Shown: piece after piece, positions 1 through 64,000 of the stretch
Layout: each line of letters starts with the position of its first letter
Numbering within the stretch: the stretch's first letter is position 1
Assembly (NCBI GenBank): GCA_963784835.1
Contig: CAWASM010000005.1
Location: 70,795-134,794, forward strand
Direction: 5' to 3'
From: an uncultured Actinomycetes bacterium
Lineage (GTDB): Bacteria; Actinomycetota; Thermoleophilia; RBG-16-64-13
DNA length: 64,000 nt
The notes under the pieces: model-generated
What the model was told of the DNA's origin: nothing
Databases searched by the model: none
What the model saw: only the letters and a program-made list of their open reading frames with translations
Made by a program: the position numbers and the translations under genes

Positions 1-1248
1 AAGCTGACCGGGCTCACAGCCGAGGTGGAGACGGCCACCGCCAACGGGCAGCGGGTGCTTGGCGTGGCGAAGGCGCACTTCAGTTTGGTTGATGGTCTGC
101 CCGGTGATCAGCACGACTTTGACTTCGAGTACCTGGGACTGGCCGGGTTGCACGACCCGATCCGGCCCGGCGCGGCCGAGGCGGTCAACGAGTGCAGGCT
201 CGCCGGCATCCGCACCGTTATGATCACCGGCGACTACCCCGGGACCGCGCTCGCCATCGCGCGCGAGATCGGGCTTGACCACACCGAACGGTGCATCACC
301 GGCCTCGAACTCGAGAGCATGTCTGACGAGGAGTTGGCGGGACGCATCGGTTCGGTCAGCGTCTTCGCCCGCATGGTGCCCGAGCAGAAGCTCCAGCTCA
401 TCCGCGCGCTCAAAGCGAACGGCGAGGTGGTGGCCATGACCGGCGACGGCGTGAACGACGCGCCGGCGCTGCGAGCGGCCGACATCGGCATCGCGATGGG
501 TGGGCGGGGCACCGACGTGGCGCGGGAATCGGCCGCGCTCGTCATCACCGACGACGACTTCTCATCCATTGTCGGCGGCATACGCAGGGGCCGCGGCATC
601 TTCGACAACCTGCGCAAGGCCATGTCCTACGTCATCGCGGTTCACGTGCCCATCGCCGGGATGTCCCTGATCCCCGTGTTTGTGGCCCACTGGCCGCTCG
701 TGCTGCTGCCGGTGCAGATCGCCTTCCTGGAGCTGATCATCGACCCCGCGTGCTCCATCGTCTTTGAGGCTGAGCCGGCCGACCCGAAGGTCATGGACCG
801 GCCGCCGAGAGGGATCAAAGAACCGATGTTCGGGCGGCGGGTTCTCACCATCGCATTCCTGCAGGGCACGTCCGTCCTCGCCATGGTCTTCGGCGTATAC
901 CTGTGGGGCATCCTGACCGGGCACTCCGACAATGTGGTGCGCTCGCTCACATTCGTGACTCTCGTCGTGAGCAATGTGGCCCTCATACTCGTGAATCGGT
1001 CGTGGCGTCTCTCTGTATGGCGATCGTTCAGAGAGCGGGTAAATCGGACGCTCTACTGGATCCTCGGTTTCGCCGCGGCGCTGCTCGTCGTGCTCTTCGC
1101 TGTCCCCGGCCTGCGCGATGCGTTCCACTTCGGCCGCATCACATGGACGGACGGGCTGATAGCCCTCGGCGCAGGAGTCGTCGGTACCCTGTGGTTCGAG
1201 GTATACAAGGCGCTCGCCGAGGCGAGGCAGCGGCGCGAGACCGCCTAG
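1..1248 (+). CDS. P-type cation-transporting ATPase, C-terminal part (5' end outside window)
   Basis: Frame 1 is open from base 1. It carries the hinge motif MTGDGVNDAPALRAADIGIAMG followed by several hydrophobic helices typical of type II P-type pumps. Stop at 1246-1248. Confidence 0.9.
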   Translation, partial: KLTGLTAEVETATANGQRVLGVAKAHFSLVDGLPGDQHDFDFEYLGLAGLHDPIRPGAAEAVNECRLAGIRTVMITGDYPGTALAIAREIGLDHTERCITGLELESMSDEELAGRIGSVSVFARMVPEQKLQLIRALKANGEVVAMTGDGVNDAPALRAADIGIAMGGRGTDVARESAALVITDDDFSSIVGGIRRGRGIFDNLRKAMSYVIAVHVPIAGMSLIPVFVAHWPLVLLPVQIAFLELIIDPACSIVFEAEPADPKVMDRPPRGIKEPMFGRRVLTIAFLQGTSVLAMVFGVYLWGILTGHSDNVVRSLTFVTLVVSNVALILVNRSWRLSVWRSFRERVNRTLYWILGFAAALLVVLFAVPGLRDAFHFGRITWTDGLIALGAGVVGTLWFEVYKALAEARQRRETA

Positions 1249-1314
1249 CGCGAACAGACTGCATGAGTGGGGAGAGGAGGTCTCACTTCTTGACGCACGC
1301 CCGCGCTTGAGGCT

Positions 1315-4148
1315 TTGTCTCTAGCTTCCGATAATGAAACTGAGACGAAAGTGAAGGTCGCAAGCCAAGGGCACCGGTTGATGGACGGCAGTTCTGCATC
1401 TCTTCTGCGCTTTGTCGGTCCTCTGGTAGGGGCCGCGGTCCTTTCGGGAGCCCTTTCCATCATCGCTTGGCGCCGGCGCGACACTCCTGGACGAAAGTGC
1501 TTCTCCCTCCTGCTCCTCGCCATCGGGTTCTGGTGCTTGCTATACGCGCTGGAAGCGGCTTTGCCCGGCATCACCGCGAAGACCGCGGTGGCCAAGGCTG
1601 AGTACCTGGGCATCGGGTCGGTCCCAGTCTTGTGGCTCTTGTTTGCCGTGCGCTATACCGGACTGGACAGTGCCCTTAGCAGACGCCGGATCGTTCTCCT
1701 CTTCGTGGTCCCGGCAGTCACTCTACTTCTTGTCTCCACCAACCAGCTCCAAGGCCTTATGTGGAGTTCGGCCCGCCTGCAGAGTTCGGGTTCCTTCCCC
1801 GCGCTCGTCATAAGCCATGGGCCGTTCTTCTGGGTGTACCTTGCCTATTCATATGCTCTCATCCTGGCCGGAGCGGTGATCCTAGTTCGTTCCGCCCTTC
1901 GCTACCCCCGCCACTATCGCGGACAAGCGATCCTCATGATGATCGCGGTGGCCGTGCCATGGATCGCTAACCTACTCTACGCGGTCGGTCTCGCCCCCGG
2001 TGACAATTTCGATCCCACCCCGTTCGCTTTCGCGGTGACCGGGGGGATCCTTGCTCTCGCGCTCTTCCGCTACCGGCTGCTCGACCTCTTTCTTGGTCTT
2101 GGGTCCCGAGCCAGAAGCGCGCTCGTCGAGACGATGCGCGACGGGGTGATCGTCCTCGACCCCGAAGGCAGGATAATCGACTTCAACCCAGCCTCGTTCC
2201 AGATCTTGGGAAACGCCGCTCCAGAGGCCTTCAAGGAACGCATGGAAGAGGTGCTGCGGAAAGCCGGTGTGGGCGAAAAGGGATCCGAGTCACGGGAAGT
2301 GCATTGCGAGATCCGAGTGGGGGAAGGACAGGGCGAGCGTATCCTCGACCTGCTCGCTTCGCCCCTAGGCGAAGCGGGGCTAGAAAAGCCGGGAAGACTC
2401 GTCGTTCTTCGAGATATCACCGAGAGAAGGCAGGCCGAACAGGCGGCTCTTGAGAGCGAGCGTCGCTATCGCACCTTGGTCGAGAGCGCCCATGACCTCA
2501 TTCTCACCTTGGACAAAGACGGTCGCTTCATGAGTGTCAACGGGGCGGTGGAGAGGTTGACCGGCTACTCGAAGAGCGAGCTTCTTGATCGGAGCGTGTC
2601 CGATCTCGTCGGCGATTCGAACCTGACGGGCCCGCGAGAGCTGCCTTTCCTTGGCGGGCAAGGTGATAGACAGGAGGTGCGCCTAAAGAGCAAGGATGAG
2701 AGGGAGCTGACGCTGGAGGCGAGCGTGCGGGGTGTCTACAGCGACGGGGTACTGTCCGGATACGAATGCATCGCACGAGACGTGACCGAGGCGCGGCAAT
2801 GGGAGGAGGCCCTTAAGTTCCAGGCCCTGCACGACGGCGTAACCAACCTGCCGAACCGTATGCATTTCCACGAACGAGTGGCGGAGCTCATCAGTTCTCC
2901 CCAGCCCGGATTCGAGTCCTTTGCCCTTTGCATCCTCGACCTCGACCAGTTCAAGGACGTGAACGACAATCTTGGTCACCTAGCGGGAGACACCCTTCTT
3001 GAGCTGGTCGCCCGCCGGCTGGGAAGGACTATTCGTGGAGTCGATATCATCGCCCGGTTGGGCGGGGACGAGTTCGCTCTTGTCCTGGCCGTCGCTGACA
3101 TTGAAGATGCCCGTCGGGTCGCCCACCGGGTCCTTGAGGTCTTCAAGAACCCCTTTGATGTGGACGGATGCGAGATCGCCCTCTCGGCAAGCATGGGCGT
3201 CGCGCTCTTCCCGACGCACGGCTCCACCGTTGACAGCCTTCTCCGGTTTGCCGATATCGCCATGTACGCGGCCAAGCACGCCGGTGGAGCCCGCCACGCC
3301 GTCTACGAGCTGGATAGTGACCACCATTCCCCGGACCGACTCACACTTCAGACCGACCTTCATGCTGCCTTTGACAAGGGGGAGCTCATCCTCTACTACC
3401 AGCCGCTTATCGACCTTCGGCGGGGAGGGGTAGCCTCGATGGAGGCCCTGGTCAGATGGAACCATCCCCGCCGCGGCCTTGTCCCTCCCAGGCGAGTTCC
3501 TCGATCTCCTGGAGCAGTACGGACTGGCCGACCGTCTGGCCAGATGGGGGCTGGGAAGAGCCCTGGCCCAGTGCGCTCGGTGGAGGACACGTGGCCTGGA
3601 CACGCGGGTCTCCGTCAACCTTTCGGCCCGCAATCTGGACGACCCCGATCTCCCCAGAGTTGGTAGGCGGCCTCCTTGCGCACCACAAATGCGCGGCCGA
3701 CTGGCTGATCGTCGAGCTAACCGAGGGAAGCATCATGATCGACCCCGAGCGAAGCATGGAAGTGCTGGGTGCCATCAGAGATCTGGGAGTCAGGGTTTCC
3801 ATCGATGATTTCGGCGCGGGTCACTCGGCGCTTCCCTATCTCAAGAAGCTCCCTGCCGACGAGGTGAAGATCGACAAGTCCTATGTGCTTACCATGACAG
3901 TGGACAAGCAGGATGCGGCCATCGTCCGTTCCACCATCGGCCTGGCCCACGAGCTGGGCCTTTCGGTGGTCGGGGAGGGTATCGAGAACGAAGCCGCCCT
4001 AAGGCTTCTTCGCGCATATGGCTGTGACTACGGGCAGGGGTACTACCTGGGCCGCCCGGAGGGCGTGCGCGCGGCCTCCCGGCGCCTTGGCCTGTCCGCC
4101 GCGAGTGTCTTGAACCCGGAGGCTCCTCGCTTGGCGGCCTCGCGTTGA
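1315..4148 (+). CDS. Membrane sensor diguanylate cyclase/phosphodiesterase (7TM-type N-terminus, PAS, GGDEF, EAL); EAL domain frame-broken twice
   Basis: ORF 1315-3666 has a multi-pass N-terminus, PAS-like segments, GGDEF ([11 protein letters not shown]) and the EAL start ([10 protein letters not shown]). The EAL domain continues in frame 2 ([22 protein letters not shown]), then in frame 3 ([41 protein letters not shown]) to the stop at 4148. Breaks lie near 3485 and 3655. Confidence 0.85.
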
Positions 4149-4175
4149 TGAGCCTTGTGCAGGCCGAGACCATCA

Positions 4176-4200
4176 GATGCCCCGGGAGGACTCGAACCTC
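4176..4200 (-). repeat. 3'-terminal fragment of a tRNA-Arg gene (T-arm plus acceptor 3' strand); direct repeat of 11707-11732
   Basis: gatgccccgggaggactcgaacctc (4176-4200) matches gatgcccccgggaggactcgaacctc (11707-11732), differing only by one C in the C-run. The flanking sequence cannot form D or anticodon arms. Confidence 0.8.
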
Positions 4201-4260
4201 GGAGCCTGTGGGGACGGCCGACGAAGGGCAGCGATGCGCCGCCGGGCATAGACGCGAGGC

Positions 4261-4968
4261 CTACTTGACGGTGATCGTCCCCTTGATGCTTGAGCCCAGC
4301 ACGTCGTGGAACGAGTAGGTGCCCGGAGCCTCGAAGGTCACCGAGTAAGAGTCTCCCGGCTTCAGGACGCCCGTGTCGAAGCTGCCATCGTCCGCGACCA
4401 TGTGATGATTCACGGTGTTATCGTCCTCGCTGTTGTAGAAGGTGACGGGGTCCCCAACGGTGGCCTCGATCTTCGTCGTGCTGAGCCCATTCTTGCCGAC
4501 GGCGATCCACGGCCCAGTCAGCGGCAGGACGCCCGTATTGGACGATCCCGCGGCGGTGACCACTATCTCGCCTTTGATGTCGGGATTCAATGCGTCATGG
4601 TACTTGACCGTGCCCACGCCAGAGAAGACGACGTTGTACTCGCCGCCCGGGTCGAGAGTCATGGTGTCGAAGCTGCCATCATCAGCGACCAAGCGGTGCT
4701 GCGTCTTGGTGTCGTCCTCGGCGTTCACGAACATCACCCTGGAGTCGGCGGGGATGGTGAGCGACGTTTGGCTCAACTTGCCAAGGGCGACCGAGATGAC
4801 ACTGGCATAGGGATCTCCCGAAACCGGACCAGCGCCGGCGTAGCCAGCGGCCACGACGGTCGTCTCACCTCCGACCATGGTGGATCCGGATGTGCTTGAG
4901 CCGCATGCCGACAAAGCGAGCGCGAGAGTTATGGCGGCCGCGCCGATCACGATCACACCGCGCCGCAT
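4261..4968 (-). CDS. Secreted lipoprotein with two cupredoxin/plastocyanin-like repeats
   Basis: Lipobox ALALSACGSS is followed by two roughly 100-aa repeats ending YHDALNPDIKGEIVVT and FHDVLGSSIKGTITVK. The start at MRRGVIV (4968) is preferred over 5046. Confidence 0.7.
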   Translation of the reverse strand: MRRGVIVIGAAAITLALALSACGSSTSGSTMVGGETTVVAAGYAGAGPVSGDPYASVISVALGKLSQTSLTIPADSRVMFVNAEDDTKTQHRLVADDGSFDTMTLDPGGEYNVVFSGVGTVKYHDALNPDIKGEIVVTAAGSSNTGVLPLTGPWIAVGKNGLSTTKIEATVGDPVTFYNSEDDNTVNHHMVADDGSFDTGVLKPGDSYSVTFEAPGTYSFHDVLGSSIKGTITVK

Positions 4969-5213
4969 GCTACGAGAACAAACATCTAGTCTGTGAGGTA
5001 CGCCTCTGGGCATGTCCGCTCCTCCCACCCTTTGTTTCACCAACACCAGACGGGCAAGTCCCGCCGGATACGCTTATTCCCGCATGTGCCGCAGTGTATA
5101 CATGCGATTGCGCACGAGAAGCGAGAGGTCCCTCGGAGGTCACGGTGCAGCAGATCCCAGAGGACTCCAGAACGCAAGCACCGTGTACATGCCGGCAAAA
5201 GGCCGGTGGGCCG

Positions 5214-6747
5214 CTACGCCAGGCCAGGGAAGTAGTCGCTTCGTACACTGCCACGCTCTACGCCGAGGCGGGCCAGCACTTCCTTGATCCCGCCGACCAG
5301 GCGCTGGGAGCCGCAGATGTAGAAGACTCTCTCCTGGTAGTCGGGGATCTCCTCTCGGAGGAACATCTCGTCGATGCGGCCCGTCCTTCCCGTCCAACCG
5401 GCGGGAAGGGTCTCGGCAGGGCCGGTCAGTGTGAAGACCGTGCGGACGCCGAGCTCGCCCCGCGCCTGCTCGAAGACGTCCCGGTACGCAGCACCCGTCT
5501 CGTACCTGTTTGTGACGAGGACCACGATGTCTCTCTTCTCTCCGCGCTGGAGCAGATCGCGGATCATGCTGACAAAGGGCGTGACCCCGATCCCGCCGGC
5601 CACGAACGCCAGCTTCTGTTCCGGATCGCGCGGCATGACGAAATCCCCGGCCAGATGGCCCGCGGCGATGCGTTCCCCGGGCTCCATGGCTTTGAGGCGC
5701 TTCTTGAAGCTGCTCGACCGGGTCTTTGAATTCCACTCCGATGGCGAGAGCGTCGTCGCCTGGGGGCGAGGAGATGGTGAAGAAGCGCCGGTCGCCCCGA
5801 TCGTCCGGGTGGTCGTGCGGGAGGGTCCACTCGAGGTACTGGCCGGGCCGGAACCGGACAGGATGCTCCTGCCGGAACACGAACTCCTCGGTCTGCCCGG
5901 AGATAGGGCGGCGTTCCTTCAACCACAGCATCTGGTTGGCCTTTGCGCTCACCAGCCAGGCGAACACGTTCCCCACCACCAGCGCCACTTCCGGAGCGAA
6001 GTAGAGACCCCCGACGTGCACCTGGGGCACGATGAGGAAGCCCACCAAGCCACCGTAGACCATTCGCAGCCGGCGGGTCGGCGGCATGGTGAGCGGCTCG
6101 GTGAGCATGACGAAGGCCAAGAACAGGAGAGGTGTCCGGAGGAGCGTCTGCCTCACCTCGGTCGCCAGGTGCACTCGCTCGGCTATCGCGAACACGAGAA
6201 GCGCCACGAAATACGTGAGGAAGAAGGTTCCTTCCATATCGAGACGCCTGATCTTCCGGACGATGAGCACGCCGCCGATGAGCACGAAGGGCAGCAGTGC
6301 GGGGGCGCCCACCCACCACGTGGGCGGACGGCCCAGGGCGTACGACGTTATCACGACGGCTATGGCGGCCGGGTTGAAGACGTGTCTCCGGCGAAAGGCC
6401 AGCACGTACTTGGAAGCGGTGGCCGCTATCGCCGCCACGGCCAGGGTCACGAGATTCGAAGCGGGCGGATCGGGATTGATGATCAGGGCGAGGATGAGAG
6501 CGGTGATGTATGTCGATTCCACGTTCGTAGGGGCGCGGAAGATCCGGGCGAACGACCAGTTGGCGAGTACCGACAGGGCGACCAGGAAAGCAGCCGACGC
6601 GAGGATGTACAAGGCGTTGAACGGGAGCAGTCCGATGCCCCCGAACAGCGCCGCCACGAGCACCAGGACTATCAGAACGTAGAGCATCAGCCGGTACATG
6701 GTGGTCGTGTTGAGGATCCCGTCGACGAGGCGGAGCAAGGTGTTCAT
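5214..6747 (-). CDS. Fusion of polytopic NqrB/RnfD-like membrane domain with FNR-type FAD/NAD(P)-binding reductase; one frame break near 5720
   Basis: The N-terminal roughly 330 aa are hydrophobic. RRFFTISSPP (RxYS-type FAD motif) follows, then after the break GGIGVTPFVSMI (NAD-binding GGxGxxP) and the C-terminal FYICGSQRL. Confidence 0.8.
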
Positions 6748-7484
6748 CGGTCGTCCACCGCCACGTAGCTCGCGAACCCGGTCGTGTAGGTCGCCGTGCC
6801 TCGGCCGTCCACCAGGTACCCTTCACAGCCGTCCATTCCTTCGATGAAGGCAATGCCCGCTTGTCCCATCGCGAACGCCGCCGTCGCGAAACGATCGGCG
6901 TCGAGGACGTCGGCGGCGATGACCGTCAAGCTGACGGGCTCGACGGCGATGCGGCCGGCCGGATCCAGCGGGTCGTAGATGTGATGGCCCCGAAAGTACG
7001 TGCCCGACGTCGCCACTCCCCGATCGCTGATCCGCAGCACTTTGATTATCTGAGAGACATCGAACGGGTTCCGAATACCGACCAGCCACGGTTTGCCCTC
7101 GGGACTGCGACCGCAGACCTGCGCGTCGCCTCCCGCCTCCACGTAGAAATCGGCGAATCCGGCCAGATGCAGCAGGCGCGCCGCTTTGTGGATGGCCCAG
7201 CCCTTGACGATTCCCACCGGGTTGAACCTGCCCTCCCGATAGACGTTGAAGTAGCCGCCGCTCGCCTGCGTCGTCTCTTCGGCCAACTGCATGACCGCCC
7301 TCATCTGTGGGCTGATCTGTGAGCTCTTGAGCAGGCCTCGATCCCACAACGTAGTCTCACTCGTCTCTTTGAACGGGCTGAAGCGCTCGTCGATCTGGCG
7401 GAACAAGCGGAAGACCGACTCAAAGTGGCGGGGACGCACTCCCCGGTCCACCACCTCGACGGTGATCGGCATCCCCATCAGCAC
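6744..7484 (-). CDS. apbE: FAD:protein FMN transferase (ApbE family)
   Basis: Intact 246-aa ORF with ApbE-like sequence throughout. A 4-nt overlap with the downstream reductase gene suggests coupling. Confidence 0.85.
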   Translation of the reverse strand: MLMGMPITVEVVDRGVRPRHFESVFRLFRQIDERFSPFKETSETTLWDRGLLKSSQISPQMRAVMQLAEETTQASGGYFNVYREGRFNPVGIVKGWAIHKAARLLHLAGFADFYVEAGGDAQVCGRSPEGKPWLVGIRNPFDVSQIIKVLRISDRGVATSGTYFRGHHIYDPLDPAGRIAVEPVSLTVIAADVLDADRFATAAFAMGQAGIAFIEGMDGCEGYLVDGRGTATYTTGFASYVAVDDR

Positions 7485-7502
7485 TCTGGTCTGCTTCGTC
7501 TC

Positions 7503-7925
7503 TCAGCCCCCCGCTTGACTCAGCGCGTTCTTCAGCGATTCGATGAACCCCTCGGCGGTGACCGTGGCTCCTGTCACGAGTGTCCACTTCCGCGCTCTGC
7601 ACGTGGACGGCCTCCTGCTCCAGCATCGGGATCGCGACCTGGTTTATCTTGGCGGAGAGCGGCCTATCCTGCGGATACTGAACGGCAGAGACCGAAGCGA
7701 TACGGTTGTTGTCGATCACGACCTGCACCTGCACGTCGCCCCAACTCGTGTTGGCGATGTCCCCGAGGTACTTGCCGTTCTGCGTAGCCGGCACCGCCTA
7801 CCCCTCCGACGGCGGTCGTGCTCGTGGCCCGTCGGCGTGCCGGTCGCTCCGCCCGTCTCTCGCTGAAAGACGGCGTACGCGACAAAGGCGACCACGGTGA
7901 GAGCTGACAGCAGCAGCTTCTTCAT
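7503..7925 (-). CDS. Secreted FMN-binding domain protein (flavinylation target); two frame breaks
   Basis: Signal peptide MKKLLLSALTVVAFVAYAV is in one frame. GDVQVQVVIDNNRIASVSAVQYPQDRPLSAKINQVAIPMLEQEA is in a second frame. VTGATVTAEGFIESLKNALSQAGG* (SGAT-type flavinylation motif) is in a third frame. ATGA overlap with the upstream Mo-enzyme stop. Confidence 0.75.
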
Positions 7926-9658
7926 CGCGTGCTCGTCCTCGCTCTTGGATGCGGACTCAGTCGCAGCTGCTTCGGCAAGATCTCGGCCGTCTTCTCGTAG
8001 ATGCCGGTGGCCCCCGAGGGAAAGGCCGGCTGGCTCTCGGTTTCCTGCAGCTGTCCCTGACCGTCGGTGGCCCGCACGGCGAAGCGGTGATTCCCTTCCG
8101 CGAACGGCCAGTCATACCGCCAGATCACCCAGGTCAACTGCGACAGCGGCTGCCGCAACTCAGCCTCCTCCCACGCTCCGCCGTCCACCTGCACCTCCAC
8201 CTTCGAGATGCCCCGTTCCCCCGCGTGGGCTATTCCCCCAATGGGCACGTACGTCCGCCCGCCGCGGATATCGATCGAGTCCGTGGCGACCGTGTCGATC
8301 ACCGAGGTGGTCTTCATGCTCGCCGTCCTATCCCAGCCGCGCACCACCCAGTAGCCGTTGATGAAGTCGGGGACCAGGTTGATGCCCGTTATCCACTTGG
8401 GCTGCTTCATGCCATAGAGGTCCGGGATGAACATCCGGAGTGGGTAGCCATGTTTCTCCGGGATAGGTTCTCCGTTCCACTCGTAGACCAGCATGATGCG
8501 GGGGTCGGCCTCGGCCGTCGCGATCTCCACCACTTCGTCGAAGCCGTCCGCCGCCGTGATATGAGCATAGTGAGCACTCGGCAGGGGCTGGGCTTGAGCG
8601 AGGATGTCGCGGAACGGGACGCCGGTCCAGAGGGTCGTCCCGACGAGCGAGCCCCCCAGCGGGTTGGAGACGCACGAAAGCGTGGCGAACAAGTCCTGAG
8701 ACCTGTAGCCGGACCGGATCTGGTCGAGCGTGAGCGAGAGAGGGTTCGAGACTTGACCGTCGACCGGTAGCCGCCAGGTAGCTCCGTTCAGCGACGGAGG
8801 CTCGAGGTTGATATCCACACGATAGTGATCGGAGACCGCCGTGTATTCCGGGCGGGTCCCCGGCACGGGCTTGACGGGCGAGCCGGCATTCGGGAACGGG
8901 ATGGGAGCCTTGACGGCCTCGAGCGCTGGTACCGTCCGTGAGCGAAGCACCTCGCCCAGACCGGCTCCAACAACGACGATGGTGGCGACCAGCCCTCCCA
9001 TCTCGACGATGAAGCGGCGCCGGGTCAAGACTCGGGCTTGACCCACCGGGGCCGTCCGCTCGCGCACTTCTACGCGAGTAGTGTCCGGCCGGTGGATCCC
9101 TTCCTTTCCCACAGGCGCGGGCGCCTCTTGAGGTCTCGATCTCTCAGGCGGGTAGACCGCCCGGTGCAAGCGGGCGAGCCCTGCGCCCCACAGAACGAAG
9201 AGGCCCACGATCCAGATGGCGTTCAGGACGTTCTCTGCCGTATCGGCCCCCGCGCCCTCAACGAAGGTGACCACCAACGCGAACAGTCCTCCGACGGCGC
9301 CGACGATGAGCCCATAGAGGCGCACGCGTCCTCGGTCTCGGTTCTTCACCAGAATGAAGAAGAGCAGGCCGACCACGAGGCCCGCCACAAAGAGCGACGT
9401 CACGGCCAAGAACTGCTCGGCGGTCTTCGCGGGTTCAGCTAGGGTGAACCCGAGACCACGCAGCACCCGCAGGGCCAGGTCGAGCCCGAAGAGCACGAGT
9501 CGACCCGGTAGGACCCGACTGAACCAGTCGAAGACGGTGAAAGGAACCGCCACAAGGCCGGCTCGAGCACCCAGGACAAACAGCCCGACGAGGGGTGCGG
9601 AGAGCAAGGCTCCGCTCGCCAGCCCGGTCAAAGCCATCCTGAGACGAGAATCCCTCAT
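7922..9658 (-). CDS. Membrane-anchored sulfite-oxidase/MsrP-family molybdopterin oxidoreductase
   Basis: The C-terminal roughly 400 aa look like oxidoreductase molybdopterin-binding plus dimerisation domains (TLSCVSNPLGG, EWNGEPIPEKHGYPLRMFIPDLYGMKQPKWI). The N-terminus has several TM helices and an internal twin-arginine (TRRRFIVEMGG). The start is trimmed to 9658 (alternative 9742) because the longer ORF overlaps the divergent gene at 9857. Confidence 0.8.
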   Translation of the reverse strand: MRDSRLRMALTGLASGALLSAPLVGLFVLGARAGLVAVPFTVFDWFSRVLPGRLVLFGLDLALRVLRGLGFTLAEPAKTAEQFLAVTSLFVAGLVVGLLFFILVKNRDRGRVRLYGLIVGAVGGLFALVVTFVEGAGADTAENVLNAIWIVGLFVLWGAGLARLHRAVYPPERSRPQEAPAPVGKEGIHRPDTTRVEVRERTAPVGQARVLTRRRFIVEMGGLVATIVVVGAGLGEVLRSRTVPALEAVKAPIPFPNAGSPVKPVPGTRPEYTAVSDHYRVDINLEPPSLNGATWRLPVDGQVSNPLSLTLDQIRSGYRSQDLFATLSCVSNPLGGSLVGTTLWTGVPFRDILAQAQPLPSAHYAHITAADGFDEVVEIATAEADPRIMLVYEWNGEPIPEKHGYPLRMFIPDLYGMKQPKWITGINLVPDFINGYWVVRGWDRTASMKTTSVIDTVATDSIDIRGGRTYVPIGGIAHAGERGISKVEVQVDGGAWEEAELRQPLSQLTWVIWRYDWPFAEGNHRFAVRATDGQGQLQETESQPAFPSGATGIYEKTAEILPKQLRLSPHPRARTSTR

Positions 9659-9856
9659 GGTCAAGCATGGTCCCCGGAAAGGGCCCTTCCTATGCGGGCG
9701 CCGGGCTGACTCCGAGGTTTGCGGTGACGGACTGGAGGGCATCGTTAGCCATATATTGCTGAACCGCTCGCGCGCGTACCTCCGCGCCGCGCGGTGCACA
9801 GGATTGCTCACCCTCCCAGTGCCCGACGACCTGGGAACAAGAGAAGGAGAAGAGAA

Positions 9857-10279
9857 ATGGCGCTTTCCTTGGACGAGATGATCGCTCTGCTCAACAAGGA
9901 CCTTGAGCGGGAGTACCAAGCCCTGATTCAGTATATCCAGCATGCGGCCGTTATCACGGGGGCGGCCTATGGAGACATCCGGAAGGAACTGCTCATTCAC
10001 GCGGATGAGGAGCATCTGCACGCGGTCTCCCTTGCTGACTGGATCAGCAACCTGGGGGGCTTCCCATCCGTGGAGGTTGAGAAGCGGGAAACGTCTGACA
10101 TTGTAACGACCATGCTAGAGCAGGACCTGAGTGGTGAGGAGAACGCTGTCAAGCGCTACAAACAGCGCATTCGACAAGCCGAGGAGATGCAGGAGTACGG
10201 GCTGAGGCGAGCGCTCGAAGACATTCTCATCGTAGAAGAGGAGCATAGAAGGGATCTCTTGGCAGCGCTGGGTAGATGA
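9857..10279 (+). CDS. Ferritin-like (bacterioferritin/Dps-type four-helix bundle) protein
   Basis: An AGGAG-type RBS precedes the ATG at 9857. Paired E..H motifs (EREYQALIQYIQH, EEHLHAVSL, EENAVKRY, EEEHRRDL) are typical of di-iron ferritin-like proteins. Confidence 0.8.
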   Translation: MALSLDEMIALLNKDLEREYQALIQYIQHAAVITGAAYGDIRKELLIHADEEHLHAVSLADWISNLGGFPSVEVEKRETSDIVTTMLEQDLSGEENAVKRYKQRIRQAEEMQEYGLRRALEDILIVEEEHRRDLLAALGR

Positions 10280-10317
10280 GTGGAGTTCGTTGCCATGCGA
10301 GCCAGGGGTCTGGCCAC

Positions 10318-10884
10318 CTAAGAGCGACCAAGGTGGAAATCGAACCGAGCCGTCGGAAGGCCATCCTCGTCCACGAAGTTCAATAGGTAGTCACGGGGTA
10401 GTGAGCGGACAACCCGGTCTTCGCTCGGGCGCGTGAAGTCGCCGGGCCGCCACGGAACGAGTATCTGCGTGACCACCGCGGAGTGACCCTCGGCCGAAGC
10501 CCGGACATGGATATGCCTGGTGCGTCCGGGATAGGATCCCGGGTAGATACTGGTAAATCGGTAGGAGCCCGTGTCGTCGGTCAATACGAACCCGCGAAGT
10601 CCGAGCCGCCAAAGCCCCACTTGGCTCGCTTCCCCGCTCGTGGACGGGTGGTAGGCGCCGGACGCGTCGGCCTGCCATATCTCCACCGTCGCCCCTTGGA
10701 GAGGTATCTCATCGTTTGGGCCGCTGTAGACGTGGCCCGTGACCGCGATGCGTTCTCCTGGGAGATGGGTGTAGTTCAACTCGCCGTCGACCAGCTCCGG
10801 CGCGCCGCTGATGTACAGAGGGCCCGGACCGGTCGCGATAGTCAGAGCGTCGTCTGTGCCCCAAACTCCATTCGAGTCGTCCAT
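10318..10884 (-). CDS. Intradiol ring-cleavage dioxygenase family protein
   Basis: Motifs EIWQADASGAYH and YPGRTRHIHV are characteristic of the protocatechuate/catechol intradiol dioxygenase core. Confidence 0.8.
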   Translation of the reverse strand: MDDSNGVWGTDDALTIATGPGPLYISGAPELVDGELNYTHLPGERIAVTGHVYSGPNDEIPLQGATVEIWQADASGAYHPSTSGEASQVGLWRLGLRGFVLTDDTGSYRFTSIYPGSYPGRTRHIHVRASAEGHSAVVTQILVPWRPGDFTRPSEDRVVRSLPRDYLLNFVDEDGLPTARFDFHLGRS

Positions 10885-10978
10885 GATGTGCCCGTACCCC
10901 TAGAGGCCTTTCTCCAACCGCACGTCTTCCGGCATCCTCGAGGACGTCAAACCCCGTCGGATCCTTACGTCGCGACAG

Positions 10979-11380
10979 TCACACGGATACCAGACCAATA
11001 ATGTTGTTCTCCGGATCTTTGAACCAGGCTCTCTTGCGGCCGTTGACCTCGGTGATGCCGTCGATGGTCTTGAGCCCGATCTTGGGCAGGTCGTAGTCCT
11101 CGAACGCCACACCTCGGTTCCTGGTCTGTTTGACGAATGCCTCAAACTCGTCCCGAGGGACACGGAACGCCAAAGCGGTGTTCTGGGGCGCGGGTAGCGC
11201 CGGCCTCTCGTAGATGCAGATCATCGTGCCGTGCCCGGAGGAGAAGATCCCCTCCCTGGGGGGACCGACAGCCTCATGCGTGAGGGTCAGTCCAAGTACT
11301 TCCGTGTAGAAGGTCTTGGCTCGCTCGAAATCCTCTGCACGCAACACGCCGCAGGCCATCATGTCTCCGAGTGTGGCCAC
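10979..11380 (-). CDS. VOC (glyoxalase/bleomycin-resistance/dioxygenase) family protein
   Basis: 133-aa ORF with FYTEVLGLTL near the N-terminus and WFKDPENNIIGL near the C-terminus, as is typical of VOC proteins. Confidence 0.8.
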   Translation of the reverse strand: MATLGDMMACGVLRAEDFERAKTFYTEVLGLTLTHEAVGPPREGIFSSGHGTMICIYERPALPAPQNTALAFRVPRDEFEAFVKQTRNRGVAFEDYDLPKIGLKTIDGITEVNGRKRAWFKDPENNIIGLVSV

Positions 11381-11708
11381 TTCTCATCACCTCGCCTCTC
11401 GTCTGTACTCGCGATCTCTTCCTCGCCCAGCACCTCAGGCACTGGAGCGAAAACCCAGCCACGGGTGATCGGCGGTGCAGGTGCTGTCTTTTGTGGATAC
11501 CGTCGGAGAGATTTTGGAAAACCGGCCATAGGTTCACGGCATGAAGGCGACAGCCTCGAAGTACACAGGCCCGCCTTGGGTTGAATACTTACAGCAGTGC
11601 TGAGCATGGGGCCGAGGGCCCGGTATCTTCGCCCGAGTGTCTGACGATCGGCGCTCCCGGGAGCAAGGCCTGCCGAGGAATCGTCGAGGCCACATACAAT
11701 CTGCCTGA

Positions 11709-11780
11709 TGCCCCCGGGAGGACTCGAACCTCCGCACAAGGTTTAGGAAACCTCTGCTCTATCCCCTGAGCTACGGGGGC
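11709..11780 (-). tRNA. tRNA-Arg (anticodon CCU)
   Basis: The reverse complement folds as a cloverleaf. Arms are acceptor GCCCCCG/CGGGGGC, D arm GCTC-AGGGGATA-GAGC, anticodon arm GAGGT-TTCCTAA-ACCTT and T arm GGAGG-TTCGAGT-CCTCC, with discriminator A. CCA is not encoded. Confidence 0.93.
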
Positions 11781-12056
11781 GCATCACCTTCGGGCCTGGG
11801 CTCACTTGGATGGGCTTCCGCTCGGGGCGCCGCGTCCGAAGCGGAGATTCTAGCATCCTCGCCGCTGCCGGTCGCCCGATGGCGCCCGTCGGCGCCCCGC
11901 GGCTCCGACGGGTGTCGGTCGCCGCACGGAGGTCCGGTCAGCCGCCACCCGAAACCTGCGGGCGGCCCGGCCGAGGGCGGTCCCGGGCACCCCGCCCAAG
12001 TCCGGCCCTTGTGTATACTGATTTTCAATCGGATTCACTATGAGAAGCGAGGTCCC

Positions 12057-12656
12057 ATGGAGTTCGCCGAAATCGTCAGGACCAGGCGCTCGGTCCGACA
12101 ATACAGCGACCAAGTCGTCCCAGACGAAACCCTCCAGCAACTCCTGGAGATGATCAGGTTCTCTGTGTCGGCGATCAACCTCCAGCCTTGGAAGATCAAG
12201 ATCGTGGCCGATCGCGAGACCCGGGAGAAGCTGCTGCCCGCCGCCTTTGGCATGCCTTACGTCCGGGATTGCTCACACCTGCTCGTGTTGTGCGCCGACA
12301 CCGACTATCCCGCCATCATCGCCCACAGTGACGAAGCACAGAAGTCCGCCGGCGTTCCCGACGAGATACGCGAGCGCCTATTCGGCATGGCCGCCGGGCT
12401 CACCGACAGCATGACCCCCGAGCAGAGACTCCACTGGTCGCAGAACCAGGTATTCATAGCCCTGGGCAACGCCGTCAACGGGGCCCACGCCCTGGGACTG
12501 GGCGCCTGCCCCATGACCGCCTTCGACCCGGTAGAGTTCGCCCGCATCCTCGAACTGCCGGCCACGGTGGTGCCGACAGCCCTGGTATCCGTGGGATACG
12601 CGGCCGATGAGCCGACACCCAAGCTCCGCTATCCTGTCGAAGAGATAGTCATCTAG
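12057..12656 (+). CDS. Nitroreductase family protein
   Basis: MEFAEIVRTRRSVRQY and INLQPWK are typical nitroreductase motifs. Start chosen at the ATG at 12057, preceded by GAGG. Confidence 0.85.
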   Translation: MEFAEIVRTRRSVRQYSDQVVPDETLQQLLEMIRFSVSAINLQPWKIKIVADRETREKLLPAAFGMPYVRDCSHLLVLCADTDYPAIIAHSDEAQKSAGVPDEIRERLFGMAAGLTDSMTPEQRLHWSQNQVFIALGNAVNGAHALGLGACPMTAFDPVEFARILELPATVVPTALVSVGYAADEPTPKLRYPVEEIVI

Positions 12657-12682
12657 CGGGGTCGCGGCCACAGCACAACACC

Positions 12683-13282
12683 ATGCATGTCATCTTCAAC
12701 AGCATCTATGCCCGCGCCTGCATGGGCGCGGGGCTGGCCGTTCTCACCGGAGTCCGCGCCTTCCTCCCGGTAGCCTTCTTGGCCCTCTACTCGCGCTTGG
12801 AGTTCGCCAGCGCGCCCGTGTTCGATGGAACGGTGCTCGCTTTTCTCGACGAGACATGGGTCATAGCGGTCCTCCTGAGCCTCGCCGTGATCGAGGTCAT
12901 TCTTGACAAGATCTTCGTCGTTTCGATCACGCGCGACCACATCATGCGACCCATCCGCATCGTGCTGGGAGGCATGGTCTTCGCCGCCGCCATGGCCCTC
13001 GAGGGGTGGATCGCCATGACCGTCGCCGGGGTCCTGGGTCTGGTCATCGCCGGTCTGGCCGACCATGTCCGCCGCCAAAGCCGGGCGGGCATGAGCACCA
13101 ACAAGACGGCCCTCGTCCTCATCAGCGTCTACGAGGATGTGGCCGTGCTCATAGGCACCTTGCTCTTCGTTCTGCTGCCTCTTATCGGGGCGCTGGTCGC
13201 CTCTTTCCTCGTGCTGCTCGTCTACCGCGTGCGCCTGAGGAGCAAGCGCAAACACAAGGGCCTGCGCATCCTCAGGGGCTAG
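12683..13282 (+). CDS. DUF4126-type integral membrane protein
   Basis: 199-aa hydrophobic ORF with GVRAFLPVAFLAL and VIEVILDKI patterns resembling DUF4126. Confidence 0.7.
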   Translation: MHVIFNSIYARACMGAGLAVLTGVRAFLPVAFLALYSRLEFASAPVFDGTVLAFLDETWVIAVLLSLAVIEVILDKIFVVSITRDHIMRPIRIVLGGMVFAAAMALEGWIAMTVAGVLGLVIAGLADHVRRQSRAGMSTNKTALVLISVYEDVAVLIGTLLFVLLPLIGALVASFLVLLVYRVRLRSKRKHKGLRILRG

Positions 13283-13298
13283 GTCGACCAGGCCGGCG

Positions 13299-13973
13299 AT
13301 GAGAGCAGAACCGGACGAGGTCGAATACTCCCGCCTCCGGCACCGCATGGTGGAAGACCAGCTGCGCAGGCGGGGCATAGTCGACGAGCGGGTCCTCGTA
13401 GCCATGGAGAAGATCCCCCGCCATCTCTTCGTGCCCGAGGCGGGGCGTCTCGCGGCCTACGACGACGGACCGCTCCCGATCGCCATGGGCCAGACGATCT
13501 CCCAGCCATACATGGTGGCCTTGATGACTGAGCTGCTCCGCCTCACAGCAGATTCGCAGGTGCTCGAGATCGGCACGGGTTCCGGCTACCAGACTGCCGT
13601 GCTTGCTGAGTTGGCCGGAAGTGTGATCAGCATCGAGCGTCTGCCCGAACTGGCCGCGCAGGCCGAGGACCTCGTCCGCCGCCTTGGCTATGCCAACGTC
13701 AGGTTCATCACCGGCGACGGCACCCTCGGCTTCCCTGAGAGCGCTCCCTTCCAAGCCATCCTGGTCACCGCCGGCGCGCCGCGCATGCCTCAGGAGCTGC
13801 GCGCCCAGTTGGCCATTGGTGGTCGGATGGTAATACCAGTGACGGCCGGCGATTCCGAGGACCTACTGCTCGTCGAGAGACTGCCCGCCGGCCCATCTGG
13901 AAGCTTCCGAGAGTCCAGTGTGCTTAGATGCACTTTCGTGCCCCTCATAGGTGAGCAGGGTTACGCGCAATGA
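13299..13973 (+). CDS. pcm: Protein-L-isoaspartate O-methyltransferase
   Basis: Motifs PRHLFVPE, GQTISQPYMVALM and VLEIGTGSGYQTAVLA are present. Confidence 0.9.
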   Translation: MRAEPDEVEYSRLRHRMVEDQLRRRGIVDERVLVAMEKIPRHLFVPEAGRLAAYDDGPLPIAMGQTISQPYMVALMTELLRLTADSQVLEIGTGSGYQTAVLAELAGSVISIERLPELAAQAEDLVRRLGYANVRFITGDGTLGFPESAPFQAILVTAGAPRMPQELRAQLAIGGRMVIPVTAGDSEDLLLVERLPAGPSGSFRESSVLRCTFVPLIGEQGYAQ

Positions 13974-13983
13974 CCGAGCAGCC

Positions 13984-15249
13984 CTAGAAGCCGGGCGGAC
14001 GCTCCTCGAGAACCACGCTGATGACCATCGTCGTGCCATTGCGGTCGAGTTCCACCTGCACCGTCTCCCCGGGCCTTCTGTCGCGGATGGCGACGAGCAC
14101 GTCGGCGGATTCCACCATTGCTTCGCCGTCGAGACTGACGATGATGTCACCCTGGAGGATGCCGGCCTTCGCCGCCGGCCCTCCGGCCGTCACTTCTGCT
14201 ACCAGGATCCCCGTAGAACGAGAGAGGTCGAACTGCTTCTGCAGGTCTGGAGTGACCGTCCGGGTGCTCACTCCCATGAATGCGTGCGTCGCCTTGCCGG
14301 TGCTGATGATCTGGTCGGCGATCTGGGCCACCACCACGGACGGGATGGCGAACCCGATGCTCACCGCGCCGCTCGCGGGCGATTCGTAGGCCACGTTGAT
14401 CCCGATCACCTGGCCGCCGGCGTTCGCCAGTGCGCCCCCCGAGTTGCCCGGGCTGATAGGGGCATCGGTCTGGATAAGGTTGTTGAGAGCCACTCCGTCG
14501 GTTCCCTGAGCCTCTTCGATGTTACGCCCCACCCCCGACACGATCCCTAGGCTCACGGAGTTCTGATATCCCAGGGGACTTCCGATGGCGATGGCGTACT
14601 CACCCACATCCGGTGTTGCGGTGACAAAGATCGCAGCCGGGAGCCCGATGCCCGCGTCCACCTTGACCACGGCCAAGTCGGTCATCGGATCGGTCCCCAC
14701 GATGGTCGCCGGAAGTCTCTCGCCCGTGGCCAGAGTCACTTCCAGATTGTCGGACAGATCGCCATTGTCGTCCGTGACCACGTGGTTATTGGTGATGATC
14801 ATTCCGTCGGTCGAGTAGATCACTCCGGAGCCCTCGTATGCATAGTCGTACTGCCGGCCGGAACCACCCGGCCCACTCTCGGTGCCACTGGACGCGATAT
14901 TGACCACGCTGGGTCCCAAGACGCTCGCGACTAACTTGGCCGGACTGGCCAGGCCGTCGCCGCGGGGCACCATGCTCACCGAGGGGGGGGTCGTGCTGGT
15001 GGAAGCCGTGGAGTCGTCCGACCCCGTGCCTACCGTCGAGGTGACGGTCGTCCCCGACTTCCCTCCCCATTCATTGCTACAGCCCACCGCGACAAGGCCG
15101 GTGGTCATCAGCAAGGCAACGACTGCGAAACCCACGACAAGGGCCCGCCACATCCGTCGTGCGCGCGCATCGCGGTGACGGTGAGCTCCTCCGCACACAT
15201 ATGCCATGTCCGCTTCCTTCCCCAAGAAGACCTTCGTCTGTGCCTGCAT
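13984..15249 (-). CDS. HtrA/DegP-family trypsin-like serine protease with PDZ domain, membrane anchored
   Basis: Motifs TNNHVV (His), catalytic GNSGGAL and a C-terminal PDZ (GDIIVSLDGE) are present, with an N-terminal TM segment. The start is uncertain (15249, 15207 or 15153). Confidence 0.88.
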   Translation of the reverse strand: MQAQTKVFLGKEADMAYVCGGAHRHRDARARRMWRALVVGFAVVALLMTTGLVAVGCSNEWGGKSGTTVTSTVGTGSDDSTASTSTTPPSVSMVPRGDGLASPAKLVASVLGPSVVNIASSGTESGPGGSGRQYDYAYEGSGVIYSTDGMIITNNHVVTDDNGDLSDNLEVTLATGERLPATIVGTDPMTDLAVVKVDAGIGLPAAIFVTATPDVGEYAIAIGSPLGYQNSVSLGIVSGVGRNIEEAQGTDGVALNNLIQTDAPISPGNSGGALANAGGQVIGINVAYESPASGAVSIGFAIPSVVVAQIADQIISTGKATHAFMGVSTRTVTPDLQKQFDLSRSTGILVAEVTAGGPAAKAGILQGDIIVSLDGEAMVESADVLVAIRDRRPGETVQVELDRNGTTMVISVVLEERPPGF

Positions 15250-15318
15250 TGTACCCGGACGACCGCCAGAGCGAACTACCCGCCCATCCAGGGTTTACAG
15301 CAACCTTACCGAAGCGCG

Positions 15319-15332
15319 TGTAGACTGAGGAC
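15319..15332 (+). promoter_or_regulatory. Putative -10 element (TGTAGACT) positioned for a leaderless transcript of the response-regulator gene
   Basis: TAGACT at 15321-15326 is preceded by TG. Only 6 nt separate the hexamer from the ATG at 15333, and no Shine-Dalgarno is possible. Confidence 0.35.
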
Positions 15333-15986
15333 ATGCGAGTCCTCCTGGTCGAAGACGAAGAGCGCCTGGCTGAGACCATCGCGCGTGGACTGCGGCGCGA
15401 GGGAATGGCTGTGGACGTTGTCTTGGACGGGCGGTCGGCCCTGACGAAGACCACCGTCAACAGCTACGACGTGGTGGTACTCGACCGCAACCTCCCCGAA
15501 GTCCACGGCGACGACGTCTGCAGAGAACTGGTAGCCAGGCAGTCGCTGAGCCGGATCCTGATGCTCACCGCGGCTGGGTCCATCCACGACCGAGTCTGCG
15601 GACTTGACCTCGGCGCCGATGACTATCTACCCAAGCCCTTTGCCCTCAAGGAGCTCGTCGCCCGCATCCGGGCTCTTGGCCGCCGGGCGGCCCCGCCGGT
15701 GCCCCCGGTGCTCTCCGTCGGGGACCTCTCGCTCGATCCCGCCCGCCATCTAGCCGAGCGTGCAGGTCGAGACCTTTGCCTCACGAAGAAGGAGTTCGGA
15801 GTGCTCGAGGCTCTCCTGTCGGCCGAGGGTCGAGTAGCCAGCGCGGAAGAGTTGTTGGAGAAGGTCTGGGACGAGAACGCCGACCCCTTCACCAACGTGG
15901 TCAGAGTCACGATAATGACGCTCCGGCGCAAAATAGGGGACCCGCCACTCATCGAGACCGTCCCGGGCGTGGGGTACAAGATATGA
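15333..15986 (+). CDS. OmpR-family response regulator
   Basis: Receiver domain (MRVLLVEDE, DVVVLDRNLP) plus a winged-helix output domain (LTKKEFGVLEAL, GVGYKI). Confidence 0.92.
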   Translation: MRVLLVEDEERLAETIARGLRREGMAVDVVLDGRSALTKTTVNSYDVVVLDRNLPEVHGDDVCRELVARQSLSRILMLTAAGSIHDRVCGLDLGADDYLPKPFALKELVARIRALGRRAAPPVPPVLSVGDLSLDPARHLAERAGRDLCLTKKEFGVLEALLSAEGRVASAEELLEKVWDENADPFTNVVRVTIMTLRRKIGDPPLIETVPGVGYKI

Positions 15987-17239
15987 AGAGACGAGGGCTG
16001 ACCATCCGGCTGAAGCTCACGCTGTGGTACGGCACGCTCTTCCTGCTGGCCGGAGTCCTGCTGATCGCCGTCAACTACTACATGGTGCGCGATAGCCTAG
16101 CGGTCGCCCCTGAGAAGGCCCGAGCGGCGGTGGCCGAGCGCTTCGGCTTGGACCCTGCCGCCCTGGAACCAAACCCCGACTTCCATATGCCGGGCTTTGG
16201 CGGCGAACCATGGATAGTGCACGGGAACACGGCCGTCCCGGCGTCGCAACTCATCCGCGAGGCCCAACGCGAGTTGAAGGACGAGGCCCTGCGCCAATTG
16301 TGGACCAGATCGCTGTTGGCTTTGGCTATCATGACGGTGATCACCTTCGGCTCGGCCTGGCTACTGGCCGGCCGTATGCTGCGACCTCTGCACGCGATCA
16401 CCGCGACCGCCCGCCGGCTCTCCGAGTCCACCCTGCACGAACGCATCGCCCTCACCGGACCGCGTGACGAGTTGAAAGAGTTGGCCGATACCTTCGACGG
16501 CATGCTCGGCCGGCTCGACAAGGCCTTCAGCGCACAGAGGGAGTTCGTCGCCAACGCCTCCCACGAGCTCCGCACCCCTCTCACCATCATCCGCACCGAG
16601 ATCGACGTGGCCTTGGGCGACCCTGAGATCTCGGCGGACGAGTTGCGGGAGATGGGTGCGGCAGTGACCGACGCCGTACAGCGGAGTGAGAACCTCATCG
16701 ACGGCCTGCTGGTCCTTGCCACCGCTGAGAGCACTCCCACCATGACCGACCTCGATCTGGCCGACATCGCCGGCGATGAAGTTGCCCTTGCCTCTGACGA
16801 GGCCGACGTCCTGAGGCTCCGGCTGGAGATCGATCTTCAGCCTGCCCCGGTGCAGGGCGAACGCTCCCTTCTGGGCCGGATGGTAGCCAACCTTCTCCAG
16901 AACGCCATCAGACACAACGCTGTCGACGGCTGGTTCTCAGTCAAGACTTGGGTCGCCGGAAGCACAGCCGTGCTGGAGGTGGCCAACGGCGGGGCGGTGG
17001 TCGCTCCCACTGAGGTCCACCGGCTGTTCGATCGCTTCTACCGCCCAGACAAGTCGCGAAGCCGCAAGACCGGCGGCTTCGGTCTGGGTCTCTCCATCGT
17101 GAGGTCGGTCGCGACCGCTCACGGTGGCTCGGTCGAGCTCACAGCCCCCGAGTCGGGCGGGCTCTGTGTCACGGTCACTATCCCCGCCCGCTTGGCCGAA
17201 GCGCCCCCCAGCGTCTCTAAGCCATCGACAGCACGATAG
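15983..17239 (+). CDS. Sensor histidine kinase (TM-HAMP-HisKA-HATPase)
   Basis: ATGA overlap with the regulator stop. H-box FVANASHELRTPLT, N-box LLQNAIRHN and G-box GGFGLGLSIV are present. Confidence 0.9.
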   Translation: MKRRGLTIRLKLTLWYGTLFLLAGVLLIAVNYYMVRDSLAVAPEKARAAVAERFGLDPAALEPNPDFHMPGFGGEPWIVHGNTAVPASQLIREAQRELKDEALRQLWTRSLLALAIMTVITFGSAWLLAGRMLRPLHAITATARRLSESTLHERIALTGPRDELKELADTFDGMLGRLDKAFSAQREFVANASHELRTPLTIIRTEIDVALGDPEISADELREMGAAVTDAVQRSENLIDGLLVLATAESTPTMTDLDLADIAGDEVALASDEADVLRLRLEIDLQPAPVQGERSLLGRMVANLLQNAIRHNAVDGWFSVKTWVAGSTAVLEVANGGAVVAPTEVHRLFDRFYRPDKSRSRKTGGFGLGLSIVRSVATAHGGSVELTAPESGGLCVTVTIPARLAEAPPSVSKPSTAR

Positions 17240-18066
17240 TCAGGATGCCCAGCGCGGCGGCGTAGATGCCGAAGGCGCGCAAACGGTGCTCCTTGATCCA
17301 GCGCATAAGAAAGTAGATGGCCAGGAAGCCGGTGATGGCCGCCGCGATCACACCCACGACATAGGCCGTCCTACTGGCGCCGGCAAACCCGCCGCTGATG
17401 TCCCCCACGTTCGCGAGGAAGGCGCCAAAGATGGTGGGGATGCTGAGCAGAAACGAAAAGCGCGCCGCAGTCGGCCGGTCGAATCCCAAGAACATCCCGG
17501 CGGCCATGGTGGAGCCCGAGCGGCTGAGTCCGGGGGCGATGGCCAGGGCCTGGAAGCATCCGATCAGGATCGCGTCGCCCGCCCGCATCCTGTCGAGCGG
17601 CACCGGCTGGCGCTTCATTCGCGCCGTGACGAGAATCCGCACCCCAGAGCAGCAGACTGGTCACCAAGAGAAACACCCCCACAGCCAGGGTGCTCGAGAA
17701 CAGGTCTTCGAAGTAGCTGCCGAAGGCGAAGCCGGCTATCGCGGCAGGGATCGATCCGACCACCAGCCACACGAAGAGGCGCCGCCAGAATCGGACCGCC
17801 TGCTTGCTCATGCGGCCGGGAGCGACCAGTGCGACCACGATCTTGCCCACGTCTCTGCTGAAGTAGCCGAGCACCGCCACGAGAGTGGCTACATGCACGA
17901 GGATGTCGAATCCCAGCGTCGGGGGCGTCATGTTGAAGAGCTCGGGCACCAACACCAGATGAGCGGAGCTGGAAACAGGGAGGAACTCGGTCAGCCCCTG
18001 CGTTATTCCCAGGATCAAAGCATCAAGGACGGTCAAAGTCTGGCCCGTTCCTTTCCCTAGCCGCAC
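17217..18066 (-). CDS. uppP: Undecaprenyl-diphosphate phosphatase; one frame break near 17640
   Basis: GITQGLTEFLPVSSSAHL is in ORF 17371-18066 and PGLSRSGSTMAAG is in ORF 17217-17642. Together they give a normal-length BacA/UppP. Confidence 0.85.
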
Positions 18067-18088
18067 ACTTCGCCCGGCAGAATATCAT

Positions 18089-18769
18089 CTAGAAGGGTAG
18101 CGACCCCCAGCGGGCAAGCGCACTCCGGCCACCACGAACGGCCCCCACGGCGACCGCGGCCTTCAGGAGATCGCCCAGCAGAAACGGCACGAGACCCACA
18201 GCGGAGGCTTGACGAATACCAAGCCCACCGACGAGCGCGAGCCAAGGCACACCCAGGCAGTAGATGAGTACCTCGGCCGCCAGGGCGCCGGCCGCAAGGA
18301 CCACGAACTGCCCAAGCGGGCGGACCTGCCGCGCCCCTCTCAACGCCCAGTCAGCTGCCAGACCCATGAGCAAGACCGCGGGCAAGAAGCCCACCAGGTA
18401 GCCGCCGGTCGGTCCGGCCAGCACGGCCGGCCCGCCCAGGCCGCCGTGGAACACCGGCGCCCCCGCCAGACCCAAGGCCAGATAGCCCGCCACAGTGGCC
18501 AGGCCTCGCCTGGGGCCCAAGAGACCGCCCACCAGCAGGACGGATAGAGTCTGCATGGTCAGAGGCACAGGATAGAAGGGCACGGACACCCACGCGCTCG
18601 CCGCCAACACCCCTATGCCGGCCACCACCAAGAGCGCGCTCATGATCAAGTTTTGGCCGGCAGCGCGCCCATGCCCAGGCGCGTCGAGGACCAGTGCTCC
18701 CGAGCGCTCCACCGTCGTAGTCTGCCGATCCCGCTTCATGCCGCCTCTCCTCCCGTCGCCTACCGGCAC
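18089..18769 (-). CDS. bioY: Biotin transporter BioY
   Basis: PVPLTMQTLSVLLVGGLLGPRRG and GPTGGYLVGF are BioY signatures. The start may be the internal MKRDRQ. Confidence 0.85.
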   Translation of the reverse strand: MPVGDGRRGGMKRDRQTTTVERSGALVLDAPGHGRAAGQNLIMSALLVVAGIGVLAASAWVSVPFYPVPLTMQTLSVLLVGGLLGPRRGLATVAGYLALGLAGAPVFHGGLGGPAVLAGPTGGYLVGFLPAVLLMGLAADWALRGARQVRPLGQFVVLAAGALAAEVLIYCLGVPWLALVGGLGIRQASAVGLVPFLLGDLLKAAVAVGAVRGGRSALARWGSLPF

Positions 18770-18814
18770 CTGTGAGCCGGCCGCCCGCAGTCTACCCGGG
18801 CCCGGCCGGACCTG

Positions 18815-19975
18815 TCAACCGCTTTCCGCTGTCCGGTTTACCGGCCCCCGCACTGTCACCTCTCCTGCGAAGACGGGCACCGTCCTCCCGCCTGGATCAA
18901 GCACCAGCAATTGCCCCTCGGGCCCGATCCCGGCGGCCTCGCCCGCAACCCCCGGCTCGTTTCCGGGTGGTCCCGCGAAGAGCGCTATCCGCCGGCCGAT
19001 CAGGGCGTCTCGCCCGCGAAGGTCGGCCAACGTGACCGGAGAACCTGCTTCGGTCCAGCGCCGGGTCAGATGGCACAGCAGCCCTGCCAGCAGAGGGGCC
19101 CGCGGCACTTGGTAGCCTAGGTGCTCACTTAGAGAGAGCGGCTGCGGCCTGCCATGCCAGTCCTGTCTTTGCTCCGGCGCCAGCCCGCGGATCATGACCT
19201 CCGGGGCGCTGTTGACGTTGAGACCGATGCCGGCGATCGCCCAGAGAACCCGGTCGGAATCCAGAGAACCTTCGAGAAGGACGCCGCATACCTTCTTCCC
19301 GTCCAGCAGCACGTCGTTGGGCCACTTCACCTGTACGAGCCCTTCCCTGCTTTCGGCCTCCAGCAGTTCATCGATGGTGTCGGCCACTGCCAGAGCCGCC
19401 GCCAAGGAGAGCAGGTGCACCTGCGCAGGCGCGAGCGACGGCGTCACCAAGACCGAGAAGGTCAGATCCTTGCCCGCCTCGCTCACCCACGCGCGGCCCA
19501 GTCTGCCGCGCCCCCCGGTCTGCTCGTCGGCTACCAGCACAGTCCCCGAAGGAGACGAGGCCGCCTCTTGCTTCAAGACTAGATTGGTCGACAGACAGCG
19601 TTTTTGATAGTGGTAGGGAAGACCCGCCACCCAGGTCCATTCAGGTTGTATGCGCTCGAGAAGATAGGGCAGCACAGCCTCGGGCGCGACTAGATCGGTG
19701 AACGGGCGCGTCAACCTATAGCCGGCGCCGGCGGCGGATTCCACTGCAAACCCCCCCGCGCGCAGATGCTCCACATGTTTGTGCACGGCGGCCCGAGACA
19801 GTCCAAGGGCCTTGCCCAGCGACTCCCCGGAGACCGGGGCTTCGAAAGCCTCCGCACCCTCGTGGGCCAGCGTGGGCAACAACCGCTCCAGCAAGGCCAA
19901 ACGCCGGGTCTCGCCAGGTCCCAGAGACCAGGGGAAGCCGGCCGCACCCGGCCGCTCGGGCAGACTGAAGCGCAC
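18815..19975 (-). CDS. birA: Bifunctional biotin-protein ligase / transcriptional repressor BirA
   Basis: An N-terminal HTH (GESLGKALGLSRAAVHKHVEHLR) plus the ligase motif GRGRLGRAW. It sits directly upstream of bioY. Confidence 0.88.
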   Translation of the reverse strand: MRFSLPERPGAAGFPWSLGPGETRRLALLERLLPTLAHEGAEAFEAPVSGESLGKALGLSRAAVHKHVEHLRAGGFAVESAAGAGYRLTRPFTDLVAPEAVLPYLLERIQPEWTWVAGLPYHYQKRCLSTNLVLKQEAASSPSGTVLVADEQTGGRGRLGRAWVSEAGKDLTFSVLVTPSLAPAQVHLLSLAAALAVADTIDELLEAESREGLVQVKWPNDVLLDGKKVCGVLLEGSLDSDRVLWAIAGIGLNVNSAPEVMIRGLAPEQRQDWHGRPQPLSLSEHLGYQVPRAPLLAGLLCHLTRRWTEAGSPVTLADLRGRDALIGRRIALFAGPPGNEPGVAGEAAGIGPEGQLLVLDPGGRTVPVFAGEVTVRGPVNRTAESG

Positions 19976-20069
19976 CGCCGGCTTACCGCGCCCGCCGCCG
20001 CGGGAACCCTACCTGCTGGTCACTGCATCTGTTATCTTGTAGCATCCTTGATCCAGGAGTAGATCATTC

Positions 20070-21945
20070 TTGACAAATCAGCGCGACTACGATCAGCGTA
20101 AGCGCGGCCCAGCGAAGCGCCGCACACGGCGACCGAAAGCGAGCTTGGCAAGACTTCGCGCACTGATCATCACCGGGATACTCATCGCCATCGTGCTGCT
20201 GGCCATCCTAATCGACGCCGGAGTCTACTACAACAAGATCCACTCCGGGGTGAAGGTATCTCAGCAAAGCGTGGGAGGTCTCACCCGTGACGAGGCCACC
20301 GCCCTTCTCGAGCGGTTCGTCAAAGAGGCTGGGAAAAAGCCCATCACCCTCACCAGCGGCGACAAGACCTGGGAGGTCTTGCCTGCGGACGTGGGCACCG
20401 AGATCGACGTCGCGGGGGCTGTGTCGTCCGCCATGGGCTACACGCGCGACAGCAACTTCTTTGCCGATGTGGCCAGACGGCTGAAGTTGTATTTCGGAGG
20501 CACCGACATCCCTCTCCAAGGCACCGTCGACAGCGAGAAGATGGATGCTGCGCTGGCGATAGTCGCCGCCGAGCTTGACCATCCGGCTGTCAACGCCGGA
20601 CTGAAGGTGGTGGACGGCGAACTCCAGGTAGTCGATGCCGCGAACGGCATGGTGGTCGATCAGGACGCCCTGCGGGAGCAGTTGAAGGAACTTCTGTTCA
20701 CGCTCCGCTCCGGCGACCTAGACGTGCCTATGATCATCAAGAAGCCGACCGTGGTAGCCGAAGACAACGAGGCGGCCAAGGGTCAGGCGCAGATGATGTA
20801 TTCGTCGTCTCTCCAACTGACGAGCGGCGAGCACACGTGGACGTTGTCCCCTGACAAGATCGCCACCTACCTGGATTTCCGGGCCGAAGACCAGAGCGGG
20901 GTCTCCACTCTGGTGCCCGTACCTGTCGTCTGAGAAGATGGCCGCGTTTTTCAAAGAGGTCTCCGGCGTCGTGGTGACCAAGCCAGTCAACGCCACTTGG
21001 AAGAGCGACGGCACTCAAGCCTGGGTCGTCGACGGAGTGCAGGGCAAGGGACTCGACGCCGAGAAGACAGCCGAAGCCCTCACGGTCGCTGCGTTGGGGG
21101 CCGGCGAGCGCACGGCGGAAGCGGTGCTCAAGACCACCGACCCCGACCGCACCACCGAAGAAGCCAAAGCCATGGGCATCAAGGACAAGCTGGGCGGATT
21201 CGAGACCACCTACGGCGGCACCACCAACCGGCAGCAGAACGTCCGCATGGCCACCAAGTATGTCAGTGACGAGCTTCTGGCCCCCGGTGAGGAGTTCAAC
21301 TTCATCGACACGATCGGCCCCCGAACCGCCGAGCGGGGGTTTTTGACCGCACCCGGCATCGTCGGGCCGGGCAAGTTGGAGGACGTCTATGGCGGCGGTA
21401 TCTGTCAGGTCTCCACCACACTCTTCAACGCGGCCCTCAAAGCGGGGCTCAAGATAACCGAGCGCCGAAACCACTCCATCTACATCGACCACTACCCCAA
21501 GGGCAGAGATGCCACGGTGAGTGACGTGAGCCCCAACCTCCGTTTCGTGAACGACACCGGGGGCTACATCCTCATCCGGGGCTCCTCAGATGGGGTGGTC
21601 ACCGTCTTCAGTATCTACGGCACCTCCGACGGACGCACCGTCGACCTCCAGACGGGCGAGTTCTACAACCTCGTCACGCGCGGTTCCGTCACCACCAAAG
21701 ACCCGACTCTGGGCACCGGGACCACCTTGATCAAGACGGAGGGCCAGGACGGCAAGCAACTCCTGGTCACCCGCACCATCACTTGGCCCGACGGCAAGAA
21801 GAAGGTGGACAAGTTCTACAGCACCTGGCTGCCCATCGACAAACAGATCGCGGTGGGCACGGCGACCACCACGACGTCCACCACCCTACCCTCGACAACC
21901 ACCACCGCCACGTCGGTGCCGGCCACCACTACGTCGGCTCCCTGA
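20070..21945 (+). CDS. VanW/YoaR-family envelope protein, paralog 1; one frame break near 20912
   Basis: N-terminal TM segment, then the VanW core GGGICQVSTTLFNA and HSIYIDHYPKGRDATV, with a Thr-rich tail. An extra C in the run at about 20910 splits it into ORFs 20070-20933 and 20938-21945. The shifted frame reads PYLSSEKMAAFF and matches paralog 2. Confidence 0.85.
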
Positions 21946-22054
21946 CACCCGGCAAATGCGCATGCAGGACGGGCGGCACGACTGGGGAAACCTTTTTGAA
22001 GTTAGTTACATCTGGTACCTTGTACCATCCTCGACTTCAGGAGTGTGATCGCTT

Positions 22055-23969
22055 TTGAACATTTATGAAACCGGCCGGCCCGAGTCAGGGTCCTCGCGGT
22101 CTCGCGGTCGCATGTTTCGCTTGGGCCCTGTCTGGACACGCGTTCTCATAGCTGTCGGCGCAGTGGTGCTGGTCTTCGGACTGGCCCTTCTCATCGAAGC
22201 CGGCGTCTCTCACAACAAGATCCATTCCGGCGTCAGCATCGCCGGGCAGGACGTGGGCGGGCTCACCCGGGACGAAGCGGTCGCCGCCGTCAACAAGTAC
22301 CTGAGCCAGATACAAAGCAAGCCGATCACGGTGTCCAGCGGTGACAAGACCTGGAGTATCCTGCCGTCCGACCTGGGTGCCCAGACCGACATCCGAGCCG
22401 CCGTAGCCTCCGCATACGACCTCACCCGGCAGAGCAACGGTTTTGTCGATCTGGGGCGGCGATGGAAGCTGCTCTTCAACCATCAGGACTTCCCGCTGAC
22501 GGGCACCGTCGACAGCACGAAGGTGGACGCGGTGGTAGCCGGGATAGCACAGGAACTCGATCAACCCGCTGTCGATGCTGTCCTGAAGATCAACGGCGGG
22601 CAGATGGAAGTGGTGGACGCCCAAGAAGGCCGCGCCGTCGACAGGCAGGCACTCAGCCAGCAGTTGAAGGACCTAGTGTTCGCGTTCAAGACGGCCAAGG
22701 TCTCCGTTCCGGTAGGCGTCACCACACCTTCCCTGCAGGCCTCCGACCTGCAGCCGGTCATGCAACAGGCGCAGTCCATGGTGGGCTCCCCGGTGCAGGT
22801 CACCCGTGGAGATCAGTCTTGGACCTTGACGCCGGAGCAGTTGACCACCTACTTGGACGTGCGGCAGGAAGACAAGAACGGCACCACTAATTCTGTACCG
22901 TTCCTCTCCGGCGACAAGATGGGCGACTTTTTTGCCCTCATCGAGCCATTGGTGGCCACGAAGCCTGTGAATGCCCACTTCACTCACAACGGCACCAAGG
23001 CTTCGGTCGTCCCCGGCGTTGACGGAGAGAAGCTGGACGCGGCAAAGACGGCCGAGGCGATATCCGCCGCATCCTTAGAGGCCAGCGGCCGTACGGCCGC
23101 GGTGGTCGTGACAGCCGCCGAGCCAGACCTCACCACGGCTGAGGCCGAGGCGATGGGCATCACAGACCTCCTGGGAAAGTACAGCACAGAATACTCGGGG
23201 CACCTCCAACCGCCGGCAGAACGTCCGCATGGCCACCCAGTACTGCAGCAATATCCTCATGGCTCCTGGGGATACCTTCGACGTCGACAAGCAGATCGGC
23301 CCCCGCACTGCAGCCCGCGGTTTCTTGACTGCTCCCGGCATCGTCGGCCCGGGCAAGCTGGAGGACGTGTACGGAGGTGGCATCTGCCAGGTCTCGACCA
23401 CCCTCTTCAATGCGGTGTTCTTCTCTGGGCTCGAAGTGGTGAAACGGTACAACCACTCCATCTACATCGACCACTACCCCCAGGGCAGAGACGCCACTGT
23501 CACCGCCGACGGCAAGAACCTGATATTCCGCAACGACATGAAGAACTCCATCTGGGTCGTTGGTGAATCCACCGGCGCAGTGACCACGTTTTATATCTAC
23601 GGCACCAGCGATAGCCGCAAGGTCAGCTACACGTTCTCCGGCTTCTTCGGCCAAGTCGGTCGCACTGAGATCACCGTGAAGGACCCGACCAAACCAGTGG
23701 GTTGGTCCGACGTGGAGACCGGGGGTCAGTCGGGCAAGCAGTGCTCGGTCACGCGCACTATCACCTGGGCCGACGGCAAAAAGACCGATCAGAAGTTTGC
23801 CAGCTACTGGCCGATGATCCCGCGGAAGACCATAGTCGGCTCCGCCTCGACTGTCCCCACGACCACGGTGACCACTTCGGGTCCGCCGACCACTTCGGGT
23901 CCGCCGCCGGTCACCACGGTGCCGCCGCCGGTCACCACGATACCGCCGGTGGTCACCACGGTACCGTAG
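22055..23969 (+). CDS. VanW/YoaR-family envelope protein, paralog 2; one frame break near 23200
   Basis: Colinear with paralog 1 (HSGVSIAGQDVGGLTRDEA, GGGICQVSTTLFNA, HSIYIDHYPQGRDATV), with a Pro/Thr-rich tail. Confidence 0.85.
23871..23966 (+). repeat. In-frame tandem repeats (2 x 18 nt, then about 3 x 21 nt) encoding TTSGPP / PVTT(V/I)PP
   Basis: accacttcgggtccgccg occurs twice (23871-23906). ccggtcaccacg(g/a)t(g/a)ccgccg then occurs twice, followed by a diverged third copy. Confidence 0.9.
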
Positions 23970-24003
23970 GACCTTCGAACAGTACCCTCGCAGGAGAGTT
24001 CTC

Positions 24004-24045
24004 GGGGCTCCCGCCTGGAAAGGCGGGAGCCCTACTTCTTTCTGT
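24004..24045. terminator. Hairpin between convergent genes, T-rich on the plus-strand side
   Basis: ggggctcccgcc-tggaaa-ggcgggagccc followed by tacttctttct. It lies between the VanW-2 stop (23969) and the NTPase stop (24032). Confidence 0.55.
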
Positions 24046-24616
24046 CGTCTTGGTGGCCGCCTCTTCTGAGCAGCAGTGCCTCAATGATCCTCGCGGGTAG
24101 GCCGTCCCTGCCTTCAGTGTCGACTACGAACACCCGACTAGGCGGCGCCTCGAGACTGGTTTCCAGTTGCGCCAGCAGGCCGGGGCGACACACCACCAGG
24201 GCCGCCGCGAAGTCGCGCGAGCGCAACGCCGCGAGCGCCGTAGCCCAGCCACGACCGCCCAGCAGCTCCAGCGGGCCCACTTCGTCGACGATGAGGAGGT
24301 CACACGGAGCGAAATGGGCGAAGACCTCGTTGGCCCAGGCAAACACACCCGAGTCGAACTCCCAACTGGGCGTGAGCGGATCGGATCGCCCCGAGTCCGC
24401 TCCACGCGGCGACTGGGTACCGAAGGGTCTGTCTTCGCCGGAGCGCAGGTCGACCACTCTTGTGGGCGCGCCGGGCTCGGGCGAGGAGCGTTCGGTGAGG
24501 ATCCCGGCCACGGTCATCCGCCGACCGGCGGCTTCGCGGGCAACTTGGGCGCAGACCGTGCTCTTGCCCGAGCCCCGCTCTCCTGTGATCACGTAGATGA
24601 GTCCGTGCGGCTCCAT
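24032..24616 (-). CDS. P-loop NTPase, THEP1/DUF2478-like
   Basis: Walker A GERGSGKST and Walker B-like LLIVDEVGPLEL. Last gene of the ABC/FmdE operon. Confidence 0.7.
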   Translation of the reverse strand: MEPHGLIYVITGERGSGKSTVCAQVAREAAGRRMTVAGILTERSSPEPGAPTRVVDLRSGEDRPFGTQSPRGADSGRSDPLTPSWEFDSGVFAWANEVFAHFAPCDLLIVDEVGPLELLGGRGWATALAALRSRDFAAALVVCRPGLLAQLETSLEAPPSRVFVVDTEGRDGLPARIIEALLLRRGGHQDDRKK

Positions 24617-24654
24617 GATTGCCTGCCTTCAGGCGGACGCATCCGGCGGCGGGG

Positions 24655-25200
24655 TCAAACCTGGTAGTAGGGCCCGTAGGCGCAGGCCCTGCACAAGGTC
24701 CGGCCCTCTTGCACCACCCCGCGCGCGTCGCTCACCTTCTCGCCGCATTCCGCGCACACGACACTCGGCACCGAGTGGCCCGGCCTGTCTTCCTCGGGGA
24801 CGGTCAACTTGACCGGAGTACAACTGAACAGCTGCTCGTCGGTCCAGTCCTTCCAGAGTTCCAGCGGGTCGGTGTCCCGGCCCGCGTGCGGCACTTCAGG
24901 CCGCGGCGCGACACGCAGTGCCCGACCCGAGGCCAGATCGACGAAGGTGGCGGCCATCTTGCCGTAGTCCACCCATTTCAGGCGCCGCTTGCCCATAGTG
25001 ACGCCCGCGGTCACGCTGACCGCGTCGCTGGCGCAGCGGTCCATCTCTACGTAGACCACCAGATCCCGGTACGAGTGGGGATCGTCGATGCCCAGTTCCC
25101 GGCAGGCGTAGCGGGCAAGCCGCACTCCCATCACCATGCCGTGACAAAGGTGGCCGTGGAAGGCTTGGGCGGCGGCCAGATCTTCTTCTAGGGAATGCAT
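24655..25200 (-). CDS. FmdE-family protein with C-terminal zinc ribbon
   Basis: FHGHLCHGMVMGVRLARYA is the FmdE signature, and CAECGEKV...CRAC forms the ribbon. The start at MHSLEED (25200) avoids overlap with the SBP gene. Confidence 0.8.
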   Translation of the reverse strand: MHSLEEDLAAAQAFHGHLCHGMVMGVRLARYACRELGIDDPHSYRDLVVYVEMDRCASDAVSVTAGVTMGKRRLKWVDYGKMAATFVDLASGRALRVAPRPEVPHAGRDTDPLELWKDWTDEQLFSCTPVKLTVPEEDRPGHSVPSVVCAECGEKVSDARGVVQEGRTLCRACAYGPYYQV

Positions 25201-25204
25201 GGGC

Positions 25205-26337
25205 TCATTTGCTCCTGACGGCTCGTGCCATGAGGGTCTCCAGTTGCACATCGGTGAGTTCGATGTGGAAGAAGAGGCCATAGAAATCCCGGACTTCCGC
25301 CTTCATGTCGTACTGGTAGAGGTCCGGATAGAGCAGGTTGCCGAGCCACCGGACTCCCAAGATGCGCGCCACGCAAGGAGGACGGTCGAACCAGTCGAAC
25401 GGGCCCCGCGGTATCTGGTAGACCTGTCCGTCCTTCACGGCGGCCATGGTGGCCCACTGTGAGCCTGTGGTGATCTCGGCATAGGCCACGCTCTCCTCTT
25501 TGGGATCGCTGGCCACCAGGATGACCGCCGGGTTCCACACCAGAACCTGCTCCAGGGACACGGGCGCCATCCCATATTCCGACTGCGCGTCGACGTTGGC
25601 GACGTTCGCTCCCCCGACCAGTTCCAGCACCTCGGTGTGCTCAGAGCCCGCCGGGTCGGTGTTGAGCCCCTTGGTGCCTTCAGCGTAATACACCTTCACC
25701 CGTTGGTCGTCGGAGAGCGTGGCCGAGTTGGTCTGCGCCTCCTCGATGACCTCGTCGCAGTAGGCGGCCAATTCTCCCGCTCGTTCTTGCACTCCCAGCA
25801 ACTCACCGACGTAGCGGTAGGTCTCCCCGCTATTGACCAGGTGCCCGTCGATCATGACCACGGGTATGTTGAGCAATCCCTGAACGCGGTCGGCGTCGGA
25901 GATGGCGGCCTCATCCAGATAGCCGATGGAGAGAATGACATCCGGAGCGCGCTTGATGATCTCCTCGACGTTGCCGGTGGTGTTCTTGCCGAACCAACCG
26001 CCCAGGCCGACCGCAGACCGGTATTGCTCGGGGATGTATTCCTTCTCCAGAGCGGTGGGAGTGATGTTCCAGCCCACCAGCATCTCTGGAGCCAGCGTGT
26101 ACATGAGGTTGGTGCCCATCGGGCTTGTGCAGTACACGGTCTTGATAGAGGCGGGGATGGTCAGCTGACGACCGGCCTGGTCGGTGATGATGGTGCCCGA
26201 CTCCGAGTGTCCGTGGAGCCGGCGCTGTCGGAGCCGCAGGCGGCGACTCCCAGAGTCAGTGTCAGCACCACAAACGCGGCGACCACGACACAGTAGGTCC
26301 GCAAGACCGCACCCTCCCAAAAGCCCTTGACCCTCAC
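25205..26337 (-). CDS. Class III (FecB/BtuF-type) ABC substrate-binding lipoprotein; one frame break near 26215
   Basis: A GTG start at 26337 follows GGAGGAGG. The signal/lipobox VVLTLTLGVAACGS is in one frame and the mature Peripla_BP_2-like domain is in ORF 25205-26320. Confidence 0.8.
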
Positions 26338-26389
26338 GTCGCCCCTCCTCCGGACCGGTGCCCTGGTCCTTGCGGCTCGATTTCTCATT

Positions 26390-27137
26390 TCATCCCGGCG
26401 GATGTCGACCATCAGGCGCCGGCACGAAAAGATACCCTTGTGCGCGCCTTCCAAGCAGCGCTCCCATACGCCCGCCTTGTTCGTCACCACCGTGCCGGCC
26501 AGCAAGTCCACTCCGGAATCGAACCACCACGGGACGAGCGGGACGCTGGGCCCTACCAGCGCCACGGTCGCGCCGGCGGAGAGTTCTAGAAGACGAGGCA
26601 GGGTCTTGTTGGTGAGCGTGCTGCCGGTGATGAAGACACAGTCCTGTTGTGGCAGCACGTACTCGGCGGCAAAGTCGGGCAGGTCGCCTGCCTCTGGTTC
26701 TCGCTCAAGGATGGTGAGGTCACAGCAGTCCCGCGCCTTCTCCAGCCCCGGGAAATGACCGATGACGGCCACCTTCTTGCCCGCTATCTGGTCAAGCGTG
26801 GACGTGAAGGCGCCGGCGGATCGCAGGTCATCCAGCGGTCGCGCCAACCAGGCCTGCACCCGCTCGCGGCGCGTTGTAGTAGGCGTTGATGGCTGCCATG
26901 CCGAGCGAGGCCTGGCGCAGATCCCAGCTCTTGACGTAGGAGGCCAGCTCCCGTAGCGACCGTCCGGCGAGGGAGGAGAGAGGGCTACTCGTCGTGAGCG
27001 CCGCCCCGGTAGGTGAGAGCCATGCCCATGCCGTCAGAGTCCACGACGGTCCATGTGCTCGACCAAGCAGGCCTGGCCATCGCCTCAGGCGCGATGCCTT
27101 CGATCAGACGGTCGTAGATGTCCCAACTAGTGCTCAT
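26390..27137 (-). pseudogene. DUF4213/DUF364 (putative metal-chelation Rossmann-like) protein; at least two frame breaks, 3' end uncertain
   Basis: MSTSWDIYDRLIEG..DSDGMGMALTY (DUF4213-like) is in one frame and LRELASYVKSWDLRQASLGMAAINAYYN in a second. KVAVIGHFPGL...FITGSTLTNKTLPRLLEL...LVGPSVPLVPWWF (DUF364-like) is in a third. Confidence 0.7.
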
Positions 27138-27187
27138 GCCCGCCTTTCTTGGTCGGTTCTCTGGTCGGCGCTGTTCGTAATCCGCTA

Positions 27188-27199
27188 CAGAGTATAACG
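27188..27199 (-). promoter_or_regulatory. Second copy of the 12-mer CGTTATACTCTG (minus strand), -10-like, upstream of the DUF4213/DUF364 gene
   Basis: cagagtataacg at 27188-27199 is identical to 29161-29172. It lies about 50 nt upstream of the ATG at 27137. Confidence 0.3.
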
Positions 27200-27258
27200 G
27201 TCGCGGGCGCATCGCTGCAATAGCCCAGCGACTCTAAAGAGTCCTGGCGGCGCAGACC

Positions 27259-28026
27259 TTCAGCGTCGGATCGGTCGTCGGGGTCGACCCTCCAGTATGC
27301 GCACGGGGATGCCGTAGATGTCCTCCAGACTCGCCTCGGTGAGCACGTCGTCGGGGGAGCCCAGACGCGACCAGGCGGCCCGTCCTTGACCAGTCCCACC
27401 TTCGTGGCGCAGGCGAACGCATGGTTGGGGAAGTGCGAGGACATGAGCACAGCCAGGTCACCCTCTTGCACCAGGCTCTTGATCAACGCCAGCAGGCGCG
27501 CTTGGTTGCCGAAATCCAGATGCGACGAGGGCTCGTCCATGATGAGCACCCGCGGCTCCTGGGCCAGCGCCCGGGCGATGAGGACCAACTGGCGCTCGCC
27601 TCCGCTCAACTCGGTGTAGGGTCCGCTCTGCCAGGTCGGCGATGTCCATGCGCTCCAGCGCCGCGTGGGCCACCTCCTCGTCGTGGCGGGAAGGGCGCGG
27701 ACGTCAGGGGGATGTGGGCCGTTCGCCCGGTCAGTACCACATCGATCACATGAAAGGGGAACGGCGCCGTGTGAGCCTGGGGCACGTAGGCCATCAACCG
27801 GGCCCGCTCCCGACGCGACTGCGGCCCGAGGCTCTTGCCGTCGACGAGCACCTCCCCGCCCATGGGCTCGATGGCCCCGAGGATGGTGCGGAACAGGGTG
27901 GTCTTGCCCACGCCGTTCGGGCCGAGCAGGCAGAGGTTGTCTCCGTCGGCCACGGTGAGGTCCACGTCGGCTGAGCACCTTGCGCCGGCCATATCCGCAG
28001 GACAGTCCCCGCAGTTCAAGGATCAT
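27259..28026 (-). pseudogene. ABC transporter ATP-binding protein (FepC/BtuD type); at least four frame breaks
   Basis: Walker A LLGPNGVGKTTLF, signature/Walker B LSGGERQLVLIARALAQEPRVLIMDEPSSHLD and the C-terminus DDVLTEASLEDIYGIPVRILEG* lie in different frames. Confidence 0.8.
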
Positions 28027-29126
28027 GTCCAGGCCCTCCTGGTGCGGGCCATCAGAAGGATGAAGAACGGCGCCCCGATGAGGGCGGTGAGGATGCCAAG
28101 GGGCATCTCCAGGGGGCCGGCCAGTCGCGCGAGATCGTCGACCAAGAGCAGGTACACGCCGCCGATGACGGCCGAAACCGGCAGAAGCTTGCCGTAGTCG
28201 GGCCCCACCAGCCCGCGCGCCAGATGAGGGATGATCAGTCCCACCCAGCCGACGATGCCGGCCACGCTGACCGCGGAGGCGGTGAGAAGCGTGCAGGCTC
28301 CGATGATGATCACCCGCAGTTTGCCCGTCTCGGCGCCCATGGCCCGGGCCTCTTCCTCTCCGAACGAGAGGGGATTGAGATGCCAGCGCACAGCTAGGAG
28401 GGCTCCGCCGCCCACGACCATGGGGCCGAGCAGGATGAGAAGGTCCTGAGTGTTGATGGCCGCCAGACTGCCCATCAGCCAGAAGGTGATGGCCGGCAGC
28501 TTGTCGTACGGGTCGGCCAGCACCTTGAGAATCGAGATGAGCGAGGTGAAGACGGTGCCCACCAGGATGCCCGTGAGCACCAGGAACAGGGTGGGGTCCC
28601 CCCGGCGCAGCCGGCCGGCCAGCATGTAGGTGACGAGGACCGCGCCCAACCCAAAACCCAGCGCCAGGAACTGAGTCACGAGAATGCTCTTCGACAGCAT
28701 GATGCCGAGAGCGGCGCCGAAGCCCGCCCCGGCGGAGGCGCCCAGGATGTCCGGCGACACCAGGGGTTGCGGAACATGCCCTGATAGGCCGCTCCCGACA
28801 GCGACAGCCCAGCTCCGATCATCAGCGCAGCCGAAGATACGGGGCAGGCGCACATTCAGGATGACTGTGCTGACGTTCTCCGGGACCGTCGCGTGGGTAA
28901 GCCCCAGCTTCGAGCCGAACAGCGTGAGGATCTCGCCCACCGAAACGTGGTAGCGGCCCAAGGTCAGCGATAGAAGAAAGGCCGCGACGGGCAAGACGAT
29001 CAGGAAGGGCACCCTCAGCCGAACCAGGGCGGACCGCAGAGTGGAGGCGCGCGTTTTGGAGGAGACCCCAGCCGTTTCGACCTCCAGCGCCTCTTCTTTC
29101 GTGACCTCTGTCCGCCGCCCGGCCAT
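28023..29126 (-). CDS. FecCD/BtuC-family ABC permease; internal compensated double frame shift (about 28763-28838)
   Basis: GIVGWVGLIIPHLARGLVG and the C-terminal GAPFFILLMARTRR are typical. A 25-codon stretch reads out of frame, whereas the alternate frame gives SAALMIGAGLSLSGAAYQGMFRNP. Confidence 0.85.
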   Translation of the reverse strand: MAGRRTEVTKEEALEVETAGVSSKTRASTLRSALVRLRVPFLIVLPVAAFLLSLTLGRYHVSVGEILTLFGSKLGLTHATVPENVSTVILNVRLPRIFGCADDRSWAVAVGSGLSGHVPQPLVSPDILGASAGAGFGAALGIMLSKSILVTQFLALGFGLGAVLVTYMLAGRLRRGDPTLFLVLTGILVGTVFTSLISILKVLADPYDKLPAITFWLMGSLAAINTQDLLILLGPMVVGGGALLAVRWHLNPLSFGEEEARAMGAETGKLRVIIIGACTLLTASAVSVAGIVGWVGLIIPHLARGLVGPDYGKLLPVSAVIGGVYLLLVDDLARLAGPLEMPLGILTALIGAPFFILLMARTRRAWT

Positions 29127-29149
29127 ACCTTCTGCGTGCTCCTCTGCCC

Positions 29150-29171
29150 GTTATAGGGAGCAGAGTATAAC
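29150..29171 (-). promoter_or_regulatory. Palindrome GTTATA-N10-TATAAC flanked by C/G: ModE-box-like operator overlapping a TATACT -10
   Basis: The sequence is cGTTATAgggagcagagTATAACg. It lies 24-45 nt upstream of the permease ATG (29126) and 55 nt downstream of the ModE-like regulator gene. Confidence 0.4.
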
Positions 29172-29225
29172 GCGAAACCGCCCGCCGCAGTGACCGCGCG
29201 TCAGGCCGGACTGCCCAGCTGGGTG

Positions 29226-29605
29226 CTAGCTCTCCGGGGGAGGAGACGCCGGGGCCTTGGTGGGCTCAGGATCCTTCCAGTCGGCAAAGTGCCGCTGGAA
29301 GACCGCTTCCAGAGCCTCCTCCGCTTCGGCCGCCACCGCCCGATAGCGCGACATCAGGTCTTGGGCCTCGGGGGTCAGGTGGGAGCCCCCGCCCAGACTG
29401 CCGCCGACGCTGCGGTCGAGCAGAGCAAAACCCAGACGCTCTTCGGCCGCGTGGAGGATTCGCCACGCCTTGTTGTACGACATGCCCAGTTCCTGGGCGG
29501 CCTTGCGTAACGAGCCGCACTCCTGCACACCCTGAGAAGTCGGGCAGGGCCGTCTCCGAACGCCCTACCGCGAGAGTCAAGCCACAATTTGTACATCAAG
29601 CGCAT
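29226..29605 (-). CDS. ModE N-terminal-like (COG2005) winged-helix regulator, no Mop domain; one frame break near 29525
   Basis: MRLMYKLWLDSRGRAFGDGPARLL is in one frame. ECGSLRKAAQELGMSYNKAWRILHAAEERLG..GGSHLTPEAQ is in ORF 29226-29528. Confidence 0.7.
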
Positions 29606-29642
29606 GGCGTGGTCCGTGCTCGAAGATCCAGAGTCATCGTTT

Positions 29643-30324
29643 CTAGGCTCCGCCGCCGGAAGCTGACGGGCCGGCCTCCTGGCCGTCGGGCGGTGGAACG
29701 GCCCCCTGGCCTGGAGACGGCGTGGCAGCCGTTTGGCCGGCCGGCGGTGGCTGCGCCGCGTCGTCCGGCGCCCTGGGCGCCGGTTCCGGCTGCGGAGCAA
29801 GCGGCTTCTCGGACGCGGTGGGCGCCGAAAGGTAGGTCTCGGTGCCACAGTACGGGCACTTCACCAGACCCTTGCCGGCCAGCTCCACCTTGCCGCCGCA
29901 ATTGGGACACGTGTGGTCCTTGATCTGAGCGGCCTCCGCCGACACCAACTCTCCGCGCTCCCAGTTCACGTAGCCTCGGAAAAGGTCCTTGCCGATGATG
30001 TCGTAGATGAGCACCTTGACCTGTTCGCGGTTCACCTGGCACTCGATGGCCAGGTCGGCCACGGTCACACGCCCCCGCGTCGTGACAGCGTTCAGGATGG
30101 TTCGCTCCTTGTCGGCCTTGCTCTCGGCCTTGACCTCGCCCCGCGAGGTCAGAAGCAGATAGAGGCCCACGGCAAGGAACGGTAGCGAGAAGAGTACGAA
30201 CCCCAGGATATGTCCGGTGACGCTGCGCGTTCTGACCCACGGCCTCAGCCAGACCGGCGCCCAGCCAGCCGGCGACGCCTAGACTGACGACGATCATCAC
30301 GATCCCCATTATCCGCGTGCGCAT
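29643..30324 (-). CDS. Hypothetical 2-TM protein with winged-helix-like segment, CxxC..CxxC zinc ribbon and Pro/Ala-rich tail; one frame break near 30230
   Basis: AGGAGG lies 5 nt upstream of the ATG at 30324. TM1 is IMGIVMIVVSLGVAGWLGAGL and TM2 is ILGFVLFSLPFLAVGLYLLL, in a second frame. The ribbon is CPNCGGKVELAGKGLVKCPYCG. Confidence 0.6.
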
Positions 30325-30400
30325 GGTTGCCTCCTGGTTTCTCGGGTCCAAGGCTGGTGTCCGGCCAATCGGGTCGGCGCCAGCGTCGCATAACGATCTC

Positions 30401-32249
30401 TCTAGCCGGCGCGGATCCCTCCGCCGCCACCGCCGCCGGAGAAGCCTCCGCCAAAACCACCGCCGGAAAAGCCTCCACCGCCAAACGACGCCATGGCTCG
30501 CCCGAACTGCTCGAAGGAGCCGAGGTCAGCACGTTGGAGATGTTGCCCAGGCTGCTGAACAGGCTGTTGGAGATAGAGTCAAGGCTGAAACCGCCCCCGC
30601 CACCCGACCCCGCTGGGAAGACCGCCTCCCAGGCCGCCGCCGATAGGCCCGGTGCCAGGCGAACCCCAGACGATCACGGGCGGGTGATACCAGTCGGGTG
30701 CGGGCACGGTAAGCTCCTCAAAGCGCTGGGTCCAGTGCTTCTCCACCCCGAAGGCGATGGCATACGGCAGGTACTTCTCGAACTTCTCCTTGGCCGCTTC
30801 CATGTCGGTGAAGCGGGTGAGGTCCTGCAGATAGTTGCGGAAGGCTTCCCACTTCTTCTGCTCCTGCGCCCCTTTGGCGGTGCGTTGAGGCATGCGGCTG
30901 GCGAACGCCCACACGATGATGGCCGAGATGATCGCCGCTGCGAAGAAGAAGCCCCAACCGGAGATGTTGGCTGCTCTCAGCACGAACGTCATCACGCCCA
31001 GCACTGACGCGCCACCAGAAAGCCGTACCCCACCCAGCGCTTGCGCGCCTTGTTGGGATTCTTGTAGAACAGGCCCCCCGTGGCCACCGCTGTATAGATC
31101 TCGGCTCACGATAGGTGCAACTTTGGTGTAGAAATGGTTCTTGAGCTGAACGGTGGTCACCTCATCGCTCCGAACCGAGTCGAAGAGCGACTCCGCTGTC
31201 TTCTTCTCGAACCCTTCCAGATCGTCGAAGGACTTCTTCCGAGTGAACGTGGTAAGTGGCTTCTTGAGGATGTCCTTCTTCCTGCGTGTCGGTAATCTCG
31301 ATATAGCCGCGCCGGGCCAGGTCGACGATGGTGGCGATCACCTCTTTGGTGTCCACTCTCTCGTCGATGAGCGCTCCCACCAGACCCGGAGAGAGATCGG
31401 AGGGCGGCTCGCTCACATACTTGGCGTAGGTCGCCCCCGGTTGGTCGCGTCCGCGCCTGAACCAGATGAGAAACATCGTCAGAAAGACCAGGATCGGAAG
31501 GGCAAACCCGACCTTGGGAGTGATGTAGTTGAAGCAACGCGCCGCGCAGTCCACACGATACTTGACCACGCCCTTCGGAAAGCCGGTGACGGTCCAGAAG
31601 CTGGTGAAGGAGGGGATGTCCGTGGCTTCGTAGACCATGGTGGAGGCGCGGGTGAGGACGCGGTCCACTGTACGCCGTAGCCCGCCTGGACCGCCGCGGC
31701 AATGTCCTCCGGCGGCGACCGAGCCCGGCAGCTTGACCGTGGCTTTCACTGCCCCGATGGCCACGGGCGTTTCCGCATCGAACACGTACCACCGCGAGCT
31801 CGTCGCCCGCGTCGCAGAACATAGACCGCCTGCTTGGCCCGATAGTGGAAAGTCCAGGTGGCCGACGTGTCGGTGAGGTCGAAGTTGACCTGGATGTACT
31901 CTGGTCGCCTTCCTTGTATGTGCTGAAAGTGCCTGGGTCGTGTCGTTCTCCGGCAGGACAGCTGCCGGCTCGCGTCCTGGACCGTCGATGTCGGCGATGC
32001 CGTCTAGTTTGCCGTGGGGATGTTGCGCGCGACGAAATGGTAGTTGCCCTCGAAAGTCGAAGGTCGACGGTCTCGTCCACCAGGACGTCGCCGTTCTGCT
32101 GCACGTCCAGAACGACGTCCAAGTTGCTGATCCGCCAGTCCTTGGCCTGCGCGGACGCCGCCGGCCCCACCGAGTAGCACCAACAGCGCGCAGGCGACCA
32201 GCAGAAGCGCGAGTCCCCACAGGCGGCCGTTGTATCTGCCGACGGTCAT
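30401..32249 (-). pseudogene. DUF2207-family membrane protein; many (at least 8) frame breaks
   Basis: Recognisable pieces are the signal RLWGLALLLVACALLVLLGG and the N-terminal domain WRISNLDVVLDVQQNGDVLVDETVD / FEGNYHFVARNIPTAN. Further pieces are TM/cytosolic YAKYVSEPPSDLSPGLVGALIDERVDTKEVIATIVDLARRGYIEI and KKWEAFRNYLQDLTRFTDMEAAKEKFEKYLPYAIAFGVEKHW. The Gly-rich tail FGGGGFSGGGFGGGFSGGGGGGG* completes the set. All of these are scattered over three frames. Confidence 0.75.
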
Positions 32250-33413
32250 TTCTTCTGGTCCTCGGTGTCGGCGTCCGCGGCATCTGCCTTGGCGGGAGCC
32301 TCAGCCGGAGCCTCAGCGGGAGCGGCCGCGGGCGCTGCGGCCGCCGCTGCCGGCGCGCCCATCTGCTGACCGCAGTTGGGGCAGAACTTCGAACCGGCGG
32401 GCAGAGTGGCCTTGCAGTTCGGGCAGGTCTCGGTGGCAGCCAGGTGCGTGCCGCATTGCGGGCAGAAAGTGCTGCCGAAGGGGATGTCGGCTTGCTGCAG
32501 TTGGGGCAGCGGACCTTGGGTTGCCTCCTCCGGCCATGGCCTGCTGCAGCATGCCCGGGATCATCATGCCCAGACCGGCGCCCGACGCCCAGGCCCAGCC
32601 CGGCAGTGGCAGCCGTGCCGATGTTGGTACCATCGGCTCCGCTGCCGCCTCCGCCGGCGCCTTTGGCCAGATCGCCGATGGCCTGTGCGGCCTTGTACTG
32701 GAAGTAGCGGTCCATGCCGCCCACGGCCTCCATGCCCGAGCGCTCGTCGATGCGCTTCTGCACATCTTCGGGAGGCGAGATGGCGTTGATGATGAAGTCA
32801 ACCATCGCCAAGCCGTATTGGGCGAAGTCATCCTTGATACGGGCCTTGAGACCGGCGCCCAACTCATCGAAGTAGCGCGGAAGGTCGAGCACCGACTCCA
32901 GGCTCTCGCCCAGGATGTCGGCCAGACGGCCTATGATGATCCCGCTGAGAAAGTCCTCGATCTGGCTGTTGGTGAAGATGCCCCGGGTGCCCACGATCTT
33001 GACCACGAACAGCTTGGGATCGGTGATCTGGAAGGTGTAGATCCCGTTTGAGCGCAGCCGGATCATCTTGAACTCGGTGTCGCGGAAGAGGATCGGCTCG
33101 GTCGTGCCCCACTTGAGGTCGGTGAAGGTCCGCCGGCTGACGAAATACGACCTCGGCACTTGAAGGGCGAATCGCCGAACAGAGGGTTTCGTGAGGAGGT
33201 GGTCAGCAGGGGGATGTTGAGCGTGGTGAGGGTGTGCCGGCCCGGCCCGAAGACGTCGTAGGCTTTGCCATCCCGGAAGAAGACGGCCCACTGGCTCTCG
33301 CGTACGATCAACTGTGAGCCGATCTTGAACTCGCCCGAGCCCTGCTCAGGGATGCGGTGGACCATCTCCTCGCCTTCTTCGTCAACGAACTCGATGAGAT
33401 TCATAAGGGCCAT
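32246..33413 (-). pseudogene. SPFH/band-7 protein of the YdjI (COG4260) type with C-terminal double zinc ribbon; at least three frame breaks
   Basis: The N-terminus reads LIEFVDEEGEEMVHRIPEQGSGEFKIGSQLIVRESQWAVFFRDGKAYDVFGPGRHTLTTLNIPLL. It continues FVSRRTFTDLKWGTTEPILFRD...PPEDVQKRIDERSGMEAVG. The C-terminus reads CPNC..FCPQCGTHLAATETCPNCKATLPAGSKFCPNCG. ATGA overlap with the DUF2207 start. Confidence 0.75.
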
Positions 33414-33416
33414 CGG

Positions 33417-33932
33417 TTACCTCCCGGCTCCGGTGATGAGATGTTCTCGCTCGGTGAACCGAGCATCCAAGGCTTCGATACGCTCGGACAGCAGGTTGAT
33501 GTCGGCTCGAAGAGAGGGGCTGGCCGCGGAAAGCGCGGTAGCCAGCTCCACGATGCTGCCGGCGTCGGTCTCCAGCGATCTGTCGAACGCGTAGAGCTCA
33601 TCGAGCTTCTGCTCGCCCACCTTGACAGGGTCGAACATGCCGGCGTAGCCGTAGTCGGCGAACTGCACCCTGTCTGCCGCCGTGCGCAGCTTGCGCATGA
33701 CCACGTCGATCTCGCCGAGCGCGTCCAGGTTACCGGCCTTGACCAGGTCGAGCTTGACGTCGTCCAGCTTGCCCAGGCAGGTGTCAAGCCGCTCGGCCAC
33801 GTAGACCCGTTCGATCTTGTCGGTCTCGCGGCGGATCTCCTTCTTCTTGTATCCGCGGATGCCGGGGACCTTCTCAGCAAACCGTTCCCACCAGTTCTTG
33901 CTCTCTTCCACCCGCTCGTCGATGCCCGCCAT
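33417..33932 (-). CDS. Hypothetical 171-aa helical (coiled-coil-like) protein
   Basis: Intact ORF with a charged heptad-like sequence and no recognisable motif. The stop lies 3 nt before the SPFH start. Confidence 0.6.
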   Translation of the reverse strand: MAGIDERVEESKNWWERFAEKVPGIRGYKKKEIRRETDKIERVYVAERLDTCLGKLDDVKLDLVKAGNLDALGEIDVVMRKLRTAADRVQFADYGYAGMFDPVKVGEQKLDELYAFDRSLETDAGSIVELATALSAASPSLRADINLLSERIEALDARFTEREHLITGAGR

Positions 33933-33983
33933 GGTCTCCCCTTTCCGCTTTTTCCCGCGCCACCCCTGCGGATGCGTCGCGCT

Positions 33984-34655
33984 CTACGCTACCAGACCGT
34001 CGAACTCCCGCAGCAGCAATCTCCAACTAGATTCATGGATATACCTTGGATCCCACACCGCGGGGATCAGGATCAGTTCCTCGCCCAAGGTCTGCAACTC
34101 GTAGTCCACTGAGCGCAGGTCGCGGTTCTCGTGTGACTCCACAGCGAGGTAGACGAAGTGCGCCAACACCCGGGCATCCTTCCTCCCGGTCACCACCGGA
34201 GAGAGGGTGCCGAAATCAGGGGCGCCCCCCGCGCCTGCCTCCGGACGGGCGGCGGCCTCGACAAGAGCGGGCCGCTGAGCCGTGTGTTCTGGAGGACCCG
34301 CAGTCAGCTCGAGGTCCGGCTGGGTCTCGGTCAGCCTTACCCCCAGCCGTTGGACCACTGGGCGCACCAGGCTGAAGGCCGGGACGTACAGATAGGGGGA
34401 CCCCGGGGCGACGACCTTGCTGATACGTTCCCAGGCGCTGCCCGGAGACGCCGAGATGGACACGGCAAGACGCCATGTCGCCAGATACTGCACCTGCCCG
34501 GCTACTGCCAGCTCCGTGGTAGCCGTGGCGGTGAGTGGGGATGACGAGGCGAGACCTTCTTCGCACGGCTCATAGGCAAGCCCGCAGGCCGGGCACAGGA
34601 AGAGGGCGGCGTCATCGCCTCCCTGAAGAGCCGCACCGCAGTTGGTACAAAGCAA
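33984..34655 (-). CDS. Hypothetical zinc-ribbon protein
   Basis: N-terminal CTNCGAAL..LCPACG ribbon. Intact 223-aa ORF in operon register. Confidence 0.6.
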   Translation of the reverse strand: MLCTNCGAALQGGDDAALFLCPACGLAYEPCEEGLASSSPLTATATTELAVAGQVQYLATWRLAVSISASPGSAWERISKVVAPGSPYLYVPAFSLVRPVVQRLGVRLTETQPDLELTAGPPEHTAQRPALVEAAARPEAGAGGAPDFGTLSPVVTGRKDARVLAHFVYLAVESHENRDLRSVDYELQTLGEELILIPAVWDPRYIHESSWRLLLREFDGLVA

Positions 34656-34665
34656 CGGAACGAGG

Positions 34666-35145
34666 TCAGCCGGAGAAAGGTTCGTGGTACTCGACCTCCT
34701 TCTCCGCTCGGAATTGCCTGCCCAGGTACACAGCCAACGCAGACACTATCACGGCTGCGGCCACCGATGCCCCTCGCCCGGAGACTCGGGTGACCGCAAG
34801 GTAGACGAGCACAGCCGCGGCCAGTGCGAGGACGCCCAACCGGCCCGCCTGTACCGCGATCTGGCCGCTCCGATCGGCCGGGGCCCTCCCCGCGTTCACA
34901 GTCCCATCCCGGCCGTCCACGACAATATGGCAGGAACGGCCGCTCGTCTCATATCGCACCAGCCACAACGGGTAGTAGAGCAGGGACGAGGACTCGCGGA
35001 ACGTGAACAAGTGGTCGTCGGGAGTCAGCGCTCCCGAGAGGGGCTGCAGCGCCGCCCGTCTGCCTCTCTCGGCGACCTCGCCGGCCTTCCCTTCCGCCCC
35101 AAGGACCGTGATACCGGGTTCCAGCTCCCCGGCCAAAAGGGGCAC
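34666..35145 (-). CDS. Hypothetical protein with two C-terminal TM helices (possibly the frame-shifted C-terminal half of the upstream zinc-ribbon gene)
   Basis: LLYYPLWLVRYETSGRSCHIVVDGRDGTV is followed by two hydrophobic helices. The same frame stays open upstream past the stop of gene 35174-35812. Confidence 0.5.
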   Translation of the reverse strand: MPLLAGELEPGITVLGAEGKAGEVAERGRRAALQPLSGALTPDDHLFTFRESSSLLYYPLWLVRYETSGRSCHIVVDGRDGTVNAGRAPADRSGQIAVQAGRLGVLALAAAVLVYLAVTRVSGRGASVAAAVIVSALAVYLGRQFRAEKEVEYHEPFSG

Positions 35146-35173
35146 GAGGAGCTCCCGGCCTGTGACCAGAGGT

Positions 35174-35812
35174 CTACGTCGCCCCGAGATCTGCGAAATC
35201 GGTCGCCGCCTGGTAGAAGCGCCGCTCCTGAAGCCGCGGCTCCCTGACCCGCTCCTTCACCACCTGCAGCTCCAGATGGTCTCCCCCCGCTTCATCGGTC
35301 GGATCGTGGACGAGTTCGTTCTGGGTCCGCAGCTTGTAGCCGAACTCCCAGCCCGCTGTCAGCGCTCGGTGCTCCCAAATGGGGGCGTAGACAAGGCGGG
35401 CATCCACAAAACGGGCTGCCCGGGAAGGTTTCGCAATGCCGGGAAAATCTCGAAGCCAAGCCGCGCCCGCGCCCGCGGCCTCGAGGCGGTCGACTCGGGC
35501 GGGGAAGTACCAACGCGAGAACCCTCCCGTCTCATTGACCACGACTCTCACGCCGCAGTGACCGCAGACCAAGATCCGCCTGCCCTGCCGGGCATTGAGT
35601 GGCCCCGCGCACTGGGAGCATTGCACCGAGCGGAGGGTCTGCTCCTCCGGAGTTCGCTCCCCCCGGCTCCCCGGCTCGAGCACCTGCTCTCGGGCCAAGG
35701 TGGAGCCGCAGCAAGTGCACACTAGAACATCGGCATACTCCGGAAGGAGCACAGGAGCCCCGCACTGGGGGCAGAACGCCTCGGAGGTCGTGTTGGCGGC
35801 CCTACCTGTCAT
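35174..35812 (-). CDS. Hypothetical protein with two zinc ribbons
   Basis: Ribbons CPQCGAPV..VCTCCG and CSQCAGPL..VCGHCG. Start trimmed to MTGRAAN (35812), downstream of the baeRF stop at 35823. Confidence 0.55.
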   Translation of the reverse strand: MTGRAANTTSEAFCPQCGAPVLLPEYADVLVCTCCGSTLAREQVLEPGSRGERTPEEQTLRSVQCSQCAGPLNARQGRRILVCGHCGVRVVVNETGGFSRWYFPARVDRLEAAGAGAAWLRDFPGIAKPSRAARFVDARLVYAPIWEHRALTAGWEFGYKLRTQNELVHDPTDEAGGDHLELQVVKERVREPRLQERRFYQAATDFADLGAT

Positions 35813-35822
35813 CCGACAGATT

Positions 35823-36968
35823 CTACGCGTAACGCAGCAGACCCGCCACGCCTCCCAAGTCGTCCAGCACGGGGATGTTCTCGCCAACCTCCACCCGGCC
35901 GTTATGCAGGATGGTAAGCCGCACTATCTCCCCTATCACGTCCGACACGGGCACGGGCTCGCCGCCACAGACCGGGCAGCTCGCCACCGCGATCAGGCCG
36001 GCCTGATCGCACAACCCACATCGCCACCCCGGCAGCCGGCGGTTGCGATCGACTAGCAGCGTCTGCAACTGCCCCCGGCCGACTGCAGCCATCACGTCGT
36101 CGAAACCGGAGACGCCGCGACCGCCTCCGCCGAGCCCTTCTCGGATGCGGCCGGCAAGCGCCGCCATCTCCTCATGGCGGGCCCGCTCTACCGCCGCGCG
36201 TGCGCTCACCACCATCTGACCGGTCGAGGCCGCTGCATCAATGGGTATCTCCGCCACGACTTTGGCGGCCACCGCGGCCGGCAAGGCCCGCCGGAACCCG
36301 CTGGCGATATCGTGCTGCGCGCAGAGCGCGACCCGGGGGACACCAGTGGTCTCCAGGAGCCGGGCCGAACGCCGTGGCCACCTCTTTGAAATGCAGTTCC
36401 ACCAGGGCGTCCTGGCGCGCGGCCGCGTAGTACTCCTTGATGGACACCTCGCCCGTCTCGCGGTCGCTGCTCCGCAGCCAGGGACCGGAAAGGTCGTCTT
36501 CGCTGGCGACGCCCCACTCGTCCACGACTAACAAGCTGGACTCATCACGGCTCACTTTGGCGATGAGGAAGGGCTCGAGCAATGAGAGAGCGTGGGCTAC
36601 CGGTCGGACATGGGGGAAGGCTCGAGCACCAGCCGGTTCACCAGCCGCAACGGCAACTCGATGCGCTCACGAAAATCCCCCTCCCCGTCGACGAACACGG
36701 CCAGACCCTGAGTCTGCGGGGTCACATCGTACTCAAGCACTTCGAGGACGTAGTCGAGGTCGGCCTGAAGCAGGCGCTTCTTCTCCTTGGTGATGCCGTG
36801 CTCCTTGGTCACCCGGTTGAACTCGCCGTGGAGGAAGGCCGGAGCGACCTGCCGCCAGTCGTCCAGACGGCTGGTAGAAAGAGTGACCGACAGAAACAGG
36901 CCTCCCGCCGCCTTCGCCCCGGCCAGCATCTTCAGCTTCTCACCAGCCGCCGCCACGCTGTCTATCAC
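35823..36968 (-). CDS. Bacterial eRF1/Pelota-like (baeRF-type) protein with zinc-ribbon insert; two frame breaks (about 36590 and 36270)
   Basis: Three colinear ORF pieces (36597-36968, 36238-36582, 35823-36284). The C-terminal part GVSGFDDVMAAVGRGQLQTLLV...IVRLTILHNGRVEV resembles eRF1 domain 3, and CGLCDQ..CPVCGG is inserted in it. Confidence 0.6.
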
Positions 36969-37267
36969 GACGCGCCGCCCTCACGCGGAGCCTCAGCTTC
37001 CGCCGTGTCGCCTACCTCCGCGGTGCCCTCCACAGCATGCTCGGCAGGATGCTCCACACCGTGAGCGGCCTCCCGGTCGCGCAGCGTCTGCTCCGTCCGC
37101 CACCGCTGCTCGCGGTCGCGGAACCTGTCCACCAGAGCGGACTTACCTTTGTCGTGTGTAGCATCGGTCATGTCCATGGTGCCCGGGTCCGAGAGTGCTG
37201 CCTTCATCTTCTGAGTGGGCGTGCGAGGACGTTCTCTGCCGGAGCGTTCGACCTTCTTGTCGGCCAT
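36965..37267 (-). CDS. Hypothetical small charged protein (100 aa)
   Basis: AAGGGG lies about 7 nt upstream of the ATG. The stop overlaps the baeRF GTG start (GTGA). No recognisable motif. Confidence 0.4.
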   Translation of the reverse strand: MADKKVERSGRERPRTPTQKMKAALSDPGTMDMTDATHDKGKSALVDRFRDREQRWRTEQTLRDREAAHGVEHPAEHAVEGTAEVGDTAEAEAPREGGAS

Positions 37268-37350
37268 CTTGGCCCCTTTCGGTTCTTCGGAGGTGCGGCC
37301 TTTGGTCGCCGGGCGTGTGCTTGTCTACTACCCATGGTTGGCGGCGATGT

Positions 37351-37390
37351 AACTCCCCTCCAGCGGCTCGAGGGGAGTTTGAGTTTTCCC
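37351..37390 (+). other. 10-bp GC-rich hairpin followed by a T-rich tract in the divergent intergenic region (terminator/attenuator-like)
   Basis: aactcccctc-cagcggctc-gaggggagtt followed by tgagttttccc. Confidence 0.35.
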
Positions 37391-37449
37391 TCGCCTATGC
37401 ATATTGTGGATGCTGACAAGTGCCTAATCGCTGGGAGGAGCTTCCTCTG

Positions 37450-39960
37450 ATGAAGACTACGACAAGCTGGGTTCCTTCTACCTGGGCCGCAAGTACGATC
37501 TGTCCACAAAGAAGGTCGGTGGCCCCTCCTCTACGACTCAAAGGACCTGGTCACCCACGGCGGTGTGCGTGGGCATGACCGGCAGCGGCAAGACAGGTCT
37601 CTGCATGGGTCTGCTGGAAGAGGCCGCAATCGACGGGATCCCGGCCATCGTCATCGACCCCAAGGGCGACCTGGCCAACTGCTGCTCACCTTTCCCGAAC
37701 TGCGCGCCGAGGATTTCCGCCCCTGGGTCAGCGAAGATGAGGCCAGCAAGAAGGGCGTGTCCCCCGACGAGTTCGCCCAGCAGCAGGCCGAGACTTGGAA
37801 GAAGGGGCTGGCCGACTGGGGACAGGACGCCGGAACGGATCGCAGCGCCTGAAAGACGCGGCCGACTTCGCCATCTACACCCCGGGCTCGACCGCCGGCC
37901 TGCCGGTGAGCATCCTGAAGTCGTTCGCTGCACCCGCCACGGCGATCCGCGACGACGAGGAAGCGCTGCGCGACCGCATCGGCACCGCGGCCACGAGCCT
38001 CCTGGGCCTGGTGGGCATAGACGCCGACCCGGTCCAGAGCCGGGAGCACATCCTGCTCTCCAACCTGTTCGACACGGCCTGGTCGGCCGGTCAGGACCTC
38101 GACCTGGCCGCGCTCATCCAGCAGATCCAGACTCCGCCGTTCGCGAAGGTGGGCGTGCTCGACCTGGAATCGTTCTATCCGTCCAAGGAACCGATTCGGG
38201 CTGGCCATGCTCATCAACAATCTGCTGGCCGCGCCCGACCTTCCAGACCTGGCTGGAAGGCGAGCCGCTCGACATCGAGCGCATGCTGTACACCCGCGAT
38301 GGCAAGCCGCGGGTCTCCATCTTCTCCATCGCCCACCTCTCCGATGCCGAGCGCATGTTCTTCGTGTCGCTGCTGCTGAACGAGGTGCTGGGCTGGGTGC
38401 GGTCGCAGCCGGGCACGGGCAGCCTGCGGGCCATCCTCTACATGGACGAGATCTTCGGCTTCTTCCCGCCGGTGGCCGAACCGCCCTCCAAGAAGCCGCT
38501 CCTTACTCTGCTCAAGCAGGCGAGGGCCTTCGGGGTGGGAGTCCTCTTGGCTACTCAGAACCCGGTGGACCTGGACTACAAGGGCCTGGCCAACGCCGGC
38601 ACCTGGTTCATCGGCCGGCTGCAGACCGAGCGCGACAAGGACCGCCTGCTCGAGGGGCTGGAGGGCGTCGCCGCAGGCACCGAAGGCGAAGTTCGACCGG
38701 CGGCAAGATGGAAGAGATCCTGGCCGGTCTCGGCAAACGGGTGTTCCTCATGTACAACGTGCACGAGGACGCACCGGTGACCTTCCAGACCCGCTGGACC
38801 ATGTCGTACCTGGCGGGCCGGCCACCCGGACGCAGATCAAGACCCTCATGGACCCGCGCCGGCCGCGCGTGGATAAACAGGAGGCTGCGCCGGCGGCCGA
38901 GCCTGCGACGCCTGCGGCGCCCGCGCAGATCAGGCCGCCCGCCTCCGCCATCCCCGACGGGCCTCTACCGAGCGCCGTCGCGGCTGCGGCGGTCGCCGCA
39001 CCCTCAGCCGGCGCCACTGTCATCCCAGCCGAGATACCTCAGTACTACCTGCCGGTAAGAGGCGAGCTCCAGGCCGGGGGCCAGATGATCTATCAGTCTG
39101 GCGTCTTGGCGGCGGCCACCGTGGGTTTCGTGAGCACGGGAACCGGGGTCAGCACCTCCAACCGCATCCGGCGCTTCGTCGCTGCGCCTGAGAGCGCGCT
39201 CGCCATCGACTGGGAGAAGGCCACGGCTCTCGAGGCCACTCTGGAAGAACTTGACCGGCAGCCGCACTCCGGGGCCTCATTCGCCGATGTTCCTCCGGCT
39301 ATGGCCAAGGTCGCCTCGTACCGGTCGTGGGGCACGGACTTCTCCGACTGGGCCTTCCGCACTCAGACCATGGAGGTGTTCAAGAGCGCCACCTTCAAGG
39401 CGACCTCCAACCCGGGAGAGAGCGAGGAGGACTTCCGCGGCCGGCTCCAAGCCGCCGCCGATGACAAGAAGAAGACGGCGACCGAGGCGCTACAGAAGAA
39501 GTACGAGGCCAAGAAGGCCACGGTGGAGGGACAGGTGCTCAGGGCCGAGCAGAAAAAAGCCCGCGAAGCCGAGCAATCCCGCGGACGCAAGATGCAGACG
39601 GCCATCTCCTTCGGCGCCACCGTCCTCAGTGTCCTTGTGGGAAGTAAGAAGTTCGGTACCGGCACCCTAGGCCGGGCCACCACGACCATGCGCGACGTGG
39701 GCCGCAGCATCGACGAGGGCGGCGACGTCAAGCGGGCCGATGAGAACCTCAACGTCACCAAACAGAAGCTGGCCGACATGGAGACCGACCTCCAAGCGGA
39801 GATCGCCGCCCTCGAGGCCGGGCTGGATCCCAAGAGCGAAGCTCTGGAGAAGATGATCGTGCGGCCTCGCAAGAGCGACATCACCGTGGACGCTCTGGGC
39901 CTGGTCTGGATGCCCTATTGGAAGGACGCCTCCGGCGCGCTCACCGGGGCCTGGGGATAG
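37450..39960 (+). pseudogene. FtsK/HerA-superfamily P-loop ATPase resembling DUF853 (YjgR)/DUF87, with about 350-aa coiled-coil C-terminal extension; about 9 frame breaks, all before 38850
   Basis: GGGAGGAG precedes the ATG at 37450. Walker A is [10 protein letters not shown] followed by [11 protein letters not shown]. Walker B is [14 protein letters not shown] and the sensor region is [35 protein letters not shown]. The pieces alternate among all three frames, and the last 1.1 kb is intact. Confidence 0.75.
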
Positions 39961-39999
39961 TGCAAAGCGCTCGACACCGCATGACAGACGACAAGGAGA

Positions 40000-40455
40000 G
40001 TGGACATGCTGAAAGACTTCAAGGCGTTCATCGACAAGGGCAACCTGATCCAGTTGGCCGTGGCCTTCATAATGGGCGTCACGTTCGCCGCCGTTGTCAC
40101 GTCGCTGGTCAAGGACATCATCATGCCCGCCGTGGGACTCGGCTTGGGAGGCGTGGACTTCTCCAACCTGTTCGTTGTTATCAAGGACGGTGTCCCGGGC
40201 GGGGCGTACGCAACCCTCGTCGATGCGCAGACGGCCGGCGCCGTCACCATCAACTACGGGGTGTTCGTCAACGCCATCATGACCTTCCTCATCGTGGCCA
40301 TCGTGCTGTTCTTCGTCATCAAGGCGTACTCGAAGGTCTCCAAGCCGAAGGCGCCGACCACCAAGGACTGCCCGTTCTGCACCACGGCCATCGCGATCGC
40401 GGCGACCCGTTGCCCGGCCTGCACATCGGAGCTGCCGGCCGCCGAAAAGGCCTAG
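40000..40455 (+). CDS. mscL: Large-conductance mechanosensitive channel with C-terminal CxxC..CxxC extension
   Basis: FKAFIDKGNLIQLAVAFIMGVTFAAVVTSLVKDIIMP and INYGVFVNAIMTFLIVAIVLFFVIK are MscL TM1/TM2. The tail is DCPFCTTAIAIAATRCPACTS. Confidence 0.9.
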   Translation: MDMLKDFKAFIDKGNLIQLAVAFIMGVTFAAVVTSLVKDIIMPAVGLGLGGVDFSNLFVVIKDGVPGGAYATLVDAQTAGAVTINYGVFVNAIMTFLIVAIVLFFVIKAYSKVSKPKAPTTKDCPFCTTAIAIAATRCPACTSELPAAEKA

Positions 40456-40489
40456 CGCCGCCGGACTCACTCCGCAATCGACCGCCGCC

Positions 40490-40520
40490 GGAGGGGCGGG
40501 CGTTCACGCCCCGCCCCTCC
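40490..40520 (+). terminator. GC-rich hairpin after mscL
   Basis: ggaggggcgggcg-ttca-cgccccgcccctcc. The downstream T tract is weak. Confidence 0.45.
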
Positions 40521-40523
40521 GTC

Positions 40524-40529
40524 TATACT
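40524..40529 (+). promoter_or_regulatory. Putative -10 hexamer TATACT 10 nt upstream of the rlmKL ATG (near-leaderless)
   Basis: gtcTATACTctagggcatcATG. The same hexamer is seen at 12014-12019 and, on the minus strand, at 29164-29169 and 27191-27196. Confidence 0.3.
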
Positions 40530-40539
40530 CTAGGGCATC

Positions 40540-42787
40540 ATGCCGCTAGCTTCCTCTCATGACCAAGTCTTCTTTGCCACCAGTCTGCGCAACACAGAAG
40601 GGCTGTTGCTGGACGAACTCCGCTCGCTGGGCGCCACCGACGCGGCCGAGACCAGGGGTGGCGTCGCCTTCACCGGAGCGCTCTCACTGGCCTACCGGGT
40701 GTGCCTCTGGTCGCGAGTGGCCGGCCGAGTGCTCCTCCGCCTCGCCTCCTTTGCCGCCGAGAGCCCGGACGACCTCTACGCCGCGGTGCACGAACTCCCC
40801 TGGGAAGACCACATGTCGGTCACCGGCACCCTGGCCGTCGAAGTGACCTCGGCCGTCAGCCGGGGTCCATTCGCTCAGGTCAACACCCACTTCGTCGAAC
40901 AGCGGGTCAAAGACGCGGTGGTCGACCGCTTCCGGGCCCAAACGGGGAGCCGGCCTGGTGTCGACCTGGCCCGGCCGGACATCCGCATCAGCCTTCACAT
41001 CGCTCCCGCCGAGGCGGTCGTCAGCCTCGACCTCTCTGGGGACAGCCTACACCGGCGTGGATACCGTATGGAGGGCGGGGAGGCCCCGCTCAAGGAGAAC
41101 CTGGCCGCGGCCGTCCTGCTTCGGGCAGGATGGCCGGCCATAGCCTCCAAGGGCGGGGCTCTGGTCGACCCAATGTGCGGTTCGGGCACCCTACTGGTGG
41201 AAGGCGCCTTCATGGCCGCCGACATCGCCCCCGGGCTCTTGAGAGAGTACTTCGGCTTCCAGGGGTGGAAGGGATTCGAACCCGCAGAGTGGGCCGATCT
41301 CATACGGGAAGCCGAGGAGCGGCGCGCGCATGGGCTGAAGAGTCTGCCTCCCATCGTGGGGTTCGATATCGACGACAGGGCCGTGGGGACGGCCCGCGCC
41401 AACGCCCGCAGAGCGGGCCTCGCGGGCCGCATCATGCTGGAACGACGCGGGCTGGCCGCACTCACCGGCCTGGACCGGCCGGCCGGCCAGGGTCACCCGG
41501 CCCCAGTGAGCGTCCCGGGCCTCCTCGTGACCAACCCCCCCTACGGCAAGCGGCTCGGGGATGCGTTGGAGTTGGTGGAGACCTACGAGACCCTGGGCCA
41601 GAAGCTGAAGGAGCACTTCTCTGGGTGGGAAGCCGCGATCTTCACAGGCAATCCCGACTTAGGCGCTCACCTCGGGTTGCGGGCCCACCGGGTCAACGTC
41701 CTGTTCAACGGGCCGCTGGAGTGCAAGCTGCTGCTCTTCCACATCGGTGATCCTCGCAGCGCCGACAAACAAACTGCCGGCCGGCGGCGCCGGCGCTGAA
41801 GAGGCGGGAATCGGCGATCCCCTCTCAGAAGGCGCGCTGATGTTCGCCAACCGCCTCCGCAAGAACCTCAAGCATCTGCGGTCGTGGGTAGCCCGGGAGA
41901 ACATCCAGTGCTACCGAGCCTACGACGCCGATCTGCCGGAGTACGCTGTGGCCGTCGATCTCTACGGGGATCGGGCGCACGTTCAGGAGTACGCGCCTCC
42001 AGCTACTGTGGACCCGGTCCGGGCGCGGCGCCGGTTGAAGGAGGCGGTGGCTGCCGTCCCCGGAGTACTGGGGATCCCGGCTTCCCAGGTGGTGGTGAAG
42101 ATCCGGAGGCCGCAGCGAGGCCCCGAGCAATACCAGAAGCTGGGCGCCGAAGGGCGCCTGATGGAGGTGGAAGAGAGCGGCCTGCGCTTCCTGGTGAACT
42201 TGACCGACTACCTCGACACGGGCCTGTTCCTCGATCACCGGATCACCCGGAGCCTCATCCGCGAGATGGCCTCTGGGCGGCGCTTCCTCAATCTGTTCGC
42301 CTACACGGGCTCTGCCTCCGTGTACGCCGCGGCCGGAGGGGCGACCGCCACCACCACCATCGACCTGTCGCCCACCTATTTGGACTGGGCCCGGCGCAAC
42401 ATGGCCCTCAACGGGTTCACAGGCCCCGAGCACAGCTACGCGCGGGCCGACTGCGTGGAGTGGCTGGCGACGGCCGGCGCTCGGAACACCGCGCGCGCGA
42501 CCGGGGACTACGGCCTTATCTTCCTGGACGCCCCCACCTTCTCCAACTCAAAGAGCATGAGCGACTCTCTGGACATCCAGGACGACCACCCCGCCCTCAT
42601 CCGGCCGGCCGTGCGCCTGCTTTCCCCGGGTGGCGTCCTCTTGTTCTCCACCAATTCCCGCCGTTTTAAGCTCGACCTTGAGCTTTCCGAGGAATTCGCG
42701 GTCGCCGACATCAGCGCACAGACTATCCCGCCGGACTTCGCGCGCAATCCCCGTATCCACAAGTGCTACCTCATCCATGGCCGCTGA
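40540..42787 (+). CDS. rlmL: Bifunctional 23S rRNA methyltransferase RlmKL (THUMP + two SAM-MTase domains); one frame break near 41780
   Basis: The N-terminal THUMP/MTase part (LVDPMCGSGTLLVEGA, LVTNPPYG) is in ORF 40540-41799. The C-terminal RlmK-like part (FANRLRKNLKHLRSW, FLNLFAYTGSASV, IFLDAPTFSNS) is in ORF 41747-42787. Confidence 0.85.
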
Positions 42788-44514
42788 TCCCCCTCGCATG
42801 CCGGGCAATGGCGAGTTGGCCGCGCTCTTTGGCCAGATAGCCGGCTACTTGGCCCTGGAGGACGAGTCCATCTACCGTGTCATCGCCTACGAGAAGGCCG
42901 CCACCCTCTTCGCCGACCACCCGCTGTCCATCGCCGAGATGGCCGGCAAGGGCGAGCTTCGCGCATTGCCGGGCGTAGGTGAGGCCATCGAGGCCAAAGG
43001 TCTTGGAGTACATCGCCACCGGCGAGATCGCTTTCTTGGAGGGACTCCGGGAGCGCTATCCCGAGGGGTTGCTCGACGTCATGGGCCTGCCCGGGATGGG
43101 AGCCAAGAGGGCGCGCCTGCTCTGGGAGGCGGCCGGCATCGTCGATCTGCGCAGTCTGGAGCGGGCCTGCCGCGAAGGCCGAGTCCGCGATATCCCCGGC
43201 ATGGGCGACCGGACTGAGGCCAAGCTGCTCCGCGCCCTGGAGGCCCACGGGCTGGCAGCTGCCGGCGGAAAAGAGGTCCGCCGCCTACGCTCCGCAGTCG
43301 AGCCCCAAGCGGCCCATCTGGTACAGGCGCTACGCGAACATCCCGAAGTCTCGTCCGCCGACTACGCCGGAAGCCTCCGTCGCCTGCGGTCCACGATCGG
43401 GGACATCGACTTGGTGGCCGCGTCGTCTTCTCCGGTGGCCGTCATGGACTTCTTCGCCTCCCTGCCGGAAGTGGCCCGGGTCGACGAGCGCGGCGACACC
43501 AAGCTGGTGGCCAAGACCCACACCGGCCTGGGGGTGGACCTCCGCATAGTCCCTCCCGAGTCGTACGGAGACCTGTTGCAACACTTCACCGGCAGTGCCG
43601 CCCACAACGTGGCTCTGCGCGCGTACGCCCAACGGCGCGGCTACAAGATCAGCGAGTACCACGTCGAGCACCTCGAGACCGGCCGGCAGATCGCCTGCGC
43701 GACTGAAGAGGAGGTGTACGGACTGGTGGGTCTGCTCTACATCCCTCCGGAGCTGCGGGAAGACCAGGGGGAGATCAAGGCGGCCGAGGGAGGATCGCTC
43801 CCTGACTTGGTGTCGCTCCCCGATCTGCGCGGAGACCTGCATGTCCACTCCGATTGGACCGACGGCCGCGCCACCTTGGAAGAGATGGCTCTCGCCGCGC
43901 GGGCCAGGGGTCTGGACTATCTCTGCTTTTGTGACCACTCCCAGGCGCTGGGCATGACCGGAGGCCTGAGCCCCGAGCGCCTGCTGGCGCAGATAGAGGC
44001 CATCAGAGACCTGGACGCTCGCTTGGAAGGCATCCGGCTTCTGGCCGGCATCGAGGTGGATATCCTCGCCGACGGGCGGCTTGACCTGCCCGATGACAGC
44101 CTCGCCTGTTTGGACTTTGTCACCGCCAGCATCCACTCCGGGTTCGGCCAGCCTCAGCCCAAGATCATGGCACGGCTTACCAGCGCCATGCGCAACCCGC
44201 ATGTGCGTTCTATCGGCCATCCCACCGGCCGCCTCCTCGGACGGCGTGACTCCTATGAGGTCGACATGGAGATGTTGGCCCAAGTGGCCGCCGAAACCGG
44301 CACCTATCTCGAGATCAACGGATCGCCCGACCGGCTCGATCTGACGGCGCAGGCGGCGCGCCGCGCGGCCGCCTTGGGCGTGAGACTGGTCATAAGCAGC
44401 GACGCGCACAGCCCGGCCGACTTCGACAATCTTCGCTACGGAGTGCAGGAGGCCCGGCGCGGCTGGCTGACCGCGAGCGAAGTGGCCAACAGCCGGCCCT
44501 GGGGATCGCTCTAG
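42777..44514 (+). CDS. polX: DNA polymerase X family protein with PHP domain; one frame break near 43000
   Basis: HhH motifs LPGVGEAIEAK and LPGMGAKRA, the polymerase core GSLRRLRSTIGDIDLV, and the PHP motifs LHVHSDWTDG and ISSDAH. Confidence 0.85.
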
Positions 44515-44753
44515 AGGACCGACCCGCCGGCTCGGTTCTTGGGATGACAGTAGTTGTTGGCCCCAGCCGCAACCGCGCCCAAGAGGCGATAGAAACCACA
44601 CTCGGGCAGCTTCTCGATCCAGCAACCGCAAGCGGCCCGAGCCACCTGGCCGAGGCGTTCGGCCGAGTACGAGCGGTCACCAGCTAAGCAGTATTCCGGC
44701 AAGCGGACGTCTGCGCCGCAACCAGGGCATTTCCAAGTATGGGGAGTAGCCAT
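44511..44753 (-). CDS. Hypothetical small Cys-rich protein (80 aa, 7 Cys)
   Basis: Intact ORF beginning MATPHTWKCPGCGADV. It overlaps the polX stop convergently by 4 nt. No family recognised. Confidence 0.3.
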   Translation of the reverse strand: MATPHTWKCPGCGADVRLPEYCLAGDRSYSAERLGQVARAACGCWIEKLPECGFYRLLGAVAAGANNYCHPKNRAGGSVL

Positions 44754-44861
44754 GAGCCGCCTGTACGAAGGACTATCTCGCGCTCAGAGGCGCGAACCCG
44801 ACGCTTGGATTATCGGCCGGAGAGGGCCACCTCATGAGCGGCGCAAACGGAGTCGGCGCCC

Positions 44862-46643
44862 CTACTCTATCTTGACCCCGCAGATCTTCTGTCCCCGGGT
44901 CCCCACCACGATCATGTTGCCGTAGGCGGCGGGGGAAGCCTCGATGTTGGTGCCCAGATCCAGGGTGGAAAGCACCTTGCCGGTGGTGCCTTCGATCAGG
45001 AACATGGTGCCCACCGAGTCACACTGCACGATGTAGCTCTTGCCGGCCGGGGTGTAGATGGCGATAGGCGAGCTCCAGCAGTAGTTGGTCATGTCTAGTT
45101 TCCAGACTTCCTCGCCGGTCTTCTTATCTAAAGCGACCAGGATCCCGGAGTTTGCTCCCGGCGTGCGGGCGATGGGGTAGATGACCAGATCCGCGATGTC
45201 TTTCTTACCTAAGACAGGAGTAGCCTGCACCCCTCCGGAGACCCCGCTTATGGTGTAGCAGGGATAATCCGGGGTCTTCCACACGATCTCGCCGGTGGCG
45301 GCGTTTATCTTCCATACCGGGATGCCGCCCTTGCGGGTGGTGCCGCTGCCGGTGGCGGTGATATGCAGAGAAGTGGAGATGTAGATGTAACAGGTGCCGG
45401 AAGCGGGGTCTTCTTCGAAGACAGGCGTGGTGTTGGTGTCGTCAAGCACGTCCTGCGCCCAGATCATCTGCATGGTGTTTAAGTCATAGCACATGAGCTT
45501 GCCGCCGTTATCGGCGATGTAGAGGTAATGCTTGTAGATGACGCCGGAGTCTTCCATGCCCCACCAGCGGTGGTTGGGGGAGTTGTCTCCGCTCACACTG
45601 TAGTCGGGGGCGGTGTAGCGCAGCTTCACCGGTTCATCCGGGTCCACCGTGAGGGTGCCGGCGACGGGATCGTAGGCGGTGTTTAGGCGGATGGTGTAAA
45701 GGATGCCGTTCTCGCCCGGCTCGATTATGGTGTCGGCTTTTGCGTCAAAAAGAGCGCTGGAGTCATAAGCATGCCAGGCCCTGAAGGAGAGCGGGTCGGG
45801 CTTGGTGCCAAAGGTGTAGAGCTGTTTTTGGTCGATCAGGCTGTAGAGCCGGGCCCGTACCGCCTGTCCGCCGGCGGCATCGTCGCCGTGGCCTACAAAA
45901 AGCAGGGGGGTGCCGTCGGGATAGAGGCTGCCCGTGCCTTTAAAGGGGCCGCCTCCGGTGTTTATGACCGGGCGGGTGGCGCTGCCGTCGGAGAGATCAA
46001 GAAAGTAGATGCGGCCGTCTAGACAAGGGTAGATGACCTCGATGAGGTCAGGGTCGGCCTTCTTTACGTCTTTTAAGTTCATTATCTGTTTGGTGGCCTC
46101 AGGCCATTTGACGATGAGGGGCTGTCCGGTCCAACCCGAGCCGGTCCAGGAACCTTCCCCGCCGGGCTTGGGCACGCTGCCGGAGGGGACGCTCCACTCC
46201 AGGGTGAGCTTACTAAGCGTCACCTCAGCGGTGCCGTAGGTGGGGCTGTCGCGGTAGTTGTTGCCGCGGAAGGTGATGATGCCCTCCAGAGCCGTGTAGG
46301 CGTCGCCCGGTCCGAAGTCGATGGGGTCGGCTCTCGTAAAGGAGGCCACCTTCTGGCCGTTCACGTAGGTGCCGGTGGAAAGCTTAAGAGCGGCGGGGGT
46401 GGTGTCGGCGGCGGGGGCGACCGTCATGTTAACGGTGGGTAGGGTGGTGGTGGTGGGTTCGGTGGAGGTGGTGCCCGCTTCACCGCCCGAGCCGCACCCC
46501 CCGCCGCGCGTCGCGATCAAGATGATGAGCGCAACGACGATGATGGCCGCCAAGAGTACGAGCCATCGCATAATGACCCGACGGCGCCGTTCGCGCCGCC
46601 GCTGCTGCGTGCTTCGTCTGTTGTCGTACCGCCATTCGGCCAC
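44862..46643 (-). CDS. Membrane-anchored PQQ-like/BamB-type beta-propeller repeat protein
   Basis: Arg-rich N-terminus, one TM segment, a Thr-rich linker, then repeated W/Y-x-G-beta-strand blades (IVWKTPD, MIWAQDV, EVWKLDM). The ORF is intact and visibly more AT-rich than its neighbours. Confidence 0.8.
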   Translation of the reverse strand: MAEWRYDNRRSTQQRRRERRRRVIMRWLVLLAAIIVVALIILIATRGGGCGSGGEAGTTSTEPTTTTLPTVNMTVAPAADTTPAALKLSTGTYVNGQKVASFTRADPIDFGPGDAYTALEGIITFRGNNYRDSPTYGTAEVTLSKLTLEWSVPSGSVPKPGGEGSWTGSGWTGQPLIVKWPEATKQIMNLKDVKKADPDLIEVIYPCLDGRIYFLDLSDGSATRPVINTGGGPFKGTGSLYPDGTPLLFVGHGDDAAGGQAVRARLYSLIDQKQLYTFGTKPDPLSFRAWHAYDSSALFDAKADTIIEPGENGILYTIRLNTAYDPVAGTLTVDPDEPVKLRYTAPDYSVSGDNSPNHRWWGMEDSGVIYKHYLYIADNGGKLMCYDLNTMQMIWAQDVLDDTNTTPVFEEDPASGTCYIYISTSLHITATGSGTTRKGGIPVWKINAATGEIVWKTPDYPCYTISGVSGGVQATPVLGKKDIADLVIYPIARTPGANSGILVALDKKTGEEVWKLDMTNYCWSSPIAIYTPAGKSYIVQCDSVGTMFLIEGTTGKVLSTLDLGTNIEASPAAYGNMIVVGTRGQKICGVKIE

Positions 46644-46648
46644 GGACG

Positions 46649-47139
46649 CTATTCTCCCATCAGTTCGAGCATCTTACGACCGAACACGCCGGCCGAGTTG
46701 TCCGTGAACGCCGCCCGCTCCGGCTCGACCCGGTACACCCCGATGTCTCGCAGAGTCTCAGCGTGCCGCGGAAGCCGCGTCAGATCGCGCACGAAGGGAA
46801 AGCGCCGCAGGTAGACCATGAAGGCCCCTGCCCTAGCCATCCCTGTCAGTAGACGGGCTTGGCCCCACAGTTGCACGCCTTGAATGCTCTCCCAGTCGTC
46901 GTACTGCTCTGTCACGGTGACCGCCACGGGCGCGGCGGCTCCTATGTGCGACCCGTGCACGCTGTCGGTCTTGCTAAGAACACCAAGCGAAGCTCGTCAT
47001 CCACGGCGTAAAAGACGCTGGCCGCATGGGGACTGTTCCCCCCTTCCCCAGCAGTCGCGATGGTCATAGTGTGGTGGTCGCGCAGGTAGTCCGCCACTTG
47101 GACACGCAGTTCAGCGTTATCCAGGGACCGCATCCACAC
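46649..47139 (-). CDS. Pyridoxamine 5'-phosphate oxidase-like FMN-binding protein; one frame break near 46965
   Basis: HHTMTIATAGEGGNSPHAASVFYAVDDELRLVFL is in ORF 46942-47139. GVQLWGQARLL...YRVEPERAAFTDN is in ORF 46649-46960. Confidence 0.7.
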
Positions 47140-47752
47140 CCCGCCAGCGCTCGAACAGCCCTTTGTCCACCCCGAACTGATCGAGTATTTTGCCCACCGT
47201 CTGATCCACCAGGTCTCCGATGGTGCGAGGCCTGTGATAGAACGCGGGGACCGGAGGGAGCACCACAGCGCCGTACTCCGTCACCGCCGACATCAGCCGC
47301 AGGTGGCCAAGGTGCAGCGGAGTCTCCCGCACCACCAGCACCAGCTTCCGCCGCTCCTTGAGCGTGACATCCGCGGCCCGCGCCAGAAGCGTGTCCGCAT
47401 GGCAGCCGGCGACGGCCGCGAGGCTCTTGATGGAGCAGGGGGCCACGACCATCCCCATGGTCCGAAACGACCCCGAGGCGATGGCGGCATCGATGTCCGT
47501 GGGCTCATAGTGGTAGTCTGCCAGGGCCTCCACCTGCTCCGAAGTATGCTCCGTCTCGAGCACCATCACCCGCCTGGCGGCCTCGCTCAGAACCAGGTGG
47601 GTCTCGATGGGCGTGTCACGGAGCACCTCGAGCAGCCGGATACCGAATATGGTACCGGACGCCCCGGTGATCCCCACCACCAGACGGCGGACCCCAGGCG
47701 ACTCAGCCCGGGCCGCCCCTGTCGCCCCTTGTGCTATCCCTGCCTCACTCAC
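47117..47752 (-). CDS. ubiX: Flavin prenyltransferase UbiX
   Basis: VVGITGASGTIFGIRLL, MVVAPCSIKSLAAVA and VLVVRETPLHLGHL. A GTG start at 47752 is chosen because the longer ORF overlaps the MoaD-like gene. Confidence 0.85.
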   Translation of the reverse strand: MSEAGIAQGATGAARAESPGVRRLVVGITGASGTIFGIRLLEVLRDTPIETHLVLSEAARRVMVLETEHTSEQVEALADYHYEPTDIDAAIASGSFRTMGMVVAPCSIKSLAAVAGCHADTLLARAADVTLKERRKLVLVVRETPLHLGHLRLMSAVTEYGAVVLPPVPAFYHRPRTIGDLVDQTVGKILDQFGVDKGLFERWRGVDAVPG

Positions 47753-47762
47753 AGCGACGATT

Positions 47763-48032
47763 CTACCCTCCTCCGATGGGCGGCAGCAGTCGGATCTCGT
47801 CCCCTTCGGCAAGAGGCGTGTCCAAACCCTGTCCCTGCCGGACGTTGCGCCCGTTGACAAAGACTCCCACCCAGATGTCACCGTCGGCGCGGAATATCCT
47901 GGACTTGAGGCGCGGGTCACGGGCGACGCAATCGGCCAGAGCCTCTGCCACGGTGTGCCCCTCACATTCCAGACCCGCCGCCCCCGCGCCATCCGCAAGC
48001 CCTACCGGCAATCTCATCAAAGCCTTGGCCAC
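47763..48032 (-). CDS. MoaD/ThiS-family ubiquitin-like sulfur-carrier protein
   Basis: 89 aa ending in PPIGGG, with the typical VFVNGRNV...GDEIRLLPP pattern. Confidence 0.8.
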   Translation of the reverse strand: MAKALMRLPVGLADGAGAAGLECEGHTVAEALADCVARDPRLKSRIFRADGDIWVGVFVNGRNVRQGQGLDTPLAEGDEIRLLPPIGGG

Positions 48033-48071
48033 GAGATGATCTCCTCCCAGCCGCCTAGCCGCCCACCAAGC

Positions 48072-48548
48072 CTAGGCAGGCGCCGAACTCTTCTCCACCT
48101 TGCTCTGCCGCACGTCCACGGCCAGAACGTGGGGATTCTGACAGAAGGCCACACACTGGGGAGTGCCGTCACACAGGTCGCATTTGAAAGCCACCGCCCG
48201 ATCGGGATGCTCGTGGATGACCCCGTGAGGGCAGACGTCGTAACAGGTGCCGCAGTTCGTGCAAAGGTCTTCGTCCACCTTGAGGACGAACCCCTCCACC
48301 GGTGCGAGCCCCTCGGCGTGCACTAGAATGGGATGGCGCACGATCGCCCCGGCGGGGCAGGCCTCCTCGCACTTGGCACAGGCGGTCTGCAGGCAGGTGT
48401 TCCCTTTGACCGCGGTGCTCGTGGTATCGACTTCTACGCGCAGCCGCGCCACCGACGGGCGATACGCGCCCTCATGCCATGCGGAACAGGCCAGCTCGCA
48501 CATATGGCAGCCGGTGCACTTCTTGCTCGCTATCATGACGTGGGGCAT
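48072..48548 (-). CDS. Poly-ferredoxin (four 4Fe-4S cluster motifs), AOR electron-transfer subunit-like
   Basis: Cluster motifs CTGCHMCELAC, CAKCEEACP, CTNCGTCYDVCP and CDLCDGTPQCVAFC. Confidence 0.85.
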   Translation of the reverse strand: MPHVMIASKKCTGCHMCELACSAWHEGAYRPSVARLRVEVDTTSTAVKGNTCLQTACAKCEEACPAGAIVRHPILVHAEGLAPVEGFVLKVDEDLCTNCGTCYDVCPHGVIHEHPDRAVAFKCDLCDGTPQCVAFCQNPHVLAVDVRQSKVEKSSAPA

Positions 48549-48575
48549 CGATGTCCTCTCTTCAAGACCCGACGG

Positions 48576-50379
48576 TCACAGCCGCACGTCCACGCCGATC
48601 TCGGCCAACTTGGCCTCGGTCGGGACGCCGGTCTCGCTCCCAGCCCCGCACCGGTAGTACTCCTGCGAGAGCCTCCCCGAACGCCTGCTCGCCGATGCTC
48701 TTCCCGGCGGAAGGCCCTTCGGTGAAGGCGGACTCGGGGCGTAGAACTTGCGAGGCATAGTATCCGGCTCCACCCCTTCGCGCAGGTTCAAGAGCCGCCC
48801 AAGGTTCCAGATGCGCTCTCCGAAGAGCATGATCTCGTCGTCGGTGAACTCCCTCTTCCACACATGTTTGAGCATCTGCGACAGCTGTCGGGATTGACCG
48901 ACCAGAAGTCGCACCAGATGCCGCTGTACTTGACCGAGCTGAAGTGCTGCCCGATGAAGCCGTTGTCGACGTTGCCGCCGATGACCTGAGCGGCCTTGCC
49001 CTCCAAGCTGTCCGCGGGCCTGGTGCCTCCAGCACCTCGTCACCGATGGGATAGGCGCGCATGTGGCATCCACCCCGGTCGGACGTGGCGTACGCAAGGC
49101 TCATGCCGAACGCCCCTCGCGGATCGTAGCCGGGGATCTCCAGGTTCTTCACTTCCATCGCCAACTCGGGGACCCCATACTTGGCAGCCAGGCCCGCGCT
49201 CCGAGCGCGAGCTCCGCACCGGCGCCCTTCCGCGTCCGCCATAGGGCCGGGGCGGCGACATAGCCTTCGGGCTCGCCAAAACGCAACGCCCAGATCGACC
49301 ATGCCCGCTCTCGGTCATGTCCATGGCCAGCCCGACCACCGAGCCGCTCGAGATGGTGTCGAGACCCCACTCGTCGCACTCGTGATTGAAGCGCATCAGG
49401 GCCGCCAGATCGCCGACCCCGCAGTTGGATCCGCACAGAGCGATGGTCTCGTATTCCGGACCTTCGCCCTTCACGCCGCCGGCCTCGTGCACCTGGCGGC
49501 AGCCCAGAGCGCACTGGTAGCAGGCCCTATTGGCCACCTTGACCTTCTGGAAGGCCTCGGAGTTGATGCTCGCGGCGTCTTCGAAACTGCCCGCCGAAAA
49601 GTTGCGGGTGGGAGTGGCCCCGGCGCCGTTGACAGGGTCGACCAGGATGGGAGTGCCCTCCTCGTTGGCCCACAGGTTGGAGTCGGTGAGCACGTACTCC
49701 TTGTGGATCCGGGCGATGTCGGCAAGAAACGTGCCGTGCGTCGCCCACATTCACCGAGCCGGTGCCCCGGATGGCGACGGCCTTTAGATTCTTGGAGCCG
49801 AAGAGCGCGCCGTGACCGCCCCGCCCGGCCTTGTGGAACTGGTCGGTGCTGAGGCAGGCCCAGGGGATGAGATTCTCGCCTGCCGGGCCCGATGGAGAGC
49901 ACCTTGACTTGCGGGTCCAGATCGGCACGAAGGGCAGCTTCGATCGCGGAGGTCTTGAGCCCCCAGTACTTGCCCTCGGCGGGGAGGAACTCGACCTTGC
50001 CGTCCTTGATCCAGACCACCGTGGGCTGCGGAGCCTTGCCGGTGATGATGATGAGGTCGTAACCGGCGAACTTCATCTCGGGGGCGAACGAACCGCCCAC
50101 GTAGCTGTCGTCCAGGATGCCGGTGGTAGGGCTCTTCGCTCCCACCACCAGGCGCGAGGCGGTGCTCACGTTGGTGCCGGCGAACGGCCCTGTCACCAGG
50201 AAGACCGGGTTCTCGGGCGCCCAGGGATCGACGCGGGGTGGAACGTATTCCCACATGTACCTCAGGAGCAGGCCTTTGCCACCCAGATACCGCTCCGCCC
50301 AGTCCATGCGCAGGGGTTCGATGGCGGACGTGCCGGCACTGAGATCGACCCTTAGCACCTTGCCAGTGTAGAAGTCCAT
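48576..50379 (-). pseudogene. aor: Tungsten-type aldehyde:ferredoxin oxidoreductase (AOR family); 10 or more frame breaks
   Basis: Colinear motifs spread over three frames: MDFYTGKVLRVDLSAGT, GPFAGTNVSTASRLVVGAKSPTTG, GPAGENLIPWACL, GRGGHGALFGSKNLKAVAI and ACYQCALGC. They continue with EYETIALCGSNCG, DTISSG, ATSDRGGCHMRA and EYYR..GVPTEAKLAEIGV*. Confidence 0.8.
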
Positions 50380-50434
50380 ATATGCAAGGATATCGTATGA
50401 TGCGGGAGATAGATGAGGAGTATTTCGAGACGCC

Positions 50435-51109
50435 ATGACCAAGAAACCAGATAGTGTCGCGGCAGCCGCTCATGCGAGAGAGGTCGTCTCACGCCTCAAG
50501 GCCGAGTACCCCGGCGCAGGCATAGTTCTTGACTATGGCAACGACTGGGAACTACTCGTGGCAGTCATCTTGTCGGCCCAGTGCACCGATAAGATGGTCA
50601 ACCAGGTAACGGCCAGACTTTTCAAGAAGTACGGCGAGGTAGCAGACTACGCCTCCGCCGACCCGGTGGAGTTCGAGAGCGACATCAGGCCCACAGGCTT
50701 CTTCCGCAACAAGACCAAGCACATCATCGGCGCCGCCCAGATGATCCTGGCGGACTACCACGGCGAGGTCCCAGCGAGCATGGCCGGCCTGCTCACCCTG
50801 CCGGGAGTGGCGCGCAAGACGGCCAACGTAGTGCTGGGCAACGCCCATCCCGAGGCGTACGCAGTGGACCCGAACGCGGGCATAGCGGTGGACACCCACG
50901 TCAACCGCCTGAGTCAAAGACTAGGCCTAGCCGCTTCGAGTGACTCCGAGAAGATCGAGCGCGAACTGATGGAGATCGTGCCGAGAGAAGACTGGTTCCG
51001 CCTGACCTACCTACTGATAGAACATGGGCGAGCGGTCTGCATGGCCAGACGGCCCCGCTGCGGTGAGTGCCTGCTGGCGGACATCTGCCCGTCGGCGTTC
51101 AAGGTGTGA
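50435..51109 (+). CDS. nth: Endonuclease III
   Basis: LVAVILSAQCTDKMVN, the HhH motif LPGVARKTANVVL, catalytic-region VDTHVNRL and a C-terminal CxxxxxxCxxCxxxxxC cluster. Confidence 0.92.
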   Translation: MTKKPDSVAAAAHAREVVSRLKAEYPGAGIVLDYGNDWELLVAVILSAQCTDKMVNQVTARLFKKYGEVADYASADPVEFESDIRPTGFFRNKTKHIIGAAQMILADYHGEVPASMAGLLTLPGVARKTANVVLGNAHPEAYAVDPNAGIAVDTHVNRLSQRLGLAASSDSEKIERELMEIVPREDWFRLTYLLIEHGRAVCMARRPRCGECLLADICPSAFKV

Positions 51110-52377
51110 GGCGACCGCAGATCAGCGACCGACCCCCGACTCCGCGGCACGACCCGTATGCCGTTCTGCGCGTCCGCGATTTTCGCCTGCTCATAGTCGG
51201 GCGTCTTCTCAGCAGTCTCGGTGGAGAGATGCTCGGCTTCGCCATCGCCTGGGAGCTCTGGCTGCGCACGCATTCCGCCTTCGCCCTCGGGATGGTGGGG
51301 CTGGTGCAAGTCGCTCCGGTGATCCTGCTTTCGCTCCCGGCCGGCCACTTCGCCGACCAATACAACCGACGACGCATCTTGGTGGGAGCTCAGACCGGCT
51401 TGGTGTTCTGCTCAGTCGCCCTAGCGCTACTGTCATGGACCGAGGGCCCCATCCTGCTCATCTACGCCGTCCTCTTGGTCATCGGCGTCGCGCGCGCGTT
51501 CACTGACCCGGCCTCCTCCACGCTCATACCCGAGACTGTTCCGCCGGAGCTTTTCGCCAACGCGGCCACCTGGGGCAGTTCCGCGTGGCAGTTGGCGTCT
51601 ATCGGCGGACCGGCAATTGCCGGGATCTGGGTGGCGGCGTCCGGCAACGTGACCTGGCTCTACGTGTTCAACGCGGGTGCCGCCTCCGCGTACGTAGTGC
51701 TGCTCAGCATGATCCGAGGCCGCCACATCGCCCTTGCGCGCAAAGCCGCCACTCTGGATTCGCTCAAAGAGGGCCTGCGGTTCATGAGGGGCGCCAAGGT
51801 CATCCTCGCCGCTATAACGCTCGACATGTTCGCCGTCCTCTTCGGAGGGGCAGTCGCCCTTCTCCCTATCTTCGCCACCGACATCCTCAAGGTCGGTCCG
51901 ACCGGGCTGGGCATCATGCGTGCCGCGCCCTCGGCGGGCGCGTTGATCATGGCCTTCTCACTGGCACACCTGCCGCCCCTTAAGAAGGCCGGGAAGACCC
52001 TGTTGTGGGCGGTGACCGGTTTTGGCGTCGCCACCATAGTCTTCGGACTGTCTAGGAACATCTTCCTTTCGGTCCTCATGCTCGCCCTTCTGGGCGCGCT
52101 GGACAACATCAGCGTGGTCATCCGCAGCACGCTCATGCTCACGCGTGTTCCCGATGAGATGCGGGGGCGCATCTCCTCGGTGAACAGCATCTTCATCGGC
52201 ATGTCGAATGAATTGGGCACGTTCGAGTCCGGCTTCCTCGCGTCGCTGGTCGGGCCGGTGATCGCGGTCTGGGGTGGCGGTATCGGCACCATCCTCGTTG
52301 TGCTTGTGGTAACTCGCGTATTTCCGGACATGCGGAAGTTGAAGTCGCTCGCGGTCGAGCCCTCGACGGACCCTTAG
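51106..52377 (+). CDS. MFS transporter
   Basis: About 12 hydrophobic segments and PAGHFADQYNRRRIL (an MFS loop 2-3-like motif). The GTG start overlaps the nth stop (GTGA); the ORF track start is 51067. Confidence 0.85.
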   Translation: MRRPQISDRPPTPRHDPYAVLRVRDFRLLIVGRLLSSLGGEMLGFAIAWELWLRTHSAFALGMVGLVQVAPVILLSLPAGHFADQYNRRRILVGAQTGLVFCSVALALLSWTEGPILLIYAVLLVIGVARAFTDPASSTLIPETVPPELFANAATWGSSAWQLASIGGPAIAGIWVAASGNVTWLYVFNAGAASAYVVLLSMIRGRHIALARKAATLDSLKEGLRFMRGAKVILAAITLDMFAVLFGGAVALLPIFATDILKVGPTGLGIMRAAPSAGALIMAFSLAHLPPLKKAGKTLLWAVTGFGVATIVFGLSRNIFLSVLMLALLGALDNISVVIRSTLMLTRVPDEMRGRISSVNSIFIGMSNELGTFESGFLASLVGPVIAVWGGGIGTILVVLVVTRVFPDMRKLKSLAVEPSTDP

Positions 52378-52405
52378 CGCCGGACACTCGCTGGGCCCAA
52401 GGGCG

Positions 52406-53444
52406 CTACAGGACCCGGCAAGCTCCGTGGTAGCCGCTTCGCCAAATCGTGCTGATCTGCACGTGCGTGCCGGTGGCGTTGATCATCTGCCCGTTGCCTA
52501 TGTAGATGCCCACGTGATGGATGGTCGGGTTGCCGAAGAAGACGAGGTCTCCCGCCTTGAGCTGACTTTGGGGGACCGGAGTGCCGCAACCGTACTGCAT
52601 CTGACTTGAGTGCGGCAGCGAGACACCCACCTTGGCATACACGTACTGCACCAGGCCGGAACAGTCGAACCCGCTGGGGCTAGACCCTCCCCACACATAG
52701 GGCACCCCCACGTACTGCATGGCCAGTGAGATCACCTTCCCCCGGTCTCGAGGCTAGAAAGGCCGCTCGCGCCTTCGCCTCGGCCACCAGCTTGGCCTGT
52801 CGCGCGGCCTCGGCTTTCTTCAGTTGCGCGAGTTGCGCCTCTTTGCCCTTGAGGGCCTTGCTCTGCTTCGCGAGTTGATCGAGGACCTTCTGCTTCGCAG
52901 CGGCGGTCTGGGCCTTCAGGGCCTCCTGCTGCCGCAACTGGGAATCCAACGCAGACTTCCGATCCGCTTTTTGGGCCTTGTAGGCCTGTATCTGCTTGAC
53001 CAGTTGAGCATCCTGTTCGCTCATCCGGGTAAGCTGATCGACGCCGTTGATCAGGTCGGAGAAGCTGTTCGCATCCAAAATAACGCTCAAGAAGCTGAGA
53101 TCCCCGCCTTCGTACACGGCGACCAAGCGCTGATCGAACTGATCTTGCGCGGCCGCCAGGTCGCTCTCCGCTTGCGTCATCTCGGCCGTCGTCTTCTTCA
53201 CAGCCGCCTGGGTGTCCTTGAGTTGCTGGTTGGCGTAGTCGTAGTCCTCAGCGGCCGCCTCCATCTCACCGCTGAGCTGATCGACGAGATTGCTGAGAGC
53301 CTGGGCGTCGGCCGCGGCCTGGTCGATCGCCGGGGTCGACCCATAGGCGAAACCAGAGGCGCCAAGCGTCAGTAGCGTCACCATTAAGACGAGCGCGACG
53401 GCGCGCCGGCCGTGTTTCTGTTCGTTCACTCTGTAGCCGGTCAT
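52406..53444 (-). CDS. NlpC/P60 (C40) peptidoglycan endopeptidase with N-terminal coiled-coil (RipA-like); one frame break near 52740
   Basis: Signal/TM segment, a long Ala/Gln-rich coiled coil, then YVWGGSSPSGFDCSGLVQYVY...HHVGIYIG (Cys-His catalytic core) in ORF 52406-52735. Confidence 0.85.
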
Positions 53445-53685
53445 TGTCCCGTCCAATCCGGCTTGCTGCCCGCGTGAGCTACCAGCGGGTCCTGTCAGCC
53501 AATCTACTCTGGTGCGGCATTGTACTACTACTTGCCGCGGGCCCGCGTCCCTGCAAATCGGCGAACAGGGGGCGAAAAAGTGGGTCCGATGCGCCTTTGC
53601 CTCGACCGGCGGCGTCAGATACTCTGGGGACTGTCGTTGCTCACAGCGTCAGGAGACCAGTTTGGAAGCTTTGGGCGGCCTCTTG

Positions 53686-54277
53686 ATGTTCGCATGCTTT
53701 CGCGGATTCATAGTCTATATCTGGACCCTGCAGTGGGTGCTACGGACCTGCGCGCCTGAGAACCGGACGATGAGCCCTTCATTGGTCCGGCTGCAGGTCG
53801 TGCCCTTCTTTGGCACCGTGTGGCAGTTCTTTGTGGTCCGTGCGATCGGGTACTTCTCTGGCTAACGAATACGCCTCAAGAGCGGTGCCGCGCCGCAGAG
53901 ACGCCGGTGACAACCTGGGACTGACCAAGGCCATCGTCGATGCAGTGGTACTGACCTGCGCGATCGGGGCCTTCATCGCCGGCAGGGCACACCTGGGCAG
54001 TCCTGCGGGAACCCTGAACGCCTCCGGCTATGCCTATGCAAGCCTGTTCGAGGCCGCTGGTTACTTGCTTATGCTCAGTTTCGTACTGTCGATCATCTAC
54101 TGGATAGCGACCTACAAATCGGCCTGGCGGTTGCGGTCGCTGGGGCAGTTCGGGCTTGGCCCGCCGGTGGTCCACGTACGTTTCTGCTACCACTGCGGCG
54201 CCTTCACCGAGGGCGATGCCTATTGTCGACGGTGCGGTGCGAACCAGGAGACCCGCGCGGTGCCCGAGACAGCCTAG
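53686..54277 (+). CDS. Hypothetical membrane protein with C-terminal zinc ribbon; one frame break near 53850
   Basis: Hydrophobic segments occur in ORFs 53512-53865 and 53810-54277. The tail is CYHCGAFTEGDAYCRRCG. Confidence 0.4.
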
Positions 54278-54527
54278 GTCCCTGAAGCAGCCCCCAACCG
54301 AAGACAGCTACCGCGCGGAACGCGCGGGACTGGTCAGGCTGGCCGGTGGGTGCCGGCGCAGGCCGGTGTCTGCCAGGGAGGCTTTCGCCGCCCGAGCGGA
54401 AGCGAATGGCAATCCCGGCAAGTGCCGAGTCGGCAGGCACCGGTCTGAGCCGGTAGTAACAGTGAGTGAGACTCCGGTCCCGTGCTACCATCGCCCGGTA
54501 GGGGTGGCGATCTAGAGGGAGTCAACC

Positions 54528-55889
54528 GTGATCTTCGACCGTGAACACGAGTGCATGAGCCGGGACGACATGCGGAAGCTGCAGGGCGAGCGTCTAAGCG
54601 CCCTGGTGAAGAGGGTCTACGCCAAAGTGCCGTTCTATCGAGACCTTCTCGACCAGGCCGGCGTCGCGCCCGATGGCATCCGTGGGCTCGACGATCTCAC
54701 CCGTCTTCCGTTCACCCGCAAGTACAACCTGCGCGACAACTACCCCTTCAAGATGTTCGCCACCCCGCTCAGAGACGTGGTGCGCATCCACGCCTCGTCC
54801 GGCACCACGGGCAAGCCGACCACCGTCGGCTACACCCAAAACGACATCGACATGTGGGCCCATGTCGCGGCCCGCACTCTGGCCGGCGTCGGCGCCTCCG
54901 ACGAAGACGTTGTCCAGGTGGCCTACGGCTACGGTCTCTTCACTGGCGGCCTCGGCATGCACTATGGCTCGGAGACCTTGGGCGCGGCGGTAATACCCAT
55001 CTCGGGCAGCAACACCCAGCGGCAACTCATGCTTATGCAGGACTTCGGCACCACCGTGATCTGCTGCACTCCCAGCTTCGCCATCTACCTGTGGGACGTG
55101 GCCCAACAGTTGGGCATAGACGTCACCAAGCTGCCGCTTAAGGTGGGTGTGTTCGGCGCCGAACCCTGGTCGGAAGCCATGCGCCGGGACATCGAAGCCA
55201 AGTGGGACATCAAAGCCTGCGATATCTACGGTCTGAGCGAGATCGTGGGTCCCGGGGTCTCGTGTGAGTGCGTGGAGGCCCAGTCGGGTCTGCACATCAA
55301 CGAGGACCACTTCCTCCCGGAGATCATCGACCCCGATACCGGCGAGACCCTTCCCTACGGGCAACAGGGCGAGCTGGTGTTCACCACCCTCACCAAGGAA
55401 GCCTTCCCGCTACTCCGCTACCGGACGGGCGACATTACCAGTGTCGACCCCGAGCCGTGCATCTGTGGACGCACCAACGTGCGCATGGCCCGCGTCTCGG
55501 GCCGCACCGACGACATGCTCATCATCCGCGGAGTGAACGTCTTCCCCAGCCAGGTGGAATCGGTGCTGCTGATGTCGCCGCAGGTGGAGCCGCACTACAA
55601 GCTGATCGTCACCCGCAAAGGCCCCATGGACAACATGGAGGTGCAGGTGGAGATCAAGCCCAGCCTCCACAAAGAGGTTTTGGACGCCATGCTGTCCATG
55701 AGTGACGTGACGGTGTTCACAGAGCACGAGGCCCTGGTGGCCCTCAAGGGCGACATCCAGAAGAACATCAAGGACATCATCGGCATCAACACCAAGATCA
55801 CCTTCAAAGAGCCAGGATCCATCGAGCGTAGCGAAGGCAAGGCCCAGAGGGTGGTCGACCTGCGCAAGGAAGACGCCGGAGGCGCGTAG
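54528..55889 (+). CDS. paaK: Phenylacetate-CoA ligase (PaaK) family adenylate-forming enzyme
   Basis: GAGGGAG precedes the GTG. Motifs are [31 protein letters not shown] and YRTGD. The 453-aa length is typical. Confidence 0.8.
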
Positions 55890-55920
55890 CCGGCCGGCAA
55901 CGGACAAGGAGCAGGAATCG

Positions 55921-56883
55921 ATGGAACGACGCGAGTCCGCCCGGCAGGCGATCCTTGAGGCCGTAGAGGGAGGAAGACATTTCCCTTCCGCCAAGGAGGA
56001 TAGCCTCCATACCCAGCTCGATCCCGAGACGCCGCAGACCAGATCGCCGGCCTACAAATTGGGCTTTGCCGACCCGGACTTCCTGCTACGCGACGAGCTT
56101 CGCCCCGCACGGCTCGAGCTGGAGTATCTGAAACCCGAGATCCTTCAGCGCGACCGCGGTATCACCTCCACGGTGGTGGTGTTCGGCAGTGCCCGCATTC
56201 CCAGCCCGGAGCAGGCGGCCTCTATTGTCGAGGAGGCGACTCGAGCTGTCGCCGAGAACCCCGACGATCCCCACGCCGCCCACAAGGAGCGCACCGCCCG
56301 GGCCCTCGCCCAAAAGAGCAGGTTCTATGACGAAGCCCGCCGGCTGGGACAGCTGATCTCGGGCATGCGAGGCGACCGCAAGGACGTGGACGCCTGCGAG
56401 CTCCCGCGGAATCCATACAAGGTGGTCGTGGTGACCGGCGGTGGTCCGGGCATCATGGAAGCGGCCAATCGCGGTGCGCACGACGCTGGCGCCGACAGCA
56501 TCGGCCTCAACATCGTCCTCCCCTTCGAGCAGAAGCCCAACGAGTACATCTCGCCACACCTTTGCTTCAACTTCCACTACTTCGCCTTGCGGAAGATGCA
56601 CTTCATGATGCGGGCAAAGGCCTTGGTGGCCTTTCCCGGAGGCTTCGGCACTTTCGATGAACTGTTCGAGGTCTTGTGCCTCATACAGACGGGCAAGATC
56701 AAGCCCATACCAGTGCTGCTCTTCGGGCGGGAGTATTGGGAACGAGTGGTCGACTTCGCCGGACTGGTGGACGAGGGTGTGATCGATCCCGACGATTTGG
56801 AGATCTTCTCTTTCGTCGAGACGGCGGAGGAGGCTTGGCAGCAGCTGGAGCCCGTGCTTTCCGCCACCTGCAAGCACACCTGA
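55921..56883 (+). CDS. LOG/TIGR00730-family Rossmann protein (nucleotide N-glycosidase-like)
   Basis: VVTGGGPGIMEAANRGA and the PGGFGTFDELFE motif. Confidence 0.8.
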   Translation: MERRESARQAILEAVEGGRHFPSAKEDSLHTQLDPETPQTRSPAYKLGFADPDFLLRDELRPARLELEYLKPEILQRDRGITSTVVVFGSARIPSPEQAASIVEEATRAVAENPDDPHAAHKERTARALAQKSRFYDEARRLGQLISGMRGDRKDVDACELPRNPYKVVVVTGGGPGIMEAANRGAHDAGADSIGLNIVLPFEQKPNEYISPHLCFNFHYFALRKMHFMMRAKALVAFPGGFGTFDELFEVLCLIQTGKIKPIPVLLFGREYWERVVDFAGLVDEGVIDPDDLEIFSFVETAEEAWQQLEPVLSATCKHT

Positions 56884-57046
56884 GCCGTCGCAGCAGGCGC
56901 GACCACCTTGCGCGCCTCGGCGACGCTCAGCAGACGTCCGGGCGGCCCGGTGCCGTATGTTATTCTTGGATAGCGAAATGGATACGCTCGACGATCCCCG
57001 CAGTCACCGCCTAGCGGCTTATGCCCGTCTCCCGCACGGGCCGACT

Positions 57047-58375
57047 ATGAACACCACAGCTCTTGAGATCATCGGCGTCGCTCTGCTGGTCATTGTCAAC
57101 GCCTTCTTCGTCGTGGCCGAGTTTGCCATCGTCAAGGTGCGCGACACCCGGATAGCCGAGCTGGCGGCCAACGGCCGGCGCAGGGCGCGGGTCGCTTACC
57201 ACATCGTCAACCATCTGGATGCGTATCTCTCGGCCACCCAGCTGGGGGTGACCGTGGCCAGCCTAGGCCTTGGCTGGCTGGGCGCCTCGGCGTTCACTCG
57301 GATCTTCGACATGGCGATCAATCGCACCGCTGCCGCCATCGTGGCCTTTGTCTTCGTCACCTTCGTCACCATCATCTTCGGCGAGTTGGTGCCCAAGTCG
57401 GTATCCATCCGCAAAGCTGAGCGATCCACCTTGCTCATCGCTCTGCCGCTCCGCTGGTTCTACGTGACAACGCGACCCGTGACCTGGCTCATGTACATCT
57501 CGGCCGCGGGCCTCCTCAAGCTGTTTCACATCAAGCCGGCCTCCGAGCGCGATCTTGCCCACTCCGAGGAGGAGCTGCGCATGATCCTGGAGGCCAGCCA
57601 GGAAGTGGGGCACATCGACGCTGTCGAGCAGACGCTCATGCGTCGAGCCCTCACCTTTGGCGACCAGAGGGTCACCGACATCATGGTGCCCCGCACGGAG
57701 ATGGTGGCGCTGCCCACCGCGTTCACCGTGTCTCAGGCCATCAAGGAGATCGAGGAGACAAACCACACCCGTTACCCTGCCTATGAAGACGACGTGGACA
57801 ACGTCGTAGGGTACGTGCACGTGAAGGATCTCTACAAGGCCCCGCAGGATGGCACTCTGCGACGCCTGCTGCGCCCCATTGGCTTCATCGCCGAGACCTC
57901 CAACATCGAAGTTGCGCTCCAACGCTTCCAAAGCACCCGCACCCCTCTGGCCATCGTCGTGGATGAGCACGGCGGCACGGCCGGCATAGTCACCATCCAG
58001 GACGTGGTTGAGGAACTCATCGGTGAAGTCCAGGATGAGTTCGACCAAGAGGCTCCCCCGGTGGAGGAACGTGGTGACGGCGCCTACTCGGTCGATGGCG
58101 CCGCCCGCGTCGACTACCTGGAGGAGACTCTGGGCCTGCAGGTGCCCGAGGAGGGCTTCCCCACTTTGGGAGGACGCGTCTTCGAGCAGTTGCAGCGGCG
58201 TCCCCGGGTGGACGACGAAGTCCGGGTGGGCAACTTCCACGCCAGAGTGCTCGAAGTAGACGGCATGCGCATCGGCAGGGTGCTCCTCACCCGCCTTGAT
58301 CTTGAAGCCGGGAGAGTCTCCGAGTTGGAGGACGCTGAGAGCACAGAGCGCGGAGACGACGACCAAGAGGACTGA
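57047..58375 (+). CDS. CNNM/HlyC-CorC family transporter (DUF21 + CBS pair + CorC_HlyC)
   Basis: The start at MNTTALEIIGVALLVIVNAFFVVAEFAIVKV is typical of DUF21. A CBS region and a C-terminal transporter-associated domain follow. Confidence 0.85.
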   Translation: MNTTALEIIGVALLVIVNAFFVVAEFAIVKVRDTRIAELAANGRRRARVAYHIVNHLDAYLSATQLGVTVASLGLGWLGASAFTRIFDMAINRTAAAIVAFVFVTFVTIIFGELVPKSVSIRKAERSTLLIALPLRWFYVTTRPVTWLMYISAAGLLKLFHIKPASERDLAHSEEELRMILEASQEVGHIDAVEQTLMRRALTFGDQRVTDIMVPRTEMVALPTAFTVSQAIKEIEETNHTRYPAYEDDVDNVVGYVHVKDLYKAPQDGTLRRLLRPIGFIAETSNIEVALQRFQSTRTPLAIVVDEHGGTAGIVTIQDVVEELIGEVQDEFDQEAPPVEERGDGAYSVDGAARVDYLEETLGLQVPEEGFPTLGGRVFEQLQRRPRVDDEVRVGNFHARVLEVDGMRIGRVLLTRLDLEAGRVSELEDAESTERGDDDQED

Positions 58376-61300
58376 TGGACTCGATCGAGATACCGCTCGA
58401 CTCCGACGCGCTTCGAGCCAATATTGGAAGGACCGCCCAGGCCGTGGTCATCCCCGCACGCTATCAGCCCCTTCTGCGGGCGACCGAGCGCTACCCCGGA
58501 GTGAACTCGCCGCTCACCGAGACCCTGCAAGAGTACTTTCACGAATATCGCAACACCGACCTACTGATCGACGGCTTCCAGGTGATACTGCTGCGCAACT
58601 GGAGCTACTTCGAGCGCTCCGATGACCGCACCAAGCTGTTCTCCCTGCTGGCCAAGCTAGTGCTCGATCTCCTCGACGCGCACCTCACTACCGGCCAGGC
58701 TTCGCTTCTTCTTCGGCAGCTTCTCACCTGGTGCGCCGCGGCCTTGTCGGGTCCCCACGGCGGCGCCTATGACAAGCCCCTCAAGGAGGTGGCTTCGTGC
58801 CTGTCGCGCTTCATCCCCCTGCAGACCCTGGCCGCGCTGGAGCGTGACACCCTGCTGCACAACCTAGTACGGGCGGCGGCGAAGCGGAGCAAGATCGGGC
58901 CGGCCTTTGCAGAGCTCTACCGCTCGTTGCTGATCCTGGGATACCGCCGGGTGGCCGAACGGTTGCCGATCCCCGAGTGGGCCATGTCCGACCAGGCGGA
59001 GCTGACCGACCGCGGCACGGTAGCGTCCGGCTTCACCGGACTGGCTCGCGACCGGATCAAGGCTCTGATCTCCAAGGCCAAGAAGGCCTCCGCCGACGAG
59101 CTGCTCTCCGCCGCGCTCCCCACCTTCTCCACCATCCTTGACGAGGCCATCGACCAAGTGTTCCGCATCGACAACCTGGAAGACCGGTTTGCCGTGTGCC
59201 TGTACTTCCTCAAGGACGATACGTTGGGCTACCGTCAGAACGAGGTGATGGTGGACCTCCTGGCCGTGGTGCGCCAGCTCATGCGGCCCGAGGGGGACAT
59301 GGACGTGGACCGCGTCCTCAGCCGCTTGACCCGGTTCTTCCGGGCCCGTGACAACCAATTCCTTCTGATGCGCTTCCAGTGCTACGAAGCCATAGGGGTA
59401 GCTATCGGCGAAGCCTGCAACATCGCCGCCGCCGACCATCTCATCGAAGACGTACTCTACTGGCGGTTCCAGTACCCTGAGATACGAGGGCGCCACCGAC
59501 GAATGGGAGACGGTGGTCAACCCCTATCACCTGCCCAAGATCCGCTGCTGGATGCACATCATCGAGTCCAATCCCGCCCTGTACGAACGGTTGGCCGCGG
59601 CTCTCAACGTCCAGTTGCGCCTGGGCGGCGTCTACATCGCCGACACCGACCTCTTCCAGCGGGACGTCACCCGCTTTCTCAACGCCGACATCAAGCCCAT
59701 CTACTTCGTGGCCAAGCAGTTACTGCGCTCCTTCCCCGTCTACTTCAACGACGTGGGTGCCGAGGGCGAGTTGCGCGCCGTCTCCACCGAGATAGACGAG
59801 ATCTGCGGGCGCCGCGACACCTTGATGCACTTCGTACGCAAACAGTCGCATGCAGAATCGTCCAACCGGCTGGTGGCCTTCGCCCGGGCGGTCTTCACTT
59901 ATTGGCTCACCTTGGATACGAAAGGGTTGGAACCGTATCTCTCGGCCAACACCTTGGCTGCCGTGCGGCGCGAGCTCGACTGGGCGAAGCAGCCTCACGA
60001 GATGCTGCTCGCCCTGCGGGAGTCCCTGCCGGCACAGCACCAGGGGCCGCTGGCGCCGGAACCGCCGGAGCCTCTGTCGCCCGAGGGTGTCGACGCCTTC
60101 GTTGAACAGCTGATCCAGATGTCCGCGGCCGACCTAGAGGAGGCCCTGGCCGACAGCCCCGAATGCGACTTGGTTGGAGGGCAATGTCACAGGCGAGTGG
60201 CCCTGATGATCCGCACTCACCAACTTCTAGCTCAAAAATACTCGCTCTCGGCCGACGGCGTGGGCCCTGCGGTGAGCCGCCACCTGCAGCTGGCTCCGGC
60301 CACCCGCGCGAACTTCGGCAAAGCCCTCGCGGCATGGCAAAAGAAGCCCACCCCTGCCTCCCGTGAACGCCTGCTCGACGTGGCGCTTTCACTTCTGGAG
60401 GAACTGCAGACCATCGTCCTCGGCCCAGACCTGTCCGTGGCCGTGGAGAACATCTACCAGAAACGCCACATAGCGGCCGGCATCCCTTCCATCTACGGCA
60501 CCTACACCGAGCCGAAGTTCGACGCACTGGGGCTGTCGTTCCGGGCAGAGAACCTCGTGACGCGCCTCTTGGAGGACCTGGTCTCGGAGGGGGTGGACCA
60601 GTATGTCACCCGCGACTCCTTGCGCCACATGAGCGCCACCATCCGGCGGTTCGAACGCGCTCTGGCCGCCGACGGCATCGACTCTCGCGATCTGGCCGCC
60701 AACCTCCGCCTGCTCAAGTCAAGCTTCAGCAGCTACAACTTCACCTTCCACCAATACCGCAACGTCTTCCAGTTCATCGTGGCCTCGGTCACCGAGCTGT
60801 CACGGCACCTCCATCCTCAGCCACGACCAGGTGCTGCATACCGTGCTCGAGCACGATCCCCGACAGTGCAAGGCTAGGGGCATGTCGCTCGACGCCGTCG
60901 CCGAGATGGTGCTGCGCGAGGTGCTGGTATCGGCCCTGGGCATGCAGACCCTCGACCGCTTCGTTTCGGCCGCGCTGCGCCAGATCTCCACCCTCACAGG
61001 CAGACTCAGCAACCCGGCCCTCACCCGCATGATGAACTACGATCCCGAACGCCTGATCTCGCCCATCCATAGCGCCAAGCCCGGCACCGACGACCAGATG
61101 ACCCTGGGCTTCAAGGGCCTGGGCCTGAAGCAGATGGCCTCCTACGGGCATCAGGGTGCCGCAGGGCTTCATCCTCTCCACTGAGTTGTTCAGCGCGATG
61201 CCCGCCATGGCCCACCGGCCACTCTTTGACGACACCCTCGAGCGCATCCGGGTCGCGCTCGCGCGGCTGCAGAAGGAGACCGGCCTGCATCTCGGCGATC

Positions 61301-62574
61301 CCGCCCGGCTGCTTACGCTGTCTATCCGCTCGGGTGCGGCCATCTCCATGCCGGGGCTCATGTCCACCTTCATCGACGTGGGGCTCAACGACCGCTTGAC
61401 CGAGGCGCTTTCGCGCAAGCCCGGGTTCGAATGGGCGGCGTGGGATTCCTATCGGCGCTTCCTGCAGTCGTGGGCCATGTCTTCCGGAATCCAGCGGGAC
61501 TTCTTCGACGATATCATGACCGAGTTCAAGGCCCGCTACGGCATCGAGCGCAAGCTCGACTTCCCGCCGGAGCACATGCGCGAACTCGCCCTCACCTACA
61601 AGGCGCGCGCCCGCGAGATGGGCGTGAAGTTCATGGACGATCCCTTCCGCCAGATAGTCGGCTGCGTGCGCAAGGTCCTCTCCTCCTGGGACTCCCCGGA
61701 GGCTCAGCTGTTCCGCCGCTATCTCGGCATCGCCCAAGAATGGGGCACGGCCGTCGTCGTGCAGCGCATGGTCTTCGGTAACCTCAGCCGCGAATCGGGG
61801 TCGGGCGTCACCTTCACCCGCAACCCCCTCGAGCCGTACAGTAGCCAGGTGCGACTCTTCGGAGACTTCACCGCGCGCAGCCAGGGTGAGGACCTGGTCG
61901 GCGGCCTGGTGTTCCCCTGGCCCATCTCCGAGGCCCAGCGGCTCGGCAGCCCCACCTATCGGGGACTTGAGCATTCTTTGGAGAAGGATTATCCCGAGGT
62001 CTATCAGGCTCTGCTTGCGGTGGCCCGCGACCTGGTGGGCAAGCGTGAGCACGACCCCCAGGAGATAGAGTTCACCTTCGAATCGGCCTCCGGCGACGAC
62101 CTCTACATCCTACAGAAGCGGGCCATGGTGCACGAGCAGTTGGACGACGCCCCCTTCTTCGACCCCCAGTCGCCACTGTTCGGCCCTCCGCTGGCGGTGG
62201 GGATGGGAGTGTCCGGCGGGGCGTACTCGGGCCGGGTGGCCATCGACATGGAGCAGATCGACCGGTTGACGGCCGAGGCGCCGAACGACAACATCCTTCT
62301 CCTGCGGCCGGACACTGTCCCCGAAGACATCGCCATGATCACCCGGGTCTCCGGCCTCCTGACGGCCAGGGGTGGAGCCACCTCGCACGCGGCCGTCACC
62401 GCCAAGCGCCTGGGCAAGACGGCGGTTGTCGATTGCCGGTCGCTGGAGGTGCTGGAGCATCAGGGGACGGCCAGCTTGGCCGGAACGGAGTTGAAGCCCG
62501 GAGATTGGCTCTCCATCGACGGACGCACGGGCAACTCCTTCTTGGGCAGCCTGCCACTACGGAAGCGGACATAA
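58375..62574 (+). CDS. About 1400-aa protein: about 900-aa uncharacterised helical N-terminal region + PPDK-type ATP-grasp (PPDK_N) + PEP-utilising swivel-His domain, no TIM-barrel domain; three frame breaks (about 59490, 60805, 61150)
   Basis: The ATG overlaps the CNNM stop (TGATG). ATP-grasp motifs are LGFKGLGLKQMASYG, VPQGFILSTELF, LSIRSGAAISMPGLMSTFIDVGLN, AVVVQRMVFGN, SGSGVTFTRNP and EIEFTFE. The swivel motif is LLTARGGATSHAAVTAKRLGK. The stop at 62574 falls directly after the swivel domain. Confidence 0.75.
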
Positions 62575-62640
62575 GTATGTGGGAGATGCGGGCACGGCGA
62601 TAATTCTCGGCCAACGAGATGAACTAGAAAGGGAAAAACC

Positions 62641-63849
62641 ATGAGCGCTCCGCGGACGTTAGGGATCAATGGCCTGGGCCGCATCGGCAAGCTGACTCTC
62701 TGGTACCACCTGGGCCACGACAGTTTCGACCATTTCGTGGTGAACGTGGGACGGCCGGTGGGGACGTCACTGTACTCGGTGGCCGAGTACCTGGGCAAGG
62801 ACAGCACCTACGGACCGCTCCATCGCTACCTGGGCGGCCATCTGGCCAAGCCCGACATCCAGGTGATCGACGAGAACAAGGGCCTGATCCGTGCCCACGG
62901 CAAGGAGATCGTCTTTCTGCGCGAAGCCCGCAACCCCAAGGACATCCCCTGGCGGGACAACGGCGTGACCCTGGTGGTCGACGCCACCGGCAAGTTCCGC
63001 GACCCGCACGCCGAGGCTGACGACCCCAAGGGTGCGCTTCGCGGCCATCTGGCAGCCGGGGCAAGGGCGGTAGTGCAGAGTTCTCCGTTCAAGAGCAAAC
63101 GAGAAGGCGTCCCCATGCCCGCCGACTCGGCCATCCTTATCCAGGGGATCAACCACCTCGACTACGACCCCGGCACGCACAAGCTGGTCTCGGCTGCGTC
63201 GTGCACCACCACGGCCCTCGCCCACATGCTGAGGCCGCTGCTGGTGAGAGACCTCACCCATAACATGATCACCGCCGGGATGAGCACGGTGCACGCCGTG
63301 ACTTCCAGCCAGCCGATACTTGACACCGTGCCCGGGGCAGGCGCCACCGATCTTCGCAAGAGCCGGGCGGGCGCCAATAACGTGGTCATCACCTCCACCA
63401 ACGCCGCCAAGGCGCTGGAGCACGTGATGCCCGAGATCGCCGCCATCGGCTTCATGGCCGACTCGGTGCGCATACCAACTGCCAGCGTCAGCCTGGTCAT
63501 CCTCAACGTCACTTTCCAGACCGAGATGCTGCCCGACGGCACCGTCTCGGTAGACCGCGACAAGATCAACGCCATCTACAGGGAGGCCGCCGACGACGGG
63601 GCTCATTCACTGGTGAAGTACAGCGAAGACCAAAACGTGTCGGCAGACATCCTGGGCGAAGACGCGGCCGTGGTCATCGAGGCGGTCGAGACCCACACCC
63701 GCACCGGTTTCGTCGACCTCAAGCTTGACGGCGGCGTCCACCGCGTACCTCTCACGCATGTGAAGGTGTTTGGCTGGTACGACAACGAGTTGGGCAGCTA
63801 CACCCACCGGCTCGGTGAATTGACCACCCACGTGGCCCGCAGCCTGTAG
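62641..63849 (+). CDS. Divergent long-form GAPDH-family dehydrogenase
   Basis: GINGLGRIGKL (NAD-binding), the catalytic-Cys region SAASCTTTALAH, STVHAVTSSQ (catalytic-His region) and C-terminal WYDNELGY-like GWYDNELGSY. At 402 aa it carries insertions relative to classical Gap. Confidence 0.8.
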   Translation: MSAPRTLGINGLGRIGKLTLWYHLGHDSFDHFVVNVGRPVGTSLYSVAEYLGKDSTYGPLHRYLGGHLAKPDIQVIDENKGLIRAHGKEIVFLREARNPKDIPWRDNGVTLVVDATGKFRDPHAEADDPKGALRGHLAAGARAVVQSSPFKSKREGVPMPADSAILIQGINHLDYDPGTHKLVSAASCTTTALAHMLRPLLVRDLTHNMITAGMSTVHAVTSSQPILDTVPGAGATDLRKSRAGANNVVITSTNAAKALEHVMPEIAAIGFMADSVRIPTASVSLVILNVTFQTEMLPDGTVSVDRDKINAIYREAADDGAHSLVKYSEDQNVSADILGEDAAVVIEAVETHTRTGFVDLKLDGGVHRVPLTHVKVFGWYDNELGSYTHRLGELTTHVARSL

Positions 63850-63890
63850 CCCTAGTCCTCCGCGTTCACTAGCTCGGCTTCGAAGCGGGC

Positions 63891-63922
63891 GCCCGTCGGG
63901 GCGCCCGCTTCGTCTTCGCCGG
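63891..63922 (+). terminator. Perfect 14-bp GC-rich hairpin after the GAPDH-like gene
   Basis: cgaagcgggcgccc-gtcg-gggcgcccgcttcg followed by tcttc. Confidence 0.5.
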
Positions 63923-64000
63923 CTGGTTGGATGACGAGCCGCGCAACAGTGCGCGGGCGGCCGAAGCGCCGAGGTCCCGCAGCCCCGGGGTCTAGGTGCA

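Follow-up and report, generated by a model that had tools for sequence, protein, structure and literature searches.

The closest known system to the locus described here is the PspA-YdjGHI system of Bacillus subtilis, where recruitment of YdjG and YdjI to the membrane has been shown experimentally. We analysed a window of 64,000 nucleotides (the whole stretch of DNA) and compared a locus within it with this system. The SPFH protein of the locus resembles YdjI, a soluble SPFH protein with a zinc finger, and the protein with two zinc ribbons (Zn-ribbon x2) resembles YdjG in its N-terminal zinc ribbons and transmembrane (TM) part. However, the locus lacks two proteins on which the Bacillus system centres, PspA and YdjH (the TPM protein). 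A preliminary description of the locus had reported no PspA, NfeD or LemA partner, and we also found none among the locus genes.

Organization of the locus

All the genes listed in the preliminary description were found where it had placed them (Table 1), and the two 4-nt overlaps (GTGA at 36965-36968 and ATGA at 32246-32249) could be read directly in the sequence. The gaps within the minus-strand array are otherwise 3-77 nt. The array had been thought to end at 29643; the listed genes are there, but the array runs 37 nt further, into a gene for an HTH_1 protein. Three zinc-ribbon proteins had also been counted, where there are actually two genes with three ribbons: the ORFs of 237 aa and 159 aa are one gene, since a relative (P0421) is intact and a single indel accounts for the split. 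The HerA-type ATPase is transcribed divergently, as described, and the shared intergenic region, put at 180 nt, measures 182 nt. The sequence GGGAGGAG lies directly 5' of the HerA ATG at 37450. A 14-nt inverted repeat at 37351-37379, inside the divergent region, was not conserved in five relatives, and no promoter-like match beyond chance was seen in these 182 nt.

Table 1. Features of the locus, their positions in the window and the frame-shifting indels assigned to each gene
Feature	Position	Strand	Indels	Basis
ModE-N-like HTH_1 protein	29226-29605	-	1	Pfam HTH_1, NCBIfam
2-TM + zinc-ribbon (TM-ZnR) protein	29643-30324	-	1	repair and conservation
DUF2207 membrane protein	30402-32249	-	18	both Pfam domains; stop codon
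SPFH protein	32246-33413	-	4	Pfam Band_7_1 and double zinc ribbon
H171, 171-aa all-helical protein	33417-33932	-		intact ORF
Single-Zn-ribbon soluble paralogue	33984-34655	-		intact ORF, 223 aa
Zn-ribbon x2 + 2-TM protein	34666-35812	-	1	one gene after indel repair; intact relative P0421
baeRF-1 family 10 (eRF1-like) protein	35823-36968	-	2	Pfam PF18854 after repair
Small charged protein	36965-37267	-		ORF list
Divergent intergenic region, 182 nt	37268-37449			between small-protein gene and HerA gene
HerA_C/DUF87 ATPase	37450-39960	+	10	Pfam on repaired protein

H171 is a near-obligate partner of SPFH

H171, which is without a described family, is the most informative member of the module. It matched 1,418 clusters (50% identity clustering) at E<=1e-3, and shared 63-94% identity with 120 clusters, almost all of them 170-173 aa long. 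No Pfam family was matched across 97 diverse members. The AF2 model of H171 is a helical bundle (pLDDT 79), and no relative was found in the PDB by fold or by sequence.

Of 80 distinct loci from bacteria and archaea, 76 had an SPFH gene no more than 120 nt downstream of H171; the 80 loci span Actinomycetota, Acidobacteriota, Gammaproteobacteria, Thermofilaceae, Bathyarchaeia, Nitrososphaera and Methanosuratincola. H171 was also directly upstream of SPFH in five of six further contexts (Armatimonadota, a Bacillota-type cluster and others), while in the sixth, a Chloroflexia locus (L085), one gene intervenes. H171 is a near-obligate upstream partner of Band_7_1 SPFH proteins in both domains.

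The two genes are 3 nt apart in the window, and the SPFH stop codon lies inside the ATGA overlap. The repaired SPFH protein (about 388 aa) has a Band_7_1 domain (Pfam, 203.9 bits), then a linker rich in Gly and, at the C-terminus, a double zinc ribbon (Pfam DZR, 46.9 bits). Its N-terminus is hydrophilic, and the protein is predicted to be soluble.

Zinc-ribbon, DUF2207 and TM-ZnR proteins accompany the core

The Zn-ribbon x2 protein is 381 aa long after repair of the indel near 35176, and its relative P0421 (379 aa, 81% identical) is intact. Besides its ribbons it has a pair of long β-hairpins and, at the C-terminus, two TM helices (AF2 model, pLDDT 84.8), and we propose this protein as the membrane anchor of the module. 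The HMMs of the single-Zn-ribbon and Zn-ribbon x2 families hit each other, which makes them paralogues; the single-ribbon paralogue occurred in 53 of the 54 actinobacterial loci. An HMM made from actinobacterial Zn-ribbon members only (thus non-circular, being built without the distant ones) matched proteins encoded beside H171/SPFH in archaea and Acidobacteriota, with E values of 1e-11 to 1e-34.

Once repaired, the DUF2207 protein is about 615 aa long. An extracytoplasmic domain at its N-terminus is followed by a TM/cytoplasmic C-domain and by a tail rich in Gly (Pfam DUF2207, 61.9 bits; DUF2207_C, 164.9 bits), and its gene stops at a TAG at 30402-30404. The repaired TM-ZnR protein (226 aa) consists of a two-TM N-terminus, a zinc ribbon and a Pro/Ala-rich tail. 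These TM segments and the ribbon had been anticipated, but the winged-helix-like part ascribed to the same protein gave only sub-threshold Pfam hits. The TM-ZnR gene was always before or after DUF2207. Its homologues adjoin DUF2207 in L085 (E 4e-46) and in another locus, L086 (E 7e-52), with a different gene order, and the pair accompanies H171/SPFH in both. Only the H171, SPFH and Zn-ribbon families recurred in the distant loci.

The HTH_1 protein (125 aa after repair) matched Pfam HTH_1 with 41.3 bits and the NCBIfam ModE_repress domain with an E value of 7e-17. Its gene, the last of the same-strand array, was seen in 36 of 54 actinobacterial loci and in none of 26 distant ones, and is confined to the near clade.

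The proposal of a conserved, uncharacterised membrane-associated set around a YdjI-like SPFH protein, zinc ribbons and DUF2207 was upheld. The Zn-ribbon family, and DUF2207 together with the TM-ZnR protein, recur beside the H171/SPFH pair across phyla. The conserved part of the locus is a widespread, unstudied membrane-scaffold gene set.

The eRF1-like protein belongs to baeRF-1 family 10

The eRF1-like protein had been presented as having no described parallel in such a setting. We found that the protein, 380 aa long once two indels (near 36616 and 36366) had been repaired, scored 45.7 bits against Pfam PF18854 baeRF_family10 (cutoff 27.1). Two relatives (P0270 and P0271, 381 aa, 90% identical) are intact. 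Its best PDB match was the hibernation factor Balon (MSMEG_1130, 8v9j; E 2.9e-6), and the next was the aeRF1 C-domain (3ir9). Its C-terminal domain holds a zinc ribbon, and the protein has a conserved loop, GPWL[RK]SSDRETG[ED]..K.YYAAARQ. Balon and the family 10 protein share a superfamily, although the family 10 protein is without a GGQ motif. From these matches we infer that it is an A-site factor of the aeRF1/Balon superfamily.

The small charged protein (100 aa), which has a conserved N-terminal half and a variable acidic tail, matched no Pfam, NCBIfam or PADLOC family. Wherever it occurred, baeRF was there too (44 of the 54 actinobacterial loci), and its gene is translationally coupled to the baeRF gene (as seen from the GTGA overlap).

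The locus probably comprises three adjoining units

The repaired HerA protein (about 832 aa; its 10 indels were placed relative to L003) is a P-loop ATPase of the HerA/FtsK superfamily. Its ATPase part lies at the N-terminus, and a low-complexity linker joins this to a C-terminal half that is coiled-coil/hydrophobic. The protein matched Pfam HerA_C (31.5 bits; cutoff 22) and DUF87 (22.8 bits), and a Walker motif and a Walker B-like ILYMDEIF could be read. HerA occurred in 35 of the 54 actinobacterial loci and in none of 26 distant ones.

The preliminary description had linked the SPFH core with both the release-factor-like protein and the HerA-type ATPase. One integrated membrane-associated system of all ten or eleven genes would fit the close spacing and overlaps in the window, the divergent region shared with HerA and the fact that HerA, baeRF and the module lie side by side in some 30 species-level genomes; a relation to stress is also plausible for all the encoded functions. 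However, baeRF and HerA were found beside the module in one actinobacterial class only, and were missing from all 26 distant loci and all six further contexts that carry it. Natural variants keep the module without baeRF (L010, L045), without HerA (a Thermoleophilia group, in which PolX abuts the small-protein gene instead) or without both (L021). HerA co-occurs with MscL and RlmKL, and only in a single subclade; it adjoins the module rather than being part of its core. A gap of about 0.8-1.1 kb parts baeRF from the module in some 21 of 45 relatives, and about 15 of these have an opposite-strand ORF of about 285 aa in the gap, which in L002 encodes a HAD hydrolase. A single system of this kind therefore seems improbable. 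Based on the co-occurrence patterns and the modularity seen across loci, we rather favour three adjoining units over one machine. The whole region is syntenic within Actinomycetota, so in-class adjacency of baeRF, DUF2207 and others is weak evidence either way.

Unit 1 (29643-35812, minus strand) would be the functional core of these three, in which SPFH is made together with H171. By analogy with YdjG/YdjH/YdjI, the membrane proteins would recruit an SPFH oligomer, so that SPFH and H171 dock on the cytoplasmic membrane face through the zinc-ribbon, DUF2207 and TM-ZnR proteins. Such an assembly might sense or buffer membrane or envelope stress, as suggested by the likeness to YdjGHI. H171 could be a soluble helical client or effector, in the position held by PspA in Bacillus, and the TM-(wHTH)-ZnR protein a possible signalling output. 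The roles given to H171 and the Zn-ribbon protein are guesses, since neither has a structural or sequence relative of known function in the searches run.

Unit 2 (35823-37267) would consist of the coupled small protein and baeRF-1 family 10 protein, the latter most likely occupying the A site of the ribosome during stress. Its gene is probably transcribed together with unit 1 here, while being evolutionarily separable. The baeRF gene lies 10 nt from the next gene in the window, and on account of this spacing baeRF may be functionally linked to unit 1. Unit 3 (37450 onward, plus strand) would hold the HerA-type ATPase, MscL and RlmKL, as syntenic neighbours in one subclade.

Frame breaks in the locus

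Orthologue-guided alignment placed at least 38 frame-shifting indels (Table 1, with one more in RlmL). A codon-statistics scan suggested about 30 further frame breaks window-wide, 12 of them in 24-40 kb, where the density is about twice the window average. The locus had been called the place where reading frames are most broken; it is indeed enriched in breaks, but is not the sole broken region in the window.

This enrichment, and the uneven load of indels (DUF2207 has 18 and HerA 10, while the genes around them have 0-4 each), might point to genuine breaks, in which case the locus would be a decaying remnant in this strain, if not as a whole then in DUF2207 and HerA. We consider this very unlikely. 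There was no internal stop codon in about 3,900 repaired codons, and the repaired proteins passed all the Pfam thresholds. The divergence of repaired DUF2207 and HerA from L003 (scaled by L003-L005) was 0.58-0.68, within a range of 0.35-0.95 for the other genes. Many of the indels are closely spaced, compensating pairs. RlmKL, an ABC ATPase and other window genes are also hit, several other long-read MAG loci of the clade are fragmented in the same way, and the close relatives of baeRF and Zn-ribbon x2 are intact. Given the lack of internal stops, the normal protein divergence and the intact orthologues, the breaks are most likely assembly indels, which look like long-read consensus errors. 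Against this reading stands the higher density of breaks in DUF2207 and HerA than in the genes around them.

The locus is syntenic across the class

The broken frames had also been taken as a sign of a strain-variable accessory locus. This did not hold, as synteny of the locus with the housekeeping genes PolX, RlmKL and BirA/BioY extends over more than 50 species-level genomes. Defence systems often contain HerA ATPases and membrane scaffolds, and the HerA-like protein weakly matched PADLOC mad8 (E 7e-11) and HerA models (about 1e-6). No other protein of the locus had a PADLOC match, however, and H171 was without a match on 72,556 plasmids and 50,697 phage records. Together with the synteny conserved across the class, these results make an anti-phage defence or other mobile accessory island extremely unlikely. 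An integrase, a transposase or an adjacent tRNA was not seen either; the sole tRNA seen lies at 11709-11780, and the GC content is uniform.

Gene set of the locus

The window has a GC content of 62-68%, and its closest relatives are MAGs of uncultured Actinomycetota that carry the labels Actinomycetes, Gaiellales or Thermoleophilia (e.g. RBG_16_64_13 and MFD bins). The raw ORFs were fragmented at 29.2-40 kb. We mapped the intact orthologues of two long contigs of related genomes (L001 and L002) onto the window, and the gene set was obtained from a frameshift-aware protein-to-DNA alignment of the window against its closest relatives, L003 and L007. The frames of the window were restored by orthologue-guided indel correction, and the repaired proteins passed the Pfam gathering thresholds for HerA_C, baeRF_family10, Band_7_1 with DZR, both DUF2207 domains and HTH_1. 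The sequence itself shows the two 4-nt overlaps and the 182-nt spacer between the divergent genes. The genes, the overlaps and the divergent HerA-type ATPase of the preliminary description were thus borne out, with corrections: it had claimed three zinc-ribbon proteins, but the ORFs of 237 and 159 aa are one gene split by a single indel.

Features of the locus and its surroundings in window coordinates
Feature	Position	Strand	Remark
tRNA-Arg(CCT)	11709-11780		sole tRNA of the window
Metal or siderophore-type uptake cluster	25205-29126		downstream of the array
Peripla_BP_2 binding protein	25205-26320		uptake cluster
DUF364	26161-26859		uptake cluster
ABC ATPase	27127-28026		uptake cluster; also frame-broken
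FecCD permease	28023-29126		uptake cluster
ModE-like HTH_1 protein	29226-29605	-	absent from the preliminary description
2-TM + zinc-ribbon protein (TM-ZnR)	29643-30324	-
DUF2207	30402-32249	-
SPFH	32246-33413	-
171-aa all-helical protein (H171)	33417-33932	-	intact
One-ribbon paralogue	33984-34655	-
Zn-ribbon×2 + 2TM protein (ZnR)	34666-35812	-	one gene; two ORFs joined via one indel
eRF1-like baeRF-1 family 10 protein (baeRF)	35823-36968	-	2nd in transcription order
Small charged protein, 100 aa	36965-37267	-	1st in transcription order
Inverted repeat, 14 nt	37351-37379		arms 1 nt apart
HerA-type ATPase (HerA)	37450-39960	+
MscL	40000-40455	+
RlmKL	40540-42787	+
PolX	42979-44514	+

A promoter and terminator scan of the locus gave counts inside the shuffle expectations, and Rfam gave no match in the locus; the only Rfam match of the window is the tRNA, far from the locus. 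The intergenic region between the small-protein gene and HerA holds an inverted repeat (AACTCCCCTCCAGC / GCTCGAGGGGAGTT), which was rejected as an operator, being unconserved in five related loci. The ModE-like HTH gene may belong with the uptake cluster and not with the SPFH module (H171, SPFH, zinc-ribbon, DUF2207 and TM-ZnR proteins).

Frame breaks

The alignment required 38 frame-shifting indels (HerA 10, baeRF 2, ZnR 1, SPFH 4, DUF2207 18, TM-ZnR 1, HTH 1 and RlmKL 1), and the breaks cluster in DUF2207 and HerA. If these breaks were real, the genes would be pseudogenes. We infer instead that they are consensus errors of long-read assembly, since several observations agree on this. The repaired genes contain no internal stop codons. 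Repaired DUF2207 and HerA have diverged in no unusual way compared with the other genes (distance to L003, scaled by the L003-L005 distance, of 0.68 and 0.58, against 0.35-0.95). The flanking housekeeping genes are frame-broken as well. Very close relatives have intact genes (baeRF, 90% identity, 381 aa; ZnR, 81% identity, 379 aa), and fragmentation of this kind affects all genes of the region in several other long-read MAGs of the clade. The pseudogene reading is therefore unlikely.

A codon-statistics Viterbi scan of the whole window found ~30 coding segments lacking a stop codon at their end, indicating that frame-breaking indels occur window-wide and not at the locus only. Such segments are seen, for example, at 3453, 5707, 17633, 22143-24032, 49026-50414 and 58371-60798. 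The preliminary description was correct that the frames of the locus are broken, but its view of a strain-variable accessory locus was not supported, since the region as a whole keeps its synteny with housekeeping genes throughout the class.

H171 and its pairing with SPFH proteins

SPFH proteins are universal membrane organisers. To our knowledge, the roles of the soluble prokaryotic subfamilies are almost unknown, and Bacillus subtilis YdjI is the sole studied case. We found 199 relatives of H171 in a word-indexed search; the best 120 of these were 63-94% identical and nearly all 170-173 aa long, and no record matched the exact H171 sequence of the window. A profile search of a 50%-identity library gave 1,418 clusters at E<=1e-3 and 802 at E<=1e-10.

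Scanning one genome per GTDB species yielded 80 H171 loci, from Actinomycetota, Acidobacteriota, Gammaproteobacteria, Zixibacteria, Edwardsbacteria, Thermofilaceae, Bathyarchaeia, Nitrososphaera and Methanosuratincola. An HMM was made for each locus gene and mapped on all loci. We observed that a Band_7_1-type SPFH gene lay at most 120 nt downstream of H171 in 76 of the 80 distinct loci; the remaining four were two noisy assemblies, one locus with a 1.6-kb gap and one with fragments upstream. When 97 diverse members were scanned against Pfam, no family was found, only scattered coiled-coil noise, and there was no PspA, PspA_IM30, Snf7 or LemA. This lends no support to reading H171 as a hidden PspA or LemA. 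NCBIfam gave a weak match to the uncharacterised LIMLP_15305 family, and no PDB sequence matched below E 0.1.

In the AF2 model of H171 (pLDDT 79), a pair of short helices at the N-terminus is followed by a long hairpin (23-66 and 69-90), a loop of low confidence and two more helices. The family-wide motif YGYxGFFD lies in this loop, and P23, D38, R42, G95, D117 and R162 are invariant. A fold search of the model against the PDB gave nothing significant, only generic helical bundles, with no match to PspA, Vipp1 or ESCRT-III. Some members are fused to DUF4178 (P0185, P0189; 338 aa), a domain known in the PSP literature as a component of PspA-linked polyamine operons. Chloroflexota fusions (P0232 and P0253, 435-451 aa; L085, 8001-9308) carry a long C-terminal extension without a Pfam family.

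Searches of open-access full text turned up neither the H171 family nor its pairing with Band_7_1 proteins. The pair, together with its zinc-ribbon anchor, is likely to be an ancient, undescribed two-component membrane scaffold common to bacteria and archaea, with H171 as an unrecognised SPFH partner family. What is new about this family is its place directly upstream of one SPFH type in 76 of 80 loci from both prokaryotic domains; the family itself comprises ~1,400 clusters and has no Pfam entry.

Other members of the module across phyla

When every ORF of the 26 non-actinobacterial loci was clustered de novo, H171, SPFH and the zinc-ribbon family were the only recurrent families. A zinc-ribbon HMM built from actinobacterial sequences only matched neighbours in these loci (E 1e-11 to 1e-34), the matches covering the second ribbon and the two β-hairpin regions. 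The zinc-ribbon proteins of Bathyarchaeia and Nitrososphaera are without TM helices. In the AF2 model of ZnR (pLDDT 85), two ribbons are followed by a helix, a pair of very long β-hairpins and, at the C-terminus, two TM helices; against the PDB the model gave nothing significant, and its long hairpins drew pore-forming β-toxins at TM-scores of <=0.1. That these hairpins might form an oligomeric β-structure is speculation from a monomer model.

The SPFH protein of the window has no TM segment; it has a hydrophilic N-terminus, a Gly-rich linker and a double zinc ribbon (Band_7_1, 203.9 bits; DZR, 46.9 bits). The DUF2207 protein matched both Pfam domains (N-terminal, 61.9 bits vs 24.4; C-terminal, 164.9 bits vs 33). 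Six further H171 contexts, L083-L088, were taken via cluster representatives. Four of these have H171–SPFH: L083 (a short contig), L084 (Armatimonadota), L087 (whose 90%-identity cluster includes a Bacillota MAG protein) and L088, where the SPFH has a SHOCT tail instead of the ribbon. L086 has H171–SPFH–DUF2207–TM-ZnR, and L085, from Chloroflexia, has TM-ZnR–DUF2207–H171 fusion (435 aa)–unknown gene–SPFH. As the gene order has changed across phyla, there is good evidence that DUF2207 and TM-ZnR are functional companions of the H171–SPFH pair. H171, Band_7_1 and the zinc-ribbon and DUF2207 companions together make a concrete, testable module.

In L088, a separate double-zinc-ribbon protein lies 1.6 kb away from the H171-linked SPFH with its C-terminal SHOCT (8619-9629). 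Three envelope-stress-type genes recur less than 10 kb from the module in the actinobacterial group that is more distant; they encode a LiaF-TM/Toastrack protein, an ECF sigma factor and BacA/UppP. Examples are L041 1316-2248, L046 5926-6540 and L051 15897-16712, along with Thermoleophilia-type equivalents.

Comparison with known SPFH and DUF2207 systems

The SPFH protein resembles YdjI of the B. subtilis pspA-ydjGHI (samGHI) operon in being soluble, in having a low-complexity stretch and in ending in a zinc finger (YdjI features from PMC8581546). ZnR is like YdjG in part, with two zinc ribbons at the start and a TM region at the end, and a second membrane protein is encoded too, as in Bacillus. 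The B. subtilis membrane proteins recruit the soluble SPFH to the membrane, and the SPFH in turn localises PspA. The middle region of YdjG is YpeB/NTF2-like; that of ZnR is modelled as the long β-hairpins, with YpeB-C at rank 24 (E 0.7). TPM, the YdjH domain, was found in none of the locus proteins, and the DUF2207 protein holds the position of the membrane partner. Pfam searches gave no PspA_IM30 or Snf7 in the locus and no NfeD in the window or orthologue proteins, in agreement with the preliminary description, which had reported no such partner.

The parallel it had drawn with ydjG-ydjH-ydjI therefore stands for the SPFH protein and in part for the ZnR architecture, judged by described features, but not for YdjH and PspA; the window has H171, DUF2207 and TM-ZnR instead. 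Since PspA and a TPM protein were sought and not found, the locus is not a member of the PspA–YdjGHI/SamGHI group but a variant, whose mode of action is probably similar, to judge by this comparison.

The H171–SPFH pair is also like the SPFH–NfeD operons (Hinderhofer et al. 2009), where a prokaryotic SPFH has a dedicated small partner gene. That study described 12 prokaryotic SPFH subfamilies, of which the soluble SPFH8/9 had no documented member. Unlike NfeD, which has TM segments and an OB-fold β-domain, H171 is encoded upstream and is all-helical. The archaeal 'Meth_adaptin' ESCRT-type loci (Makarova et al. 2024) similarly combine an SPFH–coiled-coil protein that has a zinc ribbon at its C-terminus with other zinc-ribbon proteins; no Vps4, ESCRT-III or adaptin-appendage gene was found beside the archaeal H171–SPFH pairs in the loci examined.

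The DUF2207 protein has the same two Pfam domains as SMU.243 of Streptococcus mutans; the SMU.243 mutant shows sensitivity to acid and to oxidative stress, consistent with a role in envelope stress. uppP/BacA is nearby both in the SMU.243 region and in the Thermoleophilia loci; SMU.243, however, is reported without an SPFH or H171 partner.

Linkage of baeRF and HerA to the module

The preliminary description had proposed a joint system of the SPFH core, the release-factor-like protein and the HerA-type ATPase, and conservation of the neighbourhood across genomes as a check on it. This comparison showed the H171–SPFH pair to be co-conserved in 76 of the 80 loci, while baeRF and HerA were clade-limited. 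None of the 26 distant loci and none of the six extra contexts contained HerA, or baeRF with the small upstream gene. Separable variants occurred within the class as well: L010 and L045 lacked the small gene and baeRF, and L021 lacked these together with HerA and MscL, the module being kept in all three. Within Actinomycetota, HerA was found only where MscL and RlmKL also occur. In the Thermoleophilia-type group, which is more distant, PolX lies immediately next to the small-protein gene.

Among 45 relatives, ~21 have ~0.8-1.1 kb of DNA between baeRF and the module. This gap holds a ~285-aa ORF on the opposite strand in ~15 of the ~21 (a HAD hydrolase in L002), so that baeRF and the module cannot be one transcript in those relatives. 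The layout of the window is compact, with 10 nt from baeRF to the ZnR gene, and co-transcription in the window's genome is plausible. Given the region-wide synteny with housekeeping genes, adjacency inside the class says little on function.

The best-supported reading is a mosaic. Its real unit is the SPFH–H171 membrane module, which is widespread and to which DUF2207 and TM-ZnR are added here. Next to this module lie a Balon-like dicistron specific to the lineage and a HerA–MscL–RlmKL block specific to a subclade. The earlier interpretation was thus right about the conserved SPFH/zinc-ribbon/DUF2207 set, but not in joining baeRF and HerA to it, and no new kind of system is revealed. The main value of the locus lies in the obligate-like SPFH partner family and the cross-phylum DUF2207 link, and not in a union with a release factor and HerA.

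The baeRF protein

The repaired baeRF matched Pfam PF18854 (family 10) at 45.7 bits, against a gathering threshold of 27.1, and PF18854 was present in all 120 baeRF relatives listed. A homologue search with the repaired protein gave same-clade orthologues only. Its best solved relative is Balon, MSMEG_1130 (E 2.9e-6, residues 85-380), followed by the archaeal aeRF1 C-domain 3ir9. Like the ribosome hibernation factors of the baeRF-1 clade (Balon, Rv2629 and MSMEG_1130), it is an aeRF1-like three-domain bacterial protein without GGQ. The catalytic-loop region is strongly conserved and of fixed length (GPWL[RK]SSDRETG), and the sole conserved Gln sits in the helix after the loop. The protein keeps a CxxC…CPxC motif, which lines up with the 3ir9 zinc ribbon, whereas Balon has its EF-Tu-binding β-hairpin at this place.

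The protein also differs from Balon-type factors in belonging to family 10 and not to the NCBIfam equivalogs, as the matches to those of Rv2629 and MSMEG_1130 were weak (62.2 and 59.2 bits vs cutoffs of 320 and 480), and in being preceded by a co-translated 100-aa charged protein. Burroughs & Aravind (2019) singled family 10 out as possibly catalytic, suggested that it might retain a catalytic glutamine, and gave HPF neighbourhoods only. No RaiA/HPF was found among the neighbours of baeRF. The stress-type neighbourhood is shared with Balon genes, which occur in stress-operon contexts (Helena-Bueno et al. 2024). A GGQ-less, zinc-ribbon-bearing family 10 protein beside a putative membrane-stress module is a candidate for studies of how hibernation factors are deployed.

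A fuller reading would wire the two-component H171–SPFH scaffold to this Balon-like factor of the ribosomal A site; damage to the membrane or envelope would then lead to ribosome shutdown, with a ring of ZnR hairpins docking the SPFH cage. We consider this improbable; if it were true, the two processes would be coupled directly in this actinobacterial class.

The HerA-type ATPase

The repaired HerA protein matched Pfam HerA_C (formerly DUF853) at 31.5 bits vs 22 and contains the Walker motifs A (GMTGSGKTG) and B (ILYMDEIF). PADLOC gave only weak HerA matches (mad8 and HerA) and no partner matches, and H171 had no match in plasmid and phage collections, which makes a defence-island reading unlikely. 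No adjacent nuclease or effector partner of the HerA–NurA, HerA–Sir2, HerA–DUF4297 or MADS kind was found; the neighbours are MscL and RlmKL.

Five related loci (L009, L016, L020, L010 and L045) carry an extra paralogue of the C-terminal ~300 residues of the HerA-like protein, ~1 kb downstream of the HerA 3' end. Its presence as a separate gene suggests that the C-terminal half of HerA is an independent module. In L016 and L020, this paralogue occupies the place that MscL has in other loci. Together with L012 and L045, these two are contigs of a single bin, MFD04716.bin.2.190, each with a copy of the locus (H171 67-70% identical to that of the window). The gene content varies between the four copies, which suggests a mixed-strain bin.
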